Positions 1-64,000 of a DNA stretch of 64,000 nt are shown in pieces. Location: the NCBI RefSeq assembly GCF_053078305.1, contig NZ_CP166879.1; one strand, written 5' to 3'. The notes below the pieces were generated by a model. The model searched no databases and was not told where the DNA came from. It saw only the letters and a program-made list of their open reading frames with translations. Position numbers and translations under genes: made by a program. How positions within the stretch are numbered: position 1 is the first letter of the stretch; each line of letters starts with the position of its first letter.

Positions 1-228
1 CGCCGTAGAAACTTCATTAATGGTGCCATCGCCACCACCGGCAATCACCGTTGCGACGCCCAACTTCCGGGCCTCCTCTACATATCGTGCGGCATCGCCT
101 TTCTCCCAGGTGACCCGCACATGGATCGTCATTCCTTCCTCACGCAACAGCATAATTGCTTCGCGCAATGGTAAATTGTCAGTACTTTTGCCATTAAGAA
201 TCAGTAAGCTGGCGGGAAATTCTGCCAT
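1..228 (-). CDS. yegS: lipid kinase YegS, N-terminal part (gene runs off window start)
   Basis: Minus-strand translation from ATG at 226-228 reads [69 protein letters not shown]...; ORF-track entry 20..259(+) is the antisense shadow. Confidence 0.85.
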
Positions 229-633
229 GATCGTATGTGCCTTTATGATTGGTCTGTAGATAGTGTAGAGCAGAAAAGAAAAGGTGGAGTCAGAACAGGA
301 TGAAAGTCGGAGGATAAATAGTCAGTTCAAGTATGGAGGATTCAGTGGTTACCACCAGGAGCTTGCAATGGGGACAGCGAATACTAACGGCAGCCACCGA
401 TAAATTTCAAAAAAGAGCATATACCTAATATTCAACTAAACAGTGGCATCTTCAATATAATATATTAAAGCCTCCATGGAGTTACCCGGAAGGGCCTCCA
501 TGTCCGTAATTCCTACTTATGTAGGAAATGTTGTACAGAACATTTATTATAATCCTATTCAATTATAATAATCATGCCATTATTATATTTAAACACTAGA
601 GAGTGTCGTTGGTATTTAATGGGGGAAGGTGAG

Positions 634-951
634 GTGAACAAGATAGCTGCTATATCATTAATTAGTGTTTTTCTTATGTCTGGTTGTGCTGTGCATAATG
701 ATGAGACAAGTATCGGTAAATTTGGCCTTGCATATAAAAGTAATATTCAGCGTAAACTCGATAACCAATACTACACCGAAGCCGAAGCTTCTTTAGCCAG
801 GGGCAGAATATCTGGTGCAGAAAATATAGTAAAAAATGATGCAGCCCATTTCTGTGTTACTCAGGGCAAAAAAATGCAGATAGTTGACCTGAAGACAGAA
901 GGTGCAGGATTACATGGCGTCGCTCGTCTGACATTCAAATGTGGAGAGTGA
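634..951 (+). CDS. yegR: YegR small protein (105 aa from GTG at 634 preceded by GAAGGTGAGG; ORF-track frame 574..951)
   Basis: ORF-track protein; signal-peptide/lipobox-like LMSGC near N-terminus; start choice from recalled K-12 length. Confidence 0.7.
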   Translation: MNKIAAISLISVFLMSGCAVHNDETSIGKFGLAYKSNIQRKLDNQYYTEAEASLARGRISGAENIVKNDAAHFCVTQGKKMQIVDLKTEGAGLHGVARLTFKCGE

Positions 952-1109
952 GAATATTTTTTGGTAAGCGTCAAACATGCGCGTTCTGGTTGTGCTTAGC
1001 CGGAACCTGTGCGAGCACGATGCCAATAAGTGAAAGGCATCGTGCTATGAAGGGAAATTCTATCGATGTGGTCAATGGAAGATGGTTACCAGAGATAGGG
1101 CTTATGCAT

Positions 1110-1196
1110 AAAAAATAAGCCCGTGTAAGGGAGATTACACAGGCTAAGGAGGTGGTTCCTGGTACAGCTAGCATTTTATGGGTTATGTTTTTCAGC
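1110..1196 (-). ncRNA. cyaR: CyaR (RyeE) Hfq-dependent sRNA
   Basis: Minus-strand sequence GCTGAAAAACATAACCCATAAAATGCTAGCTGTACCAGGAACCACCTCCTTAGCCTGTGTAATCTCCCTTACACGGGCTTATTTTTT matches recalled CyaR including CCUCCU seed and terminal hairpin plus U-run. Confidence 0.8.
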
Positions 1197-1280
1197 GAAA
1201 CGGATGATAACCTTAATAAATGCAGCTGTATGTGATCGGTTTCTAAGAATTTTCCATCCGGGAAAAATAATCGAAATTAA

Positions 1281-2642
1281 TCACTTACCGTGTGGGTTAC
1301 GCGTGGTTTCCCCGGAGAAATTACGCATCAGCAGAGCGTAATTGAGCTCAAGATCCTGCGGGACCGGGAGCCACACAGTATAACCATCGCCTGGTGCGAC
1401 CGGCATCGCTTCGCCTTTGGCGTTTTCCATATGCTCAAGGGTAAAGTTAATGTTGCCTTGCGGCGTCATCAGCTCAAGGCTGTCGCCAACGGAGAATTTA
1501 TTTTTCACCGCTACCGCCGCGAGGTCCCCCTTGCGCTCACCGGTAAACTCACCAACAAACTGCTGGCGGTCAGAAACCGAATAACCGTATTCGTAGTTCT
1601 GATAATCGTCGTGAGTATGACGACGCAGGAAACCTTCGGTATAGCCACGATGCGCCAGACCTTCCAGAGTTTCCAGCAGGCTGGTATCGAACGGTTTGCC
1701 CGCAGCGGCATCATCGATAGCTTTACGATAAACCTGTGCGGTGCGTGCGCAATAGTAGAAAGATTTAGTACGGCCTTCGATCTTCAGCGAATGCACGCCC
1801 ATTTTGGTCAGGCGCTCAACGTGGGCGATGGCACGCAGATCTTTCGAGTTCATAATGTAAGTGCCGTGTTCGTCTTCAAACGCGGTCATATACTCGCCCG
1901 GACGCTGGGCCTCTTCGATCATAAACACTTTGTCGGTTGGCGCGCCAATACCAAGCGTAGGCTCAACGTTTTGCACCGGAATCGGCTCGTACTTGTGTAC
2001 GATGTTGCCAACGTCATCTTCTTTACCTTCCTGTACGTTGTACTCCCAGCGGCAGGCGTTGGTGCAGGTTCCCTGGTTCGGGTCGCGTTTGTTAATGTAG
2101 CCCGAGAGCAGGCAGCGGCCGGAGTAGGCCATGCACAGTGCGCCGTGAACGAAGATCTCGATCTCCATATCCGGCACCTGATTGCGGATCTCTTCAATCT
2201 CTTCCAGCGACAGCTCGCGAGAGAGGATCACGCGGGTCAGGCCCATTTGCTGCCAGAATTTCACCGTCGCCCAGTTCACGGCGTTAGCCTGTACCGAGAG
2301 ATGGATCGGCATTTCAGGGAAGTGCTCACGCACCAGCATAATCAGCCCTGGATCGGACATAATCAGCGCATCCGGCCCCATTTCCACCACCGGTTTCAGG
2401 TCACGGATAAAGGTTTTCAGCTTGGCGTTGTGCGGTGCAATGTTGACCACGACATAAAACTTTTTCCCCAGCGCGTGGGCTTCATTGATGCCGAGCTGAA
2501 GGTTTTCGTGGTTGAATTCGTTGTTGCGCACACGCAGGGAGTAACGCGGCTGGCCCGCATAAACAGCATCTGCGCCATAAGCGAAAGCGTAACGCATATT
2601 TTTCAGCGTTCCCGCCGGGGAAAGGAGTTCCGGTTTAAACAT
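1281..2642 (-). CDS. yegQ: peptidase U32-family protein YegQ/TrhP (tRNA hydroxylation)
   Basis: 453-aa ORF, MFKPELLSPAGTLKNMRYAFAYGADAVYAGQPRYSLR...; 1290..2684(+) is an antisense shadow ORF. Confidence 0.9.
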   Translation of the reverse strand: MFKPELLSPAGTLKNMRYAFAYGADAVYAGQPRYSLRVRNNEFNHENLQLGINEAHALGKKFYVVVNIAPHNAKLKTFIRDLKPVVEMGPDALIMSDPGLIMLVREHFPEMPIHLSVQANAVNWATVKFWQQMGLTRVILSRELSLEEIEEIRNQVPDMEIEIFVHGALCMAYSGRCLLSGYINKRDPNQGTCTNACRWEYNVQEGKEDDVGNIVHKYEPIPVQNVEPTLGIGAPTDKVFMIEEAQRPGEYMTAFEDEHGTYIMNSKDLRAIAHVERLTKMGVHSLKIEGRTKSFYYCARTAQVYRKAIDDAAAGKPFDTSLLETLEGLAHRGYTEGFLRRHTHDDYQNYEYGYSVSDRQQFVGEFTGERKGDLAAVAVKNKFSVGDSLELMTPQGNINFTLEHMENAKGEAMPVAPGDGYTVWLPVPQDLELNYALLMRNFSGETTRNPHGK

Positions 2643-2744
2643 AATTCTCTCGTTCTGATGACAGGTCAGATCCGCTTCACCTGATGAAGCGGTTAGGGGA
2701 GTGCCCCCACTTTAAGGGCGGGCATTGTAGCGCAATCGGCGGGT

Positions 2745-3041
2745 TTAGCTCCAGTGTAAATGTCTGGTGGCGTCCTGGTTTTGGTTAAGGATACGAATGA
2801 CGATAATTTCCCCTGGTGATTGCAGGAAATAAATTACGTGGCGTTCAAAAGGAAGAACAAAAATACCTTCGCCTAATTCAGGTCTGGGCGTACCTATATT
2901 ATTGTTACTCAGAATCTGGAGAACGTCTGAAAGATGTTCCACATATCTGTCGGCTTGTGGTTCGCCGAAATGGTGATAACTGTAATACCAGATGCCTTCT
3001 AAATCCTCATTGGCTTTTGGCATGAGTTTAATAATACGCAC
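2745..3041 (-). CDS. ParE/RelE-family type II toxin
   Basis: 98-aa ORF; ParE-like pattern ...ANEDLEGIWYYS...ADRYV...FERHVIYF...EIIVIRILNQNQDATRHL; starts 1 nt after antitoxin stop. Confidence 0.8.
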   Translation of the reverse strand: MRIIKLMPKANEDLEGIWYYSYHHFGEPQADRYVEHLSDVLQILSNNNIGTPRPELGEGIFVLPFERHVIYFLQSPGEIIVIRILNQNQDATRHLHWS

Positions 3042-3042
3042 A

Positions 3043-3294
3043 TTATTTCCTTATCCCTGCTTTCACCTTCCGTAAAAACGCGTCCTTTTCCCACGGCTGA
3101 GCTTCACCACTACTCAACCCTTCTGCAAGCATGTCACGTAATGCTTGCAGGCGAGACTCTGCTTGCTTTTCTCGAAGTAAGCGCAGTGACTCACGGATCA
3201 CTTCGCTTTGGGTGCGATAGTCGCCGGATTCAATTAAGGACTCGATAAATTCACGCAACTCATCGCCGAGATCAACCGTCATCGTTCTGGCCAT
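3043..3294 (-). CDS. ParD-family antitoxin (RHH/CopG-like DNA-binding)
   Basis: 83-aa ORF MARTMTVDLGDELREFIESLIESGDYRTQSEVIRESLRLLREKQ...; AGGAGA RBS upstream; immediately upstream of toxin. Confidence 0.8.
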   Translation of the reverse strand: MARTMTVDLGDELREFIESLIESGDYRTQSEVIRESLRLLREKQAESRLQALRDMLAEGLSSGEAQPWEKDAFLRKVKAGIRK

Positions 3295-3308
3295 GTTTAT
3301 GCTCTCCT

Positions 3309-3326
3309 GTAAGTAAAAATCTTACA
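3309..3326. promoter_or_regulatory. palindrome TGTAAG-N6-CTTACA just upstream of parD start, candidate autoregulatory operator
   Basis: Inverted repeat read directly at 3309-3314 / 3321-3326. Confidence 0.3.
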
Positions 3327-3537
3327 TCAGTGTATGTCATAAACCGGATAGCGTCACGAAAAGTATTAGAAGATATTTTGGCAGATGAACATGTTCAGGA
3401 GGATAAGCATGGAGATGTTAAACAAAGAAAGCACAATGAGTATTCATCAGTGTCCACTATTTTAATGGCGCAGGTAAATAAATAAGCGTTATTTGGAAAT
3501 AAAGCCGGACGCCAACAACCCACGCCCGGCATCGTAA

Positions 3538-3870
3538 TTACGTATTGTCTTTCACCGTCTGGCTTGTGCCATTGGCTTTAACGGAGGCAATTCCGGTTTC
3601 ACGAGATTGCGCGGTGGCATACATCTGGCTGGAGCCGATAATTTGATGATTGGCGGCTTTCAGATTGAAATAGAATTTGCCGTTGCTTGCCGTTTTTTTC
3701 TCATAGCGTTCTTCTTGCGGGCTGTTGCTACGCACCGACGCGATGCCCTTTTCCGCAGAGGCTTTTGAAGTATACAGCTCGCTGGTGAGGATAGTCTCAC
3801 CATTGCCCGCTTTTAGCACAAACCGGAACTGATTATCACTGCTCTTACTGAGTTCAAACCAACCAGCCAT
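3538..3870 (-). CDS. yegP: YegP (DUF1508/UPF0339) protein, 110 aa from internal ATG
   Basis: MAGWFELSKSSDNQFRFVLKAGNGETILTSELY...; ORF-track frame extends to 3909 but homolog start is M14. Confidence 0.85.
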   Translation of the reverse strand: MAGWFELSKSSDNQFRFVLKAGNGETILTSELYTSKASAEKGIASVRSNSPQEERYEKKTASNGKFYFNLKAANHQIIGSSQMYATAQSRETGIASVKANGTSQTVKDNT

Positions 3871-3900
3871 AATGACTCCTTGATTGAAATTGTGTATCGA

Positions 3901-3924
3901 AAACAGCATCTAAAGGTGCTGTTT
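3901..3924. terminator. hairpin AACAGCA-N8-TGCTGTT flanked by T/A runs between baeR and yegP, possible terminator/attenuator
   Basis: Perfect 7-bp stem read in sequence; U-run weak. Confidence 0.3.
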
Positions 3925-4060
3925 ACCGATTAAAGTATGAGCGATTTTCTGATGCCTGCCAGGGCGGAGAGATAATGTCAGTTTGCTGACCATGCGTGGG
4001 ATAATGTTGCCGGATCGGGTCTGAACGCCATCTCCGGCTAACAAAGTCATGTCGCTAAAA

Positions 4061-4783
4061 CTAAACGATGCGGCAGGCGTCGGCTTCCCAGCGGTAACCA
4101 ACGCCGTAAACGGCGCGGATAAATGACTGTTCGGCGTCGAGAGATTCCAGCTTGCGGCGCAGGTTTTTAATGTGGCTGTCGATGGTGCGGTCGGTTACTA
4201 CGCGGTAGTCGTCATAAAGATGATTGAGCAATTGCTCGCGGGAGAACACTTTTCCTGGTTCATGAGAGAGCGTTTTCAGCAGACGAAATTCCGCAGGCGT
4301 CAGGTCAAGCATTTTACCGCGCCATGAAGCCTGAAAACGGCCTTCGTCGATAATCAACGGGCTTTCAGCATCCTGTTGTTGCAACTCACGCTGCGGTTTG
4401 CAACGGCGCAAAATGGTTTTGACACGCGCTACCACTTCCCGTGGGCTGTACGGCTTGCAGATGTAGTCATCTGCGCCAATCTCCAGCCCCAGCAGGCGGT
4501 CGATCTCTTCGATTTTTGCTGTCACCATCACGATAGGAATGTCAGAAAAACGACGAATTTCCCGGCACAGCGTCAGGCCATCGGTGCCAGGGAGCATCAG
4601 ATCCAACAGGATCAGATCCGGTGGTGTCTGGCGCACATACGGCAGTACCTGATCGCCGTGACTGATAAGCGTCGGCGCATAGCTCGCAGCACGCAGATAA
4701 TCAATGAGCAACTGCCCCAGCTTCGGTTCATCTTCCACGATCAAAATACGCGGTGTGTTTTCGTCGATTGGTAACTCGGTCAT
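4061..4783 (-). CDS. baeR: response regulator BaeR (OmpR family)
   Basis: 240-aa ORF, receiver domain plus winged-helix; synteny after baeS. Confidence 0.95.
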
Positions 4784-6183
4784 ACTTCTCTCTGTAAATC
4801 CCGTTCCAGCGGTAACTCTACTGTAATGCTTACCCCGCCAAAAGGCGAATGGGCGGCAATAATGCGGCCATTATGTGCTTCAACAATGTTCAGGCAAATC
4901 GCCAGCCCCAGCCCGGAACCGCCGCTGGCACGGTTGCGGGAACCTTCGGTGCGATAAAAACGTTCAAACAATTTTTGTAGCTGATCGTCACTGACACCTG
5001 GCGCACTGTCGGCAAAGGTCAGGCGCACCGTTTTGTCGTGCTGCTCGGCAGAGATTTTCAGGCTGCCGCCGCTGTCAGTGTAGCGCAGGCTGTTTTCCAG
5101 TAAGTTATTGAACAACTGCATTAAACGGTCGCGATCGCCAAATACGGTAATACTGTCTGGCAGGGAAAATTGCAGTTTCAGGCCACGGCTGGCGAATCGT
5201 TCGCGAAATGCGCCGCCCGCCACTTCCAGCAGTGGGATCAAATCTACCGGTGCTTTTTGATAGGCGAGAGCGCCTTCATCAGACATCGACAACTGATGAA
5301 GATCGTCAACCAGTTTGGTCAGTGTACCGACCTCCGCCTGTAAAGACGCCACCGTCTCCGGCGTGAATTTACGCACGCCATCCTGAATGGCTTCCAGTTC
5401 ACCGCGCAGCACCGCTAATGGCGTACGCAGTTCGTGAGAAATATCGGCCATAAAATCGCGCCGCATTTGCTGGTTTTTCTCCAGCGTGCTGGCGAGCTGG
5501 TTGAAGTCTTGCGCCAGTTTGCCCAGTTCATCTTCACTGGTGGGCGTTACGCGGGTAGTGAAATCGCCCGCCGCCAGTTTGTGCGTGCCGTCTACCAGCC
5601 GTTTGACCGGGGCCAAAAGACCACGCGCCAGCAGAAAGGTGGCGAGCGCCGCGAGTAACGTTGCCAGGGCGACAATCAGCCAGCTGGTTTGCCGTTGTTG
5701 TTTATCGAAATTGATATCAGTATTGCGGGTCAGCCGCTCAACGGGGGAGGCAATCACCGCGCCCACTTCCGCACCGTTGACCAGAATGGGTCGCCGTGTA
5801 CCGTCAGGTGGAATCGGCGCTCGCGGACCAACCAGCACCTTGTTGTTTTGATCAACCACCCAGAACTGAGTACGCCAGCCGTGTGGTGGCATACCCGGGC
5901 CGGGTTTATCTTCCGAATTATCGTGTTCAAATGAACGCAGGATCTGAAAGACAAAGCGATCATTGTTGCGCAGGAAGCGCCAGTTGCCATGCTGCGCATA
6001 CTGCTCGCCAAGCGCATCACTTAACAGTTGTAATCGCTGTTCATTACCATGCTTGATGTAATCAATAAAGCCACGCTCAAAACTGATACGCACCGCCCAG
6101 TGCATACTGATCAGCAAGACAATGCAGGTGGCGAAAATCGCCAGAAACAGTTTGCCGGTAATACCGGGTCGCCAGAACTTCAT
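4780..6183 (-). CDS. baeS: sensor histidine kinase BaeS
   Basis: 467-aa ORF with H-box (ISHELRTPL) and ATPase motifs; 4-bp overlap with baeR. Confidence 0.95.
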
Positions 6184-7595
6184 TGCGCGCTCCTTTTTCG
6201 CCGCGAAATAGCTACATTTTGATGCGTATCGTTCGGCACTCTGGCAAAGATGAACGCCGGAAGGGCGATGATAAACGCCATGCTAAGCCAGGTGTACATA
6301 AAGACGGTTTGTGTGGTGCCGCTGTCGACGCTGACATGCTGCGAACCAAAAAGTCCCAGCAACAGCCCGGCGATGGTGACGCCGATACTCATCGACAATT
6401 GCATAATCATCGACAGCAGACTGTTGCCGCTGCTCGCCAGGTTGTCCGGGAGATCTTTCAGCGTCAGGGTGTTCATGGAGGAGAAACGGGTCGAGTTGAC
6501 CATCCCTTGTAAAAACAGGACGAACGGCAAAACGTAGTACCAGCCCAGCAGCGCGGTGGTCATAAACAACAGGCTGACCAGCGACAGGCCCAGCGTGGTC
6601 GCCACCAGTACCCGACGATAACCAAAGCGATTCACTACCTGCACCACAATCCGCTTCATTCCCATGCTGCCGAGCACCATCGGGATCATCATCAGTCCGG
6701 CATGAAACGGCGAGAAACCGAGGCCAATTTGCAGGAACACCGGCGTCATAAAGGGCAACATGCCGCTGCCGATACGTCCGGCAAAACTCCCCGCCAGACC
6801 CAGCGAAAAGGTACGAGTACGGAACAGTTTCAAACTGAACAGGGCGCGGTTGTTGTTTCTGGCGTGCAGCAGATAAAGCGCAATGGCTACCACGCCCACC
6901 GCGACCAGTCCTGCGATTGCCAGCGTCGGTAAGCCCGTACCTTTACTGCCATCCAGCGCCAGGGTTAATACCGCCATGCCAACCGCCAGCAATAAAAAAC
7001 CTGAGAGATCGAAGCGCCGCGTCTGCATGGTGTAGTTCGGCATTAACATCAATGTGGCGATCGCACCAATAATTCCCACCGGAATGTTGATCAAAAAGAT
7101 CCAGTGCCACGACGCGTACTCCACCAGCAGGCCGCCGAGCGCCGGACCGAGCAGCGGACCGACCTGACCGGGTAACGTGACAAAGGTCATCGCCGCCATA
7201 TATTGCTCGCGCGGTACGATTTTCATCACCGTAAGCCTTCCGACCGGCACCATCATCGCACCGCCAACGCCCTGTAACGCGCGTGCCAGCAACAGTTCGT
7301 TCAGCGTGCCGGAAAGCGCGCAAAACAATGAACCGAGAGTAAACAGCACGATGGCGGTAAAGAAAATATTGCGCACGCCGACCTTGTCCGCCAGCCAGCC
7401 GCTGGCGGGCAGCATCACCGCCACGGTCAGCACATAAGAGACAATGACCATGTGCATATGCAACGGACTTTCCCCGAGGCTTTGCGCCATTGAGGGAAGG
7501 GCGGTGTTTACGATGGTGGTGTCCAGCGACTGCATAAAGAAGCCGAAAGCCACAATCCACAATTGCCAGCGGGTGCTGTCAGGAAGATCTGTCAT
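6180..7595 (-). CDS. mdtD: MFS transporter MdtD
   Basis: 471-aa polytopic membrane ORF; synteny. Confidence 0.95.
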
Positions 7596-10500
7596 TTACT
7601 CGGTTACCGTTTGTTTAGGTTTACGCGAAAAACGCAGCCGCAGACGGTCGAAAAAGAGATACACCACCGGCGTGGTATACAGCGTCAGGAGCTGGCTCAT
7701 TACCAGACCGCCGACAATGGTGATCCCCAGGGGTTGCCGCAGCTCAGAGCCGTCACCGCCCGACAATACCAGCGGCAGCGCACCAAACAGCGCCGCCAGG
7801 GTGGTCATCATAATCGGGCGAAAACGCAGCAGACAGGCCTGGAAAATAGCTTCCTGCGGCGTCAGGTTACCGTGCCGTTGGGCTTCGAGCGCAAAATCGA
7901 CCATCATAATGGCGTTTTTCTTCACGATGCCGATTAATAACATAATCCCTATCAGGGCGATTAGGCTGAACGGGGCATTGAACAGCTCCAGCGCCAGCAG
8001 CGCTCCAACGCCCGCCGAGGGCAGGGTGGAGAGAATCGTCAGCGGATGTACGTAACTCTCGTAAAGGATACCCAGCACGATATACACCGTGGCGATGGCG
8101 GCGATAATCAGGATCACCTGTGAGTTCATCGTCTCCTGGAACACCTGCGCCGTGCCGGCAAAACTGCCGCGCACCGTCGAAGGCACACCAAGCTGGGTCA
8201 TTGCGCGATCGATCGCCGCACTGGCGTCCGAGAGCGATTTTCCGGTCGGCAGGTTAAACGAGATGGTCGAGGCTGCCGATAATCCCTGATGATTCACCGA
8301 TAGCGGAGCATTCGCCGGTTGCCATTTAGCGAAATACGACAGCGGGATCGCTTTGCCTTCGTTATTGATAACGAACATTTTTTCCAGTGCACTGATGTCC
8401 TGGGTATAGCGCGGATCCACTTCCATCACCACTTTATACTGGTTCATCGGCTGGTAAATGGTCGAGATTTGCCGCTGACCGAAGGCGTTATTTAACAGGC
8501 TGTTGGCGGCCTGCACGTCGATTCCCAGCCGTGCCATCGTGTCGCGATCGTAAACCAGATTCATCTCCGCGCCGTTATCCTGCTGATCGGAGTTCACGTC
8601 CGCCAGTTCCGGCAATGTCGCCAGTTTTTTGCGGATTTTCGGCTCCCATTCGCGCAGTGCCGCCAGGTCGTCGGATAACAACGTGTACTGGTAGCTGGCG
8701 TTCGACTGACGTCCGCCAACGCGAATATCCTGTACCGCCATCAGGAACAGATTCGCCCCCGGTTCTTTTGCCAGCTTCACGCGCAAACGGTCGATAATTT
8801 GCTGCGCCGTTTCGCTGCGTTCGTCGCGTGACTTCAGAGTGATAAACATCATCCCACTGTTAACTCGTGAACCGCCGGTAAAGCCGGTGACATTATCCAC
8901 TGCCGGATCGTCACGGATAATTTTCATGAAATCCTGCAATTTGCCGCGCATTGCCTGAAACGAAATACTCTGATCTGCCTGTATCCCGCCCATCAACACG
9001 CCGGTGTCCTGCTCCGGGAAGAAGGTTTTCGGGATCGAGATATACAGCCAGATATTCAGTGCAATGGTGCCAAGCAGCACCACGCCCACCAGACGGGTAT
9101 GATTGAGCACCCATTTCAGCGACTTACCATAGCCTTGTTGCAGGGCTACCAACATGCGACCAAAACCACGCAGTCGCTTTTGCTCACGCGGCTTGCTGGC
9201 TTTCAGCATCCAGCCACACATCATTGGCGTTAGCGTCAGGGAAACCAGCAGCGAAATCCCAATGGCGACAGAAAGCGTCACGGCAAATTCGCGTAACAGG
9301 CGACCCGGCAATCCGCCCATCAACAGCAGCGGCAGGAACACCGCCACCAGTGACAGACTCATCGACAGCACCGTAAAGCCGACTTCACGGGTGCCTTGCA
9401 GCGCGGCCTGTAGTGGTTTCATTCCCGCTTCCAGATGACGGGCAATGTTTTCCAGCACCACGATGGCGTCATCCACCACAAAGCCTGTGGCGATGGTGAG
9501 CGCCATTAACGACAGGTTATTGAGACTGAATCCGCACAGGTACATCGCCGCAAACGTACCAATCAGCGAAACCGGCACTGCAACGGCGGGAATAATAGTG
9601 GCGCGACCCGAGCGCAGGAATAAAAAGACCACCAGAATCACCAGCGCCACCGAGATAATCAGCGTTTGCTCGACTTCTTCCAGCGAGGCGCGAATGGTGG
9701 GGGAGCGATCCTGAGCAATTTGCAGATCAATCGCCGCCGGAATGGTTTCCTGCAACTCCGGTAATTTTGCCCGGATGCTGTCAACCGTCTGGATAATATT
9801 GGCTTCCGGCAGCTTGCGGATCATCAGCAAAATAGCCGGTTTGGCGTTGGTCATCCCGGCGTTGCGCACATCCTGCACCGAGTCGGTCACCGTCGCCACA
9901 TCGCCCAGACGAACCGCGCCGCCGTTGTTGTAATGAATAATCAACGGCTGATATTCAGCGGCGGTTTTTAGCTCATCATTGGTCTGGATCTGCCAGCGGT
10001 GAGTGCCATCTTCCAGCGCCCCCTGCGGTTTACGCACGTTGGCATTGCTGATGGCAGTGCGTACGTCGTCCAGCGACACGCCCTGATTAAACAGCGCCTG
10101 CGGGTTCAGCCCGACGCGCACGGCGGGCAGCGAGCTGCCGCCGACATCGACATCACCGACGCCGTCGATTTGCGAAATCGTCGGAGCCAGCTGCGTCGAG
10201 GCGAAATCGTACAATTCACCCTGCGAATAAGTATCGGAGGTTAGCGTCAGGATCATAATTGGCGCATCCGACGGGTTCGCTTTGCGATAAGTCGGGCGGC
10301 TGGGCATCCCACTGGGCAGCAGACTTTGTGCGGCGTTGATCGCCGCCTGCACATCACGCGCTGCGCCGTTGATATCCCGGTCAAAATCAAACTGCAAAAT
10401 AATGCGCGTGCTGCCGAGCGAACTGCTGGAGGTCATTTCACTGACCCCGGCAATGCGCCCAAGTGAGCGCTCCAGCGGCGTGGCAACGGCAGACGCCATT

Positions 10501-10673
10501 GTCTCCGGCGACGCACCGGGCAGCGAGGCGCTGACCATAATCACCGGAAAATCGACCTGCGGCAGCGGGGCGACCGGCAGCATACGGAAACCCAGTATGC
10601 CGCACAGGGTAATGGCAACCGACAGTAAAATCGTCGCCACCGGGCGGTAAATGAAGAGGGCAAAAAACTTCAC
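7596..10673 (-). CDS. mdtC: RND efflux pump subunit MdtC
   Basis: 1025-aa RND transporter ORF. Confidence 0.95.
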
Positions 10674-13600
10674 TTACGCCTCCTCTTCATGACGGGCAAA
10701 GCGGCTTTTGGTCCACAATGCCAGACGGTCAAACAGCAGATAAATCACCGGCGTGGTGAACAGCGTCAGCACCTGGCTGACAATCAGGCCGCCGACCATG
10801 CCGATACCTAACGGACGACGCAGTTCCGCGCCGACCCCGGTACTCAACATCAGCGGCAGCGCGCCAAGCAGAGCCGCCAGGGTGGTCATCAGGATCGGAC
10901 GAAAACGCAACAGACAAGCCTGGTAGATTGCATCGCGCGGCGACATGCCTTGCTCGCGCTCAGCAGCCAGCGCGAAGTCGATCATCATGATGGCGTTCTT
11001 CTTCACGATACCGATCAGCAAAATAATGCCGATAATTGCGATCACATCCAGTTCGCTACCGGCAATCAGTAACGCCAGCAGTGCGCCGACCCCTGCCGTG
11101 GGCAACGTCGAGAGAATGGTGATTGGATGAATAAAGCTCTCGTACAGAATGCCGAGCACGATATACATCGCCACCACCGCCGCGACAATCAGCCAGACAG
11201 TGCTGCCCAGCGCCGACTGGAAGGCGAGGGTGCTGCCCTGGAACTGCGTGGTGATATCCACCGGCAGATTCAGCGTCTTTTCGGTGTCCATAATCGCCTG
11301 CACCGCATCGCCCAGCGAATAGTTATCTGGCACGTTAAAGGAGATGGTCGTTACCGGGAACTGATCCAGATGGTTGATGGAGAGCGGTGCAAAACGCTGC
11401 TCAATTTTGGCAATCGAACTTAGCGGAACCACGCCACCGTCGCTGCTGGTCAGGCGAATAGTATCCAGCGCCGCAAGCCCTGGGGTATTTTCGGTGTTGT
11501 GCTCCAGCACCACGCGATACTGGTTAGCCTGAGTATAAATAGTGGAAATCAGCCGCTGACCAAATGCGTTGTACAGGGCGTTATCGACGTCCGCCATGCT
11601 GATCCCCAGACGGCTGGCGCTGTCGCGATCAACATTGACATACGCCACCAGCCCTTTGTCCTGCCAGTCGCTGGAGACATCAGAAAGCTGTGGCAGCTGC
11701 TGGAGTTTTTCCATCAACTGTGGCACCCAGGTACTGAGCGCATCCAGTGACGTGGCCTGCAAGGTAAACTGGTACTGGGTGCGGCTGACCTGAGTATCAA
11801 TAGTCAGATCCTGCGTTGGTTGCAGGAAGAGATCGATGCCCGGCACTTTATCCACCGCCGTTTGCAGACGGGCGATGACTTTTTGCACCCGATCATCACG
11901 TTCATCCAGCGGTTTGAGGTTGATCTGTAAACGCGCACTGTTCAGCGACGGGTTAGTGCCATCAACGCCCACAAATGAGGTCAGACTTTGCACTGCCGGA
12001 TCCTGCAAAATCACGTCCGCGACCTGGCGTTGCCGCTGGGCCATATTGGCAAAGGAGCTGGATTGCGGTGCCTGCAAAGTGCCCTGAATAATGCCGTTAT
12101 CCTGTACCGGGAAGAAACCTTTCGGAATGAACACCCACAATAGAACGCTAAGCAGCAGCGTGCTGAGCGCCACGCTTAAGGTCAGCCACGGATGATTCAG
12201 CACTTTCGTTAGTCCACGACCATAGGCGGCGATTATCCTGTCGAACATTCTTTCCGAGGCACGGGAGAAGCGGTTCTGTTTACGCAGCGACTCCTGGCTG
12301 AGCATCCGTGCGCACATCATCGGTGTCAGGGTTAGCGACACCACGGCTGAGATTAAAATCGCTACCGCCAGGGTAATAGCAAATTCGCGGAACAGTCGCC
12401 CGACGATATCGCCCATAAACAGCAGTGGGATCAACACCGCAATCAGCGAGAAGGTCAGCGAGATAATGGTAAAGCCGATTTCACCTGCGCCTTTGAGCGC
12501 CGCCGCCAACGGTTTTTCGCCTTTTTCGATATAGCGGGAAATATTTTCGATCACCACGATGGCGTCATCGACCACGAACCCGGTGGCGATAGTTAACGCC
12601 ATCAGCGTCAGGTTATTGATTGAAAAATCGAGAAACACCATGACCGCGAAGGTGCCGATTAACGACAGCGGCACTGCGACGCCGGGAATGATGGTCGCCG
12701 GAATATTGCGCAAAAACAGGTAGATAATCATTACTACCAGCGCGATAGCCATCATCAATTCAAACTGAGTATCGTCGACGGATGCGCGGATATTGGTGGT
12801 ACGGTCAGAAAGTACCGTCACCTTCACCGATTTCGGCAAACTCTCGGTGAGCTGTGGCAGCATCTGCCGGATGCTGTCGGCGGTGGAGATAATGTTAGCA
12901 CCGGGCTGGCGCTGAACATTCATCACAATGGCCTGTTCTTTGTTCGCCCATGCGCCGAGCCAGCTGTTTTCTGCACCTTGCTCTACAGTTGCGACATCGC
13001 CCAGACGAATCGGCGCGCCGTTCTGGTAGGCGATGATTAGCTGGCGATACTCTTCGGCGGATTGCATCTGGTCGTTAGCGGAAAGCGTGACCGCACGGGA
13101 AGGGCCGTCGAGGCTACCTTTTGCCGAGTTAACGTTAGCGCCGGTAATGGCGGTTCGCACGGTTTCGCTGGTCAGGCCGAGGGCGGCAATCGCCTGAGCG
13201 TTAAGTTTGACGCGAACAGCCGGACGCTGGCCGCCGGAAAGCGTCACCAGGCCGACGCCGGAAATCTGCGAGATTTTCTGCGCGACGCGGGTTTCCACCA
13301 TATCTTCCACTTGCGTCATCGGCATGGCTGTTGAGGTGACGGCGAGCGTCATGATCGGCGGATCTGCCGGGTTCACTTTGCTGTAAACCGGCGGGTTAGG
13401 CAGATCGCTCGGCAACAAGTTGGTCGCAGCGTTAATCGCGGCCTGCACTTCCTGCTCGGCGACATCGAGCGGTAATGTTAGCTGGAACTGTAAAGTGATA
13501 ACTGACGCACCGCCGGAACTTTGCGACGACATCTGTTTCAGGCCAGACATCTGCCCGAACTGGCGTTCGAGCGGCGCGGTAACGGCAGAGGTCATGACAT

Positions 13601-13796
13601 CCGGGCTCGCACCTGGGTAGAGCGTGACCACCTGAATGGTCGGATAGTCCACTTCCGGCAGCGCCGAAACGGGCAGGGCGCGATAACCGATAATCCCGGC
13701 GAGTAAGATCGCCACCATCAGCAGCGTGGTGGCCACAGGACGCATAATAAACAGGCGCGACGGGCCACCTGTGCTGCTCGGGGGTAACACCTGCAT
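10674..13796 (-). CDS. mdtB: RND efflux pump subunit MdtB
   Basis: 1040-aa RND transporter ORF. Confidence 0.95.
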
Positions 13797-15043
13797 CAGG
13801 AGCGAGCTCCTTTTTTCGCGTATTCGCGGCTGGTGGCTTTCTCTTCCGGAGTGGTGGCGCTCTGGGCTTCCACCACTTCCACTTTCGCCCCTTCGGTCAG
13901 GCGATCAATGCCGTCTGTCACCACGCGATCGCCCGCAGAAATACCTGCGCGGATCACCACTTTCTGACTGTCCTGAATGCCCGGCGTCACCAGATGTTTG
14001 CTGACCTTGTTTTCGCTATTCAGCACCCAGACAAAATGGCCTTCATTGCCCATTTGCAGGGCGGCTGTTGGGATCACTACGGCGTTTTGTTCGGTGTCGA
14101 CTAACATGCGCGCGTTAACAAACTGATTGGGAAACAGCGCATCATCCTGATTATTAAAGCGTGCTTTCACTTTAATCGTACCGGTAGTGGCATCGATTTG
14201 GTTATCGAGACTTAACAGCGTGCCTTCACTTAATTTCTTTGAATTGGTGCGATCCCAGGCTTCTACCACCAGCGGTTTTCCGGATTTCTGCGCCTGCACG
14301 ACGGTAGCGATATCGCTTTCCGGCAGGGTAAAGAGCAAATCGATAGGATGCGTCTGGGTGATCACCACGATCCCGGTGGTATCACCACTGGAGATTTGGT
14401 TACCAACATCAACCTGCTTGAGACCAACGCGACCATCGACTGGTGCGGTGATGCGGCTCCAGTCGAGTTGCAGCTGCGCGCTGGCGACGCTTGCTTCATC
14501 AGCCTTAATGGTGCCTTCGGTTTCACTGACCAGTGCCTGTTGGGCATCCAGCTCCTGACGGGATACGAGATTGGTTTTTGCCAGTTGCTGATAACGCGCC
14601 AGATCACGGCGGGCGTTAGCAAGCGTGGCTTTATCTTTTGCCAGTTGGCCCTGGGCTTGTGCTAATGCAACTTTGAACTGGCTGGGGTCAATTTCTGCCA
14701 GTAAATCGCCTGCTTTGACCTGCTGGCCTTCCTGGAAATGTAACGCCATCAGTTGACCATCCACGCGGCTGCGCACCGTAACAGTATTAGCGGCGGTAAT
14801 GGTGCCAAGCCCGGTGAGGTAACGCGGAACTGCCTGTTCTACGGCGGTCGCCGCCTGAACCGGGGCTAATGGGCCGGAACGCATACCACGGCGACCACCC
14901 GCAGGTGGGTGCTGCGCTTGTTTCGTCGCACCTGGTGCTGCGCTCTGGGGTTCATTGCGGCCTTGCCAGAACCAGAATGCGGCGATGGCGGCGATAACCA
15001 CCACGATTACGATTACCCAACGGGATTTATAACTGCCTTTCAT
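13796..15043 (-). CDS. mdtA: RND membrane-fusion protein MdtA (415 aa from ATG at 15043)
   Basis: ORF-track frame 13796..15190; homolog start [15 protein letters not shown]... Confidence 0.9.
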
Positions 15044-15096
15044 CGTTAAGAGTTTCTCTTCCTGAAACGTTTCGCGGAATGATACTAGTGTAGCCA

Positions 15097-15114
15097 GCCA
15101 ATAAGGGAGAAAAA
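15097..15114 (-). promoter_or_regulatory. BaeR box upstream of mdtA
   Basis: Minus-strand TTTTTCTCCCTTATTGGC vs recalled consensus TTTTTCTCCATDATTGGC, ~55 bp upstream of mdtA start. Confidence 0.5.
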
Positions 15115-15284
15115 TGGAGGAATTATGAAACACTGTCGGGAATCGTCTGAATGGCGGGCACATTTGCGAGCACGCATCCAGTAATAACACAGGAAACTAT
15201 TTTATCTACGCGTTAGCGATAGACTGCATGCATGGCGAAAGGAGGTAAGCCGACGATTTCAGCGGGATGCTGAAACGGGAAAGC

Positions 15285-15425
15285 CCCTCCCGAGGAAGGG
15301 GTCTTAAATAAGGAAAGGGTCATGATGAAGATACTCATCATCGTGGTGCTCTTAGTGATTAGCTACCCAGCATACTAAGACTACCAGGGCGGGGGAAACC
15401 CCGCTCTACCCTCACTCCTGAAAGT
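15285..15425 (-). ncRNA. Sib antisense sRNA (antitoxin) copy 1, boundaries approximate
   Basis: Inferred from Ibs/Sib architecture: antisense RNA covering ibs ORF and 5' UTR; boundaries not determinable by eye. Confidence 0.4.
15322..15378 (+). CDS. ibsB: Ibs-family type I toxin peptide (MMKILIIVVLLVISYPAY), IbsB-like
   Basis: ATGATGAAG...TACTAA with AGGAAAGGG RBS; not in ORF track (under 60 aa). Confidence 0.7.
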   Translation: MMKILIIVVLLVISYPAY

Positions 15426-15612
15426 ATGCCTTCACGTTCAGAATGTCAATCCGCAGGCTTTGCAGTCTGCGATCCTGCCAGCAAATATTCTTTGCGAGAC
15501 GTTACGCAATAATAACACAGGAAACTATTTTATCTACGCGTTAGCGATAGACTGAATTCAGGGCGAAAGGAGGTAAGCCGACGATTTCAGCGGGACGCTG
15601 AAACGGGAAAGC

Positions 15613-15753
15613 CCCTCCCGAGGAAGGGGCCTTAAATAAGGAAAGGGTCATGATGAAGTGGATCATCATCGTGGTGCGCTTAGTCATAAGCTTCCCGGCT
15701 TACTAAGACTACCAGGGCGGGGGAAACCCCGCTCTACCCTCACTCCTGAAAGT
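15613..15753 (-). ncRNA. Sib antisense sRNA copy 2, boundaries approximate
   Basis: As copy 1. Confidence 0.4.
15650..15706 (+). CDS. Ibs-family peptide variant (MMKWIIIVVRLVISFPAY) with Arg inside the hydrophobic core
   Basis: Same repeat position and RBS as copies 1 and 3; charged substitution may impair toxicity. Confidence 0.55.
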   Translation: MMKWIIIVVRLVISFPAY

Positions 15754-15941
15754 ATGCCTTCACGATAAGATTGTCAATCTGCAGGCTTTGCAGTCTGCGA
15801 TCCTGCCAGCAAATATTCTTTGCGAGTCGTTACGCAATAATCATAGAGGGAACTATTTTGTTCACGCGTTAGCGATAGACTGCATTCAGGGCGAAAGGAG
15901 GTAAGCCGACGATTTCAGCGGGACGCTGAAACGGGAAACAC

Positions 15942-16085
15942 TCTCCCGGAGAAGAGGGCTTTTAATAAGGAAAGGGTTATGATGAAGCACGTCATCATAC
16001 TGGTGATACTCTTGGTGATTAGCTTCCAGGCTTACTAAGAACACCAGGGGGAGGGGGAAACCTCTCCCTAACCCTCACTCCTGAA
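15942..16085 (-). ncRNA. Sib antisense sRNA copy 3, boundaries approximate
   Basis: As copy 1. Confidence 0.4.
15979..16038 (+). CDS. ibsA: Ibs-family type I toxin peptide (MMKHVIILVILLVISFQAY), IbsA-like
   Basis: One substitution vs recalled IbsA MMKHVIILVILLVISFPAY. Confidence 0.7.
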   Translation: MMKHVIILVILLVISFQAY

Positions 16086-16258
16086 ATTATGTCACTCCGC
16101 CCTTAGTGTCAATCGACGGCTCTCCGTTCTTGCGAGGCGAATAGCAAAATTTTCTGCGCCGCCGGGCCTAATTCTGAAAGTTTCTTCGTTTGCTCTTATT
16201 TCATTATTGCAATCGGTATGATACCGGACCTCAATAATTCTCTAAGAAAGGATTTCTT

Positions 16259-16918
16259 ATGAGCGAACAAATCACGTTTGCCACCAGCGATTTTGCCAGT
16301 AACCCGGAACCACGTTGCCCCTGCATTTTGCTGCTGGATGTTTCTGGTTCGATGAACGGTAGACCCATTAATGAACTTAACGCCGGATTGGTTACCTTTC
16401 GCGATGAGCTGCTTGCCGACCCGCTGGCCTTAAAAAGAGTGGAACTTGGTATTGTGACGTTCGGCCCGGTGCATGTGGAACAACCCTTTACCAGCGCCGC
16501 TAATTTTTTCCCGCCCATCCTGTTTGCCCAGGGCGATACACCAATGGGTGCCGCCATTACCAAAGCCCTGGATATGGTAGAGGAGCGGAAACGTGAGTAT
16601 CGTGCAAATGGTATTTCGTATTATCGCCCGTGGATTTTCCTGATCACCGATGGTGCACCAACCGATGAGTGGCAGGCTGCCGCCAACAAAGTGTTTCAGG
16701 GGGAAGAAGATAAGAAGTTTGCCTTCTTTTCCATCGGTGTTCAGGGGGCGGATATTAAGACTCTGGCACAAATCAGCGTTCGTCAGCCTTTGCCACTGCA
16801 GGGATTACAATTCCGTGAACTGTTTAGCTGGTTATCCAGTTCGCTGCGTTCGGTTTCCCGCTCCACGCCGGGAACGGAAGTTGTGCTGGAAGCGCCAAAA
16901 GGCTGGACGTCAGTTTGA
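16259..16918 (+). CDS. yegL: von Willebrand factor A (vWA) domain protein YegL
   Basis: 219-aa ORF; MIDAS-like DVSGSM motif. Confidence 0.9.
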
Positions 16919-17676
16919 GCTGGCGTCTGGTTTATGCATCCGCTGTTGGAACGTCGCACATTAGCGCTGATTTACCTTGTCAGGATGCCTGCCAGATGCA
17001 GGTTGCCTGGCTAAATGACCAGCAGCCATTACTGGTGATGTTCCTTGCTGATGGCGCAGGCAGTGTCTCGCAGGGTGGCGAAGGCGCGATGCTTGCCATC
17101 AATGAAGCGATGGCTTATGTGTCGCAAAAAGTGCAGCACGGTGAATTTGGACTCAATGATATCCTCGCCACGGATATTGTGCTGACCGTTCGTCAGCGAC
17201 TTTTTGCCGAGGCAGAAGCCAAAGCATTAGCAGTTCGCGATTTTGCCTGCACGTTTCTGGGATTGATTTCATCGGCTAACGGCACCTTGATTATGCAAAT
17301 TGGCGACGGCGGTGTAGTGGTGGATTTTGGTCGTGGTCTGGAACTGCCGCTTACGCCGATGGTGGGTGAATATGCCAATATGACGCATTTCATTAGCGAT
17401 GAAGATGCTGTTTCCAGACTGGAAACTTTCACCAGCACTGAGCGTGCGCATAAAGTTGCAGCATTTACGGATGGTATTCAGCGACTGGCGTTAAATATGC
17501 TGGATAATTCTCCGCATGTGCCTTTCTTTACCCCGTTTTTCAATGGACTGGCGGCAGCAACGCAGGAACAACTCGATTTATTACCTGAATTGTTAAAGCA
17601 GTTTTTGTCGAGCCCGGCGGTAAACGAGCGTACCGATGATGATAAAACGTTGGCACTGGCGCTGTGGTTACCATGA
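16915..17676 (+). CDS. yegK: PP2C-family Ser/Thr phosphatase YegK
   Basis: 253-aa [10 protein letters not shown]...GGEGA / IGDGG motifs; 4-bp overlap with yegL. Confidence 0.9.
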
Positions 17677-19613
17677 AACCCACTTTATATACTGCTACTG
17701 GTGAGTGCATTACGCCAGGCCGTGAACTGGGCAAAGGTGGCGAAGGCGCGGTTTATGATATCAATGAGTTTGTCGATAGCGTCGCCAAGATTTATCACAC
17801 GCCGCCACCCGCCTTAAAACAGGACAAACTTGCCTTTATGGCTGCGACAGCTGACGCGCAGTTGTTGAATTATGTCGCCTGGCCGCAGGCAACGCTTCAC
17901 GGTGGACGAGGCGGAAAAGTTATCGGTTTTATGATGCCAAAAGTTTCTGGTAAAGAACCGATTCATATGATCTATAGCCCGGCACATCGTCGCCAGAGTT
18001 ACCCTCATTGTGCGTGGGATTTTCTACTCTATGTTGCGCGCAATATTGCTTCATCTTTTGCTACGGTTCACGAGCACGGGCACGTCGTGGGTGACGTAAA
18101 CCAGAACAGCTTTATGGTAGGTCGCGACAGCAAAGTGGTGTTGATTGATAGCGACTCCTTTCAGATTAACGCTAATGGCACGTTGCATTTATGCGAAGTT
18201 GGCGTGTCGCATTTTACGCCGCCAGAGCTACAAACCTTGCCATCATTTGTCGGCTTTGAACGCACCGCGAATCACGATAATTTTGGCCTTGCGTTGCTGA
18301 TTTTTCACGTCTTGTTTGGTGGGCGGCATCCTTATTCTGGTGTGCCGCTTATCTCTGATGCGGGTAATGCGCTGGAGACGGATATTGCCCATTTCCGTTA
18401 TGCCTACGCGTCAGATAATCAGCGGCGTGGTTTAAAACCGCCGCCACGATCTATTCCGCTGTCGATGTTACCGGGCGATGTTGAAGCCATGTTTCAGCAG
18501 GCATTCACGGAAAGTGGCGTGGCAACGGGGCGTCCGACGGCTAAAGCGTGGGTAGCGGCACTGGACTCTCTACGCCAACAGTTAAAGAAATGTACCGTTT
18601 CAGCAATGCATGTTTACCCCGCTCATTTGACTGATTGCCCGTGGTGTACGCTGGATAATCAAGGCGTTATCTATTTTATTGATCTCGGCGAAGAGGTCAT
18701 TACCACCAGTGGTGATTTTGTGCTGGCGAAAGTCTGGGCGATGGTGATGGCGTCAGTAGCACCGCCAGCATTGCAATTGCCATTACCCGATCATTTCCAA
18801 CCGACTGGCAGGCCGCTTCCTTTAGGCCTGTTACGGCGCGAATACATCATTCTGATTGAGATCGCACTGTCAGCGTTATCGCTGTTGCTTTGCGGCCTTC
18901 AGGCAGAACCGCGTTATATTATTTTGGTTCCTGTGCTGGCGGCTATCTGGATTATTGGCAGTCTGACAAGCAAAGCTTATAAAGCAGAAATCCAGCAACG
19001 CCGTGAGGCATTTAATCGCGCGAAAATGGACTATGACCATTTAGTCAGCCAGATCCAACAGTTGGGCGGGCTGGAAGGTTTTATCGCCAAACGGACGATG
19101 CTCGAAAAAATGAAGGACGAAATGCTCGGGTTACCGGAAGAAGAAAAACGTGCTCTGGCAGCACTTCACGACACCGCAAGGGAACGGCAGAAGCAGAAGT
19201 TTCTGGAGGGATTTTTTATTGATGTTGCCTCTATTCCCGGCGTTGGCCCTGCGCGTAAAGCGGCGTTACGGTCCTTTGGTATTGAAACAGCAGCGGATGT
19301 TACCCGTCGTGGGGTTAAGCAAGTGAAAGGGTTTGGTGATCATCTGACCCAGGCAGTTATCGACTGGAAAGCAAGTTGCGAACGCCGTTTTGTGTTCAGG
19401 CCGAATGAAGCGGTAACGCCAGCAGACAGACAAGCGGTAATGGCGAAAATGACCGCCAAACGACATCGGCTGGAATCGACGTTGACTGTCGGCGCGACAG
19501 AGTTGCAGCGATTTCGCCTTCATGCTCCAGCACGGACCATGCCGTTGATGGAACCTTTACGTCAGGCGGCAGAAAAACTGGCTCAGGCGCAAGCAGATTT
19601 AAGCCGCTGCTGA
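17664..19613 (+). CDS. yegI: atypical Ser/Thr protein kinase YegI
   Basis: 649-aa ORF; kinase-like N-terminal domain (HGHVVGDVNQNS, IDSDSF), C-terminal TM and coiled-coil region; 13-bp overlap with yegK. Confidence 0.9.
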   Translation: MVTMKPTLYTATGECITPGRELGKGGEGAVYDINEFVDSVAKIYHTPPPALKQDKLAFMAATADAQLLNYVAWPQATLHGGRGGKVIGFMMPKVSGKEPIHMIYSPAHRRQSYPHCAWDFLLYVARNIASSFATVHEHGHVVGDVNQNSFMVGRDSKVVLIDSDSFQINANGTLHLCEVGVSHFTPPELQTLPSFVGFERTANHDNFGLALLIFHVLFGGRHPYSGVPLISDAGNALETDIAHFRYAYASDNQRRGLKPPPRSIPLSMLPGDVEAMFQQAFTESGVATGRPTAKAWVAALDSLRQQLKKCTVSAMHVYPAHLTDCPWCTLDNQGVIYFIDLGEEVITTSGDFVLAKVWAMVMASVAPPALQLPLPDHFQPTGRPLPLGLLRREYIILIEIALSALSLLLCGLQAEPRYIILVPVLAAIWIIGSLTSKAYKAEIQQRREAFNRAKMDYDHLVSQIQQLGGLEGFIAKRTMLEKMKDEMLGLPEEEKRALAALHDTARERQKQKFLEGFFIDVASIPGVGPARKAALRSFGIETAADVTRRGVKQVKGFGDHLTQAVIDWKASCERRFVFRPNEAVTPADRQAVMAKMTAKRHRLESTLTVGATELQRFRLHAPARTMPLMEPLRQAAEKLAQAQADLSRC

Positions 19614-19625
19614 GCCATTTTTCAA

Positions 19626-20978
19626 TTAACGAAACACCACTTCCGCCCAGCGTGCCAGCCCGGCGGTGACGGAGCCAAAGTCATCGCCGCCTGCAATCGG
19701 AATGCCCGGCAACTGTTCTGCCAGCGCTTTTTTAATCAGCGGCGAACGGGCGCTACCGCCGGTCAGGTAGATGACATCCGGTTTTTCCTGGGCGTTATCC
19801 AGGGCCAGTTGCACCTGTTCCAGAATCCGCGCCAGTGGCTGGCTGAGGGCGCTTTCCAGCCCTTGCTGGCTAATCAGCGTAGCCAGTTCATCGCTGATAA
19901 ACGGCAGTGAGGCGCGGATTTCCGCTACGCTTGAAAGAGCAATTTTGCACTCTTCTGCGCTACGCACCAGGCGATAGCTTAAACGCTGACGCCAGACTTT
20001 CTGTAGCAGGGCCACTTTTTCCGGTTCGCGGGCATCGCGTACCAGATCGTTAAGCAGACGACCGTTGGCACTACTGTAGAAATCACTCTGCGCAGGAACG
20101 TCGTTGATGGCAACCGCATTCCACCACGGCAGAATCGGCAGGGCGATGCCTTTTTCGGTTTCGCCGCCCATGCCCAGTAACGGCATCAGGTTTTTAAACG
20201 CCAGCGCGATATCCAGATCGTTACCGCCAATACGGCAACCACTGTGACCCAGCAGGCTGGCTTCACGATCGAGACGCGAACGCCACTGCGGCCCCATCAG
20301 CAGCAATGAACAGTCAGTCGTACCACCGCCGATATCCACCACCAGCACCCGTTTTTCTTCCTGCAAAGTCGCTTCGTAATCCAGCCCTGCCGCTACCGGC
20401 TCGTACTGGAATACCACATCCTTAAACCCGGCACGCTTCGCCGCGCGTTCCAGAATCCCTTGCGCCTGGGCGTTTGCTTCATCGCCGCCCAGCCCCTGGA
20501 AGTTGATCGGGCGACCAATCACCGCCTGAGTAATCGCTTCTGGCAGCTGCGCCTGCGCCTGCTGGCGAATGTGCAACATCATTGCGCAGACCAGATCCTC
20601 AAACAGCGCTACCTGCTGCGGTTTTAAGCCGCTGGCACCGAGGAACGATTTTGGTGATTTCACAAACCACACTTCTTCTGGATCATCAATGTACTGTGCC
20701 AGTGAGGAAAGACCGAACTGCACGCTTTTCGCCGTAACATCGATATCTTCTTCGCGGTTATAACGAATCGCCCGACGCAACAGCGCCTGCGTTTCATCGT
20801 CGTCTGCCGGAACATCATGATGGCGGTACAGCCATTCGCTTACCGCTTCACGCGTTGGCGCGCAAAGCATTGAAGGCAGCAGCGTGCTGTCGTTTTCCAT
20901 TTTTAGCAAGTGCGGTTTACCGTCACGCATGACCGCCACTGAACAGTTTGCTGTACCGTAATCAAAACCAATAAACAC
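19626..20978 (-). CDS. yegD: Hsp70-like actin-fold ATPase YegD (450 aa from GTG)
   Basis: ORF-track frame 19626..21041; ...FIGFDYGTANCSVAVM... and DIGGGTTD motifs. Confidence 0.9.
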   Translation of the reverse strand: MFIGFDYGTANCSVAVMRDGKPHLLKMENDSTLLPSMLCAPTREAVSEWLYRHHDVPADDDETQALLRRAIRYNREEDIDVTAKSVQFGLSSLAQYIDDPEEVWFVKSPKSFLGASGLKPQQVALFEDLVCAMMLHIRQQAQAQLPEAITQAVIGRPINFQGLGGDEANAQAQGILERAAKRAGFKDVVFQYEPVAAGLDYEATLQEEKRVLVVDIGGGTTDCSLLLMGPQWRSRLDREASLLGHSGCRIGGNDLDIALAFKNLMPLLGMGGETEKGIALPILPWWNAVAINDVPAQSDFYSSANGRLLNDLVRDAREPEKVALLQKVWRQRLSYRLVRSAEECKIALSSVAEIRASLPFISDELATLISQQGLESALSQPLARILEQVQLALDNAQEKPDVIYLTGGSARSPLIKKALAEQLPGIPIAGGDDFGSVTAGLARWAEVVFR

Positions 20979-21049
20979 GAAATAATCCCCATGCCGGTGA
21001 AGAAGGGGCGTGACTTTAGCGAAATGTTGCCGTCGCGACAACCGGAATA

Positions 21050-21063
21050 TGAAAGCAAAGCGC
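21050..21063 (+). promoter_or_regulatory. Ada box (AAAGCGCA with upstream A-tract) in alkA promoter
   Basis: GAAAGCAAAGCGCA about 50 bp upstream of alkA ATG. Confidence 0.5.
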
Positions 21064-21111
21064 AGCGTCTGAATAACGTTTATGCTGAAAGCGGATAAAC
21101 AAGGAGATGCG

Positions 21112-21960
21112 ATGTATACCCTGAACTGGCAGCCGCCGTATGACTGGTCGTGGATGTTGGGATTTCTCGCCGCCCGTGCAGTGAGTGGTGTGGAAACGGT
21201 CGCGGACAGTTATTATGCCCGTAGTCTGGCGGTGGGCGAATATCGCGGCGTGGTGACTGCTATTCCGGATATAGCCCGCCATACTCTGCACATAAATTTA
21301 AGTGCAGATTTAGAACCCGTTGCCGCTGAGTGTCTGGCGAAAATGAGCCGCCTGCTTGATCTGCAATGTAACCCGCAGATTGTTAACGGTGCGTTGGGCA
21401 AGTTAGGCGCGGCGCGGCCCGGATTGCGTTTACCCGGCAGTGTTGATGCTTTTGAGCAGGGCGTGCGGGCGATTTTAGGCCAACTGGTGAGCGTGGCGAT
21501 GGCGGCAAAATTGACCGCCAGAGTGGCACAGCTTTATGGCGAACGGCTGGATGATTTTCCGGAGTATATCTGCTTCCCCACGCCTCAGCGGCTGGCAGCA
21601 GCCGACCCGCAGGCATTAAAAGCGTTAGGCATGCCGTTGAAACGGGCAGAGGCACTGATTCATCTGGCAAATGCGGCGCTGGAGGGCAGCTTACCAATGA
21701 CAATTCCGGGCGATGTGGAGCAGGCGATGAAAACGCTGCAAACTTTTCCGGGTATCGGGCGCTGGACGGCGAATTATTTCGCCTTGCGCGGCTGGCAGGC
21801 GAAAGATGTTTTCCTGCCGGATGATTATCTGATTAAACAGCGATTTCCGGGAATGACACCGGCACAAATCCGCCGTTATGCCGAGCGCTGGAAGCCCTGG
21901 CGTTCTTATGCGCTGTTGCATATCTGGTATACGGAAGGCTGGCAGCCAGACGAAGCATGA
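21112..21960 (+). CDS. alkA: 3-methyladenine DNA glycosylase II AlkA
   Basis: 282 aa from MYTLNWQPPYDWSWMLGFLAARAVS...; ORF-track frame starts at 21082. Confidence 0.9.
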   Translation: MYTLNWQPPYDWSWMLGFLAARAVSGVETVADSYYARSLAVGEYRGVVTAIPDIARHTLHINLSADLEPVAAECLAKMSRLLDLQCNPQIVNGALGKLGAARPGLRLPGSVDAFEQGVRAILGQLVSVAMAAKLTARVAQLYGERLDDFPEYICFPTPQRLAAADPQALKALGMPLKRAEALIHLANAALEGSLPMTIPGDVEQAMKTLQTFPGIGRWTANYFALRGWQAKDVFLPDDYLIKQRFPGMTPAQIRRYAERWKPWRSYALLHIWYTEGWQPDEA

Positions 21961-22010
21961 CGTTGGTCGCCGGAAGCGGTGCGAGCGCCTTGCGGAATGA
22001 GCGATTTGTA

Positions 22011-22043
22011 GGCCTGATAAGACGCGTTAGCGTCGCATCAGGC
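22011..22043. repeat. REP element (GCCTGATAAGACGCG...CGTCGCATCAGGC)
   Basis: Characteristic palindromic REP sequence read directly. Confidence 0.6.
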
Positions 22044-22060
22044 AATGGGCAAACGCTCCC

Positions 22061-25000
22061 TCAGTTAATCGCGAAATAACTGCTATTCACCAGCAAATCC
22101 AGCGGTTGGGCATCGGCAATCACATCACCATAAATCAGATCGACGCCGATGCCAGAAAGCGTATCCATCACTAAGGGTAAAACGACTGGCCCGGCGATGG
22201 TTTTCATCCCGAGTCGCTGAGCGTGCCCCTGAATAATCGTAATCAGCATCTCATCCATCAAATTACCCTGCACGTTGGCGCATAACTCACCATCAAGTAG
22301 CAGATAATCTGCCATATTCGCTTTCAGCGAGTTGAAGATTTGCAGATCGCGGCCCACCTGGCTGAGCACTATCCGACATCCCGCCAGCCGCAGTTTTTGC
22401 ACGCTTTCTGCGTGATCTAAAATCGCTTCAGCCGGAATAATCAGATGTAATAACCGTGGTGGTAGAGGGCTATTTTCCAGCTGCTCAAGCAGATCATTCA
22501 CCAGCGTGGCGCTACTCAAACCGGCAACGGAAAGGGGGAGGGCGATGCTTATGCCTTTACTGGCAACTGCTTTTGCGGCCTGCTGGAAAAATTCGTGGAA
22601 TACCCTGCGGTCAAGAGCATGGCTAAGCGCCGGATCGCTGAAGCTACGACGAAATGTTTGTTCATCAATAATCTCGCCTTCGCAACTCCAGAGCTTAAGT
22701 GAAATCAGCCACAAATTACGCGCTTCCGGGATCCGTGGCGAAGCGACACCGTGGGCGAGCATCATCAACTGATTCTCTTTAATCATCCGCCACTGTTCAT
22801 CAAGCGATATCGCCGCCCGTTCGCTATGTGCGGCAGCTTGCTGCGGTTCGTAAACCGTCACCCGGCCCCGGCCACCATTTTTGGAGGCATAACAGGCGAT
22901 ATCAGCCTGCGACATCACTTCTGCCGCCTGATGATTGTTGTCATCGATCAAGGTAATCCCGGCGCTGGCACCTACCCGATGTACCCGGCCTTCCCATATA
23001 AAGTGATAGTCATTCACAGCACTGATAATACGTGTAGCGATAAAACGAGCGCTTTCAACATTGCAGTCTGGCAGCAGCAGACCAAATTCATCACCGCCGA
23101 GCCGCGCCAGCACGTCACTGGAGCGCAGCATACTCAGCATCAACGACGCCAGTTCGCGCAGCAAAGCGTCGCCCGCCGCATGCCCGGCGCTGTCATTCAC
23201 CGCTTTAAAGCGATCAAGATCGATAAACACCAGTGCATGTCGCTGATGCGTACTGTTTACCGTTTGCAGCAGGATACGCAGTTGTTTCTCAAAACTGGCG
23301 CGGTTGGCGAGATGCGTCAGTGCATCATGGGAGGCGCTGTAGCTCAGCTGGCGCAGCATTTTGCGTGATTCGGTAACGTCCTGAATCACCAGAACCGAAC
23401 CAATATTGCTGCCGTCCAGAGTACTTAACGGCGTAATACTGTAATGCACGTCGTAACTGCCGCCGCTCCGACAGTGCAACACCACATCTTGTTCGATCGC
23501 GGAACGTGAGGTGTCGGCACTGTAAATATTCTCCATTAATGGCCCGTTGTCGCCAAAAGTAATATGCAACACCGTCAGGAGCGGAACACCTAATGCTTCT
23601 TCCTGCGTCCAGCCGCTCATCTTCTCCGCCACTGGATTCATAAAGGTAATTTTCATCGCCATATCAATACAGACCACGGCTTCGCCGATGGAGTCCAGCG
23701 TAATGTGCAGGCGCTCTTTTTCCTGAAACAATGCCTCGTTAAGCTGTTTCACTTCGGTCATATCCATATTGATGCCGAGGAGACGTTCGACTTCGCCTTC
23801 TTTATTCAGTACCCGGTTGGCGAGGGCGCGGATATGGCGGATGCCATCTTTCACGGCAATGCGAAATTCCAGCTTAAAGGGCGAGCGCGATTGCAATGAA
23901 TCGCGAATCACTTTTTCGGCGTGTTGGCGATCTTCCGGCAGCACGCACTCGTACCACACTTGCCAGTTCGGTTTGATATGCGGAGGAATTTCATACAGCT
24001 CGAACATCCGCTTATCCCAGCTAAAAATATTCGGCTTCAGCTCCCACTCCCAGATGCCAATCCCGCCCGCTTCGTTAGCCAGCGTGATGCGTTCCATCAG
24101 TTGCTGATTCACCTGTTCGGTGCGTTTTAGCTCGTTAATGTCTTCAATCTGAGCGATAAAATAGAGCGGCGTGCCATCCGTGTGGCGCACCAGTGAGACG
24201 GCAAGCAACGCCCAGACAACATCGCCATTGCGGTTGTAGTAACGTTTTTCCATTGAATAGGTGTTTATTTCACCGCTTATCAGCTTTTCAACCTGTTGGA
24301 GATCTTTATTGAGATCCTCCGGCCAGGTCAGTTGCTGGAAGGTGAGTCCGCGCAGCTCTTCCTGACTGTAACCGAGAAACTGGCAGAGTGCTTTGTTGGA
24401 TTGCAGCCATTGTCCCTCGGTGCCCACTAACGCCATGCCGATAGCGGAATATTCCATCGCGTTTCGAAAGCGGGTTTCGCTTTCGGAAATGTGTTTGCGT
24501 TCCGCACGAAAGGCATACATCACCATCGTCATGATGTTGGCGGGCAGCAGGATCAGCAAAAACGGTAGCCACGGCATATGGCTCATCAGGTACGTACGCG
24601 GCGTAGCAAGCAGGGAGGGATCCGCGGCCATCATCAGCGACACCATCATCACCGTGGTAAGGAAGATCAAAAAGGCTTCCATTCGTGGCAGGCGCACGGC
24701 GCTCCACATCAACAGCACAATAATGAAAGTAAAAGGCCACGGCAGATACAGCATCGAAAGCCAGCTTAACGTCAGTGTGATGGCTAACGTGAGCAGCGAC
24801 TCAAAAAGCAACCGTGGGTTGCGATGGCGCAGCAGATAGTGTGGTTTAAATAACAATCCCAGCGGCACCAGTGCCAGAGCGCCGATGGATTCTGACAGTA
24901 CCCATATCAAAAATGCCCTGAGAGGATCGTCTCCGGGCGTCAGCAGGACAACCAGAACACCCCCCAACAGAGGTGGAACAATGGCGCTGCCGAGTGCCAG

Positions 25001-25378
25001 ACGCAGCCAGTCAGCCAGATTTTGCAAGGGGTTATACCACGGCAGCAATTTACGTAGCAGCACTGCCCCGACCACGGCTTCAACAATATTGATGGTCGTC
25101 CAGGTCATGTTCAGCGAGCTGGTGGAAAAAAGCAGGATGGATGCGGCGATATTTCCCAGCGAACAGCTCAGCGCAATTCCCGGCCACATGCGCCCGGCAT
25201 GGCGATAAAACGCCACCATCATGATGGACGTCGGGAACCACAGTGGGGCGAGTTGGGTGCCAAACTGCGAAAGCTCAAGCGAGAAAAGGGTAAAGATAAA
25301 CGAGACTAAACCTAAACTGACCAGGTGAAGCAGCGGGTGGGGCAGGGCAATTAATACATGCTGTGATTGTTTGCTCAT
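22061..25378 (-). CDS. dgcE: diguanylate cyclase DgcE (YegE): MASE1-PAS-GGDEF-degenerate EAL
   Basis: 1105-aa ORF; GGDEF motif (RLGGDEFGLL) present. Confidence 0.9.
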   Translation of the reverse strand: MSKQSQHVLIALPHPLLHLVSLGLVSFIFTLFSLELSQFGTQLAPLWFPTSIMMVAFYRHAGRMWPGIALSCSLGNIAASILLFSTSSLNMTWTTINIVEAVVGAVLLRKLLPWYNPLQNLADWLRLALGSAIVPPLLGGVLVVLLTPGDDPLRAFLIWVLSESIGALALVPLGLLFKPHYLLRHRNPRLLFESLLTLAITLTLSWLSMLYLPWPFTFIIVLLMWSAVRLPRMEAFLIFLTTVMMVSLMMAADPSLLATPRTYLMSHMPWLPFLLILLPANIMTMVMYAFRAERKHISESETRFRNAMEYSAIGMALVGTEGQWLQSNKALCQFLGYSQEELRGLTFQQLTWPEDLNKDLQQVEKLISGEINTYSMEKRYYNRNGDVVWALLAVSLVRHTDGTPLYFIAQIEDINELKRTEQVNQQLMERITLANEAGGIGIWEWELKPNIFSWDKRMFELYEIPPHIKPNWQVWYECVLPEDRQHAEKVIRDSLQSRSPFKLEFRIAVKDGIRHIRALANRVLNKEGEVERLLGINMDMTEVKQLNEALFQEKERLHITLDSIGEAVVCIDMAMKITFMNPVAEKMSGWTQEEALGVPLLTVLHITFGDNGPLMENIYSADTSRSAIEQDVVLHCRSGGSYDVHYSITPLSTLDGSNIGSVLVIQDVTESRKMLRQLSYSASHDALTHLANRASFEKQLRILLQTVNSTHQRHALVFIDLDRFKAVNDSAGHAAGDALLRELASLMLSMLRSSDVLARLGGDEFGLLLPDCNVESARFIATRIISAVNDYHFIWEGRVHRVGASAGITLIDDNNHQAAEVMSQADIACYASKNGGRGRVTVYEPQQAAAHSERAAISLDEQWRMIKENQLMMLAHGVASPRIPEARNLWLISLKLWSCEGEIIDEQTFRRSFSDPALSHALDRRVFHEFFQQAAKAVASKGISIALPLSVAGLSSATLVNDLLEQLENSPLPPRLLHLIIPAEAILDHAESVQKLRLAGCRIVLSQVGRDLQIFNSLKANMADYLLLDGELCANVQGNLMDEMLITIIQGHAQRLGMKTIAGPVVLPLVMDTLSGIGVDLIYGDVIADAQPLDLLVNSSYFAIN

Positions 25379-25695
25379 TACCGCTTTATCCGCAAGGCCA
25401 GGTCGCCAGTATTCGTTTCTGTGTTTATGCTAGTACAAAAGTTTTACATTTTATATGCGAATTGCTCATAAAGTGACGTAAAGGCGGATAATTTGCGCAA
25501 CTGCGTATAACATTTTTTACCTTACATAAAACTAATCAACGTAATTTGCCACCGGGAATTCTTTGTCAACAATTAACTCTGAGCGCGCGGCAACGCTATT
25601 CGACTGGTATCAGGCGGATGAAATCCCTATAATTGCCGCGTTTGGCGCTTCGTCGCCCCCTTCCTAACATCCAGGTTAATCAGGTCGCTAAATAT

Positions 25696-26337
25696 ATGAC
25701 TGATCAGTCTCATCAGTGCGTCATTATCGGTATCGCTGGCGCATCGGCTTCCGGCAAGAGTCTTATTGCCAGTACCCTTTATCGTGAATTACGTGAGCAA
25801 GTCGGTGATGAACACATCGGCGTAATTCCCGAAGACTGCTATTACAAAGATCAAAGCCATCTGTCGATGGAAGAACGCGTTAAGACCAACTACGACCATC
25901 CCAGCGCGATGGATCACAGCCTGCTGCTTGAGCATTTACAAGCGTTGAAACGCGGCTCGGCAATTGACCTGCCGGTTTACAGCTATGTTGAACATACGCG
26001 TATGAAAGAAACGGTGACGGTTGAGCCGAAGAAGGTCATCATTCTCGAAGGCATTTTGTTGCTGACGGATGCGCGTTTGCGTGACGAACTTAACTTCTCC
26101 ATTTTCGTTGATACCCCGCTGGATATCTGCCTGATGCGCCGCATCAAGCGTGACGTTAACGAGCGTGGGCGTTCAATGGATTCCGTGATGGCGCAATATC
26201 AAAAAACCGTGCGCCCGATGTTCCTGCAATTCATTGAGCCTTCTAAACAATATGCGGACATTATCGTGCCGCGCGGCGGGAAAAACCGCATCGCGATCGA
26301 TATATTGAAAGCGAAAATAAGTCAGTTCTTTGAATAA
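25696..26337 (+). CDS. udk: uridine/cytidine kinase Udk
   Basis: 213 aa from [22 protein letters not shown] (P-loop); ORF-track frame starts at 25633. Confidence 0.9.
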
Positions 26338-26428
26338 GCTTGATAAATTGTGTACCGTTCAGTGATAACCTGGTATGCCCTTGACGTAATTGGCGTTAAG
26401 GGAGTGATGCGCGAAAGGAGAAAATGCC

Positions 26429-27010
26429 ATGCGTCTGTGTGACCGAGATATTGAAGCCTGGCTTGATGAAGGCCGTTTGTCGATCAACCCACGTCCGCCA
26501 GTGGAGCGTATTAACGGCGCGACGGTGGATGTACGCCTGGGCAATAAATTTCGTACCTTCCGTGGTCACACGGCAGCGTTTATCGATCTGAGCGGTCCCA
26601 AAGATGAAGTGAGCGCCGCGCTTGACCGCGTGATGAGCGATGAGATCGTTCTCGACGAGGGCGAGGCGTTCTATCTTCACCCAGGAGAGCTGGCGCTGGC
26701 GGTGACGCTGGAGTCGGTGACGCTGCCAGCCGATCTGGTGGGCTGGCTGGACGGGCGTTCCTCTTTGGCGCGTCTGGGGCTGATGGTGCACGTCACCGCA
26801 CACCGTATCGATCCGGGCTGGTCTGGCTGCATTGTGCTGGAGTTCTACAACTCCGGTAAGCTGCCGCTGGCGCTGCGTCCGGGCATGTTAATTGGTGCGC
26901 TGAGCTTTGAGCCGCTTTCCGGCCCGGCGGCGCGACCTTACAACCGCCGTGAAGATGCGAAATATCGCAACCAGCAGGGCGCGGTAGCCAGCCGAATCGA
27001 TAAAGACTAA
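26429..27010 (+). CDS. dcd: dCTP deaminase Dcd
   Basis: 193-aa [26 protein letters not shown]... Confidence 0.95.
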
Positions 27011-27031
27011 TTCAGGCCCATTGAGGATACC

Positions 27032-28885
27032 ATGAGACGATTTCTGACGACGCTGATGATACTCCTGGTCGTGCTGGTGGCCGGGTTATCTGCGTTAGTG
27101 TTGCTGGTGAATCCGAATGATTTCCGCGACTATATGGTCAAGCAAGTTGCTGCACGTAGCGGTTATCAATTGCAGCTCGACGGGCCACTGCGTTGGCACG
27201 TCTGGCCGCAGCTTAGTATCCTCTCCGGGCGAATGTCTCTCACCGCCCAGGGCGCGAGCCAGCCACTGGTTCGCGCCGACAACATGCGCCTGGACGTGGC
27301 GCTTTTACCACTACTGAGTCATCAACTGAGCGTTAAGCAGGTGATGCTAAAAGGGGCAGTGATCCAACTGACGCCGCAGACGGAAGCGGTGCGCAGTGAA
27401 GACGCTCCGGTTGCACCGCGCGACAATACCTTGCCGGATCTGTCAGACGATCGCGGATGGTCGTTTGATATATCCAGTCTTAAGGTGGCGGACAGCGTTC
27501 TGGTGTTCCAGCATGAAGATGACGAGCAGGTGACAATCCGCAATATCCGCCTGCAAATGGAACAAGATCCCCAACATCGTGGCTCATTTGAGTTTTCCGG
27601 GCGGGTTAATCGCGATCAGCGCGATCTCACGATATCCCTTAACGGTACGGTAGATGCTTCTGATTATCCGCATGATTTAACGGCGGCTATTGAACAAATT
27701 AACTGGCAGTTGCAGGGTGCAGATTTACCAAAACAAGGTATTCAGGGGCAGGGGAGTTTCCAGGCCCAGTGGCAGGAGTCACATAAACGCCTTTCATTTA
27801 ACCAAATTAGTTTGACCGCCAATGATAGTACGCTGAGCGGGCAAGCACAGGTCACGCTGACAGAGAAACCGGAATGGCAGCTGAGACTGCAATTCCCGCA
27901 ACTGAATCTTGACAACCTCATCCCGCTTAATGAAACCGCGAATGGTGAAAACGGTGCCGCGCAGCAGGGGCAGAGCCAATCAACGTTGCCGCGCCCGGTC
28001 ATTTCTTCGCGTATTGATGAACCGGCCTATCAGGGACTGCAAGGCTTTACGGCTGATATTTTGTTGCAGGCCAGTAACGTGCGCTGGCGCGGAATGAATT
28101 TTACAGATGTTGCCACGCAAATGACCAACAAGTCGGGTTTGCTGGAAATTACTCAACTGCAGGGCAAACTTAACGGTGGACAGGTTTCACTGCCGGGCAC
28201 GCTGGACGCGACATCAATAAATCCGCGGATAAACTTCCAGCCACGGCTGGAAAACGTTGAGATTGGTACCATTCTGAAGGCGTTTAACTATCCGATTTCG
28301 TTGACCGGAAAGATGTCACTGGCTGGTGATTTCTCCGGTGCTGACATAGATGCCGACGCATTCCGCCACAACTGGCAAGGACAGGCACATGTCGAAATGA
28401 CCGACACGCGCATGGAAGGGATGAACTTCCAGCAGATGATTCAGCAAGCGGTAGAACGTAATGGTGGTGATGTGAAGGCCGCTGAAAACTTCGATAACGT
28501 AACGCGTCTTGACCGCTTTACCACCGATTTGACGTTGAAGGATGGCGTCGTGACGTTAAACGACATGCAAGGTCAATCGCCTGTGCTGGCGCTGACAGGG
28601 GAAGGCATGTTGAATCTGGCAGATCAAACCTGCGACACCCAGTTTGATATTCGGGTCGTGGGTGGCTGGAACGGGGAAAGCAAACTGATTGATTTCCTCA
28701 AAGAAACGCCAGTACCGCTGCGGGTTTATGGCAACTGGCAGCAACTCAATTACAGTCTGCAAGTGGATCAGTTACTGCGCAAACATCTACAGGACGAAGC
28801 GAAACGTCGCCTGAATGACTGGGCCGAGCGGAATAAAGATTCCCGCAATGGCAAAGATGTGAAGAAGTTGCTGGAGAAGATGTAG
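27032..28885 (+). CDS. asmA: outer-membrane assembly protein AsmA
   Basis: 617-aa ORF with N-terminal signal anchor. Confidence 0.9.
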   Translation: MRRFLTTLMILLVVLVAGLSALVLLVNPNDFRDYMVKQVAARSGYQLQLDGPLRWHVWPQLSILSGRMSLTAQGASQPLVRADNMRLDVALLPLLSHQLSVKQVMLKGAVIQLTPQTEAVRSEDAPVAPRDNTLPDLSDDRGWSFDISSLKVADSVLVFQHEDDEQVTIRNIRLQMEQDPQHRGSFEFSGRVNRDQRDLTISLNGTVDASDYPHDLTAAIEQINWQLQGADLPKQGIQGQGSFQAQWQESHKRLSFNQISLTANDSTLSGQAQVTLTEKPEWQLRLQFPQLNLDNLIPLNETANGENGAAQQGQSQSTLPRPVISSRIDEPAYQGLQGFTADILLQASNVRWRGMNFTDVATQMTNKSGLLEITQLQGKLNGGQVSLPGTLDATSINPRINFQPRLENVEIGTILKAFNYPISLTGKMSLAGDFSGADIDADAFRHNWQGQAHVEMTDTRMEGMNFQQMIQQAVERNGGDVKAAENFDNVTRLDRFTTDLTLKDGVVTLNDMQGQSPVLALTGEGMLNLADQTCDTQFDIRVVGGWNGESKLIDFLKETPVPLRVYGNWQQLNYSLQVDQLLRKHLQDEAKRRLNDWAERNKDSRNGKDVKKLLEKM

Positions 28886-28904
28886 GTTACCAGGTGACCT
28901 GTCC

Positions 28905-28945
28905 TGTAGGCCTGATAAGACGCGTAAAGCGTCGCATCAGGCGTT
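28905..28945. repeat. REP element
   Basis: GTAGGCCTGATAAGACGCGTAAAGCGTCGCATCAGGC. Confidence 0.6.
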
Positions 28946-29335
28946 CGCGGCGGCACCATTATATTCTGAATATGTAAGATCGAAGGCTGTTCCGTTCACT
29001 TGATGTTCCTCACTACTATGGAACGCTCAAGCCGGTGAACGTGCCAGGGTGGCTCAATCGCCACCACCCTGGCAACCCGGGCTCCCGGCGGTAAATCGCC
29101 GCTGGCGCGGTTCCCTCATCTTATTCCTTTCGGCTATCGGGTATGGGCGCGAGGTAACATCCCTGTAAAACGCGCCCTCAGCCCACATCCATGTGGGCTG
29201 CCCCGGCCTACAGGAAACGATTCGGCGATTTACAGCCGGACCCACCCCCCGCTGTAATGTCCATGTACCACAGACAACGCTTCATTGCTGAAGTTATAAG
29301 GCGTTACGCAGCATCGGGTAAAATGACCGATACCA

Positions 29336-30301
29336 TCACACCTCGTACTCCATCTCGCCATCCTTACGCAGCGGTATAATCTGCACCTTCTGCACGCGAT
29401 GGCTTTCTACCTGCAACGTTTTAAGCAAATAATCCCCCACCTGAACTTCTTCGCCAGGTTTTGGAATACGCTGCAAATATTCCATCAACAGCCCGGCAAT
29501 GGTGTGATATTCACGTTTTTCATCCAGCGGCAGCGGCACATATTGCACCAGATCCTCCAGCGGCATATGACCATTCGCCGTCCAGGAACCGTCCGCATTC
29601 TTCTGAATATCATGGCGGGCGTCGATCTCTTCCACTTCGTTCGGTAAGTTACCGGCAATGGTTTCAGTGACGTCACTTAATGTCACAATCCCTTCCACCG
29701 AGCCAAACTCATCCACCACAAAAGCAAAGTGCGTGCGGGCATTACGGAACTGCTCCAGGGCAGGTAACAACGGCAAGGTTTCCGGGAACACCAGCGGCTG
29801 GCGAATCAACACCCGCAGGTTGAGCGGTTCGCCACGCAGAGACTGTTGTAGCAGGTCGATAACGTGAACAACACCGAGCAAATCTTCTGCGTCATCGCCA
29901 TCAGTAACCACCAGCCGCGTATGCTGATTTCGCTCCAGTAACTGGCGGATCTCGTCTTCCGGCGCGTTGAGATCGATATGCTCAATATCGTGGCGCGACG
30001 TCATAATGCTGCTGACGGTACGCTGGTTAAGATTAAGTACCCGCTCAATCATCCGCCGTTCCTGCGGATTAAAGATCTGCTGGTTACCATGATCCACCAG
30101 CATGGACGCGGTTTCGGCGTCCAGTTCCGCATCTTCTTTTTGCCCGCTAAGCAGGCGCATTACCGCTTCGGTAGTCCGCTGGCGCAGCGTCTGGTTAGCG
30201 GAAAGAAAACGTCGCCGGTTAAAGATAGCCAACTGATTGAGCGCCTCGATCATCACCGAGAAACCAATAGCAGCGTACAGGTAGCCTTTCGGAATGACGA
30301 A
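29336..30301 (-). pseudogene. yegH: yegH (TerC-CBS-CorC membrane protein) 3' fragment, truncated by prophage insertion
   Basis: Frame encodes ...GFVIPKGYLYAAIGFSVMIEALNQ... through C-terminus (~321 aa); upstream of 30301 the frame hits a stop and sequence becomes AT-rich prophage-end DNA. Confidence 0.8.
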
Positions 30302-30429
30302 TATAGCGCGGCGATTTTTTTGATACCGATTTGCATTTCATTTGATACCGCTGAAAAACGCCGATACGCAACTTATTTGATACTAAATCGGCGCTTTTCT
30401 TTTGAGTTTTAGAATGAGTTTTTAAGCGC
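30302..30429. promoter_or_regulatory. prophage terminal region with iterated TTGATACCG-like motifs (candidate transposase-binding end repeats)
   Basis: TTGATACCG at 30322 and 30343, CCGATACGC at ~30361, TTGATACT at ~30385, spaced ~21 bp. Confidence 0.45.
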
Positions 30430-31167
30430 TCATTCACTCTCTTTCAAACCAGTTTTAACTGTTTGTGGTTTTGGGTAAGGCTGGACTTTGAATAGCTTTG
30501 TGTTGAGGCGTTTTCTGGCCCTCTTGTTCAGAAACCGGATGTAACGAAACTGTCGGAACTTATGCACACTGGCTCTGTCGATATTAGCCCTCAGATGTTC
30601 ACCTCGTTGTCCGCCTCGTTTAATGGCATTCCTGCAAATCTCGTGATACCACTCGCCATCAAGTTCATAGAATGTTGATTCATGGCTGCCTACATAATCA
30701 AAATTGCTTGCCTGATACACGACACCAAGACAGCCACAACGCTCATCTGCAAACGACTGAACCCACTGTACCTGCGGATAAAGATGCCTGATTAGCTTGA
30801 GCGCGTAACTGATTGCCCTTGATTCGGAGTTTCTCGGCATACAGTCATGCATCCATAGCCGGTTAAGCTCCATATATTCTCGGTTCTGCGTACCCGTTAC
30901 GACGCGTGCACCACTGTTTGGGTTAAGGGCGTAACCCCATTGCATTACGCCAACAAGTTCCCGTTCTGAAAATATACCCAGATGAAGGTAGGAATTATTT
31001 ACGAAACGGTGGCTGTAATGTTTATTGACGATAACCAGTCTGGCCAGCCAGCAACTTATTGTCTCAACCCGCAACTCACGGGAGCCATAACCAACGATAT
31101 TGTCGTTATAGCGAATAAGTTCAGGCGTGCTGATGATTCGGGATGTGACTTGCTTTCTGTTCCCCAC
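30430..31167 (-). CDS. mom: Mom-like DNA modification protein (call by position and operon context; GTG start)
   Basis: 245-aa ORF last before prophage end, overlapping upstream com-like gene as in Mu com-mom; sequence identity to Mu Mom not verified. Confidence 0.55.
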
Positions 31168-31321
31168 GACAGGATTTCCTTGTGTATGTGGGGTGCTCTG
31201 TGGCGCTCGGAGATGTGATTTGATTGAGGGTTTTACAGCGCGGACATTTTACTTCCAGATAACTGAAACTGGCCCGTGCCAGTAGCTTATTGCAGTGTCG
31301 GCACCGTATGTTTCGATACAT
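31121..31321 (-). CDS. com: Com-like zinc-finger translational activator (66 aa from internal ATG)
   Basis: [32 protein letters not shown]... resembles Mu Com (C-x2-C...C-x2-C); AGGAGG upstream. Confidence 0.7.
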
Positions 31322-31368
31322 GGCCGCATAACCTCCTGCTTTGTTGTTGATGTCTTTCTCATGCAATC

Positions 31369-31542
31369 GATCGACAAAAACGATCGATTCGATTTGTTTA
31401 ATTGATACAACAAATAGATTGAAAAGTCATCAATAATGATTCAGGGAGGTGATTATTTACTTAAAGAAAACGAAGAGTTAGGTGGTGAAAATGATCATAA
31501 AATGATCATTTTATTGACTTTTTATACAGTGAAGGTAGGATC
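31369..31542. promoter_or_regulatory. GATC-rich region upstream of com-mom (5 GATC in ~175 bp), candidate Dam/OxyR-controlled promoter
   Basis: GATC at 31369, 31382, 31493, 31504, 31539; 10-bp inverted repeat ATGTAGTATG/CATACTACAT at ~31550-31588. Confidence 0.4.
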
Positions 31543-31730
31543 GCGCGTATATGTAGTATGTTTCAAATCAATGGGATACTACATACATAAAGGGCGACCC
31601 AGATAGCGCGAACTATTCTGGGCCGATTTAGACAATTTTGCATCAATGCTTTACTTCGAGCTCGTGGCGTATCCTATGATATTCCCCGGTCTCCTGTAAA
31701 GCAGAGATGCATAAAAAGGAGATCTTTATC

Positions 31731-31901
31731 ATGGATAAAGAGCCTGTTTGCCCTGCCTGTAAGACTCCCTTACAGCTCATCTATCGCCGTTCTCGATCTC
31801 AAAATGGCAAGACATACAAACCAAAAAATGCTTCCTGTTTCAGGATGCTGATATGTCCTGCCTGTTCTCCCCGGAGGGAAAATACACAAAACGTGCATTA
31901 A
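31731..31901 (+). CDS. small zinc-ribbon protein (56 aa), opposite strand to surrounding phage genes
   Basis: AAAGGAG RBS 7 nt upstream of ATG; MDKEPVCPACKTPL...LICPACSP. Confidence 0.35.
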   Translation: MDKEPVCPACKTPLQLIYRRSRSQNGKTYKPKNASCFRMLICPACSPRRENTQNVH

Positions 31902-31939
31902 CAAATTCACCCGGCAGGGAAACCTGCCGGTCGGTATTG

Positions 31940-32185
31940 TTACATCATAGTACCGTCAGTTCCGGGCTGAACCGGCTCTGGTTGCTCTACGGGTTGAGGC
32001 TCATTTTCCGTGCTGTTTTCAGCCGGAGAACGACCAACCATTCGGGCCAGCACTTCATCAACATATGCGTCGATTTGTGCCTCAAAATCCTTGCGAACCT
32101 GCGCCTTCAGCACGCGGTTCACTTCTTCAGAATAAAGTGCCTGTTTGACAAGCTCTTCAGTAACCGTGCCTTTAATCTCTGGCAT
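31940..32185 (-). CDS. hypothetical 81-aa acidic protein
   Basis: ORF-track entry; no recognisable motif. Confidence 0.4.
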   Translation of the reverse strand: MPEIKGTVTEELVKQALYSEEVNRVLKAQVRKDFEAQIDAYVDEVLARMVGRSPAENSTENEPQPVEQPEPVQPGTDGTMM

Positions 32186-32220
32186 GAATATTCTCCTTTC
32201 CTTTTCTGGTTCACAAAAAA

Positions 32221-32400
32221 TTAAATCTGACCGGAGTCTTTCGGCTGCGGCATTACAGCACCGCTTTTTATCTTTTCCTCGGCAGCTGCATCAATTTTAT
32301 TTCGAAAATAATTGCGAATAATTTTATAACCACCGCTGACAAGCAACAGACAACAAACCACCGTGCAGAAATACAGCAGGCAGACGTTTATATATGTCAT
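32221..32400 (-). CDS. hypothetical small hydrophobic protein (59 aa)
   Basis: My own translation (under 60 aa, not in ORF track): MTYINVCLLYFCTVVCCLLLVSGGYKIIRNYF...; GTGAGG RBS upstream. Confidence 0.3.
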   Translation of the reverse strand: MTYINVCLLYFCTVVCCLLLVSGGYKIIRNYFRNKIDAAAEEKIKSGAVMPQPKDSGQI

Positions 32401-32457
32401 ATAAGCCTCACTCTTATTAACTGATGTTACAGCCGGATAAATTCCCGGCCGTCACGA

Positions 32458-34515
32458 TTATGCCGCAGGGGTATTAACCTCAAGGACAACGCTCTCAAAA
32501 GACACGCCATAAGTTGCCCCTTTGGTGACATCTGTCAGTGTCAGCGTATCTTTGGCAGGGGAAAGTGCATCTTTCACCATCTGGAATGCCTGGCCCGGAG
32601 TGCCATCCAGCACAGGCGTTACCTGGGCACTTCCCGCAGTAAACTTCAGGACAAGTGTATGCCACTGGTTATTGTAGGCTCCAAATGATCCCAGTTTCGT
32701 ATTCCCCCCTGTTTTATGGTGCATCAGATTTAACTGGCCGCCTGTTGTCTGGAGATAATACGCCATCAGGAACGGTGTGCCTGTACCACTCATGGTTACA
32801 CCTTCCGGGACCGTATCGGTGTGGAGGTAAATACCCAGAGCAAACTGGCCTTCTTTTACTTCACCTGACAGACGGAATTTACAGGTCAACTGACCACCAT
32901 GCTTCAGAAGTTCACCGGCTGCATCAGTTCCATGGGTAAGCGTCCAGGTTTTTCCGCTTTGTTTGGATACGGTCAACGCTTTACCTTCGTCCGTCAGCTG
33001 GATTGTACCATCTGTAATTTTCCATCCCTGAGCCGGGGCTTCCCCTGCTGATGCTTTAAGTGAAAGCAGCGTACGGAGTGACGGGGATGTCGGCTGGGGG
33101 GACTCACTGCTTCCTGGCTGACTACCTGTCGGAGCTTCCGGTTTTCCACCCGGCGCGGGCTGAGGCAGGGCTTCACCATCAGGGGCCACACCGGCAATAA
33201 ATGCAGAGGTCAGACCTGCATATTTAAGAATTGCTGATGCAAAACGATCTGAGACCAGAAAACGGCGCGCCCAGGAGCTAAAATGGGTTGCCCTGGATGC
33301 TGTTGTCCAGTTGCCATCTCCCCGTGATTCCGCACCATAATACCCGGCAGAAGCGATATCCGGGTCGTGCTCCGGCAGGTTGGTCGCGGTTTTATTACCG
33401 AACTCATCGTGCATCAGTGGAACAAAGTGAATGTTCTCGGAAGCCCGGTTTTTATATCCGCTATAAATGGTTTCATATGCCGCCGGGTTCTTCTCTTTCC
33501 AGTCATAGGTTGTGTCACCACATAACCACGGCACACTGTCTGATGAACCACCAATACACTGACCGGAGAAAGCACCAAGATCCGCACGGAATTTTTTCAC
33601 CATCGCAGTAAACTGGGCACCATGCTGGGCCGGGGTCGCTTTAAGGTCTCCTTCCCCCTGAATCCATACGACAGATAACAGCACATTCTTTGGATTCGCC
33701 TCAAGTGCCGCTTTCGTTCGACTGACAAGATCCTGATACAGTGGGGTATCCACTCCCCAGCGTAGTGACGCCTCGGCTGCACCACTTGCCGGATCGAATG
33801 AGCCAACTGCGCCGGTTGTAAAAGCAGAGCCGCCACGGGCACAGGGAACCAGTAAAATCCCGGCATCAGCAGGAATCACCGGTAATACTTTTTTCGCAAT
33901 ATGAAGTCCCTGACCCACACAACCATACTGCCCTTTTTTCAGGTCTGCTTTTGGATGGTTCAGCAGACTCATATTCTGAACATCATGAAGGCAGTGATCT
34001 GCTGGAATGATTTCATTGTATTTGCAGGGAATACCCCCGGGGGTTTGTGTATTCCTGCGTGCCAGCTGCATAATACGTGGATCAGGACGATCATAAGAAT
34101 CCGGCAGGGGCAACCCTTCACCATAAGATGAAGCATTGGACTGACCGGCTATAACAATCACGTAATACCAGGAAGGGGAGCTGGAAGCCGTTTCATTTCC
34201 TGCCGGACGGGTATGTGTGTCAGCATTATCCCAGTCTGACGGTTCAGCAGTACCGGCAACATCAGCACTTAACGGAATGACAGCACCAATACCCGCTCCG
34301 GTAATTTCCACGTTCGGATCACCGGATACTGGCCTTACCCACAGGCAATCCCGTGTATTAAAACTGATGAGACAGTCAGCAAATGTCATTCCTCCTTTCG
34401 TTTCAGCCGGAGGAAAGGGAGCCTCAAGAAATGCCGCTGTACCACCGGAAACTTTAACGGTAAAGTTTCCGGGCATTGATGATAGTTGAACCCATTTGGA
34501 CGTCATAATATTCAT
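32458..34515 (-). CDS. SGNH/SASA-family carbohydrate esterase, NanS-p-like (putative sialate O-acetylesterase) with C-terminal lectin-like domain
   Basis: 685-aa ORF; VIVIAGQSNASSYGEG (GQSN block I), CARGGSAF, IQGEGD, DGNW...H blocks; Pro/Ser linker then beta-rich C-terminus. Confidence 0.55.
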   Translation of the reverse strand: MNIMTSKWVQLSSMPGNFTVKVSGGTAAFLEAPFPPAETKGGMTFADCLISFNTRDCLWVRPVSGDPNVEITGAGIGAVIPLSADVAGTAEPSDWDNADTHTRPAGNETASSSPSWYYVIVIAGQSNASSYGEGLPLPDSYDRPDPRIMQLARRNTQTPGGIPCKYNEIIPADHCLHDVQNMSLLNHPKADLKKGQYGCVGQGLHIAKKVLPVIPADAGILLVPCARGGSAFTTGAVGSFDPASGAAEASLRWGVDTPLYQDLVSRTKAALEANPKNVLLSVVWIQGEGDLKATPAQHGAQFTAMVKKFRADLGAFSGQCIGGSSDSVPWLCGDTTYDWKEKNPAAYETIYSGYKNRASENIHFVPLMHDEFGNKTATNLPEHDPDIASAGYYGAESRGDGNWTTASRATHFSSWARRFLVSDRFASAILKYAGLTSAFIAGVAPDGEALPQPAPGGKPEAPTGSQPGSSESPQPTSPSLRTLLSLKASAGEAPAQGWKITDGTIQLTDEGKALTVSKQSGKTWTLTHGTDAAGELLKHGGQLTCKFRLSGEVKEGQFALGIYLHTDTVPEGVTMSGTGTPFLMAYYLQTTGGQLNLMHHKTGGNTKLGSFGAYNNQWHTLVLKFTAGSAQVTPVLDGTPGQAFQMVKDALSPAKDTLTLTDVTKGATYGVSFESVVLEVNTPAA

Positions 34516-34605
34516 CCTGTTCCTGAATAAACAGAATTATCATATCCACAGACCGATAAACGCCATTTTGCGTTAATTCAGTAAAGGCCCAACAAAGGGA
34601 GCGTC

Positions 34606-34910
34606 TTATTTTTCCGAAATGCTCGCAGGATAATAACGATAAAGGGTTGAAAGGCCGATATCAAAAATAAGTGCCACCTGTCTTCGGCTGACACCCCCGG
34701 CCAGTAAACGCCCGACCTGCTCGTATTGTTCCTGCGTGAGACGACGGGGTCTGCCGCCGGTTCGTCCCCTTTCACGGGCAGCTGCAAGACCAGCCCGTGT
34801 CCGTTCGACAATCAATTCACGCTCCATTTCTGCCAGCGCACCCATTATGTGAAAAAAGAAGCGCCCCATGGGGGTTGACGTATCAATGTTGTCAGTAAGA
34901 CTACGAAAAT
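34606..34910 (-). pseudogene. gin: gin/pin-family DNA invertase, C-terminal fragment (HTH domain)
   Basis: Encodes FRSLTDNIDTSTPMGRFFFHIMGALAEMERELIVERT...GGRPRRLT...; matches Gin from about residue 90 onward. Confidence 0.8.
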
Positions 34911-34996
34911 GTAAGCGTAAACTGACCGCCGTATGTAGCCATTAAGCCAGTATTGGTAACGTAGGTGCCCACCTTTTCAACTAGTGGACACCTGTT

Positions 34997-35422
34997 ATGG
35001 AACAGAAAATATTATCCTCAGAACCCCGCAGATCATTTTCAAATGAGTTTAAACTTCAAATGGTTAAACTGGCTTCACAACCAGGAGCCTCTGTTGCCCG
35101 TATTGCCCGGGAACACGATATCAATGATAACCTCCTGTTCAAATGGCTCAGGCTCTGGCAGAACGAAGGGCGTATATCGCGGCGTCTTCCGGTAACAACC
35201 TCTTCTGGCGCTGGCGTTGAATTATTACCTGTTGAGATAACGCCTGATGAGCAGAAAGAGCCTGTGGCGGCTCTTACTCCGCTTTTATCCACTCCTTCAC
35301 AAAGCACAGTCAGTGCCAGTTCCTGTAAAGTTGAGTTCCGCCACGGTAACATGACGCTGGAAAATCCTTCACCAGAGCTGCTCACGGTGTTGATCCGTGA
35401 ACTGACCGGGAGGGGACGATGA
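34997..35422 (+). CDS. tnpA: IS66 family accessory protein TnpA (orf1)
   Basis: 141-aa ORF with HTH-like N-terminus. Confidence 0.85.
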   Translation: MEQKILSSEPRRSFSNEFKLQMVKLASQPGASVARIAREHDINDNLLFKWLRLWQNEGRISRRLPVTTSSGAGVELLPVEITPDEQKEPVAALTPLLSTPSQSTVSASSCKVEFRHGNMTLENPSPELLTVLIRELTGRGR

Positions 35423-35769
35423 TCTCGCTCCCATCAGGCACTCGAATCTGGCTGGTTGCCGGCGTTACTGATATGCGTAAATCCTTCAACGGTCTGGGAG
35501 AACAGGTACAACATGTGCTGGATGAGAACCCCTTCTCCGGTCACCTGTTTATCTTTCGCGGCCGACGGGGTGACACGATTAAAATTCTGTGGGCTGATGC
35601 TGATGGTCTGTGCCTGTTCACCAAACGTCTGGAGGAAGGCCAGTTTATCTGGCCTGCGGTGCGTGACGGTAAGGTATCCATTACCCGCTCGCAGCTGGCA
35701 ATGCTCCTCGATAAACTGGACTGGCGTCAGCCCAAAACATCCCGCCTTAATGCACTGACAATGTTGTAA
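35419..35769 (+). CDS. tnpB: IS66 family protein TnpB (orf2)
   Basis: 116-aa ORF MISLPSGTRIWLVAGVTDMRKSFNGL...; 4-bp overlap with orf1. Confidence 0.9.
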   Translation: MISLPSGTRIWLVAGVTDMRKSFNGLGEQVQHVLDENPFSGHLFIFRGRRGDTIKILWADADGLCLFTKRLEEGQFIWPAVRDGKVSITRSQLAMLLDKLDWRQPKTSRLNALTML

Positions 35770-35799
35770 AAATGTCATGGCCGGATTATAAAAACGGTC

Positions 35800-37413
35800 A
35801 TGAGTCGGAAATACCTCATTCGTATCACTGAGCTGGAAAGGCTGCTCTCTGAGCAGGCTGAAGCCCTCCGTCAGAAAGATCAGCAACTGAGTCTGGTTGA
35901 AGAGACGGAGGCCTTCCTGCGCTCTGCACTGGCACGTGCCGAGGAAAAGATCGAAGAGGAGGAGCGGGAAATAGAACATCTGAGGGCCCAGATAGAAAAA
36001 CTGCGCCGGATGTTGTTCGGTACCCGTTCTGAAAAACTGCAGCGTGAGGTTGAACAGGCTGAGGCCCAACTGAAACAACGCGAACAGGAAAGCGATCGTT
36101 ACAGTGGGCGTGAGGATGACCCGCAGGTTCCCCGCCAGTTGCGACAGTCACGTCATCGTCGTCCGTTACCGGCACATCTTCCCCGTGAAATACACCGTCT
36201 GGAGCCTGAAGAAAGTTGTTGCCCGGAGTGTGGCAGTGAGCTGGATTATCTGGGGGAAGTCAGTGCTGAGCAGCTGGAACTGGTGAGTAGCGCCCTGAAA
36301 GTGATCCGCACTGTTCGGGTAAAAAAAGCCTGTACAAAATGTGACTGTATAGTTGAAGCGCCAGCGCCGTCCCGCCCGATAGAGCGCGGCATCGCGGGCT
36401 CCGGATTACTTGCCCGCGTGTTAACGGGAAAATACTGCGAACACCTGCCACTGTATCGTCAGAGTGAAATCTTTGCCCGCCAGGGCATCGAACTGAGCCG
36501 GGCATTACTCTCCAACTGGGTTGACGCATGTTGTCAGTTAATGACTCTGCTGAATGATACCCTGTACCGTTACGTGATGAACACCCGCAAGGTTCACACT
36601 GACGACACACCAGTAAAAGTGCTGGCAGCGGGCAGAAAAAAGGCAAAAACAGGACGCATCTGGACGTATGTCCGGGATGACCGGAATGCGGGCTCATCAG
36701 AGCCACCGGCGGTCTGGTTCGCCTACTCACCAGACAGGCAGGGAAAACATCCGGTACAACACCTTCGTCCCTTCCGGGGTATCCTGCAGGCGGATGCGTT
36801 CAGCGGTTACGATCGGCTGTTCAGTGCAGAACGTGAAGGTGGTGCACTGACAGAAGTTGCGTGCTGGGCCCATGCCCGGCGAAAAATCCACGATGTATAC
36901 ATCAGCAGCAAAAGTGCGACGGCAGAAGAAGCCCTGAAGCGAATCAGTGAACTGTACGCCATCGAGGATGAAATACGGGGATTACCGGAGTCAGAGCGTC
37001 TTGCCGTCAGGCAGCAGCGAAGCAAAGTGTTACTGACGTCACTGCATGAATGGATGGTGGAGAAGAATGGTACGCTGTCGAAAAAATCCAGACTGGGCGA
37101 AGCGTTCAGCTATGTACTGAATCAGTGGGATGCCCTCTGTTATTACAGTGATGACGGTCTGGCGGAGGCGGATAATAATGCTGCGGAAAGAGCGCTTCGT
37201 GCAGTCTGTCTCGGAAAGAAAAACTTTATGTTCTTTGGCAGCGATCACGGCGGCGAGCGTGGAGCACTGTTGTACGGGCTGATCGGCACCTGCCGTCTGA
37301 ACGGTATCGATCCGGAAGCGTATCTGCGCCATATCCTGAGCGTACTGCCAGAATGGCCTTCCAACCGAGTTGATGAACTCCTGCCATGGAACGTAGTACT
37401 CACCAATAAATAA
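35800..37413 (+). CDS. tnpC: IS66 family transposase TnpC (orf3)
   Basis: 537-aa ORF with leucine-zipper N-terminus, CxxC zinc motifs and DDE-type core. Confidence 0.9.
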   Translation: MSRKYLIRITELERLLSEQAEALRQKDQQLSLVEETEAFLRSALARAEEKIEEEEREIEHLRAQIEKLRRMLFGTRSEKLQREVEQAEAQLKQREQESDRYSGREDDPQVPRQLRQSRHRRPLPAHLPREIHRLEPEESCCPECGSELDYLGEVSAEQLELVSSALKVIRTVRVKKACTKCDCIVEAPAPSRPIERGIAGSGLLARVLTGKYCEHLPLYRQSEIFARQGIELSRALLSNWVDACCQLMTLLNDTLYRYVMNTRKVHTDDTPVKVLAAGRKKAKTGRIWTYVRDDRNAGSSEPPAVWFAYSPDRQGKHPVQHLRPFRGILQADAFSGYDRLFSAEREGGALTEVACWAHARRKIHDVYISSKSATAEEALKRISELYAIEDEIRGLPESERLAVRQQRSKVLLTSLHEWMVEKNGTLSKKSRLGEAFSYVLNQWDALCYYSDDGLAEADNNAAERALRAVCLGKKNFMFFGSDHGGERGALLYGLIGTCRLNGIDPEAYLRHILSVLPEWPSNRVDELLPWNVVLTNK

Positions 37414-37443
37414 GCGTCAATACGGTGCTCCGTTGACGCTTAC

Positions 37444-37705
37444 GAAAATTTATCCCCTGTTGCTGTAATTCATCTGTCAGCGCAACAAGGTGGCGCATAC
37501 TGCGCCCCAGCCTGTCCAGTTTCCAGACCATCAGCGTGTCACCGGGTTTTAGTTTCTTCAGTGCCCGCTTCAGTCCCGGCCGCTGCGTTGTTTTTCCGCT
37601 CATTTTATCTTCAAAAATCAGCTCACATCCTGCACATTCCAGCGCATTTCTTTGTAAACCTGTGTTCTGGTCATTTGTTGATACGCGTATATAGCCAATC
37701 AGCAT
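37444..37705 (-). pseudogene. gin: gin/pin-family DNA invertase, N-terminal fragment (catalytic Ser domain)
   Basis: MLIGYIRVSTNDQNTGLQRNALECAGCE...GDTLMVWKLDRLGRSMRHL...GINFR then IS-derived tail; ORF-track 37400..37705. Confidence 0.85.
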
Positions 37706-37759
37706 GTATTTACCTTCCTTAAAAAGAGGTGAAAATGCCTTTTAAAGCAGATATACGAC

Positions 37760-37785
37760 ATACCTGAAACCTCGGTTTACGGGAA
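37760..37785 (-). promoter_or_regulatory. gix-like recombination site (invertase crossover site), gin-proximal
   Basis: Minus-strand TTCCCGTAAACCGAGGTTTCAGGTAT vs recalled Mu gix TTCCTGTAAACCGAGGTTTTGGATAA (21/26). Confidence 0.6.
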
Positions 37786-38154
37786 ACGGTAAACAGGGCT
37801 GCAAATGCCCTGCCATCGAATGGTACAGCCGTAGCGGCAAACAAGCTGTCTGCGGCACGTAAAATTAACGGTGTTGCGTTCGATGGCACAAAGGACATCA
37901 CTATTACATCCGGGATGACCCAGTCTACAGCAGACGGCAGATATGTTCGTAATGTGCAACTTGGTGCTCAGAGCCGCCACTCTCCTGCGGGTAATGAAGT
38001 CACCTGGGATTATAAAACGCCAGCAGGTTGTATGCTTTCTGGTATTCATGTGCAGGATACCGGCTCCCGGTCTGCGGATAATATCGGTGGGGTCTATTAT
38101 CGCCCGGTTCAGATTTATATTAATAATGCCTGGAGAACGGTAAGTTCAGTGTAA
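37768..38154 (+). other. silent alternative tail-fibre C-terminal cassette (Sv'-like), no own start codon
   Basis: Frame open from 37768: NLGLRETVNRAANALPSNGTAVAANKLSAARKINGVAFDGTKDITITSGMTQSTADGRYV..., paralogous to C-terminus of the 38790..39677 fibre. Confidence 0.6.
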
Positions 38155-38188
38155 ACCACAGAAAAGGGTGCTGAATGCACCCTCTGAA

Positions 38189-38710
38189 TTATTCCGGTTT
38201 TTCCGGCCAGGAAATCGCCAGGTAATGTCTCTCGCTGGCAATATCATTAAGGTGCATTTCTTTAAGCTGTCGGATATACGCCATCCAGCGCGTCAGCTTT
38301 AATTTATTTTCATCGCTAATCATGTCCAGTTTTAGTTCTGTTTTCCAGTCATCCACGGTTCCGTTGGCCTCCTGGAGCAGCGATGAACGGCGATTTTCAG
38401 CAACCGTATTCCAGTTTACCGGCACCTTTGATATCAGGCCATCAGAAAACTGCCAGTTACCGTCAATATTCACACCTTCCGGCAGTTGGTCCACTTCAAC
38501 AACAGTAAAACCCGCCGGATATAAAGCAGAGACATCTTCAGCAACAGAGCAGATAATACCCGTTACAGGCGAAATACAGAGTTTGTATTTCTTTGTGAAA
38601 AGCGGGATAGATTCATAAAAATCCCTTCCGTCCTCACTCTGGAAATACTGAACATTCTCACCATAGGGTTTGTGTTCTGGGTAATATCGTTTTACGTTAA
38701 TAAGCTCCAT
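38189..38710 (-). CDS. tail fibre assembly protein (Tfa/U-like), 173 aa from MELINVK
   Basis: ORF-track frame 38189..38821; AAGGTGA RBS before ATG at 38710. Confidence 0.75.
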   Translation of the reverse strand: MELINVKRYYPEHKPYGENVQYFQSEDGRDFYESIPLFTKKYKLCISPVTGIICSVAEDVSALYPAGFTVVEVDQLPEGVNIDGNWQFSDGLISKVPVNWNTVAENRRSSLLQEANGTVDDWKTELKLDMISDENKLKLTRWMAYIRQLKEMHLNDIASERHYLAISWPEKPE

Positions 38711-38789
38711 TATTTCACCTTGTTTTTGTTGAAAAGACAAAATCATCATATATTTATTCAGATAATCTGTTTTTTGAACTACTGCACTT

Positions 38790-39677
38790 TTATGCGCTGG
38801 AAGCTGTTTTCCACGAACCATTTATCAGAAACTGAACAGGTCGATAATATGCGGTTACCGTCGCATTACCATCACCAGCGACATCAAGCCCTGTAAGTAC
38901 GCATCCGTCAGGAACTTCAAAAATATTATATTGCATTCCAATCGTTGACCTTGAACCTCTTCGAATGCTTTGAACATAACGTGAGTCAGCCACAGACTGC
39001 GTCATCCCCGATGTAATATTTATATCCTTCGTTCCGTCGAAAGGAACCCCATTAATATTTACTGGGGTGGCGAGTTTATTCGCTGCCACGGCGGTTCCAC
39101 CCGATGGCAGGGCATCAGCAGCCTTATTTACCGTTTCCCGTAAACCGACGTTATCGATAAAGGTTCCTTTGTCCGGGATATCCGCGCCATTCTGGTCCCT
39201 GCGCAGATAACGCGCATCGCCTTCTCCCTTACTGTAAACATCAAGATTCAGACGAGCCGTCGGTTTATCCGGTACATCGTCAAAATTCCGGGATTTCTCC
39301 AGTGCTCCCACATCAGCAGCAGCCAGGCTGTCTTTTCCTGATAATCCTCCCAGCCCCAGATGACGGCGGGCAGCAGCCTGTGCTTCTGCACCTGCATCCG
39401 CAATCTCCTTAAGGTTGTTTTTCCGGCTGTATGCGTTTGCTGCAATGATTGCCTTAATGGCTGTCACCAGCTGGTTCAGTTTTGCCTTATCCGGCTGAAC
39501 CTTTCCTTCTGTCAGAATGGCAAGCAGCTCTGCCTGCACGATGTTCAGCCAGTCCTGACCGATATAGCTGATCCCTTTGCGTCCGTCACCTTCAGTAAAC
39601 CATTTAACCTGCGTACCCTGAGAGGGGGCCAGTGGTGGCATATCGGTCACACCTGAATTGTTGTCGACAAAATACAT
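38790..39677 (-). CDS. tail fibre protein (S-like; constant N-terminal part plus currently expressed variable C-terminus)
   Basis: 295-aa ORF; C-terminal third is paralogous to the plus-strand cassette; gix-like site inside at the constant/variable junction. Confidence 0.8.
   Translation of the reverse strand: MYFVDNNSGVTDMPPLAPSQGTQVKWFTEGDGRKGISYIGQDWLNIVQAELLAILTEGKVQPDKAKLNQLVTAIKAIIAANAYSRKNNLKEIADAGAEAQAAARRHLGLGGLSGKDSLAAADVGALEKSRNFDDVPDKPTARLNLDVYSKGEGDARYLRRDQNGADIPDKGTFIDNVGLRETVNKAADALPSGGTAVAANKLATPVNINGVPFDGTKDINITSGMTQSVADSRYVQSIRRGSRSTIGMQYNIFEVPDGCVLTGLDVAGDGNATVTAYYRPVQFLINGSWKTASSA
39135..39160 (+). promoter_or_regulatory. gix-like recombination site inside tail-fibre gene
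   Basis: TTCCCGTAAACCGACGTTATCGATAA; inverted relative to site at 37760-37785. Confidence 0.6.
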
Positions 39678-40234
39678 TACTCCGTCTCCTCATGACTGTT
39701 TTCGTACAGATATAAAAACGTCTGCCAGGCTGGCTTATAACGGTTTAAAATGCACTCCAGCGCACTTGCATCATAAATTCGCAGTGGTGTAAGAATATCG
39801 TCCAGTACATTCATGTGACGGTATCCCACCGCCGTCTTCACTGTCACAATACTGATCCATTGTGATTCCGGTGATGGCTGGATATCTATTTCATAACCAA
39901 ACTCTGCCGCAAACCGGATATAAAATTCACGGTTAAGAGAGGGTTTCATCCGGTATTTATTCCCGGCATAACGCTGACGCTCCTGAATGGTTGCGCCGGT
40001 CATATCACATTCCGGTAACCCCAGATAACGCTCCCAGTCTTCCAGTAGCAGACGGGATGAATCAGGAAAACGTTCTGCCAGCATCTGGTTACCGGTCCAG
40101 GAAACACGCTCCGTGGAATGACTGAGACCCAGGCACAAAGCTGCAAGAACGGATGACGGCCGCTTATCCCATGCCAGCCCGTCAGGCAGCAACTGCAACA
40201 GGGCGCGCTGATGCGGGGTCAGGGTTACAGCCAT
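39677..40234 (-). CDS. Mu gp48-like tail protein (DUF2313/YmfQ-like)
   Basis: 185-aa ORF; position between baseplate J and tail fibre. Confidence 0.7.
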   Translation of the reverse strand: MAVTLTPHQRALLQLLPDGLAWDKRPSSVLAALCLGLSHSTERVSWTGNQMLAERFPDSSRLLLEDWERYLGLPECDMTGATIQERQRYAGNKYRMKPSLNREFYIRFAAEFGYEIDIQPSPESQWISIVTVKTAVGYRHMNVLDDILTPLRIYDASALECILNRYKPAWQTFLYLYENSHEETE

Positions 40235-41310
40235 GTGATTTCCCCCACGGTCAGCAACTCTGTATCTCCGGCCATTACGGACTTCAGCGGACTGCGAACT
40301 TCAAAATCCTCCAGTCCTTTCACCCCTGCAACAGCCCGCCAGAATGATGAAGGCAATACAAGTCCACCCGGCCGCGATTCGTTATAAAGCAGGTCCGTTA
40401 ATGCCTGTTTTACGGCAGCCTGATTTTCCGGCGTTTTGGGTACAATCCTGATCTCAAACGCCACCGGCTTATTGGTCAGCTTAAACACGCTGATTGTCGG
40501 CCCAAGTGGCTGACCAACGGGCTGGCCCGTCGCCGGATCATCATGACTGCGGATATAATCCGCCACCCGCTTCACATCACCTTCTCCGGGGAAAATGTCA
40601 GGGTTATTATCCTGAACAAAAGTCACACCAACACTACCCGCCTCTGGCCATTCAGGCTTACACCATGCCCGCGTCACGCCCGGTACTTCCCGTGCCCAAC
40701 GTTCAAAATCATACTGTGTTCCCCCTGATGGCGGGTTCTGTACCCGGAATACCAGCCTGGACAGCAACTCCGGCACCGTTTCCACATCCGCACCACCGGT
40801 GAGTCCCGTGCCGGTAACCGTGGCTGTCTGGTTGATGCCCGCCTGTGGCGTGATAAAGGACAGGCGGGTTCCGGTCGGGGTATTTCCGGCGCGCCCCGCA
40901 CTTTCCGCCTCCACATTAACATTCAGTGTTCCGGCTTTTCCGGTCGCAGAGCCGGTGATGCGGTACACAACACCATCGCTTCGCTGAAGGAGTACGCCTT
41001 CCGTGATCCCTGCATCCGTGGTCAGCATCAGTTGTACCGGTCCGTCAGCGCGGGAAGCCGGTTTACGGATGACACCCCAGAATGCGCAGTGTTTCAGGAG
41101 TTCGGCTTCATCAGCTTCTGTCGGAATTATCTGCCGGGAGATCCAGGCCAGATGTTCATGCTCCTGTGCTGACAGACCCGCCAGTGCATACGCAATGGCA
41201 TTCAGGGTGGTTTCATTCACGCCCGGCTGCGAACCGGGCAGGCGCTGGCTGATATCCTGTTGTGTCTGTGTGATCAGTTGCGCCAGTGGTAAGGGCTGAT
41301 AAGGCATCAT
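40225..41310 (-). CDS. baseplate J-like protein (Mu gp47-like)
   Basis: 361-aa ORF; synteny. Confidence 0.8.
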   Translation of the reverse strand: MMPYQPLPLAQLITQTQQDISQRLPGSQPGVNETTLNAIAYALAGLSAQEHEHLAWISRQIIPTEADEAELLKHCAFWGVIRKPASRADGPVQLMLTTDAGITEGVLLQRSDGVVYRITGSATGKAGTLNVNVEAESAGRAGNTPTGTRLSFITPQAGINQTATVTGTGLTGGADVETVPELLSRLVFRVQNPPSGGTQYDFERWAREVPGVTRAWCKPEWPEAGSVGVTFVQDNNPDIFPGEGDVKRVADYIRSHDDPATGQPVGQPLGPTISVFKLTNKPVAFEIRIVPKTPENQAAVKQALTDLLYNESRPGGLVLPSSFWRAVAGVKGLEDFEVRSPLKSVMAGDTELLTVGEITWL

Positions 41311-41744
41311 TCCCCCTTCATATCAGCATAAAAAATCATCGGATGTCTGCTTCCGTCCGGCAGGGTGATTTTCACGGAAAGCGAAAGGCGATCATGCCCC
41401 ACACGCATGGCATGACATACCACGGATGTGGCAGCACCGCTTTTATGCAGCCACGCCAGCGCTTCATCAGCATAGGCCTGTGCACGGCTGACCACGGAGG
41501 ACAGCGTCTTTTCACGGCTTAACAGCCAGAGACGGGAGCCAACGGGGCGCTCCCGGAAACTGTCTCCCCACCATCCCCGACGGTCACGGGTGCCGTCAGG
41601 GATTTCATCGGAATCCAGCGCCCGCCTGTCCGTAAACAGTGAAATAATGACCGCAGTCAGCAGGCTGTTATCCGTCAGAAGATCTGCGCCGTTCAGTTGC
41701 AGGGAACCACAACCCTGATCCCAGACGACAGCAATATCAGCCAT
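41307..41744 (-). CDS. Mu gp46-like baseplate protein (145 aa from MADIAVVWDQ)
   Basis: ORF-track frame 41307..41957; start chosen to give 8-bp overlap with upstream gene. Confidence 0.6.
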   Translation of the reverse strand: MADIAVVWDQGCGSLQLNGADLLTDNSLLTAVIISLFTDRRALDSDEIPDGTRDRRGWWGDSFRERPVGSRLWLLSREKTLSSVVSRAQAYADEALAWLHKSGAATSVVCHAMRVGHDRLSLSVKITLPDGSRHPMIFYADMKGE

Positions 41745-42351
41745 TCTCTGGTCCTCCCGTTTTGCTGCCTTCACCGTTATCGTGATGCACATGACCTGAA
41801 TAGGCGATCCCGGCAATAACCGCTTCGGACATCGTGAACGTCCCCTGTGATCTTCCGGTGCCGTCAATGGACACATTGCCTTTGACATGCAGGTTCTTAT
41901 CCACTGTGACATTACCGGTAAAGTGAGCCTCCGGTGTATCCACCTGAACACCTTCATCGGCGTAAATCTCCAGCGTCTTACAGGTCACAATGATCCGGCC
42001 GTTCTTTGTCAGACGTATACGGTGCCCCTCATGGTGATACACGCCGGTATCTCCGGCGGTAAGTCCGGTCGGGCGACTGCGGCGGTCTTCCACCACAAGC
42101 ACCACGGCCTGATCCCGTTGTCCGCCAGCACAGGCCAGAAAAACTTCCGCACCAGGCAGGGGGACGCTGATTTGCCCGTACTGCTGGGGGCGCTCAACGT
42201 CATCAAAGGTTTCACCATCCATACAGGTGATTTGCACATTCTGGATTTTCAGCGTGTCCGTTGTGCCGGTCAGTACACCACGCCCGAACAGCAGACGAAC
42301 ACCCCGCATCACGGGGGCCAGAAGGCGGCTGATGACTTCGTCATTCATCAT
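41737..42351 (-). CDS. baseplate assembly protein V / spike (Mu gp45-like)
   Basis: 204-aa ORF; gpV-like. Confidence 0.75.
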   Translation of the reverse strand: MMNDEVISRLLAPVMRGVRLLFGRGVLTGTTDTLKIQNVQITCMDGETFDDVERPQQYGQISVPLPGAEVFLACAGGQRDQAVVLVVEDRRSRPTGLTAGDTGVYHHEGHRIRLTKNGRIIVTCKTLEIYADEGVQVDTPEAHFTGNVTVDKNLHVKGNVSIDGTGRSQGTFTMSEAVIAGIAYSGHVHHDNGEGSKTGGPENG

Positions 42352-43465
42352 TGAATTTAATCCCCTGTTTTTTCATCTGTGCCCGCACGAAGGCGTCCAC
42401 GTCACCCGCATTTCCGCTTCCGCTGTTTCCCGGCTCTGCCGGAACAATAAAGCCGTCACGGGGTGCCAGAATCAGACGGGTGGTTTCGCCGTGATTTGCA
42501 TCCAGCGAAAACTCCACCTGACAGACAAGAAGATCACGCTCTTCCACTCCGGTGCGGGGAGCCGTGACAGCCGTCAGCAGGTTGATATCCCACAACTGGC
42601 CGTTCTCCCGAAACCAGTGCCGCACGGTGGCTGTCAGGCGCACAGAGCGGGCAACCGCCCGGCGCATTTCCCGGACAGCCCTCTGGCGTGCACCGTCTGC
42701 ATCAACAGCATGATCCGCCAGCACAATTTTCGGTCTGTAACGGTGGATGGCACTGTCTGTCACCGTACCAACGGGTGCGGCCAGCGTTCCGGCTGTCAGT
42801 GCATCCCCGGCATGACCACCACCACGCCCGTGCCCCCGTACACGGTATTCACTGTGGCGCAGACGGTGATCCACGTTGTGATCCAAATCCAGCAGATTTT
42901 CGCCCAGCGTCAGCGTGTCGCCACGCTGACTGCCGGCCTGAGTGAAAACCAGTTCACCGGCGGCATTACTGGTTACCAGGACGCCTCTGTGTCTCGCGGC
43001 CCGTGTCAGCGCATCTGCCACGGTTTCTGAGTTTTCCAGTGTGAAGGTGGAAAAGGGCCGGGCTGCCGTTGCATCATTTACCTGCCAGCGCACCGTGACC
43101 CCGAACGGAGCACACAAATCTGAAGCAATGTGCTCCAGCGTGCGGTTCCTCCACTGGCTGCCCGGATGAATGGCTGAACAGTCCACCAGGTCACCGGTTT
43201 TATCCCGTCCGCTGAGCGTGATCTGAAAACGCGTGGCGCTGATGCGCTGCCGGACCTGATCCAGCCAGCCAGTGATCACAGGCTGACCGTCAATGCGCAA
43301 TTCCAGAGACTGACCGGCACGGACGGATGACGGAAGGCGTACACCTGGCATCATTACCCCCAGTTCAAAGGAGCCCGCCAGATGTTCAAGAGAGCGACGA
43401 ACACTCACCGTCAGCCAGCCGGAAAAAATCTCACCGCCCAGATACAGTTCAACCCTGCTGCTCAC
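42341..43465 (-). CDS. Mu gp44 / P2 gpD-like tail protein
   Basis: 374-aa ORF; synteny. Confidence 0.7.
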   Translation of the reverse strand: MSSRVELYLGGEIFSGWLTVSVRRSLEHLAGSFELGVMMPGVRLPSSVRAGQSLELRIDGQPVITGWLDQVRQRISATRFQITLSGRDKTGDLVDCSAIHPGSQWRNRTLEHIASDLCAPFGVTVRWQVNDATAARPFSTFTLENSETVADALTRAARHRGVLVTSNAAGELVFTQAGSQRGDTLTLGENLLDLDHNVDHRLRHSEYRVRGHGRGGGHAGDALTAGTLAAPVGTVTDSAIHRYRPKIVLADHAVDADGARQRAVREMRRAVARSVRLTATVRHWFRENGQLWDINLLTAVTAPRTGVEERDLLVCQVEFSLDANHGETTRLILAPRDGFIVPAEPGNSGSGNAGDVDAFVRAQMKKQGIKFNDE

Positions 43466-44819
43466 TAATCACCTCCACTGAATGGCCTCCGGGAATGAAC
43501 AGCGGATCAACAATACCGTTACGGCGCACAAAACGTTGCCAGCCGGTACTGTTCCCGGTGGCACGGTACAGGGTCACCAGTGCAGGCTCGGTGGTACGTA
43601 CAGTCACTACTGTTGCACCGGATAGCTGAACTCCCCGTGTATTCAGATCCTCTGTCAGTGCCAGTCTGGCATCACGAAGCGTCAGCGCCGTGGCGGTATA
43701 CCCCTGCCCGGACAGTGTCATCACCTGCCGTTCGAGCGCTTCGCTTAAGTCACGGTTAATGCGCTGAAGATCAACTGAACTTTCCAGCCAGACAGGCCAG
43801 GTACGGTGGGCTGCGTCACTGTCCGGCAGGGTTTCCTGACTGAGAACCTGATCCAGCAGTTTTCCCACGGTCTGTGCCTGGGCCACCACGGCAGCACTCT
43901 GCATTACCGCCCGTATCAGACGAATATTCTTTTGTGCTGCCGGTGTCAGACCGATGAGAGTCTGCGGATTATCCTGCTCATCCAGCACGTAACGCAGGGA
44001 AGATAATGTCCTGTACAGTTGCGGCATTCCCTGAGAGACGGCGGATGTCGTCCGGCCGATACTGCCACCGGGCCGGGTATTCAGGCCTCCTGAAGACAGT
44101 GACGGCAGCGATGGCAGGGTGATCAGGGCACTGAAAAGCCCCGCAAAAGATGAGGCCATGCGGGAAGGTGCTGTCAGTAATGCCGTGGCATTCCCTTTCA
44201 GCGCCGTGAACGTGGCAGTAAAGGCACTGATATCCTGTACAATCCCCATGCCGGAAACGGCATTTTCCAGGGCGGACACCTTATCGCTGATGGTTTCGGT
44301 CATTGCCTGGACATCGTGCATTCCGTCAGAAATCACCGTCCAGCCCGCTTCCAGGGTTTCAAAAACCTGCCCGAGCGCGGTGGTACTCTTCTGCTCCAGA
44401 ATGGCGGCCGTGTCCTGTGTGACAGCAGGTGCAGTATCATCACTTACCGGCGTGACATTAATGGTGAACTCAACCACGCCCTGTTCAGCGGCGTTATAAC
44501 GACTTTCAAAGCTGTTTATCAGCACATTTAACGTGCCGTAATCCGGGTGAAGCAGCTCCCCGGCACCGGGAGCACGAAGGGCATCACGCAGACGATTTCG
44601 CTGCGTCTGAACATCATCCCCCATCACAAGTACACTGAACGTAAATTCAGCCAGTTTAGGTCCCAGATCGTCTGCCCCACCGGTTTCCCGTAACGGATAT
44701 TCCCGACGGACAATGTTTCGCCCGCCACGTTCGCGCTGCTCACGCCAGACGAGGAACGGCACACCACGGAACGCACCACGACCGTCACCAGAGGCCATAA
44801 TTCCCTCCGTTCCAGACAT
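43449..44819 (-). CDS. Mu gp43-like (DNA circulation protein family) tail protein
   Basis: 456-aa ORF between tape measure and gp44. Confidence 0.7.
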   Translation of the reverse strand: MSGTEGIMASGDGRGAFRGVPFLVWREQRERGGRNIVRREYPLRETGGADDLGPKLAEFTFSVLVMGDDVQTQRNRLRDALRAPGAGELLHPDYGTLNVLINSFESRYNAAEQGVVEFTINVTPVSDDTAPAVTQDTAAILEQKSTTALGQVFETLEAGWTVISDGMHDVQAMTETISDKVSALENAVSGMGIVQDISAFTATFTALKGNATALLTAPSRMASSFAGLFSALITLPSLPSLSSGGLNTRPGGSIGRTTSAVSQGMPQLYRTLSSLRYVLDEQDNPQTLIGLTPAAQKNIRLIRAVMQSAAVVAQAQTVGKLLDQVLSQETLPDSDAAHRTWPVWLESSVDLQRINRDLSEALERQVMTLSGQGYTATALTLRDARLALTEDLNTRGVQLSGATVVTVRTTEPALVTLYRATGNSTGWQRFVRRNGIVDPLFIPGGHSVEVISEQQG

Positions 44820-46854
44820 TCACATCCAGTCCGTGACCGGACGTGTCATCAATATCAATACTGCGAGCCTGCCACCCTTCCGGGGCAACCAGCTCCACAC
44901 GGGCAGAGGCTTTTTGTACCGCCTGTCCACTGCTTTCATCATCACTGCCCCGTAATTTCTGCCAGGCTTCAGTCAGCCACCCCCCCAGATAGTTACCGAG
45001 ATAGCTGCCCACCGTGGAACCAATGGCAATCCCCACAGGTCCGGCTGCCGCCCCCAGCGCACCACCGGCAATACTGCCTGCAAGAGAGCCGACCGCTTCT
45101 CCCTTGTCTGTGATACTGGCGCTGCCATCCAGCAGAACCGGGGCTGCCATCGCGCCAGCCCACAGGGCACCGCCACCCAGCCGTCCAGCCAGTCCACCGG
45201 CACTGCGGAAAAAGCCGGAGAAACGCCCCAGTCCCATGCGGTTACCGGCAGACGAAAGCAACCCACCGGCGCGCCCCATCATGCGCCCCCAGAACCCTGA
45301 CCCACCAGAAGAGGGCGACGGTGGCACAGGGGACGGTGGCAGGGGAGGCGTGACCGGTCTTCCGCGCCCCGGTCCGCGTTTCCTGCGACCCCGCCCCTGA
45401 CGTCCGCCTGAGGATGTATCGGTCGCGCCGGTGCCGGACAGCCCTCCTGCGGGCCAGTTTGTTACAAGCACTGGCTGAACGGCTGCCGGATTTACCCCGG
45501 TAAGAAAGTTTATAAAGCGCTGGCCGCGTCCTGGCGGCGTTCCCGGTACGGTAGTTTGTGGTTTGCGGAAAGGAGAGGTCAGCACGGCCGCCGCGGATAA
45601 TCCGTACCCCAACAATGCCGCTCCTGGTCGCAGTGCTCCCAGCCCGATTGCGCGGACTACCTTCAGTGCACGGGTGGCGAGATACATGTACAGCAGGTAT
45701 TTCGCGGCGGTCTGTGCCCCCTGACCAATGCGATCCAGCGCATCACCATAGCCCGCATCCCGCAGAGCCTGAAGCGTGTCGCGTACCTTTCTGATCGCCT
45801 GATAAAACCCTGTCACTGCATCACGGGCATACTCAAAGCCCTGGTTCATGGCTGATGCTGTGCTTTCCGCCAGGGAATGGTAACTGCCATCAGATTTGGC
45901 ACTGTCAACCCATGAAAGAAATCCCCTGAGATTACCCTTCAGTTTTTCAAATGGCCCACTGTCCATCACATCCCGGGCAAACTGATCCCAGACGTCACCC
46001 ATCATGGCCGTCAGGCCACTCCAGGAATTCATTGCGTCCTTTTGTGCTCCCCTGGCCTGTTCCGCCAGCGTCTGAAATAACAGGCGAATACTGTCCGGCC
46101 CAAGCAGCCCTTTTTCACCAAGTTTTCTGACCACTTTCTGGTCCACACCCAGACGATCAGCCAGCACGCGGTAGGCATTAATGCCGTAGGTGGCAAGAAT
46201 ATTTGCATCCGCCGCCTGAATACTGCCTCTTGCATACATCTGTTTCAGTTGCAGGGATGCCCCCTGTGCATCGGACAGTGACCAGCCGCCCACGGCACCC
46301 TGATCCTGAAGCATGGTGACAAAATTTCGGGCCTCCCTGTCACTCATACCAAAGCCCAGACTGGACGTATATTCCTGCATGACGCCAGCCAGCCCCCAGG
46401 TGGTTTCCTTCGCATTCTGTATTGCCCACCTGCGGACATCATCCGTTTTCGCCCGATCCCCTTTGTAAAGGGAGTTCAGGCGAATCATATAGGTTTCCAT
46501 CTCCGCTGCCGGGCGAATAAATCCCCGGTTAAAGCCATATACAGCAGCACCACCGGCCAGCATTCCGTAAAGATTGCTGATCCGCCCGATGGTGCCGGTA
46601 ATACTGCCCTGAAGACGGTCAAAATCAGAAGTAACATGGCGGATACTGCCCCGCACCCCGGCCAGCGTGCGCTGCATCCTGCTTCCGAGTACATCTGTTT
46701 CCTGCCCGGCACGGCGGGCAGCATTTCCCAGACCACCCAGCCCCGCCTGGCCGGAGTGTGAGAATGCCCCCAGCTCCTGAGACCACTGGCGGGATTTGGC
46801 TGAGATATTGCCGAGCAAATCAACTATCAGAGATGCTCTGAGATTTCGGGCCAT
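44785..46854 (-). CDS. tail tape measure protein (Mu gp42-like)
   Basis: 689-aa ORF with long helical regions and Gly/Pro-rich low-complexity stretch. Confidence 0.8.
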   Translation of the reverse strand: MARNLRASLIVDLLGNISAKSRQWSQELGAFSHSGQAGLGGLGNAARRAGQETDVLGSRMQRTLAGVRGSIRHVTSDFDRLQGSITGTIGRISNLYGMLAGGAAVYGFNRGFIRPAAEMETYMIRLNSLYKGDRAKTDDVRRWAIQNAKETTWGLAGVMQEYTSSLGFGMSDREARNFVTMLQDQGAVGGWSLSDAQGASLQLKQMYARGSIQAADANILATYGINAYRVLADRLGVDQKVVRKLGEKGLLGPDSIRLLFQTLAEQARGAQKDAMNSWSGLTAMMGDVWDQFARDVMDSGPFEKLKGNLRGFLSWVDSAKSDGSYHSLAESTASAMNQGFEYARDAVTGFYQAIRKVRDTLQALRDAGYGDALDRIGQGAQTAAKYLLYMYLATRALKVVRAIGLGALRPGAALLGYGLSAAAVLTSPFRKPQTTVPGTPPGRGQRFINFLTGVNPAAVQPVLVTNWPAGGLSGTGATDTSSGGRQGRGRRKRGPGRGRPVTPPLPPSPVPPSPSSGGSGFWGRMMGRAGGLLSSAGNRMGLGRFSGFFRSAGGLAGRLGGGALWAGAMAAPVLLDGSASITDKGEAVGSLAGSIAGGALGAAAGPVGIAIGSTVGSYLGNYLGGWLTEAWQKLRGSDDESSGQAVQKASARVELVAPEGWQARSIDIDDTSGHGLDVNVWNGGNYGLW

Positions 46855-46856
46855 AC

Positions 46857-47039
46857 TTACTGCTTCGTTCTGATGATTTTTTCTGTCTGTCGGCAGTGCC
46901 GGTAAAGTTGCGACAGGGGGAGGTTAAGCGCCCATTCCGGGCCGCTTTTTGTCACCATCCCCAGGATAATTGCCGCTTCTTCAATCTGATCCCGACACTG
47001 CGCCTGATCGCCCCCGGTCAGCTGCCAGCTTTCCGGCAA
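46857..47039 (-). CDS. overlapping +1-frame ORF downstream of chaperone, candidate frameshift extension
   Basis: Overlaps 3' end of 46981..47475 in +1 frame; G-run CCGGGGGC in overlap. Confidence 0.3.
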   Translation of the reverse strand: MPESWQLTGGDQAQCRDQIEEAAIILGMVTKSGPEWALNLPLSQLYRHCRQTEKIIRTKQ

Positions 47040-47475
47040 GCGCGGTATCCAGCAGGCTGACCGCTGCCATCAGGCGGGAGAGATCGCGCTCGCTTAACTG
47101 TCCAATCTGACGGGGTGACAACGGACCTTCAATGTCTCCCACTTCGGCAATCTGACGGCGCAGCAGTGCAACACCGCGTAACGACGGAGACGCTATCAGC
47201 ATCGGGCCATTGTTTGTCTCCACCACGCGCTCGGCTTCTGCTTCTGCGTCAATACTGTCTTTCGCTGTCAGTTCCCGGAACGTGACACGATATTCACGGG
47301 TCTCACCAAACGGCAGACCATCAAGCAGATCCACATATCCCTTTGCCAGTTGCTCTGTCAGCCCGGCAGTGCGTGGATCAGCCCCCTCAAGTGCTTCCCG
47401 GATTGCCTCCATCACGGCTGCCTCGGAAACTGCCGTTTTTTTCTTACGTGTGGTCATTTTATTTTTCCTGATCAC
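46981..47475 (-). CDS. tail assembly chaperone (Mu gp41-like)
   Basis: 164-aa acidic ORF between tail tube and tape measure. Confidence 0.6.
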   Translation of the reverse strand: MIRKNKMTTRKKKTAVSEAAVMEAIREALEGADPRTAGLTEQLAKGYVDLLDGLPFGETREYRVTFRELTAKDSIDAEAEAERVVETNNGPMLIASPSLRGVALLRRQIAEVGDIEGPLSPRQIGQLSERDLSRLMAAVSLLDTALAGKLAADRGRSGAVSGSD

Positions 47476-47837
47476 TGAACACGGGTACTGGTGGCGCTGG
47501 CGAACTTCACGGAGATCTCCCCGCCACCGTCAAGCGAGGCCGGTTCACTGCTCCAGGCCTTCGTCATCATGTGGACTTCGCCGGTATCCGCCACAAACTC
47601 GATAGTGACCGCAGTCCAGTTGTTGATTTCATCAGCGGCTGGTGAGCCTTCTCCGCCTGCCGGAAATTTGCAGTCCAGCGTCGCTTCACGTGGTTTCTGG
47701 CGGTAACCATAGACTTTCGCGCCTTTCACCACTTCACGTTCAAAACCTGACGGAGAAAATGTAGCCCCCTCAAGCGTCTCGTATTCCTGACCGTTCACAC
47801 GGATAGTGGCCGTGCCCTGATACTGTTTTCCGCTCAT
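47472..47837 (-). CDS. tail tube protein (Mu gp40-like)
   Basis: 121-aa ORF directly after sheath. Confidence 0.7.
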   Translation of the reverse strand: MSGKQYQGTATIRVNGQEYETLEGATFSPSGFEREVVKGAKVYGYRQKPREATLDCKFPAGGEGSPAADEINNWTAVTIEFVADTGEVHMMTKAWSSEPASLDGGGEISVKFASATSTRVQ

Positions 47838-47845
47838 GCCTTACC

Positions 47846-49348
47846 TCACAAAATGAAACGGATCTGTGCTGCCAGGAAGCGGAACTGGTTAACCAGATCC
47901 GGCGTGCATAACACGTCAAGACGGTTTCGATCTGACGCATTACGCTCCACAAGCAGATTCTTTTTAAAGGTGTCCAGATTTTCGACCAGCCCGAGTTCCA
48001 CCCACTCTTCACCCAGCGAAATTAACTGAAGCTTCATGATCTCCGGTGTCACGATATTCTGACCGGCACGAACGGGCGTCCCGTCATCAGCCAGTTTATG
48101 GCGCGGAAAACGTTGTGTGATAAAAGTACGCAGGGAATAACGCAGCCAGGAGAGGGTGTAGATGGTTTCCACATCCAGATAGCTGGGATCACTTTCGCCG
48201 TACACGTTCTGGCGATACATGGTCACCTGACGTTCGATCTGAACCACATCACCGGCAGCCACACTGACCGTGGCAATCCCTCCCCACAGCAGACTGTTAC
48301 GCTCTTCACGCGTCAGACGATCGGCCGGAGCCGGGGCCATGCGTGACGGAAGCGCCAGCGTCTGAAGCGGACGCGCAGGATCTGCTCCCAGAGAGGGTGC
48401 ACAGGTGGCGCAGACCGCCGCGGCCCAGAGGTAATCCGGTTCAGGGGCTTTGGGAATGGATGTGCAGGTCGCCAGAAAATCATTGCGTTTTGCCCCGAAT
48501 GCCTGCACCTCACCAAACGTGCCGGTATGTGCCAGCCACAGCACGCCGTCAGACATTTTGGCCGGTCCCCAGCGTTTCAGAAGCTCATCACTGATGATTT
48601 TCAGGTTTGCATCATCCTTATAGGGCATGACGACATAGTTGTACTGGCGATCGCCCATACCCGCCACGCTTCGGGTGATATCCGGGTTAGCCGCTTTTTG
48701 TTTCGGATAGGCTATAGCGACCTGTATTCCTTCCGGGGTTGCTTCCCCGTCGTGATAGTTCAGGCGCACATCATGCACGGAGCATTCACCGGTAAACCGG
48801 GCGGTGATCCCCAGAGACCCTTTCAGACCTGCGCCATTATCACCACTTCCTGCACCAGAGGAGGCCGTGAAGGGCGCGTCAGGATCGGCATTGATCAGCG
48901 CGGCCAGCTCGTCGGTCAGTTCTTTGCCTTTCTTACCTTTTGGTGCCGGGAGTGTATAACGTCGCCCCCCCACGCAGGCATAAACAATCCCGTCACGGGT
49001 GACCGTTCCGGTCAGATTCATGGCCGCAGCCGTTGCCTGTCCGGTGCCGTTCCCCTGAGCAATGGCATACAGTTCAGCATCAGGATTGATGGCGATAAAT
49101 TCCGCCACCATCAGGGCAATCATGGAGCCGCGCCCCCAGAGTTCTGTTGCCTGAGACGCACGGGTGATCCTGACCGGAACATCCAGAACACCGGTACCGT
49201 CCACGGCATTCTCTTTCATTCTCGCCTGACCAAACAGCAGTACACACTGACGCTGTGCCGGGGTGCCGGTGACAGCCATGGAGTTATTAAACTCAACCTC
49301 AATCAGCGGTATACGGCGGTCATTACCGATCCCGTCAAAATTAATCAT
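47846..49348 (-). CDS. tail sheath protein (Mu gp39/L-like)
   Basis: 500-aa ORF. Confidence 0.85.
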   Translation of the reverse strand: MINFDGIGNDRRIPLIEVEFNNSMAVTGTPAQRQCVLLFGQARMKENAVDGTGVLDVPVRITRASQATELWGRGSMIALMVAEFIAINPDAELYAIAQGNGTGQATAAAMNLTGTVTRDGIVYACVGGRRYTLPAPKGKKGKELTDELAALINADPDAPFTASSGAGSGDNGAGLKGSLGITARFTGECSVHDVRLNYHDGEATPEGIQVAIAYPKQKAANPDITRSVAGMGDRQYNYVVMPYKDDANLKIISDELLKRWGPAKMSDGVLWLAHTGTFGEVQAFGAKRNDFLATCTSIPKAPEPDYLWAAAVCATCAPSLGADPARPLQTLALPSRMAPAPADRLTREERNSLLWGGIATVSVAAGDVVQIERQVTMYRQNVYGESDPSYLDVETIYTLSWLRYSLRTFITQRFPRHKLADDGTPVRAGQNIVTPEIMKLQLISLGEEWVELGLVENLDTFKKNLLVERNASDRNRLDVLCTPDLVNQFRFLAAQIRFIL

Positions 49349-49590
49349 TGCGGTTTCTCCTTATCGGATGCCGGTTGGGCGACCGGTTTTTCTGTCGCAG
49401 TCGTTGCATCCGCAGATACAGCCGGAGCCTCTTCAGCGGCTTTTTCAGCCTGAATGACATCGCCGTCATCAAGACGCCGACACCAGAACGGCGTGAAGGG
49501 CTTTTCCTCCCCCTCCTGTGCCAGCGGGCGCATTGTGTCGGGATCACGAATCAGGCGTCCCGGCGCGGGTTTGATAAAGATGGTTTTCAT
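49345..49590 (-). CDS. Mu gp38-like small protein
   Basis: 81-aa ORF; synteny only. Confidence 0.5.
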   Translation of the reverse strand: MKTIFIKPAPGRLIRDPDTMRPLAQEGEEKPFTPFWCRRLDDGDVIQAEKAAEEAPAVSADATTATEKPVAQPASDKEKPQ

Positions 49591-50151
49591 TTACAGTTCC
49601 TCCGGCGGTTCGACCGCCGTTGTCGTGTTCCCCGGCAAATCAATATGTGCCTCAAACGGCAGCGTACCGGGCGGCTCCACAAAGGTTTCGTAATGACGCA
49701 GGAAGTCGTCCAGCGAGCTGATATCCGTCAGTGGCGCGATCATTTCCTCGCAGGAGAAATAAAGCGCATACATCACCGCACCACTGTCCGCCTGGGTTTC
49801 AGTGTAACCGTTGACCGCCTTTTCAAAGTAAAGCGGTGAGGTTTTTTCTGTTCTGAAGCCGTTAAGCACGGCAATCAGCCGGGCCACAATCTGATACAGT
49901 CCGGGACGGCTGGCCTCACGCCCGTTGAGCATGTCGCCGATGACGTAGAACACCCAGTGACTGACCAGGCGACCACGGGTACGGCCTTCACCGGCACCCA
50001 GCCAGGCAACGTAGATCGCCGGGGCGTTAATCAGCATGGTGCGCAGTACGCTGTCGCTCCAGTCGCCGGGATGCGTGTCAACAGACACAAGTTCATTCCC
50101 GAAATACTCACGGATACGGGCGATGTATGCCTGTTCGGTTTCCGTAATCAT
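49591..50151 (-). CDS. Mu gp37-like protein
   Basis: 186-aa ORF; synteny. Confidence 0.55.
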   Translation of the reverse strand: MITETEQAYIARIREYFGNELVSVDTHPGDWSDSVLRTMLINAPAIYVAWLGAGEGRTRGRLVSHWVFYVIGDMLNGREASRPGLYQIVARLIAVLNGFRTEKTSPLYFEKAVNGYTETQADSGAVMYALYFSCEEMIAPLTDISSLDDFLRHYETFVEPPGTLPFEAHIDLPGNTTTAVEPPEEL

Positions 50152-50567
50152 ATGAAGCCCTTCTGGTTGCGCCCGAATACCGCTGCATCAGACTGAACCT
50201 GTGGTAAATCCCCGGATTCAGGGGCCGCTCCGTTCGTATCCACACCTACCGGCACATTGCCGTTCATGACATCTTTCAGCCAGGCCAGCGCCTCACGGTA
50301 ACGGTCACGCGCCTGATCGGAGGCTCGCTGATCGCACAGGTAATAAAAGGCAATCGCGCAACAGTGCTGAACAAGAACAGCCGGGATAACCTCCAGCGGC
50401 AGCGTGTAACGGGCGGACAGATAGCTGTCGATAAGGGCTGACGCATCTGTCAGCGCCCGGTTCAGCTTGCGCATGTCCGGCTCATCCGAACGGGGCACAG
50501 CCAGTAACGGCCTGAGCAAATCCTCGCGGTAACGCGCCCGCATATCGGTTTCAGTGGCGTAATTCAT
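50148..50567 (-). CDS. Mu gp36-like protein
   Basis: 139-aa ORF; synteny. Confidence 0.55.
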   Translation of the reverse strand: MNYATETDMRARYREDLLRPLLAVPRSDEPDMRKLNRALTDASALIDSYLSARYTLPLEVIPAVLVQHCCAIAFYYLCDQRASDQARDRYREALAWLKDVMNGNVPVGVDTNGAAPESGDLPQVQSDAAVFGRNQKGFI

Positions 50568-50917
50568 GCGCGGGCCTTTTTCGCCTGTTTCGCTTTGTTA
50601 CCGGTCTTTTTCCGGGGAGCATCCTGTCCGGCTTCGGCTAAATCTGTACCGGCCACTGCATGAACCACACCCGCCACGCTCCCCGCATCATCAGCAGACG
50701 TCTGTAGTATTCGCACAGTGAGGCATGGCTCCGCCTCCAGTCGGGCAAGCTGCTCCGGGGTGACCTCAACCTGCTGACGTCCACGCGTGAACAGGAACCC
50801 CGCACGACGAAACGCCGAACGACTGCAACGCACTTCTGCCAGCACCGTGACAGAATTGTCACCACTGACCTGAAGACCTGAATCATCTGTTGCTGCCACA
50901 GTGTGATGTTCATTCAT
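50564..50917 (-). CDS. Mu gp35-like protein
   Basis: 117-aa ORF; synteny. Confidence 0.5.
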   Translation of the reverse strand: MNEHHTVAATDDSGLQVSGDNSVTVLAEVRCSRSAFRRAGFLFTRGRQQVEVTPEQLARLEAEPCLTVRILQTSADDAGSVAGVVHAVAGTDLAEAGQDAPRKKTGNKAKQAKKARA

Positions 50918-50960
50918 ATTTGCCCTCCGCAGGGGCCGGGCCGTAAGCCCGGCTCACCAT

Positions 50961-51908
50961 TTACAGATAATCCGCGACAACCAGCTCCAGCTTGCCCTTC
51001 ATCTCGTTAGAGACGGTTGCGTTTCCGTCTGCGAACAGTTCACGCTCCAGCAGCTGCACCGCCTGTTTTTCCAGCGAGGTGGGGACAACAATATGGGTGG
51101 GTTTTATGCCTAATTTGCGGCCACCGTCAGCGGTAAATTCGCGCATGGCTGACCAGCCGTGCCACAGTGCATCCAGCGTCAGCGGTGACTGCATCATGTA
51201 GGCCATCTGCCAGAAGCCGTAGCCCACGTTGTGACGAACGGATGCACCGAACACAAACTCGTTATCAGTGAATGCGCGACCTTCATCAATTTTGGTCTGT
51301 GCAACCAGTTCAACCTTGCGGCGGCTCTGATAGATGATGGGTTTTATTGCACGGGAGCAGTCGAGCAGATACCAGGCCGGTCCGCTGTAATCCGCCTGTG
51401 CACCGACAGAGCCGGTTTTTGCCACAAACATGTTGCTGACCAGCGCCACATCACCGGTACCATCCACATTTGGGTAGACGGGGTGTTCGGTATCAAAGAA
51501 GTTCTGACCGTCGTAACACGCACTTTTCAGACCATCACGCAGAGCAGCAAATACAAGCTCATCCGGCTGAACAGCAGCGGCACGACCAAGCTCCTGAAAT
51601 AAAGGCGAGTAAATACCGAGATTATCGTCCTCAAAATCATCACGATTAACAGGGACGGTATCTTCCCAGGTCTTGTTTACAATGGAATAACCGTGCGCTT
51701 TCATTTTCTGGATCACACGAGAACCAATCCACTCACGAAAATGAGGCGCATGCCCCAGCCAGCCGTAGGTGTTGGATTTCGATGTGGAGGGCACGGTCAT
51801 CGCAATTTTTTTGTACTGCGACGGGGCCATGGACATCCCGGCCTGAAAATCAGAACGGTAGCCCGTCATCAGGGCGGTGATCATCGCCGGTGTAATCGGG
51901 GTAGGCAT
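50961..51908 (-). CDS. major capsid protein (Mu T-like)
   Basis: 315-aa ORF; gene order after I. Confidence 0.85.
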   Translation of the reverse strand: MPTPITPAMITALMTGYRSDFQAGMSMAPSQYKKIAMTVPSTSKSNTYGWLGHAPHFREWIGSRVIQKMKAHGYSIVNKTWEDTVPVNRDDFEDDNLGIYSPLFQELGRAAAVQPDELVFAALRDGLKSACYDGQNFFDTEHPVYPNVDGTGDVALVSNMFVAKTGSVGAQADYSGPAWYLLDCSRAIKPIIYQSRRKVELVAQTKIDEGRAFTDNEFVFGASVRHNVGYGFWQMAYMMQSPLTLDALWHGWSAMREFTADGGRKLGIKPTHIVVPTSLEKQAVQLLERELFADGNATVSNEMKGKLELVVADYL

Positions 51909-53041
51909 TATTGCATTTCCTCTTTCATTTTCAGGAACTCGGCTTCGGTTTTACCCAGCAGTTTGGCGGCCGCGATATCTTCAGCCGACAGCACAGCGGT
52001 GGCAGTCTTTTTATCCGGCACGGTCACGGTGTCGGTCTGAAGACCGGTCAGGGCCGCAACCGGCTGTCGGGCGTCAAGCTGTGCAGAAAGTGCCGCCACG
52101 CCAATCTGCCCGCCCAGTTGTTCCAGATAGCCGCGTTCACTTTTGAAGATGCGTCCTTCGGACTCGGCCTTGTCCAGCAACTGCTCCAGCGTGGTGCTGC
52201 CGTGCTGCGCCGACAGCGCAACGTATTCGGTACGCAGGGCGTTATACGTTTCAACGGGCACGTATTTCGTCAGATCAATACTGCCGCCAGCCGGTGTGCC
52301 TTTTGCAGTTTCCAGCTCTGCCGACAGACAGGCGACCTGTGTTTTCAGGTTGTCGTGTGCATCCGCACGGGTTTTGATCCCGGTGAGGGCAGACAGCGCT
52401 GCCGTGCCCAGCTCCGGCGTAAATTCGTCACCATCAGCCACGGTCAGACCGAGCGCCGTCAGCAACTGGCGTAATTGCTCATTCATGGGGTGTTGCTCCT
52501 GAGAAGGGGAAACTACATAGAGATCGTCAGCACTGAGTGCTGCGACAGGGTTCATACCCGTAATACCTGGATCATTCGTCAGGGAAGCCATGCGCAACAG
52601 GTAGGGTTCCCCGGTGTCAGCGAAATAATGCATATACGCAGACAGATAGGCATATTCACGGTCATCAATATGTTTTTGGGCCTGCGGCGTCCATTCAGGT
52701 TTAATGAAAATCCCCTGACCCTCACGCCATTCGATGTTTTCCGGCTTAACCCAACCTGCGGCAATGGCCTTGAATCCGTTTTTCCGCGCATTCATGGAGT
52801 GATGGTCATAATCAATCAGTAACGGCTGATTCAGGGCGGAAAGCCCGGCTTTCATCCGGTTGCAGGCGGATTCGTTAATCAGCCAGCCTTCAGCCGGTTT
52901 TTCCGGGCGACCGTCACGGGCCTTTACCCTGCCTGCTGGCAGTAACTGACACCATCCGTCGCCGGATGCAGTCAGCGAAGCTGAAAGCACGGCTAAACCA
53001 GAGGGGCGATTTGCGTCTTTTGGGTGATTTTCTGTCTTCAT
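51908..53041 (-). CDS. head maturation protease/scaffold (Mu I-like)
   Basis: 377-aa ORF with Ala-rich C-terminal scaffold-like region. Confidence 0.8.
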   Translation of the reverse strand: MKTENHPKDANRPSGLAVLSASLTASGDGWCQLLPAGRVKARDGRPEKPAEGWLINESACNRMKAGLSALNQPLLIDYDHHSMNARKNGFKAIAAGWVKPENIEWREGQGIFIKPEWTPQAQKHIDDREYAYLSAYMHYFADTGEPYLLRMASLTNDPGITGMNPVAALSADDLYVVSPSQEQHPMNEQLRQLLTALGLTVADGDEFTPELGTAALSALTGIKTRADAHDNLKTQVACLSAELETAKGTPAGGSIDLTKYVPVETYNALRTEYVALSAQHGSTTLEQLLDKAESEGRIFKSERGYLEQLGGQIGVAALSAQLDARQPVAALTGLQTDTVTVPDKKTATAVLSAEDIAAAKLLGKTEAEFLKMKEEMQ

Positions 53042-53216
53042 ACCGGCAGCATAAGCCGGGAATTTTCAGGGCGGGTTTTGCGGGATTTCAGGAAGTATTT
53101 TCAGGGAAAAATGCAAAGGCGCTTCACGCAGATTTTAAAGCCCGTTAAATACAGGTTAGAAAATCACGACACGCGCCTGAAGGGGGTAAGGTAATGCATT
53201 TGCATACCTTAAACAA

Positions 53217-53690
53217 TTAAGGCGTTTCTGTGGCCTTTTTAAAGCGTTTTCTGATTTCGTCCATGATCTCCTGCTCTGCCACCTGATCAAAGCCCATATA
53301 CGGACGTGCACCAATGGCCGCCGGTCCAGGCGGCATACCTGGCAGGCCACCCCACTGATGAATGGCCGCATAAGGCTCATTTGATCCAATCAGCGCCCAG
53401 GTATCTCCATAATCCGTGGTCAGGCGTCGGGCCAGATCGCCGTTCAGCGTCAGGATTTTGCCGGGCATGTATCCCTTACGGGTACGCCACTTGCGGTAAG
53501 GATCTGACCAGTCATGCCAGCGTTCGCCGTCCGGCTCTTTTTCCTGTTCAAACGCCATTTCTGACGATGACAGAAGACTCGCCGCCACACTGCGGGCCAG
53601 GTCTTTTCCACCACCCACAAACTGAAGCCGGGCAAAGACCCGCTGGAGACGCGTAACGTCAACAACGACAGCGGCATCAATGGATGACAT
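53217..53690 (-). CDS. virion morphogenesis protein (Mu G-like)
   Basis: 157-aa ORF; synteny. Confidence 0.7.
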   Translation of the reverse strand: MSSIDAAVVVDVTRLQRVFARLQFVGGGKDLARSVAASLLSSSEMAFEQEKEPDGERWHDWSDPYRKWRTRKGYMPGKILTLNGDLARRLTTDYGDTWALIGSNEPYAAIHQWGGLPGMPPGPAAIGARPYMGFDQVAEQEIMDEIRKRFKKATETP

Positions 53691-53815
53691 ATTGCCTCCG
53701 TGAAACTACCTGGTTAAAATAAAAGCAGGTCGGTGTACTCTTAACTGGTAAAGCGGCACCTGAGGGATATCTTCACCCGAAGGATGTTTATGTGGGTTCG
53801 ACCCCCACCACCGAC

Positions 53816-55141
53816 TTACAATTTCCCTTCGAGGATCTCCATCTTACCTCCCTGAACAGCATCAATCAGAGTATTCCTGCTCACTCTATAGGCATTAATC
53901 ACCACATCCAGCTTATCCGGCTGACGTTTCACACTATAAGGCGCATTGACGGCAATCTTTGCCGTTCCGTCACGGGTTTCAGTGATGTAAAGCAAGTTCT
54001 GATGGACATGATCCCACAGCACGGCATCGGGGGCAGCCAGCATGGCGGGAAACTGCGCGAAATCCTCCGGCGTCAGGGCGATACCGTCATTCTGATGTTT
54101 CACGCTGTCCGCATGGAGCACATTTTTACCGCTCATCGCCAGCAGGCGGGCCGGTGGCGTTCCCGTCCGGCTTTCCACCGCCTGCGCAATACTTTCGGTC
54201 ATAAAGCCCAGCGTGCGGATATCGTTACCGCCTCGCCGGGTTTTCATGATGTTTTTTGCCCAGATGCGGAACGCCAGCTGCCGCTCCGGGCTGTTGTTCA
54301 TCTCCTGAACCACCATTTCCCGTAACGCCGGGCTTTTCACCTCGATCAGTTTACGGATCAGCGCCTGGTCTGTGCCGAACGCCGCCGAACCGGGGTTATA
54401 TGACCAGCCCACATCCGGTGTCATGGTTCTGGTGCCATCTGAATATGTGGTCACCGGCATTTCTCTGACTTCCCCGGTCTGCTTATCCACGCCAGCCTCA
54501 ACATTGCGGGTGGAGAGATGATCCTGACCGGATGAAACAGACAGCCCCATCGCATCCAGACGGGCCTGAGACAATGGCCGGACACGGCAGCGGCAGTTCC
54601 AGCCATTGGGCGGGTAGTGTGTTTTCCAGAACGGATCGTCATAGCGGAATACCAGCCCGTTAAGGGCGGAATGCGCCGGGCGGGTGCGGCTGTCCATCAC
54701 CGCCACATACTGCCAGAACGGATGCGTGTCCGTGTTGTTCATCATCTGCGTGTAACGCCCGGCATTGTAAGCCACGCGGGTGTTCACGTTGTAAATCAGC
54801 GCCAGACGGCGGGGACTGCCCAGCTGCACTTCTTCTGCGTTACCAGCGCTGTCCACCACAATCTGCTTTCCCCACCATCCCAGCTTTTGCAGGCGGGGGG
54901 TCAGTGTGCGGATAAATGCTTTCTGTGAAATCCCCTCATCAATAGCCCGTTGCACTTCCGCCTGTAGTGTAGTCAGTACGTCCAGGCGTGCCGCTTTTGC
55001 CGCCGTGAATGAACGGGCATGAACATCCGCGTCTGTTTCGAACCAGTTCCAGCTGATATGCGCCCCTTTGGCGCGGAAGTATGCCACCGCCTCTTTTGAG
55101 GGAAGGGTGGCGGCATAACCTAAATCAATCCCCTGTGCCAT
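53816..55141 (-). CDS. minor head protein (Mu F-like)
   Basis: 441-aa ORF following portal. Confidence 0.8.
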   Translation of the reverse strand: MAQGIDLGYAATLPSKEAVAYFRAKGAHISWNWFETDADVHARSFTAAKAARLDVLTTLQAEVQRAIDEGISQKAFIRTLTPRLQKLGWWGKQIVVDSAGNAEEVQLGSPRRLALIYNVNTRVAYNAGRYTQMMNNTDTHPFWQYVAVMDSRTRPAHSALNGLVFRYDDPFWKTHYPPNGWNCRCRVRPLSQARLDAMGLSVSSGQDHLSTRNVEAGVDKQTGEVREMPVTTYSDGTRTMTPDVGWSYNPGSAAFGTDQALIRKLIEVKSPALREMVVQEMNNSPERQLAFRIWAKNIMKTRRGGNDIRTLGFMTESIAQAVESRTGTPPARLLAMSGKNVLHADSVKHQNDGIALTPEDFAQFPAMLAAPDAVLWDHVHQNLLYITETRDGTAKIAVNAPYSVKRQPDKLDVVINAYRVSRNTLIDAVQGGKMEILEGKL

Positions 55142-56723
55142 CCAGCATCCCCTTCATTTCCGCAGCAAACATGGCATCACTGAGCAGCGTCATCAGGCGG
55201 GAATCATCCATTTCACGGTAAAGGGCGGGCAGGTCTGCCAGTGCCTCCGCCAGCCCCCGCGTTCTGATGGCATCAATGACCGGCTCCAGTAGCGGGTCGA
55301 TGGCCTCCTGTAACCGGCGGGCAGGCACCGCATCCCCCATGTCGTCCAGTTCATCACGGGGGCTGCTTTTCGCTTCCGGCAGTCTGGCAGCCAGCGCTGT
55401 CTGCTCTGTCTTCTCCTGTTTTTCCGGTGGCATCTCTTTGTCTGTCTGAGCAGGTTCATTTCCACTCTGACGGACACGGAAGATGGCTTCACCGGGCGTG
55501 GGCTGCGGAATACCGGTCTGCTCCCTTATCCAGGGATCAGGAATATCCATCCCCGTACTGAGCTGCATCACCGCACTGGTGATTTTGGTGATATCCCCCG
55601 GCTCTTTTGTCTGGAAACAGATACGCGGCAGGCGACGGATATCAATGGCGTGGGCGGTGTTCAGGGCATACAGCGGATACACCAGATCGCGGTTCAGCGT
55701 GGCGGCCAGCTGGCGTAAATCAGAATCCCTGATTTCCCGGCGCACCTCGTTATGCACTTCACCCAGCGAGCGCGCGCCTTTGTCTCCGGCTTCCGTGGTC
55801 AGCGTGCCGCCGAGTATTGCTTTGGAGATGGAACGCTCCCCCCACGAAATCATGGTTTCAAACGGATCGGCCTGACCGTTCGCGGCTGCCTGAAACTCCA
55901 GCGACATCCCGGCCGGGATGATCCCGCCTGTACGTCGCCCGATATCCATCACCGCCCGCATCAGGGCGCTTTTCTGCTCCGGTGTTGCCCCGGACGGGTA
56001 TTTACCGACCTTCATCGGCAGGCCGTACACCTCCAGAAATTCAGCCAGATCGCGCACGGAATAGTTTTTGAAAATGAACGGCCAGATAAGCGTTCTGACA
56101 AGCCCTGTTGCGCCGCCGTAACCGGTGCGTGAACGTGACTGATGCACTATCCAGCCAAAGGGCTGAAACGCCACCCCGGCATGGCTGCCGTCACGCAGCC
56201 GCAGTTCGCTCAAATCATCCGGGTTAAGGCAGAAATGCCCGCTGTCACGCCAGCGGATGGCGCGGATGATGTGCATTTTACCGAGCATCCCGTGCTCAAT
56301 CTCCATGCAGGAATAGCCTTTCAGGATGGCATCGGTGGCATCAAACAGCATGGCATCAAACCAGTCGGCGGAATGCAGGTATTCGTCGAGCATTTCCGCG
56401 TCCTTTTTCTCATTCGCGCTGGCGTTCGGGGGCGGCTCAATACTCCAGGGCACCCCCTGAATGGCAAGACGTCGCTTGCCCAGCTCTGCAAAAAGATGGG
56501 TATCCTTTTCTTCAATGTCAGCGGCCAGATCGGACTGGGCAATCAGATCGCCACGTTCAGCCCCGCGAAGGCACTGTGCCGCCCGGTTCGGGGTGATACC
56601 CGAGGCCGGATGCTCAATATAACGGCTGGCAATCTGCGGAATATCCAGCACGGCACTCTGCATCTCCGGGTCAAAGGAGAAAGGTTTTCCGTCAAGATCA
56701 ATTATGCGTCCCACTACCAGCAC
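55125..56723 (-). CDS. portal protein (Mu gp29-like)
   Basis: 532-aa ORF after terminase large subunit. Confidence 0.8.
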   Translation of the reverse strand: MLVVGRIIDLDGKPFSFDPEMQSAVLDIPQIASRYIEHPASGITPNRAAQCLRGAERGDLIAQSDLAADIEEKDTHLFAELGKRRLAIQGVPWSIEPPPNASANEKKDAEMLDEYLHSADWFDAMLFDATDAILKGYSCMEIEHGMLGKMHIIRAIRWRDSGHFCLNPDDLSELRLRDGSHAGVAFQPFGWIVHQSRSRTGYGGATGLVRTLIWPFIFKNYSVRDLAEFLEVYGLPMKVGKYPSGATPEQKSALMRAVMDIGRRTGGIIPAGMSLEFQAAANGQADPFETMISWGERSISKAILGGTLTTEAGDKGARSLGEVHNEVRREIRDSDLRQLAATLNRDLVYPLYALNTAHAIDIRRLPRICFQTKEPGDITKITSAVMQLSTGMDIPDPWIREQTGIPQPTPGEAIFRVRQSGNEPAQTDKEMPPEKQEKTEQTALAARLPEAKSSPRDELDDMGDAVPARRLQEAIDPLLEPVIDAIRTRGLAEALADLPALYREMDDSRLMTLLSDAMFAAEMKGMLDGTGD

Positions 56724-58378
56724 CCCCGATCAAATTCATGATATGCCTCATCGTCATCACGATAACCGCCCTCCATTGCCCGCGACCGCTCCGGCAGCGC
56801 CTGACAGGCTGATTCATCCAGGATGAAGCCCTCCATGTATGACGCCCGGTTTGCCATACAGAGCGCCACGGCAAAATCGCCATGGCGGCGGGCGTTCACA
56901 GCCGTTGCGTTCTGGTCCTTCGTGCGCCCCTTGTCGATTTGCGGGATACCGTTCACCATCTTCACATGGCGCAAATCATCAAGCGTGGTCTGATGGCGGG
57001 CGACGAGGATATTCTGATCTTCAAACTCGGCCTTCAGTTTTGGCATCCACTCGCCGTACCACTTCGGCGATAACATCACGCAGTCGATGATGTCCGGGCC
57101 AAAGGCCAGCAGCGCGGCTTCGGCCAGATAGCCGCCGTTACCGGTGGCGTCGAACGCCGCACCGACCAGCGCCGGAACGCGGGTCAGGATGTACATCATC
57201 ACCTGCTCCTGCTGGGCATACGGCAGGTTGCGCAGCTCCACGCGAAACACCTCGCGTTTTGCCAGGGATTCAGTGATTTCCAGCAGCACAAAGCAGGACA
57301 GGTCACCGGTGCGGGCAAAGTCTTCCCCGAAGCTGAAGCGGGAACGGGGATTTAACGCCTCTAAAAGCGGTTTTAAATGTTCTTCACACCAGGTTAAAAC
57401 TTCCGATTCACGCAGCCATGCGGCACGGCTGATGAAGTCGTCCGGGGCTTCAAACGTCAGAATCGGGATGTCGCGGATCATCGCCATTTCAATAAGTGCG
57501 TGAGGAATATAGGCACCGCCGGATTTTTTCGGGATACAGCCGTATTCCTCGTCGGCATCCTCACGGGTCGGGGCGTTTTTGTAGAGATCATCACGCCACT
57601 TCTGCTCGCTTTCCGGTGACCATTCGCGGCCGGTGACATAACAGATACGACGGTACAACCCGTCCGTAATGGCATCATCCAGGGTAATGCGGTGGACGCT
57701 GTAATCCTTGCGCCCCTCGCGGGCTTCCTGAATGTACTGATTAAACAGATTATCGACGCCGTTATGCGTGGAGATAATACGCACGCGCGCGCCCCACATG
57801 GTAAGCGCCATTGCCGCCTTGAGAAGTTCATCCAGCGACTCGTGGAACGCGGCTTCATCAATCACCACATCCCCCTGAAGGCCGCGCAGGTTTGACGGAC
57901 GGGAAGACAGCGCCTGAATTTTGAATCCACTGTTCGGAAAGCGGATCATGTAGGTCAGAATTTCTTCTTTTTTATCCCGATCCCAGAAGGTCTGCTCATA
58001 CACATCAGCATCGGCCAGCTGGTTAAAGGCACGGGAGAACAATGCACAGGCAGAAATATATTCCAGCGCCATCTCCTGCTTTGACCCCACATAAAACACA
58101 TTGCGGCCACCACGCCGCTTCGGTTTTGCAGCGGTAATGACGTTACGCCCGGCTTCCGCCCAGGTAAGCCCGGTGCGGCGGGATTTTTCCGCGATGCAGA
58201 CCTCGCTTTCATCCTCAAACCAGCGGGCCTGATAATCCAGAAACACCGGCATATCACCGGGCAAATCAAGGCTGTCCGGCACATCCACGCCCAGCAGGGC
58301 TTTTTCACCGGCCAGATCAATTTTGCGGGTGGAGACGGTATTCGTCAGTAAGGGTGAGCGTTCTTCGGCGTTATTCAT
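56714..58378 (-). CDS. terminase large subunit (Mu gp28-like)
   Basis: 554-aa ORF. Confidence 0.85.
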   Translation of the reverse strand: MNNAEERSPLLTNTVSTRKIDLAGEKALLGVDVPDSLDLPGDMPVFLDYQARWFEDESEVCIAEKSRRTGLTWAEAGRNVITAAKPKRRGGRNVFYVGSKQEMALEYISACALFSRAFNQLADADVYEQTFWDRDKKEEILTYMIRFPNSGFKIQALSSRPSNLRGLQGDVVIDEAAFHESLDELLKAAMALTMWGARVRIISTHNGVDNLFNQYIQEAREGRKDYSVHRITLDDAITDGLYRRICYVTGREWSPESEQKWRDDLYKNAPTREDADEEYGCIPKKSGGAYIPHALIEMAMIRDIPILTFEAPDDFISRAAWLRESEVLTWCEEHLKPLLEALNPRSRFSFGEDFARTGDLSCFVLLEITESLAKREVFRVELRNLPYAQQEQVMMYILTRVPALVGAAFDATGNGGYLAEAALLAFGPDIIDCVMLSPKWYGEWMPKLKAEFEDQNILVARHQTTLDDLRHVKMVNGIPQIDKGRTKDQNATAVNARRHGDFAVALCMANRASYMEGFILDESACQALPERSRAMEGGYRDDDEAYHEFDRGCW

Positions 58379-58959
58379 CAGGCTTTACCCAACAGAATCC
58401 CCTTAATACGGGACTCAAGCTGTTCACTCATCCCGTCCACGCCGCGCAGCTCGTCGGTGACGGCGTTTGCCATCTCTTCAGCAAATGCAGCCCGGATTTC
58501 TTTTTCACGCTTAATGCTGCGCTCGGCGGCACTTTCCGCACGCTGTGCTGACAGGAGGATGTCCTTAATAAGACGCATATCCACGTCGCTGTCGCTGTTC
58601 AGGGATTCGGTGGCGGCACGCAGACGGCGGTACATCAGGGCGCGGGACATCTCCAGAATCAGTGCAGTGGTTTCACCGGTCGGCTTGTCCCCCAGTTCGG
58701 CCATCATGGCTTTTGTCTGCTCGCGTAAATCACGCAGGTTACGGGCAATCAGCTCATTACGGGAGGCTTCCCGGCTGATGGCCGCCGGTGAAAGCTGCTG
58801 CTCTTCCGGCAGGCCCGCCTCACGGATCAGACGGTTGATTTCCTCGCGGATCTGGACCTGCGTCAGACGTTTTTCACGCAGCATTTCCAGCAGCGGCTTA
58901 CGGATACTGTCGGGGAGCAAATCCACCTTGCGTACACGACCACGCGTCGGCTTGTCCAT
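58378..58959 (-). CDS. terminase small subunit (Mu gp27-like)
   Basis: 193-aa ORF immediately upstream of large subunit. Confidence 0.65.
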   Translation of the reverse strand: MDKPTRGRVRKVDLLPDSIRKPLLEMLREKRLTQVQIREEINRLIREAGLPEEQQLSPAAISREASRNELIARNLRDLREQTKAMMAELGDKPTGETTALILEMSRALMYRRLRAATESLNSDSDVDMRLIKDILLSAQRAESAAERSIKREKEIRAAFAEEMANAVTDELRGVDGMSEQLESRIKGILLGKA

Positions 58960-58961
58960 CG

Positions 58962-59252
58962 TTACCCCCTTGCGCGTGGTTTCTTCACACCCGGAACACT
59001 GGCGCGGCCTTCCGCCACATCCTGCCCCCGGCCGGTCAGCTCTGCGATGAAATAACCGTTAATCAGAACACGTTTGCGCACCAGTCCCTGCTCGGCAAGC
59101 CAGGCAATGTGGGTGTGAACGGTGTCGCGGGACACGCGGTGGCCGTAATCATCCAGACAGTCCTGGAGCACGGATTCACCCAGTTCACCGTTGTAATCTG
59201 CCAGCGACCGCAGAATGACCAGACGCTGATCTTCAGTAATGAAATCACTCAT
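58962..59252 (-). CDS. Mu gp26-like small protein
   Basis: 96-aa ORF; synteny. Confidence 0.5.
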   Translation of the reverse strand: MSDFITEDQRLVILRSLADYNGELGESVLQDCLDDYGHRVSRDTVHTHIAWLAEQGLVRKRVLINGYFIAELTGRGQDVAEGRASVPGVKKPRARG

Positions 59253-59557
59253 TGCGTTTTTTTCCTTACAGCCTGCTCCAGCAGCAGTTCGTTCTGATAG
59301 GAGACAGAGCGGAGCGTGGCGTTCGTGGTTTTCAGTTCACCCCGCAGGGTCACGATTTCCACATTCAGACGGTTGACCTCGGCTTCTGTCGGCAGTGACG
59401 ACAGACGGGTTTCCACCTTCTCAACGCGGTCGGAGAGTTTTTCAAAGGCCTCGCGGGGGACAAACGTTTTGCGCATCAGCGCCATGAATATCCCGCCAGC
59501 GGTTGCCGTCGCCGAAAGGATCGGCACAACATAATCTTTAACGATGCTGACCCACAT
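59249..59557 (-). CDS. membrane-anchored coiled-coil protein (Mu gp25-like, possible lysis accessory)
   Basis: 102-aa ORF; N-terminal TM then coiled coil. Confidence 0.45.
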   Translation of the reverse strand: MWVSIVKDYVVPILSATATAGGIFMALMRKTFVPREAFEKLSDRVEKVETRLSSLPTEAEVNRLNVEIVTLRGELKTTNATLRSVSYQNELLLEQAVRKKTQ

Positions 59558-59831
59558 GACGGGCCTCCATGATGTTCTGGCAGTTCACACAACGGATGGC
59601 ATCCGGCACAGCAACAAGACGTGCGGCGGGGATCTCTCCGCCACAGTCCGCGCAGACACGTCTGCCCGGAGCATCCACTGCCCGGCGCTTACGTGTCAGC
59701 CGGTTACAAAGGGCGCGTTCTGATCCCCGCTCCATCACAGCCTGAGCACGATCTGAATCATCCATACCTTTTTCCTTACTTCGTCTTTCCTGCCGGAACA
59801 GCAGGCGTTCCGGCCATATCAGTAAATTCAT
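59538..59831 (-). CDS. TraR/DksA-family C4 zinc-finger protein
   Basis: C-terminal CADCGGEI...CVNCQ motif. Confidence 0.6.
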   Translation of the reverse strand: MNLLIWPERLLFRQERRSKEKGMDDSDRAQAVMERGSERALCNRLTRKRRAVDAPGRRVCADCGGEIPAARLVAVPDAIRCVNCQNIMEARHVGQHR

Positions 59832-60147
59832 GTTGTCGCCGCGCCTCCAGACGACGAATACTGGCCTTATCCACGTTGCAGTTCTTGATCACCGCCAGCA
59901 GTTGCAGGTTGTAAGTGACCGATGCCCCAAACGTGAACGGCTCCGGCGCAGGAGGGACCAGGCAGTCAGCCAGCCATTCAGCGGGGATCGGCACCGGCTT
60001 CACAGGCACGTATTTCACAGACGGCCCGGCGCACCCGGTCAGCCACATCATCAGGAACAGGGACAGAGGCCGCAGGCACTGCTGCCAGCGACCGGCGGAC
60101 AACGCTCTGCTGCTCCTCGCTGTGCTGAATGTTCTGTTGCTTTTCAT
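59776..60147 (-). CDS. Rz1-like o-spanin lipoprotein overlapping i-spanin in another frame
   Basis: Signal peptide ending in lipobox LTGC, Pro-rich mature region; ORF-track frame 59776..60342. Confidence 0.45.
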   Translation of the reverse strand: MKSNRTFSTARSSRALSAGRWQQCLRPLSLFLMMWLTGCAGPSVKYVPVKPVPIPAEWLADCLVPPAPEPFTFGASVTYNLQLLAVIKNCNVDKASIRRLEARRQHEFTDMAGTPAVPAGKTK

Positions 60148-60499
60148 TCGTGGCCGCCTCACTGATTTGTGAAATGAGTTGCAGGGTGTGCTGCTGATTT
60201 GCCAGCACCTGACGCGCCTCATCCCGCTCACGCACAAGCACCTGATTATTGTCTTCAAGGCGCTGCGTCTTCTGGTGCATTCCCCATATCGCGGCAACCA
60301 GTACAGCGATAGTCCCCAGCGCCGCCATGCACGCCCCGGCAATCAGGGCCGGTAAGGCGTTATTCACCGCAGCCACAGGACACCCCGTAACAGCAGTACC
60401 GCACACAGCAGCGCTATCATGAGCGGTCGCCAGAAGCGGTTCAGACTTTCGGCAAGTCGTAGCGACATAACCATTCATCCGCCGAACGGCGGGCCTCAA
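59978..60499 (-). CDS. Rz-like i-spanin (start uncertain)
   Basis: TM segment LPALIAGACMAALGTIAVLVAAIWG then coiled coil; overlaps lysozyme 3' end. Confidence 0.5.
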   Translation of the reverse strand: MRPAVRRMNGYVATTCRKSEPLLATAHDSAAVCGTAVTGCPVAAVNNALPALIAGACMAALGTIAVLVAAIWGMHQKTQRLEDNNQVLVRERDEARQVLANQQHTLQLISQISEAATNEKQQNIQHSEEQQSVVRRSLAAVPAASVPVPDDVADRVRRAVCEIRACEAGADPR

Positions 60500-60941
60500 G
60501 GCCGGGAAGTTTCACCCCCTTTGAATAAATCCAGCGGATATACTGCTTACAGGACGCGGGCATCTGCCCGGCATTGATCAGGCGCAGAAGCGTGGAGTTG
60601 CGAAAGTTCGTTTCACCGGCCCAGAAGATCCACGAAGCCAGCGCCACCGTCTGACCACGGGTAAGCGGCACCTGAACACGCCGATCAATGGCCGCAAAGG
60701 CCCATTTCATGTCCTTTTCCAGTAGTTCCAGGCATTCTTCATCTGTCAGGGTCATACCCGGTTTCACATCCGGGCCGGTATGGCCGTAACAGATGGTGGG
60801 TGTACCGGTGGGATCGATATACGTGGAGTTTTCTTTCCCTTCCCAGTAACCGGTGTAATGCGTGGCAATCGTGAACGTCCCGGCACCGGCCAGAACAAGG
60901 GCAATCAGCTTTTTACGCAGTGGTGCGGGGAGTTTTGGCAT
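60441..60941 (-). CDS. SAR-type endolysin (lysozyme family)
   Basis: N-terminal signal-anchor LIALVLAGAGTFTIA; YWEGKENSTYIDPTGTPTICYGHT lysozyme catalytic motif. Confidence 0.75.
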   Translation of the reverse strand: MPKLPAPLRKKLIALVLAGAGTFTIATHYTGYWEGKENSTYIDPTGTPTICYGHTGPDVKPGMTLTDEECLELLEKDMKWAFAAIDRRVQVPLTRGQTVALASWIFWAGETNFRNSTLLRLINAGQMPASCKQYIRWIYSKGVKLPGLEARRSADEWLCRYDLPKV

Positions 60942-61012
60942 TGTTACGCTGTCTCATGATGTTCTCTGAGTCAGCGTAACGGTGAAGGAGAGGCGGCAGG
61001 CTTTGCGGAATA

Positions 61013-61438
61013 TCAGAAAAGTGGCGGTTGCGTTCTTGCCAGATGCAGACGGCGCTGTTCACGTATGACGGTATAAATCTGGGTTTCTGACATCCGGTAA
61101 TGGCGGCGAAGGGATTCAATCTTCTCGCCCCGGTCCCAGCGCGAAAATATCTCATTGTTTCGCAGCTCGGCAAAGAGAGATTCCCCGACCGGCAGGTAAT
61201 AACCCCGTCCGCCCATATAGGCTGCCTGAGCCGCAGCCACCTTGCGTGCCAGTTTACCGGCCAGTACCGGCTCAATCCCCTGACGCTGAAGTTCTGCGCC
61301 GGTGACTTCAACCAGTTCTGACAGGGTCCGCGGCCAGTTCTTTTTGAGAACATCATCAGGGATGTCATCAAGGCGGTCGATAAGGGCGTGCAGTTGCTCA
61401 CTGTCACCACCAAACATGCTCATCTGAGTTTCTGCCAT
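61013..61438 (-). CDS. Mor/C-family transcription activator (middle/late operon regulator)
   Basis: 141-aa ORF with C-terminal HTH; located between early genes and lysis genes. Confidence 0.8.
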   Translation of the reverse strand: MAETQMSMFGGDSEQLHALIDRLDDIPDDVLKKNWPRTLSELVEVTGAELQRQGIEPVLAGKLARKVAAAQAAYMGGRGYYLPVGESLFAELRNNEIFSRWDRGEKIESLRRHYRMSETQIYTVIREQRRLHLARTQPPLF

Positions 61439-61507
61439 ATCAGCCTCCGGTTCTCGCGTTCCCGGTAAGTTTAAAATAAAAATCCCGCGTTGTGGCGGGA
61501 TTTGGGG

Positions 61508-62017
61508 TTAACGGGGAAGTGATTTTTCATACTGCCTGCAAACGGCGTCATACCCCATCAGCGTGCGTTCGGGCATTCCCATCGCGGCCAGCATTTTGCG
61601 GCGGTGCCATCGCTTGAGACGCTCCAGCACATCTGAGGCCAGGGCGGGGTGTTGCTCCAGCCACTGCCAGTTTGCCACACCTTCGCCGCCGTTCTGCGCG
61701 GCCGTCTGCGATTTCACCCAGCGGTTAAGAGCGGTTTCCGCACCATCAGAGATAAAGCCCTGCCGGTGCATCACTTTCCAGATGGCGCGAATTCTGGCGG
61801 TCACCGTACCCGGTTTTAAGGCCCGGTTAACCGGTTTCTGACGCACTTTAAAACCGCGTTTTTTGAAAACATCCAGCACGCGGGATAACTCACCGGGTGA
61901 CATATCCCGGCAACTGGTTTTGCCGGTGGCTGCCAGTAGTACGAATGTGTAGGTCTCATCATCCAGGGCAAGCTCGCGCTTTGCCACATGAATGGCGGAT
62001 ATCAGTTTTCCTCTCAT
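61508..62017 (-). CDS. Mu gp16 (GemA)-like protein
   Basis: 169-aa ORF immediately upstream of Mor-like gene. Confidence 0.55.
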   Translation of the reverse strand: MRGKLISAIHVAKRELALDDETYTFVLLAATGKTSCRDMSPGELSRVLDVFKKRGFKVRQKPVNRALKPGTVTARIRAIWKVMHRQGFISDGAETALNRWVKSQTAAQNGGEGVANWQWLEQHPALASDVLERLKRWHRRKMLAAMGMPERTLMGYDAVCRQYEKSLPR

Positions 62018-62310
62018 ACCGTATTTACCTTTTTACGGACATGGAAAGCCTTTTCTGCCTCATCCCACCGGGCATGGTGTGTTGGCGGAATAATCATTAT
62101 GTGCCAGCCATCTCTGGTTGTTATCCGGCAGAAAAATTCACCGCTATATAACACAATGGCCTGCTGAATGAGCGCATCAGCCGCCCGTTCAACCGGATGT
62201 CTTTTATCAAAAAAGCAGATGATTTTTCGACATAACCACCGGGTAATAACAAATGCGCCGAAAAAGGATGTGATATATAAGCACCAGAACAACAGAGAAC
62301 TATTGTCCAT
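62014..62310 (-). CDS. hypothetical membrane protein (prophage early region)
   Basis: 98-aa ORF with N-terminal TM. Confidence 0.4.
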   Translation of the reverse strand: MDNSSLLFWCLYITSFFGAFVITRWLCRKIICFFDKRHPVERAADALIQQAIVLYSGEFFCRITTRDGWHIMIIPPTHHARWDEAEKAFHVRKKVNTV

Positions 62311-62497
62311 TATCTTTCTCCTTATTCACTCTTCTGCGGCATTCGGCACAGTCATCAGGGCTTTCAAATGTATCCGGCTCGCGATTATGAGCCAGATATA
62401 ACCACCGTCCACATATACTGATATTTTCGCCTGTTTTAAAAAAATGATGCTTCCTGGCCATTAGTGGCCGCGCCCATCCAGCGGGTAGACTATTCAT
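62300..62497 (-). CDS. hypothetical small Cys-rich protein
   Basis: 65-aa ORF; CGRW...CAEC. Confidence 0.35.
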   Translation of the reverse strand: MNSLPAGWARPLMARKHHFFKTGENISICGRWLYLAHNREPDTFESPDDCAECRRRVNKEKDNGQ

Positions 62498-62825
62498 TTG
62501 CTTTATCCTCCATACTGGAGAGAATCATATGTATTAATGTCGGGCGTGGAGATATACGCATTTCATTAAGCGTCTGAAGGGCAGCAACAGCTGCCTGTTT
62601 ATCGGTGCCTTTGGCAATTTCAGCAAGAGAATGCACAATCCATAACGGGCTTAACGCTACGGCTGAATGCAGAATCATGTCATCCATAATAATTTCTGGC
62701 ATATCCCGTTTGTCACATTCTTTATCCATAAAAGAAACAATTTTTTCTGCATCTTCCGGTTTCATGCCTCCGGCGATGAGAATTTTACGATATTCATAAG
62801 ACGATCTTAATTCAATACTCATCAT
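62490..62825 (-). CDS. hypothetical protein (prophage early region)
   Basis: 111-aa ORF. Confidence 0.4.
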   Translation of the reverse strand: MMSIELRSSYEYRKILIAGGMKPEDAEKIVSFMDKECDKRDMPEIIMDDMILHSAVALSPLWIVHSLAEIAKGTDKQAAVAALQTLNEMRISPRPTLIHMILSSMEDKANE

Positions 62826-62837
62826 TCACCTGCCTGT

Positions 62838-63230
62838 TTAATCAGTTTCCAGTGCTTTGCTACGGGCAACAGCCTCACACTCAAAAAATACCGACTCCGG
62901 CACACGTTCTTTTAATTCACGAACAAGGAAGTTATTAACGCGCTCGTGACATCTTATATTTCTTTCCTTTTCCTCCTGGCGTAATACAGCAAGGCGGTAT
63001 TCAACAGTCCGGCGTTGTTTCTGAAAGACAGCCAGTGCTTTTCTGGCAGAGTTACGCCATGTATCATCACCACAGGGTGCGTATTCAAGCTGAAATTTAA
63101 TCTCTTCAATGGTTTCTTTTATTTTTGCCAGCAAGCTAAGACAGTCGCTGATTGTCTTCAGTTTTTCATTATCAATATAACTTCTCACGCATTCACCTCC
63201 CGTCATTCCGGTAAAGCTGAAATATGGCAC
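62838..63230 (-). CDS. hypothetical protein (prophage early region)
   Basis: 130-aa ORF. Confidence 0.4.
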   Translation of the reverse strand: MPYFSFTGMTGGECVRSYIDNEKLKTISDCLSLLAKIKETIEEIKFQLEYAPCGDDTWRNSARKALAVFQKQRRTVEYRLAVLRQEEKERNIRCHERVNNFLVRELKERVPESVFFECEAVARSKALETD

Positions 63231-63514
63231 CAGTGCGTCACCTGTCCGTCCTCATCTTCAAGGCAGGCTCCGGTTTCTTCATCAATAAAAAAGCCTTCAT
63301 ACCCCATATGGCCGATGCGCAGTTCCTGTTGGTCACCATACTGAACAATCAGCACGACTGCCTCCATATCAGGCGGAAATGCGTCATCCAGTGAATGCCA
63401 GGGATAACCGCGCAAATCCCCGAAATAAACACCGGTCAGCGTTCCGCCACAAACCGGCATTCCGGCGGCACATACCAGAGGCTCGTCTGATTCAACAAAT
63501 AATGTCGTTATCAT
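63203..63514 (-). CDS. hypothetical acidic protein (prophage early region)
   Basis: 103-aa ORF. Confidence 0.4.
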   Translation of the reverse strand: MITTLFVESDEPLVCAAGMPVCGGTLTGVYFGDLRGYPWHSLDDAFPPDMEAVVLIVQYGDQQELRIGHMGYEGFFIDEETGACLEDEDGQVTHWCHISALPE

Positions 63515-64000
63515 GGCATTAACTCCCGTAATACAACATCTTCGGCAGTCCGGCGATGGTGATAAATAAAATTCACCGTACTCTCGGATAATTCAAATTT
63601 CTCGCCTATTTCCCGGAAGGTAATACGTCGTGGCGATTCAGCATCCCGTAATTCACGAATAAGACGAACATCATCGTCAGGTATACGGGTGAAGGGCAGC
63701 AATTCACCACACTTTTTTAAGCTGACGCCAGTCACTCGTGCCCGGCAGCGGATGCTGTCATGATGTCGCCCGAGATACTCCCCCATTTGCCTGCTGGTCA
63801 TCGTTCTGGCATTTTTTCGGATAAATTTATCTTCATCAGGTTTAAATCTGGGGCGTTTGCATTTGAGCAACTCCGGGTAAGTACCGCGTAATAAAACAAT
63901 CCGGTTATATACACCCCAGAAACTTCTTTTTACCCTGACAGCAATATCCTTAACCGGGGTGGATGGATAAAGCGCAATCAGCAGTGCATCTTCTTCAGGT
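63511..64000 (-). CDS. HTH-containing early-region protein, 5' end beyond window
   Basis: Frame stays open from 63870 to window end (...PEEDALLIALYPSTPVKDIAVRVKRSFWGVYNRIVLLRGTYPELLKCKRPRF...); ORF-track start at 63870 is an internal TTG. Confidence 0.45.
   Translation of the reverse strand, partial: PEEDALLIALYPSTPVKDIAVRVKRSFWGVYNRIVLLRGTYPELLKCKRPRFKPDEDKFIRKNARTMTSRQMGEYLGRHHDSIRCRARVTGVSLKKCGELLPFTRIPDDDVRLIRELRDAESPRRITFREIGEKFELSESTVNFIYHHRRTAEDVVLRELMP

Follow-up and report, generated by a model that had tools for sequence, protein, structure and literature searches.

The closest described counterpart of the locus considered here is the central part of the late region of bacteriophage Mu. 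Its promoter PI is said to have been characterized as a C-dependent late promoter by Margolin, Rao and Howe in 1989, and its strong gyrase site (SGS) was reportedly described by Pato et al. in 1990. In Mu, the gap between genes G and I is 196 bp long and is annotated with a gyrase cut site, a TransTermHP terminator and the late promoter PI. The site bound by the activator C is a 16-bp imperfect dyad centred at -43.5 (PMC2582627), with the consensus TTAT-N5-6-ATAA (PMC2582627; PMC12867686). Regarding the SGS, the right arm, with its phased bending motifs, is the essential part, its T/A tracts being anisotropically flexible, and the gyrase footprint shows periodic flanks about 24-66 bp from the cut (PMC10052514; PMC6379681). 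A central location is moreover required for SGS function in Mu (PMC3820752), and a review summarising Oram and Pato 2004 presents the site of the Mu-like prophage Sp18 as the only heterologous one that could take the place of the Mu SGS (PMC10052514).

The window, a stretch of 64,000 nucleotides, carries an E. coli Mu-like prophage that shows 99% identity to the annotated 'inserted bacteriophage Mu-like phage' found inside Stx phages. Relatives of this family, among them the Mu-like prophage Sp18 of O157:H7 Sakai, were detected in 227 of 5426 complete E. coli genomes. The initial annotation had drawn attention to the G-I gap of this prophage as an exception, most late junctions overlapping or abutting while 175 bp separate these two genes. 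The figure of 175 bp is exact, but the gap is less exceptional than stated, the F-G one also being long (125 bp, 53691-53815). The G-I gap is identical to its Sakai Sp18 counterpart at 175 of 182 positions, with full identity over the 103 nt from 53114 to 53216, and its length is 175, 176 or 177 nt among close relatives. Its position corresponds to 48% along the 39,968-bp inserted Mu-like phage of LC727881 and to 47% along Sp18. For comparison, 78 related loci from IMG/VR were considered, both the G-I and the C-lys gaps being read per lineage, together with a close-family set of 28 loci that represent 12 distinct sequences.

Apart from one block (53131-53168), the G-I gap cannot be aligned with that of Mu. 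Nonetheless, as judged from sequence, it is very probably the Sp18-family counterpart of the SGS-terminator-PI region of Mu, that is, a compact composite control region whose elements would succeed one another from G to I along the minus strand (Table 1). Much of its length would be explained by the counterpart of the gyrase site and by a terminator-like hairpin. Part of this region, the SGS of Sp18, has already been studied and the composite arrangement is mostly ordinary, although it may hold one new twist at the start of I. An unannotated gap of a widespread prophage family becomes in this way a map of testable sites.

Table 1. Coordinates in the window of the late genes, of the C-like activator gene and of the elements recognized in and around the G-I gap.
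Feature	Position	Strand	Description
C-like activator gene (Mor/C family)	61013-61438	minus	Pfam PF08765 Mor, E 2.8e-32; between gemA and the lysozyme gene
lys promoter (internal reference)	60967-61016	minus	CTGA-N6-GCAAA, 23 nt, TACGCT
Portal gene	55125-56723	minus	late gene
Gene F	53816-55141	minus	late gene
Gene G (virion morphogenesis protein)	53217-53690	minus	ORF; Pfam PF05069 Phage_tail_S, E 9e-34; 55% identity to Mu G
G-I gap	53042-53216		exactly 175 bp, between minus-strand G and I
Imperfect palindrome	53188-53210		AAGGTATGCAAATGCATTACCTT; just past the G stop codon; aligns with the annotated gyrase cut site of Mu (17879/17880)
Counterpart of the SGS right arm	53131-53177		GC core 53165-53177, then three phased TnAn units
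TnAn unit	53154-53165		GATTTTCTAACC
TnAn unit	53142-53152		GTATTTAACGG
TnAn unit	53131-53141		GCTTTAAAATC
Terminator-like structure	53107-53177	minus	arms GGCGC (53173-53177) and GCGCC (53118-53122); U tract UUUGCAUUUUU (53107-53117)
CCTGAAA copy furthest from I	53099-53105	minus	upstream of the activator site (-64 to -58); many relatives have CCTGTCA or CCTGGAA instead; not conserved
Middle CCTGAAA copy	53086-53092	minus	contains the CTGA half of the activator site
Predicted C-like activator site	53077-53092	minus	CTGA (53088-53091, -50 to -47), N6, GCAAA (53077-53081, -40 to -36)
CCTGAAA copy nearest I	53064-53070	minus	promoter spacer (-29 to -23); relatives have CCCCGAAAA or CCCCAAAAA instead; not conserved
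Inverted repeat	53043-53059	minus	CCGGC (53055-53059) and GCCGG (53043-53047); one arm on each side of the -10 hexamer; 1 nt between its end and the I ATG
-10 hexamer TATGCT	53048-53053	minus	invariant in 28 close relatives
Start codon ATG of I	53039-53041	minus	predicted +1 at the A (53041)
Gene I (protease/scaffold)	51908-53041	minus	Pfam Mu-like_Pro, E 2e-89
Gene T (major head)	50961-51908	minus	late gene

The SGS-like part, overlooked in the initial annotation, comprises the G-proximal ~100 bp of the gap. In common with the Mu SGS, it starts ~20 bp past the G stop codon, is placed at the prophage centre and displays right-arm T/A tracts phased by ~11 bp. The alignable block, CGTGATTTTCTAACCTGTATTTAACGGGCTTTAAAATC, matches the right arm of the Mu SGS, CGGGATTTTTAAACCGGTATTTAACGGTGTATGAATC, at 30 of 38 aligned positions; it is invariant in the 28 close relatives and identical in Sakai Sp18, the identity with the Sp18 SGS extending over the whole SGS-like part. 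Counted from the G stop codon, the TnAn units are centred at 60, 72.5 and 83.5 nt (spacings of 12.5 and 11), and those of Mu at 39, 60 and 72.5 nt, two of the positions being therefore coincident. On the contrary, only a degenerate form (CCCTTCAGG) of the first Mu unit, TTTTTTAAAA, is present in the gap, and no conservation with Mu is seen around the predicted cut site. Cleavage by gyrase is predicted near 53196/53197, a point mapped through weak local similarity within a poorly conserved stretch, and the last ~45 bp of G would fall inside the ~130-bp gyrase footprint (footprint size from PMC6379681). The palindrome that aligns with the Mu cut site varies among close relatives with no clean compensation; it was also considered as a terminator, and discarded because it has no U tract and its variation is not compensatory.

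TnAn units appear at conserved distances in every lineage read, ~21, 11.5 and 11 bp apart, and the distances are similar in five further lineages, including L032, L037 and L038. This phased signature following G is conserved across the Mu group despite the diverged sequence, and helps to define what a 'strong' gyrase site is. The G-proximal half of the gap is predicted to be the counterpart of the Mu strong gyrase site, which would run from the end of G into the gap for ~90 bp. Judging from Mu, gyrase bound at this site would supercoil the prophage processively, and such supercoiling would help the synapsis of the two prophage ends for replicative transposition. A particular arrangement is displayed by L038 (10560-11100; G 61% identical), in which the G-I gap reaches 676 bp and an inserted opposite-strand ORF of 117 aa (10659-11012) separates the SGS-like block from the PI-like promoter. 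Such an insertion suggests that the gyrase-site and promoter halves can be parted from each other.

When transcribed, the same gap sequence would fold into a hairpin followed by a U tract, which probably ends the lys-G late transcript. The GGCGC/GCGCC stem encloses a long AT-rich inner hairpin, and the RNA fold of the gap has a predicted energy of -50.3 kcal/mol, with z = -3.0 relative to shuffles. At the homologous place, Mu is annotated with its TransTermHP terminator, and lineages whose sequence there is unrelated also have a hairpin with a U run. The hairpin of the gap was not called by a simple terminator scan.

A fold more stable than the shuffles, as well as two plus-strand ORFs of 56 and 60 aa that cross the gap, might alternatively point to a small RNA or a small protein encoded there in place of DNA control sites. 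Considering that (i) an Rfam search of 52900-53900 at E <= 1 returned no match in the gap, only a tRNA-like one in the F-G gap, and ARAGORN found no tRNA, (ii) the variation in gap length among close relatives shifts any reading frame, (iii) both plus-strand ORFs run antisense into I, and (iv) a consensus promoter scan detected no sigma-70 site in the gap on either strand, this alternative is scarcely credible. Points (ii) and (iii) are also the grounds on which the small ORFs themselves were rejected.

Regarding the I-proximal end of the gap, the initial annotation had proposed a late promoter resembling Mu PI, dependent on a Mor/C-family activator encoded in the same prophage. The identity of the activator gene is confirmed by its Pfam Mor match and by the similarity of its product to Mu C (39% identity, E 4e-35, versus 27% to Mor), and the gene is placed upstream of lys, as in Mu. 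The promoter is in turn supported by a bipartite site shared with the lys promoter and by the conservation of its geometry. The G-I gap and the 71-bp C-lys gap have in common the element CTGA-N4-CCGCAAA, 23 nt and TAyGCT, in identical register: CTGAAATCCCGCAAAACC, 23 nt after GCAAA and then TATGCT before I, and CTGATATTCCGCAAAGCC, 23 nt after GCAAA and then TACGCT before lys. From its -10 to the start, the lys promoter aligns in turn with Mu Plys (TACGCTGACTCAGAGAA versus TAGACTGCCATCAGAGAA). The exact pattern CCGCAAA-N23-TANNNT has two matches in the 64 kb, both strands combined, and these are the ones upstream of lys and I. Scoring with a weight matrix built from 12 sites, ten from relatives and two from the window itself, gave 33.5 and 30.9 bits for these two sites, the next best reaching 16.1 bits. 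The latter match (10252-10295, minus strand, CCGACTTATCGCAAAGCG...TATGAT) is located outside the prophage and is probably due to chance.

No -35 element accompanies the hexamer, ACCCGC at -35 to -30 matching TTGACA at 0 of 6 positions. When 18 promoters from eight lineages were compared, they were found to share a left half of four bases (-50 to -47), a right half of five bases (-40 to -36) and nAnnnT at -12 to -7; 17 of them align free of gaps and the remaining one, the lys promoter of L038, is shifted by 1 nt. This geometry between site and hexamer is kept in at least ten related phage lineages, each with its own site sequence; the half-sites vary between lineages but are constant at lys and I of one phage. 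They read CTGA..GCAAA in the window family and in L031-L036, CTAA..GTAA in L037, TTAA..GTAAT in L051, TCAGATACCGGAAT in L061, L063 and L066, TGTG..CACA(A) in L073 and L076 (read in the G-I gap only), and TTAT/GTTA..ATAA in Mu. Among the 28 close relatives both the activator site and the -10 hexamer are invariant while the spacer is variable. The dyad symmetry of the site is weak in the window family (CTGA versus GCAA), unlike the TGTG..CACA of L073 and L076.

Comparison with Mu PI (GenBank AF083977, feature 17977-18043) indicates that both promoters occupy the same place, the I-proximal end of the G-I gap, and that both have no -35. Both also have a bipartite site that ends 23 nt before nAnnnT, is centred near -43, the position where C is placed in Mu, and recurs at the lys promoter. 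They differ in the sequence of the site, CTGA-N6-GCAAA here and TTAT/CTCA-N6-ATAA in Mu, and in the distance from the hexamer to the ATG, 6 nt here and 32 nt in Mu. Since the site is shared, its geometry is conserved, it is found at the Mu C position, and neither a -35 nor a sigma-70 consensus accompanies it, we conclude on sequence grounds that a PI-type activator-dependent promoter is present at this end of the gap. A dimer of the C-like protein would bind CTGA-N6-GCAAA at -50 to -36, and in so doing would let sigma-70 RNA polymerase use TATGCT in spite of the missing -35.

A simpler view would reduce the gap to a gyrase site and an operon-end terminator, the SGS-like half and the hairpin with its U tract being indeed well supported here. 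Expression of I would then depend on read-through from the lys promoter or on re-initiation, and the resemblance to that promoter would be a chance match or a relic. Such a resemblance, nevertheless, occurs only twice in 64 kb as the combination of site and hexamer, in both cases upstream of expected late operons and on the right strand. In addition, the site is invariant in close relatives while its neighbours are variable, it co-varies with the lys-promoter site across lineages, and I has no Shine-Dalgarno (SD) sequence of the kind that translation by read-through would need. The simpler view is therefore highly improbable, and a PI-type promoter downstream of the gyrase site and of the terminator-like hairpin is the reading retained. 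It provides a proposed recognition sequence, CTGA-N6-GCAAA, for the Sp18-type C-like activator, and the co-varying pairs of site and protein in its relatives could serve to decipher the DNA-recognition code of the Mor/C family.

The proposal of the promoter had relied on iterated TTTCAGG motifs as the activator sites. The three copies do exist (plus strand, 53064, 53086 and 53099; CCTGAAA on the coding strand) and their number is modestly unusual, with a threefold 7-mer appearing in 0.7% of 5000 gap shuffles and in 50 of the 2553 real 175-bp segments taken from the sequence. All of them are contained in 42 bp, at most 65 bp upstream of I, and the middle one overlaps the conserved site, which would suit a set of iterated sites for the activator, or for another protein, that jointly form the control element of the promoter. 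On the contrary, in the close-family set exact copies number three in 8 loci, two in 8, one in 1 and none in 11, Sakai Sp18 itself having two, while the site, the hexamer and their spacing do not change. Several conserved copies of a motif, as in iterons, are not what is found, since many close relatives have lost the outer two. A single CTGA, with no further copy, is present at the lys promoter of this prophage, such repeats are absent from more distant lineages, and Mor/C proteins bind a single dyad as a dimer (PMC2582627). Because the repeats are lost in relatives in which site, hexamer and spacing remain invariant, the triple repeat is not regarded as a control element, and its action as iterated sites is very improbable. 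The predicted target of the activator is instead a single bipartite element, overlapped by the middle copy only.

Some mRNAs of temperate phages are leaderless, for example that of lambda cI when transcribed from PRM. In the window, only 6 nt separate the -10 hexamer from the ATG of I, and the ORF has no other start codon ahead of its region of homology with Mu I. Pairing with the SD is worth -1.7 kcal/mol at this start, compared with typical values of about -6 to -7, which makes it nearly the weakest of 26 prophage starts, and the first codons of I are rich in A and CA. Because a start 7 nt after the hexamer coincides with the A of the ATG, and because the SD is nearly absent, the I mRNA is predicted to be leaderless, with transcription beginning on or beside that A. 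In that case, a leaderless mRNA from the gap promoter would carry the head genes I, Z and T. As in lambda cI, promoter geometry would make the A of the ATG the +1, and an SD is lacking; the two cases differ in that the start is here predicted from geometry only, and in that I is a late structural gene (protease/scaffold) whereas cI encodes a repressor.

A distance of 6-7 nt between hexamer and ATG is also found in L031-36/43, L037, L038, L045, L048, L051 and L073/76/77, that is, in at least eight lineages. On the contrary, Mu and its nearer relatives have 29-36 nt that contain GAGCAGG, and a leader of ~26 nt with an SD is predicted for Mu PI; a leaderless start is thus not a feature of prototype Mu. 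SD pairing is also weak at the starts of lys (60941, -2.7 kcal/mol), portal (56723, -1.1 kcal/mol) and tape measure (46854, -1.4 kcal/mol), and some of these start codons may be misassigned.

The presence of a leader in Mu could favour a different -10, GAAAAT (53063-53068), contained in the repeat copy nearest I. It shares 4 of 6 positions with TATAAT, A2 and T6 among them, and would produce a leader of ~15 nt beginning with the CCGGC/GCCGG hairpin, which at the 5' end of the mRNA would stabilise the message. However, GAAAAT is not conserved, being replaced by CGAAAAAC or CAAAAATA in relatives and by unrelated sequence in other lineages. It would also leave the centre of the activator site near -28, and not near -43 as in the lys promoter and in all 18 aligned promoters, while nothing like the site of the lys promoter is found 31 nt upstream of it. 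It was rejected as the -10 on account of its poor conservation and of this wrong geometry, and a short leader starting from it is considered very unlikely. TATGCT, and with it the predicted leaderless start, is preferred.

The inverted repeat next to the start of I is a further feature shared beyond the window family. In most lineages a G+C-rich inverted repeat is found at or next to the I ATG, its 5' arm being upstream of the predicted transcription start. Its arms change with the lineage (CCGGC/GCCGG, GACCGCC/GGCGGTC, TCCCCC/GGGGGA, ACCGGCG/TGCCGGT, ATTGCC/GGCGAT, GGCCTG/CAGGCC and GGTCCG/CGGACC). Covariation in a fixed register is modest, with 78% of positions paired, 3 pairs changed on both sides and 16 of 500 shuffles scoring as high. 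As the register of the hairpin shifts between lineages, a register-free shuffle test was used, in which 13 of 18 lineages showed a stem at P <= 0.06, with a Fisher combined value of 2e-9 over lineages that are not independent. Since the 5' arm precedes the predicted start, the hairpin would form only in RNA read through from the lys-G operon.

A comparable arrangement is that of IS10/Tn10, in which fold-back reportedly inhibits translation of the transposase in read-through transcripts, as is said to have been described by Davis, Simons and Kleckner in 1985. In both systems the 5' arm is upstream of the gene's own transcription start and the 3' arm is at the coding start. The differences are that the hairpin of the window family abuts the ATG without covering it and has no SD to hide, whereas that of the Mu-type clade covers AGG and part of the AUG, and that the upstream RNA would be the phage's own lys-G transcript and not a foreign read-through. 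By this analogy, in much of the Mu group, although not in Mu, the I-Z-T message from PI might be leaderless from the AUG and the read-through hairpin might abut or cover the start, I being translated only from PI transcripts. We put this forward tentatively, as a possibility on the doubtful side. If true, the leaderless start together with the read-through-specific hairpin would represent a new layer of late-gene control in transposable phages. A literature search found no description of a leaderless gene I or of Sp18 late promoters, and both the hexamer placed 6 nt before the I ATG and the inverted repeat that abuts it may be new.

Regarding the extent of the regulon, patterns and the weight matrix found in the window or in Sp18 neither a counterpart of the Mu promoter PP nor a C-type site upstream of com/mom-like genes, the stretches concerned being 38000-51000 of the window (minus strand) and 28400-29040 and 38560-38720 of the Sp18 locus L042. 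One candidate PP/mom-type site at 43841 was weak (16 of 23 matches) and was dropped on inspection. The regulon consequently differs from the four promoters of Mu and, with two strong activator sites only, the tail genes may depend on PI alone or on a promoter whose site differs. GATC sites were found clustered upstream of the com-like gene of Sp18. Unlike Mu, the prophage has a single Mor/C-family gene and no separate Mor between gemA and lys (61013-62017, minus strand), Sp18 being annotated likewise, and the family thus seems devoid of the separate Mor-to-C middle step.

Other particularities were also observed. In L066, tandem CCCCAAAAG units follow immediately after the lysozyme start codon (2889-3000), and are absent from its close relatives L061 and L063. 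In the window, the F-G gap holds a tRNA-like element (53729-53816, plus strand, antisense to the late genes), with an Rfam tRNA score of 30 bits (gathering threshold 29, E 5e-4). ARAGORN did not call it, and RefSeq annotates a 'tRNA-OTHER' at the matching place in the O157:H7 and HH35 prophages. Since F and G overlap in Mu, it is an insertion specific to the window family. Elsewhere in the window, an IS66-family element (34997-37413, plus strand) with three ORFs (HTH_Tnp_1, TnpB_IS66 and DDE_Tnp_IS66) is inserted beside a resolvase/invertase gene (37400-37705, minus strand), of which the N-terminal 101 aa alone remain, and the Gin-like invertase of this prophage copy therefore appears to be disrupted.

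Follow-up and report, generated by a model that had tools for sequence, protein, structure and literature searches.

A Mu-like lysis module with a SAR-type endolysin, an overlapping spanin pair and a small conserved membrane-peptide gene in an Escherichia coli prophage

Bacteriophage Mu has no holin, and the releasin gp25, a protein of the DUF2730 family, is needed to release its SAR endolysin (Chamblee et al., 2022, mBio, PMC9239132). Mu gp22 is a SAR endolysin by experiment, with basic residues beside its SAR domain conferring the dependence on gp25, while gp23 and gp23.1 are spanins (PMC9239132). For releasins, a twin basic motif has been described at the junction of the transmembrane domain (TMD) and the cytoplasm, and DUF2730 proteins are known to occur alongside non-SAR endolysins as well (PMC9239132). 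In phage 21 the SAR endolysin R21 is released by the two-TMD pinholin S21-68. P2 LysB/LysC and lambda Rz/Rz1 are spanin pairs, each comprising a type II inner-membrane protein and a Pro-rich outer-membrane lipoprotein encoded in different frames of the same DNA.

We have analyzed a lysis cassette located at positions 59776–60941 on the minus strand of a 64,000-nt stretch of DNA (the window); all features described below are encoded on this strand. The cassette comprises genes for a GH24 lysozyme, an Rz-like i-spanin and an out-of-frame o-spanin lipoprotein, every ORF being intact, and the boundaries given in the original prediction agree exactly with those of the ORFs. We observe gene-for-gene synteny with Mu, covering C, lys, i-spanin, o-spanin, the gp24 position, gp25, gp26, TerS and TerL, so that in both phages the lysis genes follow a Mor/C-family activator gene and precede gp26, TerS and TerL. 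Pairwise identity to the Mu proteins is 39% for lys, 28% for the i-spanin, 42% for the o-spanin, 34–35% for gp25, 63% for gp26 and 57% for gp27, and comparison with Mu, the check initially suggested for this locus, yields homologues of gp22, gp23 and gp23.1 in identical order. GemA, Mor-family, gp27 and other Mu-type genes are found among the neighbors of the cassette; Pfam matches in the region are PF00959, PF23793, PF10805, PF11985 and PF08765, and PHROG matches in the cassette are to endolysin and Rz-like spanin families. The cassette is carried by 230 out of 5426 complete E. coli genomes, and is conserved across copies from E. coli, Citrobacter and Edwardsiella.

The locus is very probably the lysis module that heads the late operon in a transposable, Mu-like prophage of E. 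coli and works in the Mu-like way, as judged from the homology and gene order, the sequence features and the purifying selection observed here. As Mu lacks a holin and employs gp25 as its releasin, and a DUF2730 homologue is encoded here, the cassette belongs to a known type; its layout resembles that of Mu, which has no holin, and hence it is ordinary apart from one feature. The holin-less lysis design is already known from Mu, while a small, conserved and almost never annotated gene for a membrane peptide, located between those of the endolysin and the spanins, is new. There are further differences from Mu in gene content: gp18–gp20 are absent, and only one Mor/C-family gene is present.

The endolysin (60441–60941, 166 aa) matches Phage_lysozyme (PF00959, E 6e-37) and the PHROG 7 endolysin family (E 8e-51), and retains the catalytic triad E34-X8-D43-X5-T49. 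It is 39% identical to the Mu SAR endolysin gp22 (E 1e-32) with the N-terminal segments aligned, both proteins being GH24 lysozymes of the E-X8-D-X5-T type with an Ala/Gly-rich N-terminal anchor behind a basic cluster. The closest solved structures are R21 (PDB 3HDE) and RrrD (4ZPU), both aligned from residue 5; for R21, residues 5–161 align to chain residues 2–162 (E 1e-24), and the alignment takes in the N-terminal P-x-LRK and the Ala/Gly-rich segment as well as the catalytic domain. The N-terminus reads MPKLPAPLRKK-LIALVLAGAGTFTIAT, that is, the basic cluster R9-K10-K11 is followed by a SAR-type hydrophobic core at residues 12–27 (LIALVLAGAGTFTIAT, 60861–60908), which is 15–16 residues long with Ala, Gly and Thr accounting for 9 of 16 residues. 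This segment is weakly hydrophobic: its Kyte–Doolittle maximum over 19 residues is 1.39, compared to 2.37 for the TMD of the i-spanin, and Hessa dG summed over 19 residues amounts to +3.3, compared to –1.0. Thus the endolysin combines the sequence features of a SAR endolysin, namely a catalytic domain, a weakly hydrophobic TMD after basic residues, and homology spanning this segment. The SAR-like N-terminus had been proposed initially, and agrees well with these features and with the homology, through this segment, to Mu gp22 and R21, both of which are SAR endolysins proven by experiment.

The same N-terminus has the layout of a cleavable Sec signal peptide, with RKK as the n-region, an h-region of 10–15 residues and small residues at –3/–1 (T24-I25-A26 / T27); the hydrophobic core is short, and its Hessa dG is favorable only over a 15-residue window. 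On this reading the enzyme could be secreted as a soluble protein, under some different kind of control. We consider this unlikely, as a similar motif (A-I-A / S) is present in R21, which aligns with this N-terminus and is a SAR endolysin proven to stay uncleaved, the syntenic Mu gp22 is an experimentally established SAR endolysin, the segment is kept as a sequence (LRKKL[IV]ALVLAGAGT) in relatives with 82–84% overall identity, and a releasin homologue is retained downstream.

Within the SAR-type reading, the endolysin differs from both reference proteins. The critical K6/K7 of Mu gp22 align with A6/P7, the basic cluster here being shifted to residues 9–11, and for this reason dependence on the releasin may only be presumed. 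In gp22 six Gly are found within seven positions, compared to two Gly in the SAR segment here, and the cytoplasmic tail of R21 has two basic residues, compared to four. Since the SAR segment contains no Cys, regulation is presumably of the R21 type and not of the disulfide-caging type of P1 Lyz.

The i-spanin (59978–60376, 132 aa, GTG start) matches the PHROG 214 Rz-like spanin family (E 3e-32) and Mu gp23 (28% identity, E 3e-7), with no Pfam family above the threshold. Its N-terminal TMD is at about residues 8–31 (the values of 2.37 and –1.0 given above are for residues 12–30), and two Cys are found near the C-terminus, at positions 120 and 125. We infer an N-in/C-out topology with a helical periplasmic domain. 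The reading frame is that of the 59978–60499 ORF, and the start at GTG 60376, which is ATG in a diverged group (MAGLKDELP...), is not that of the longest ORF. Three other starts were rejected: ATG 60478 (166 aa) is a by-product of the D-E codons of lys and is missing in variants L032–L038, for GTG 60406 (142 aa, selected by PGAP) in-frame pN/pS upstream of 60376 is 2.1, and at GTG 60367 the codon is GTA in variant L004.

The o-spanin (59776–60147), an Rz1/LysC-like outer-membrane lipoprotein with a 123-aa precursor and an 85-aa mature form, matches the Pfam family LysC (PF23793, E 7e-17), PHROG 3001 and 456 (Rz-like spanin) and Mu gp23.1 (42% identity, E 3e-15). Translation is predicted to start at ATG 60147, with GAGG 9 nt upstream, and the stop is at 59776. 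The lipobox L-T-G-C occupies residues 36–39 (60031–60042), with Cys39 as the predicted lipidation site and Ala at +2; the PROSITE pattern PS51257 matches SLFLMMWLTGC at residues 29–39. Out of 11 Pro in the mature protein, nine fall within its first 35 residues. The PS51257 match with Cys39, the PF23793 match and the Pro content bear out the original prediction of a Pro-rich lipoprotein with an LTGC lipobox.

Using a different frame, the o-spanin gene begins within the i-spanin gene, overlaps it by 170 nt and continues for 202 nt past its stop. An overlapped two-frame i-/o-spanin arrangement had been predicted, and it is found here in the same form as in Mu gp23/gp23.1, where the lipobox is identical, the mature o-spanin is also of 85 aa, and the extension past the i-spanin stop is also 202 nt; the signal peptide here is ten residues longer than that of gp23.1. 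In lambda Rz1 is wholly embedded in Rz, unlike the o-spanin gene here, and we take the arrangement to match that of P2 lysB/lysC. Outside the overlap, pN/pS calculated for 23 variants is 0.28 (i-spanin) and 0.35 (o-spanin) when the true frames are used, and no lower than 1.16 for the wrong ones. This purifying selection on both frames argues that the two-frame pair is not a chance occurrence.

If ATG 60147 is used, the signal peptide of the o-spanin is atypical, with an n-region of 27 aa and the Cys at position 39, outside the range of 15–35 that PROSITE uses for this lipobox profile. A TTG start at Leu16 would place the Cys at position 24. The two starts are inseparable, and we keep ATG 60147, as the ATG and GAGG, along with the lipobox, are conserved in the E. 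coli, Citrobacter and Edwardsiella copies.

Downstream of the spanins, a 75-aa TraR/DksA-type C4 zinc-finger protein (59538–59765; PF01258, E 8e-12; TraR family TIGR02419, E 5e-22) occupies the position of Mu gp24. It matches gp24 weakly, over the Cys motif (E 0.04); a clear TraR/DksA zinc finger stands in place of gp24 here, and no lysis role is known for this protein. It is followed by the gene of a 102-aa DUF2730 protein (59249–59557), the fifth gene after lys if the small ORF described below is counted, about 220 nt downstream of the cassette. Residues 6–97 of this protein align to profile positions 3–101 out of 102 in PF10805 (E 7e-20), and identity to the Mu releasin gp25 is 34–35% (E 5e-18). 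It has an N-terminal TMD (Kyte–Doolittle 19-residue value of 1.80 for residues 10–28) followed by a 74-aa cytoplasmic helical domain, and R29-K30 at the membrane/cytoplasm junction align with the twin basic motif R26-R27 of gp25. The full-length family match, the similarity to gp25, the position and the SAR-endolysin partner suggest, at the level of sequence, a type I releasin. The cytoplasmic domain is net basic (11 acidic and 14 basic residues), whereas that of gp25 is net acidic (12 and 11, respectively), which bears on the acidic-microenvironment model of gp25. The NCBIfam search yielded no match for the DUF2730 protein or the spanins. The DUF2730 gene, just outside the cassette coordinates, the small ORF and the GTG 60376 start of the i-spanin are three points that had been overlooked in the original prediction.

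In Mu lys and the i-spanin gene overlap by 17 nt, whereas here they are separated by 64 nt holding a small conserved ORF (60364–60474) that is absent from Mu. It encodes 34 aa from a conserved Met at 60468, or 36 aa from ATG 60474, and it overlaps both neighbors, starting within the 3' end of lys and reaching 13 nt into the i-spanin gene. The peptide, M(VM)SLRLAESLNRFWRPLMIALLCAVLLLRGVLWLR, has one hydrophobic stretch with an uninterrupted run of 12 residues flanked by two Arg. In all non-frameshifted variants examined the ORF is open and of constant length, the E. coli and Citrobacter copies having 36 codons and those of Edwardsiella 37. In the 20 codons overlapping no other gene, its own frame gives a pN/pS of 0.25, compared to 2.08 and 1.43 for the other two, and 19 of 36 minimal substitutions fall at its third codon position (P = 0.012). 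An independent gene caller predicted a 34-aa homologue (P0031). The small ORF has no match in Pfam, PHROG or NCBIfam and no similarity to Mu gp19 and gp20; the exact 34-aa and 36-aa sequences from the window are missing from a collection of 15 billion proteins, and tblastn against phage records produced only two Stx-phage records, both with the same Mu-like insert. A frameshift fusion of lys with the small ORF was considered and set aside, since the conserved Met and the upstream GGA motif provide a simpler reading. This gene of a conserved hydrophobic peptide of 34–36 aa is an extra, uncharacterized component of this Mu-like clade.

One possible role, proposed tentatively and with rather low confidence, is that of an unrecognized lysis component, a minimal depolarizing trigger or a releasin modulator, timing the exit of the SAR endolysin from the membrane; if so, the peptide would supply a timing device for a type of lysis considered to be holin-free. 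A precedent for a small single-TMD protein beyond the holin/endolysin/spanin set in SAR-endolysin lysis is Lcc6 of the Shewanella phage LambdaSo, a 65-aa single-TMD protein needed for pinholin/SAR-endolysin lysis (bioRxiv 10.1101/2024.01.23.576932). It differs from the peptide studied here in that it is about twice as long, its gene is far from the lysis genes, its partner is a pinholin, and there is no sequence similarity.

The absence of an obvious canonical holin, part of the original prediction, holds for the whole late operon, where we find no multi-TMD holin-like ORF. This is the situation in Mu, whose late operon also has no holin-like gene, and differs from that in phage 21, since no gene of the pinholin type is present and a DUF2730 protein is. 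Among non-nested ORFs of the late operon, hydrophobic segments are found only in lys, the small ORF, both spanins and the DUF2730 protein. It is conceivable that the inner membrane is depolarized or permeabilized by the small-ORF peptide, or by an early single-TMD protein of 98 aa (62014–62310; no Pfam and no NCBIfam match), which would time lysis and leave the DUF2730 protein an auxiliary or other role. Such a trigger agrees with the purifying selection on the small ORF and its location in the cassette, with the requirement for Lcc6 in LambdaSo and with the occurrence of DUF2730 proteins next to non-SAR endolysins; besides, depolarization does release SAR endolysins, as S21-68 does when acting on Mu gp22 (PMC9239132). 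Still, both candidates are unlike the known holin classes, having one short hydrophobic stretch each and no family match, and in the small-ORF peptide this run, flanked by two Arg, spans just 12 residues. The closest relative that has been studied, Mu, lyses holin-free, its membrane proteins gp19 and gp20, encoded outside the late operon, being irrelevant for lysis, and the confirmed holins are late genes (PMC9239132), while the 98-aa protein is encoded among the early genes. We therefore consider a holin-like trigger unlikely, and early-region TM proteins were judged to be unlikely holins, as they are products of early genes, have one TMD each and correspond to an idea disproved for Mu gp19/gp20. 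A releasin-dependent, holin-free module is the preferred reading.

Directly upstream of the lysis operon lies the gene of a Mor/C-family transcription activator (61013–61438), likely the late activator. It matches Mor (PF08765, E 3e-32) and the late transcriptional activator family PHROG 532 (E 3e-45), and shares 40% identity with Mu C and 27% with Mu Mor. Since no sigma-70-like promoter and no convincing terminator are found within 58900–61000, the genes are probably co-transcribed. Alignment of the region upstream of lys with the Plys region of Mu revealed no recognizable common activator site.

For the cassette proteins we extrapolate activities, topology and releasin dependence from Mu and phage 21, and by this analogy lysis may proceed as follows. 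The Mor/C-family activator would switch the late promoter on. The lysozyme, exported by Sec, would stay inactive and tethered to the inner membrane via its weakly hydrophobic SAR segment, which the strongly basic cytoplasmic tail (K3, R9, K10, K11) would hold in the bilayer. With no holin involved, the membrane-tethered cytoplasmic DUF2730 protein might allow the SAR segment to exit the membrane, after which the freed lysozyme would refold as R21 does and degrade the cell wall. The i-spanin, anchored in the inner membrane and bearing a coiled coil in the periplasm, would by then be linked across the periplasm to the o-spanin, the outer-membrane lipoprotein, and the pair would fuse both membranes, finishing lysis.

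The prophage shows damage at its right end, where an IS66-family element (34997–37413) adjoins a truncated resolvase/invertase gene, of which 101 aa of the N-terminal domain are left, and hence it may no longer be inducible. This damage, along with frameshifts in some copies elsewhere (L011 carries one in the o-spanin, L029 one at the 3' end of lys), could mean that the cassette is a relic of a defective prophage and has lost its lysis role. However, all cassette ORFs are intact in the window, pN/pS in the true frames is about 0.3 over 23 variants, the cassette is kept in E. coli, Citrobacter and Edwardsiella, and the downstream structural genes (terminase, portal, etc.) are long open frames, making loss of function improbable to a high degree and leaving a working Mu-like module as the favored interpretation.

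By itself the cassette adds little, being an instance of the Mu holin-less design in a common E. coli prophage. Still, with RKK at positions 9–11, a Gly-poor SAR segment and the net basic cytoplasmic domain of the DUF2730 protein, it provides a natural variant pair for releasin studies, and in the small conserved membrane-peptide gene it offers a possible extra lysis factor that can be tested at little cost.

The RefSeq/PGAP annotation of the cassette is systematically off. The start of the i-spanin varies among the records, the small ORF is unannotated by PGAP, and lysC starts at GTG 60018, after the lipobox; we rejected this start, as it would drop the conserved signal peptide and the lipobox. 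As a result of this misannotation, the spanin lipoprotein signal will be missed by automated surveys.

The region 59776–60941 (minus strand), originally predicted to be a lysis cassette, is confirmed as such, and its borders match exactly the stop codon of the o-spanin gene and the start codon of the lysozyme gene. The cassette is of an already known type, the Mu-type holin-less lysis module, and is ordinary apart from a small conserved ORF and spanin starts that are systematically mis-annotated. On the minus strand, gemA (61508–62017), a terminator-like hairpin (61503–61480) and a Mor/C-family activator gene (61013–61438) precede the lysozyme gene lys (60441–60941), followed by the small ORF (60364–60474), the Rz-like ORF encoding the i-spanin (59978–60376), the out-of-frame lipoprotein ORF encoding the o-spanin (59776–60147), a TraR/DksA zinc-finger gene (59538–59765) and a DUF2730 gene (59249–59557), the fifth after lys; homologues of Mu gp26, gp27 (small terminase) and the large terminase lie downstream on the same strand. 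This DNA is 99% identical to that of an "inserted Mu-like phage" described in two Stx-phage entries, and 230 of the 5426 complete E. coli genomes carry it. As a near-identical copy has, in its early region, genes for a Mu-type transposase, an AAA ATPase (in the B position) and Gam, the source of the cassette is, judging by gene content, a transposable, Mu-like prophage.

The 166-aa endolysin matches Pfam Phage_lysozyme (E 6e-37) and the PHROG 7 endolysin family (E 8e-51), and is homologous to Mu gp22 (39% identity, E 1e-32), its triad E34-X8-D43-X5-T49 having spacing identical to that of gp22 (E37/D46/T52). The N-terminus (MPKLPAPLRKK, then LIALVLAGAGTFTIAT) begins with a tail of 11 residues, four of them basic, followed by a hydrophobic core of 15–16 residues, with Ala, Gly or Thr in 9 of 16 positions. 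The segment is weakly hydrophobic (in a 19-residue window, Kyte-Doolittle maximum 1.39, summed Hessa dG +3.3 kcal/mol), as is that of Mu gp22; the same measures for the i-spanin anchor are 2.37 and –1.0 kcal/mol. Among solved structures, the closest are those of phage 21 R21 (3HDE) and RrrD (4ZPU), aligned from endolysin residue 5 and taking in P-x-LRK and the Ala/Gly-rich segment, and LRKKL[IV]ALVLAGAGT is kept in relatives of 82–84% overall identity. The segment contains a candidate signal-peptidase site, T-I-A/T, comparable to the A-I-A/S motif of R21, which is not cleaved. By sequence, the N-terminus is of the signal-anchor-release (SAR) type, as originally predicted, both the uncleaved state and the release being predicted features.

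The original prediction had also noted the lack of a canonical holin nearby, and this agrees with a hydropathy census of all ORFs at 37000–64000, which identified no multi-TMD ORF in the late operon. Of the non-nested minus-strand late ORFs, the only ones with hydrophobic segments are lys, the small ORF, both spanin genes and the DUF2730 gene. We considered as a holin a 98-aa protein encoded just upstream of gemA (62014–62310, minus strand; LLFWCLYITSFFGAFVI), and judged it unlikely, given its early-region position, the single N-terminal TMD and no match in the family search. In a related copy, another TM protein, of 61 aa, is encoded in the early region.

Of the Mu lysis proteins, gp22 is the SAR endolysin and gp23 and gp23.1 are the spanins; gp25, a DUF2730 "releasin", is needed for the release of gp22, this dependence stemming from basic residues where the SAR domain meets the cytoplasm (Chamblee et al., 2022, PMC9239132). 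In the window, the 102-aa DUF2730 protein aligns almost end to end with PF10805 (E 7e-20) and shares 34% identity with gp25 (E 5e-18); it has an N-terminal hydrophobic segment and the pair R29-K30 at the position of gp25 R26-R27. As the gene of this releasin homologue lies about 220 nt outside 59776–60941, a hidden holin is not needed as an explanation, and the absence of a holin would be explained by the Mu-type design with a putative releasin. Some features differ from Mu: the basic cluster is formed by endolysin residues 9–11, while gp22 K6/K7 align with A6/P7; the SAR segment has two Gly, compared to six in seven positions in Mu; and the DUF2730 protein has a net basic cytoplasmic domain (11 acidic, 14 basic residues), while that of gp25 is net acidic (12 acidic, 11 basic). 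These differences could matter functionally.

Since Mu lysis is holin-less and the window encodes a gp25 homologue, the Mu mechanism is the most likely one, although everything past homology, gene order and sequence features is inferred. The lysozyme would be exported via Sec and remain tethered and inactive; its SAR segment would then escape from the membrane, assisted by the releasin homologue, the released lysozyme would degrade the wall, and the spanins would finally fuse both membranes.

The spanin pair has the overlapped architecture, in agreement with the original prediction of a two-frame pair: the genes overlap by 170 nt and the o-spanin continues 202 nt past the i-spanin stop (140 and 202 nt, respectively, in Mu). 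Across 23 unique E. coli variants, the true frames have a pN/pS of 0.28 where only the i-spanin is encoded and 0.35 where only the o-spanin is, compared to 1.16–1.74 in the wrong frames of these parts; within the overlap it equals 0.29 in the i-frame, 0.97 in the o-frame and 3.79 in the third frame. Identity to the Mu counterparts is 28% for the i-spanin (gp23, E 3e-7) and 42% for the o-spanin (gp23.1); the former matches PHROG 214 (Rz-like spanin, E 3e-32) and the latter Pfam LysC (PF23793, E 7e-17). The start codon of the o-spanin is ATG 60147, preceded by GAGG 9 nt upstream. The predicted lipobox of a Pro-rich lipoprotein holds as well: SLFLMMWLTGC fits the PROSITE pattern, with the candidate lipidated residue Cys39 followed by Ala at +2, and the mature protein would have 85 aa with 11 Pro (also 85 aa, 10 Pro and an identical LTGC in Mu).

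The start of the lysC gene in the RefSeq annotation (PGAP), GTG 60018, lies past the lipobox, so that the signal peptide is lost and the product is 80 aa; the 123-aa form is found in the protein collection. For the i-spanin, PGAP uses three different start codons across genomes, yielding 116, 132 or 142 aa, and the product is sometimes named "endopeptidase". We place this start at GTG 60376, where diverged relatives (lys 82–84% identical) have ATG (MAGLKDELP...). The alternative ATG 60478 is absent in most of this diverged group, GTG 60367 is GTA in one copy, and upstream of 60376 pN/pS in the i-spanin frame is 2.1.

In Mu, which lacks the small ORF, lys and the i-spanin gene share 17 nt. Here there is a gap of 64 nt between the lys stop and the start of the i-spanin gene, and the small ORF, of 34–36 codons, fills it entirely, starting 27–33 nt inside lys and ending 13 nt inside the i-spanin gene. 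Its product, M(VM)SLRLAESLNRFWRPLMIALLCAVLLLRGVLWLR, is a hydrophobic peptide, with an unbroken hydrophobic run of only 12 residues flanked by two Arg. The ORF is open, with 36 codons, in all non-frameshifted variants examined (E. coli, IMG/VR contigs, Citrobacter braakii), and a homologue of 37 codons (MYVRLAESRLSQYWRVVTLGLLVFVLVLRGVLWLG) is recognisable in an Edwardsiella anguillarum prophage, where lys is only 67% identical. At its 5' end 11 codons are under constraint from lys, and at its 3' end about eight are under constraint from the ribosome-binding site and start of the i-spanin. In a sample of 20 codons free of gene overlap, pN/pS is 0.25 in its own frame vs. 2.08 and 1.43 in the others (0.47 in its own frame once the diverged group is included), a signature like that of bona fide spanin genes. 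Third codon positions account for 19 of the 36 minimal substitutions (binomial P = 0.012). When 1.84 billion representative proteins were searched with a profile, one true match emerged (E 4e-14), a 34-aa protein beginning at the conserved Met; an independent gene caller had predicted it on a syntenic contig, flanked by genes for a lysozyme of 166 aa and an i-spanin of 126 aa. The ORF has no match in Pfam, PHROG or NCBIfam, is not annotated in the PGAP records examined, and is absent in distant relatives (lys 37–44% identical, including Mu-proper types), whose i-spanins begin at the lys stop. We consider it probable that the small ORF is a real gene. Its position and the precedent of Lcc6, a 65-aa single-TMD lysis protein of Shewanella phage LambdaSo (bioRxiv 10.1101/2024.01.23.576932), suggest, as a guess, a role in lysis timing.

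The TraR/DksA C4 zinc finger (TIGR02419, E 5e-22) occupies the position of Mu gp24, which matches it weakly and in the Cys motif only (E 0.04); this suggests that gp24 is a degenerate member of the family. In some diverged relatives (L032, L033, L038) an additional gene of approximately 95–110 aa (MTEPT...LDFEVLRGILAAIGYDIPRDRFESAVFLATSDTKAHG), absent from the window, lies between the o-spanin and TraR-like genes, about 700–1000 nt past the lys 3' end. The Mor/C-family activator, present in a single copy, is closer to Mu C (40% identity) than to Mor (27%), and its gene directly follows gemA and the hairpin. As the second activator and Mu gp18–gp20 are absent, the early-to-middle-to-late cascade must be wired unlike that of Mu. 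At 34997–37413 lies an IS66-family element, whose three ORFs are HTH_Tnp_1, TnpB_IS66 and DDE_Tnp_IS66, and the adjoining resolvase/invertase gene (37400–37705) is reduced to 101 aa of its N-terminal domain; hence, the right end of the prophage, with its gin-like invertase, appears disrupted. Single-base frameshifts, which may represent decay or assembly errors, are observed in IMG/VR copies of the cassette, affecting the o-spanin in a run of three loci (L011) and the lys 3' end in one locus (L029), while the window copy is intact.
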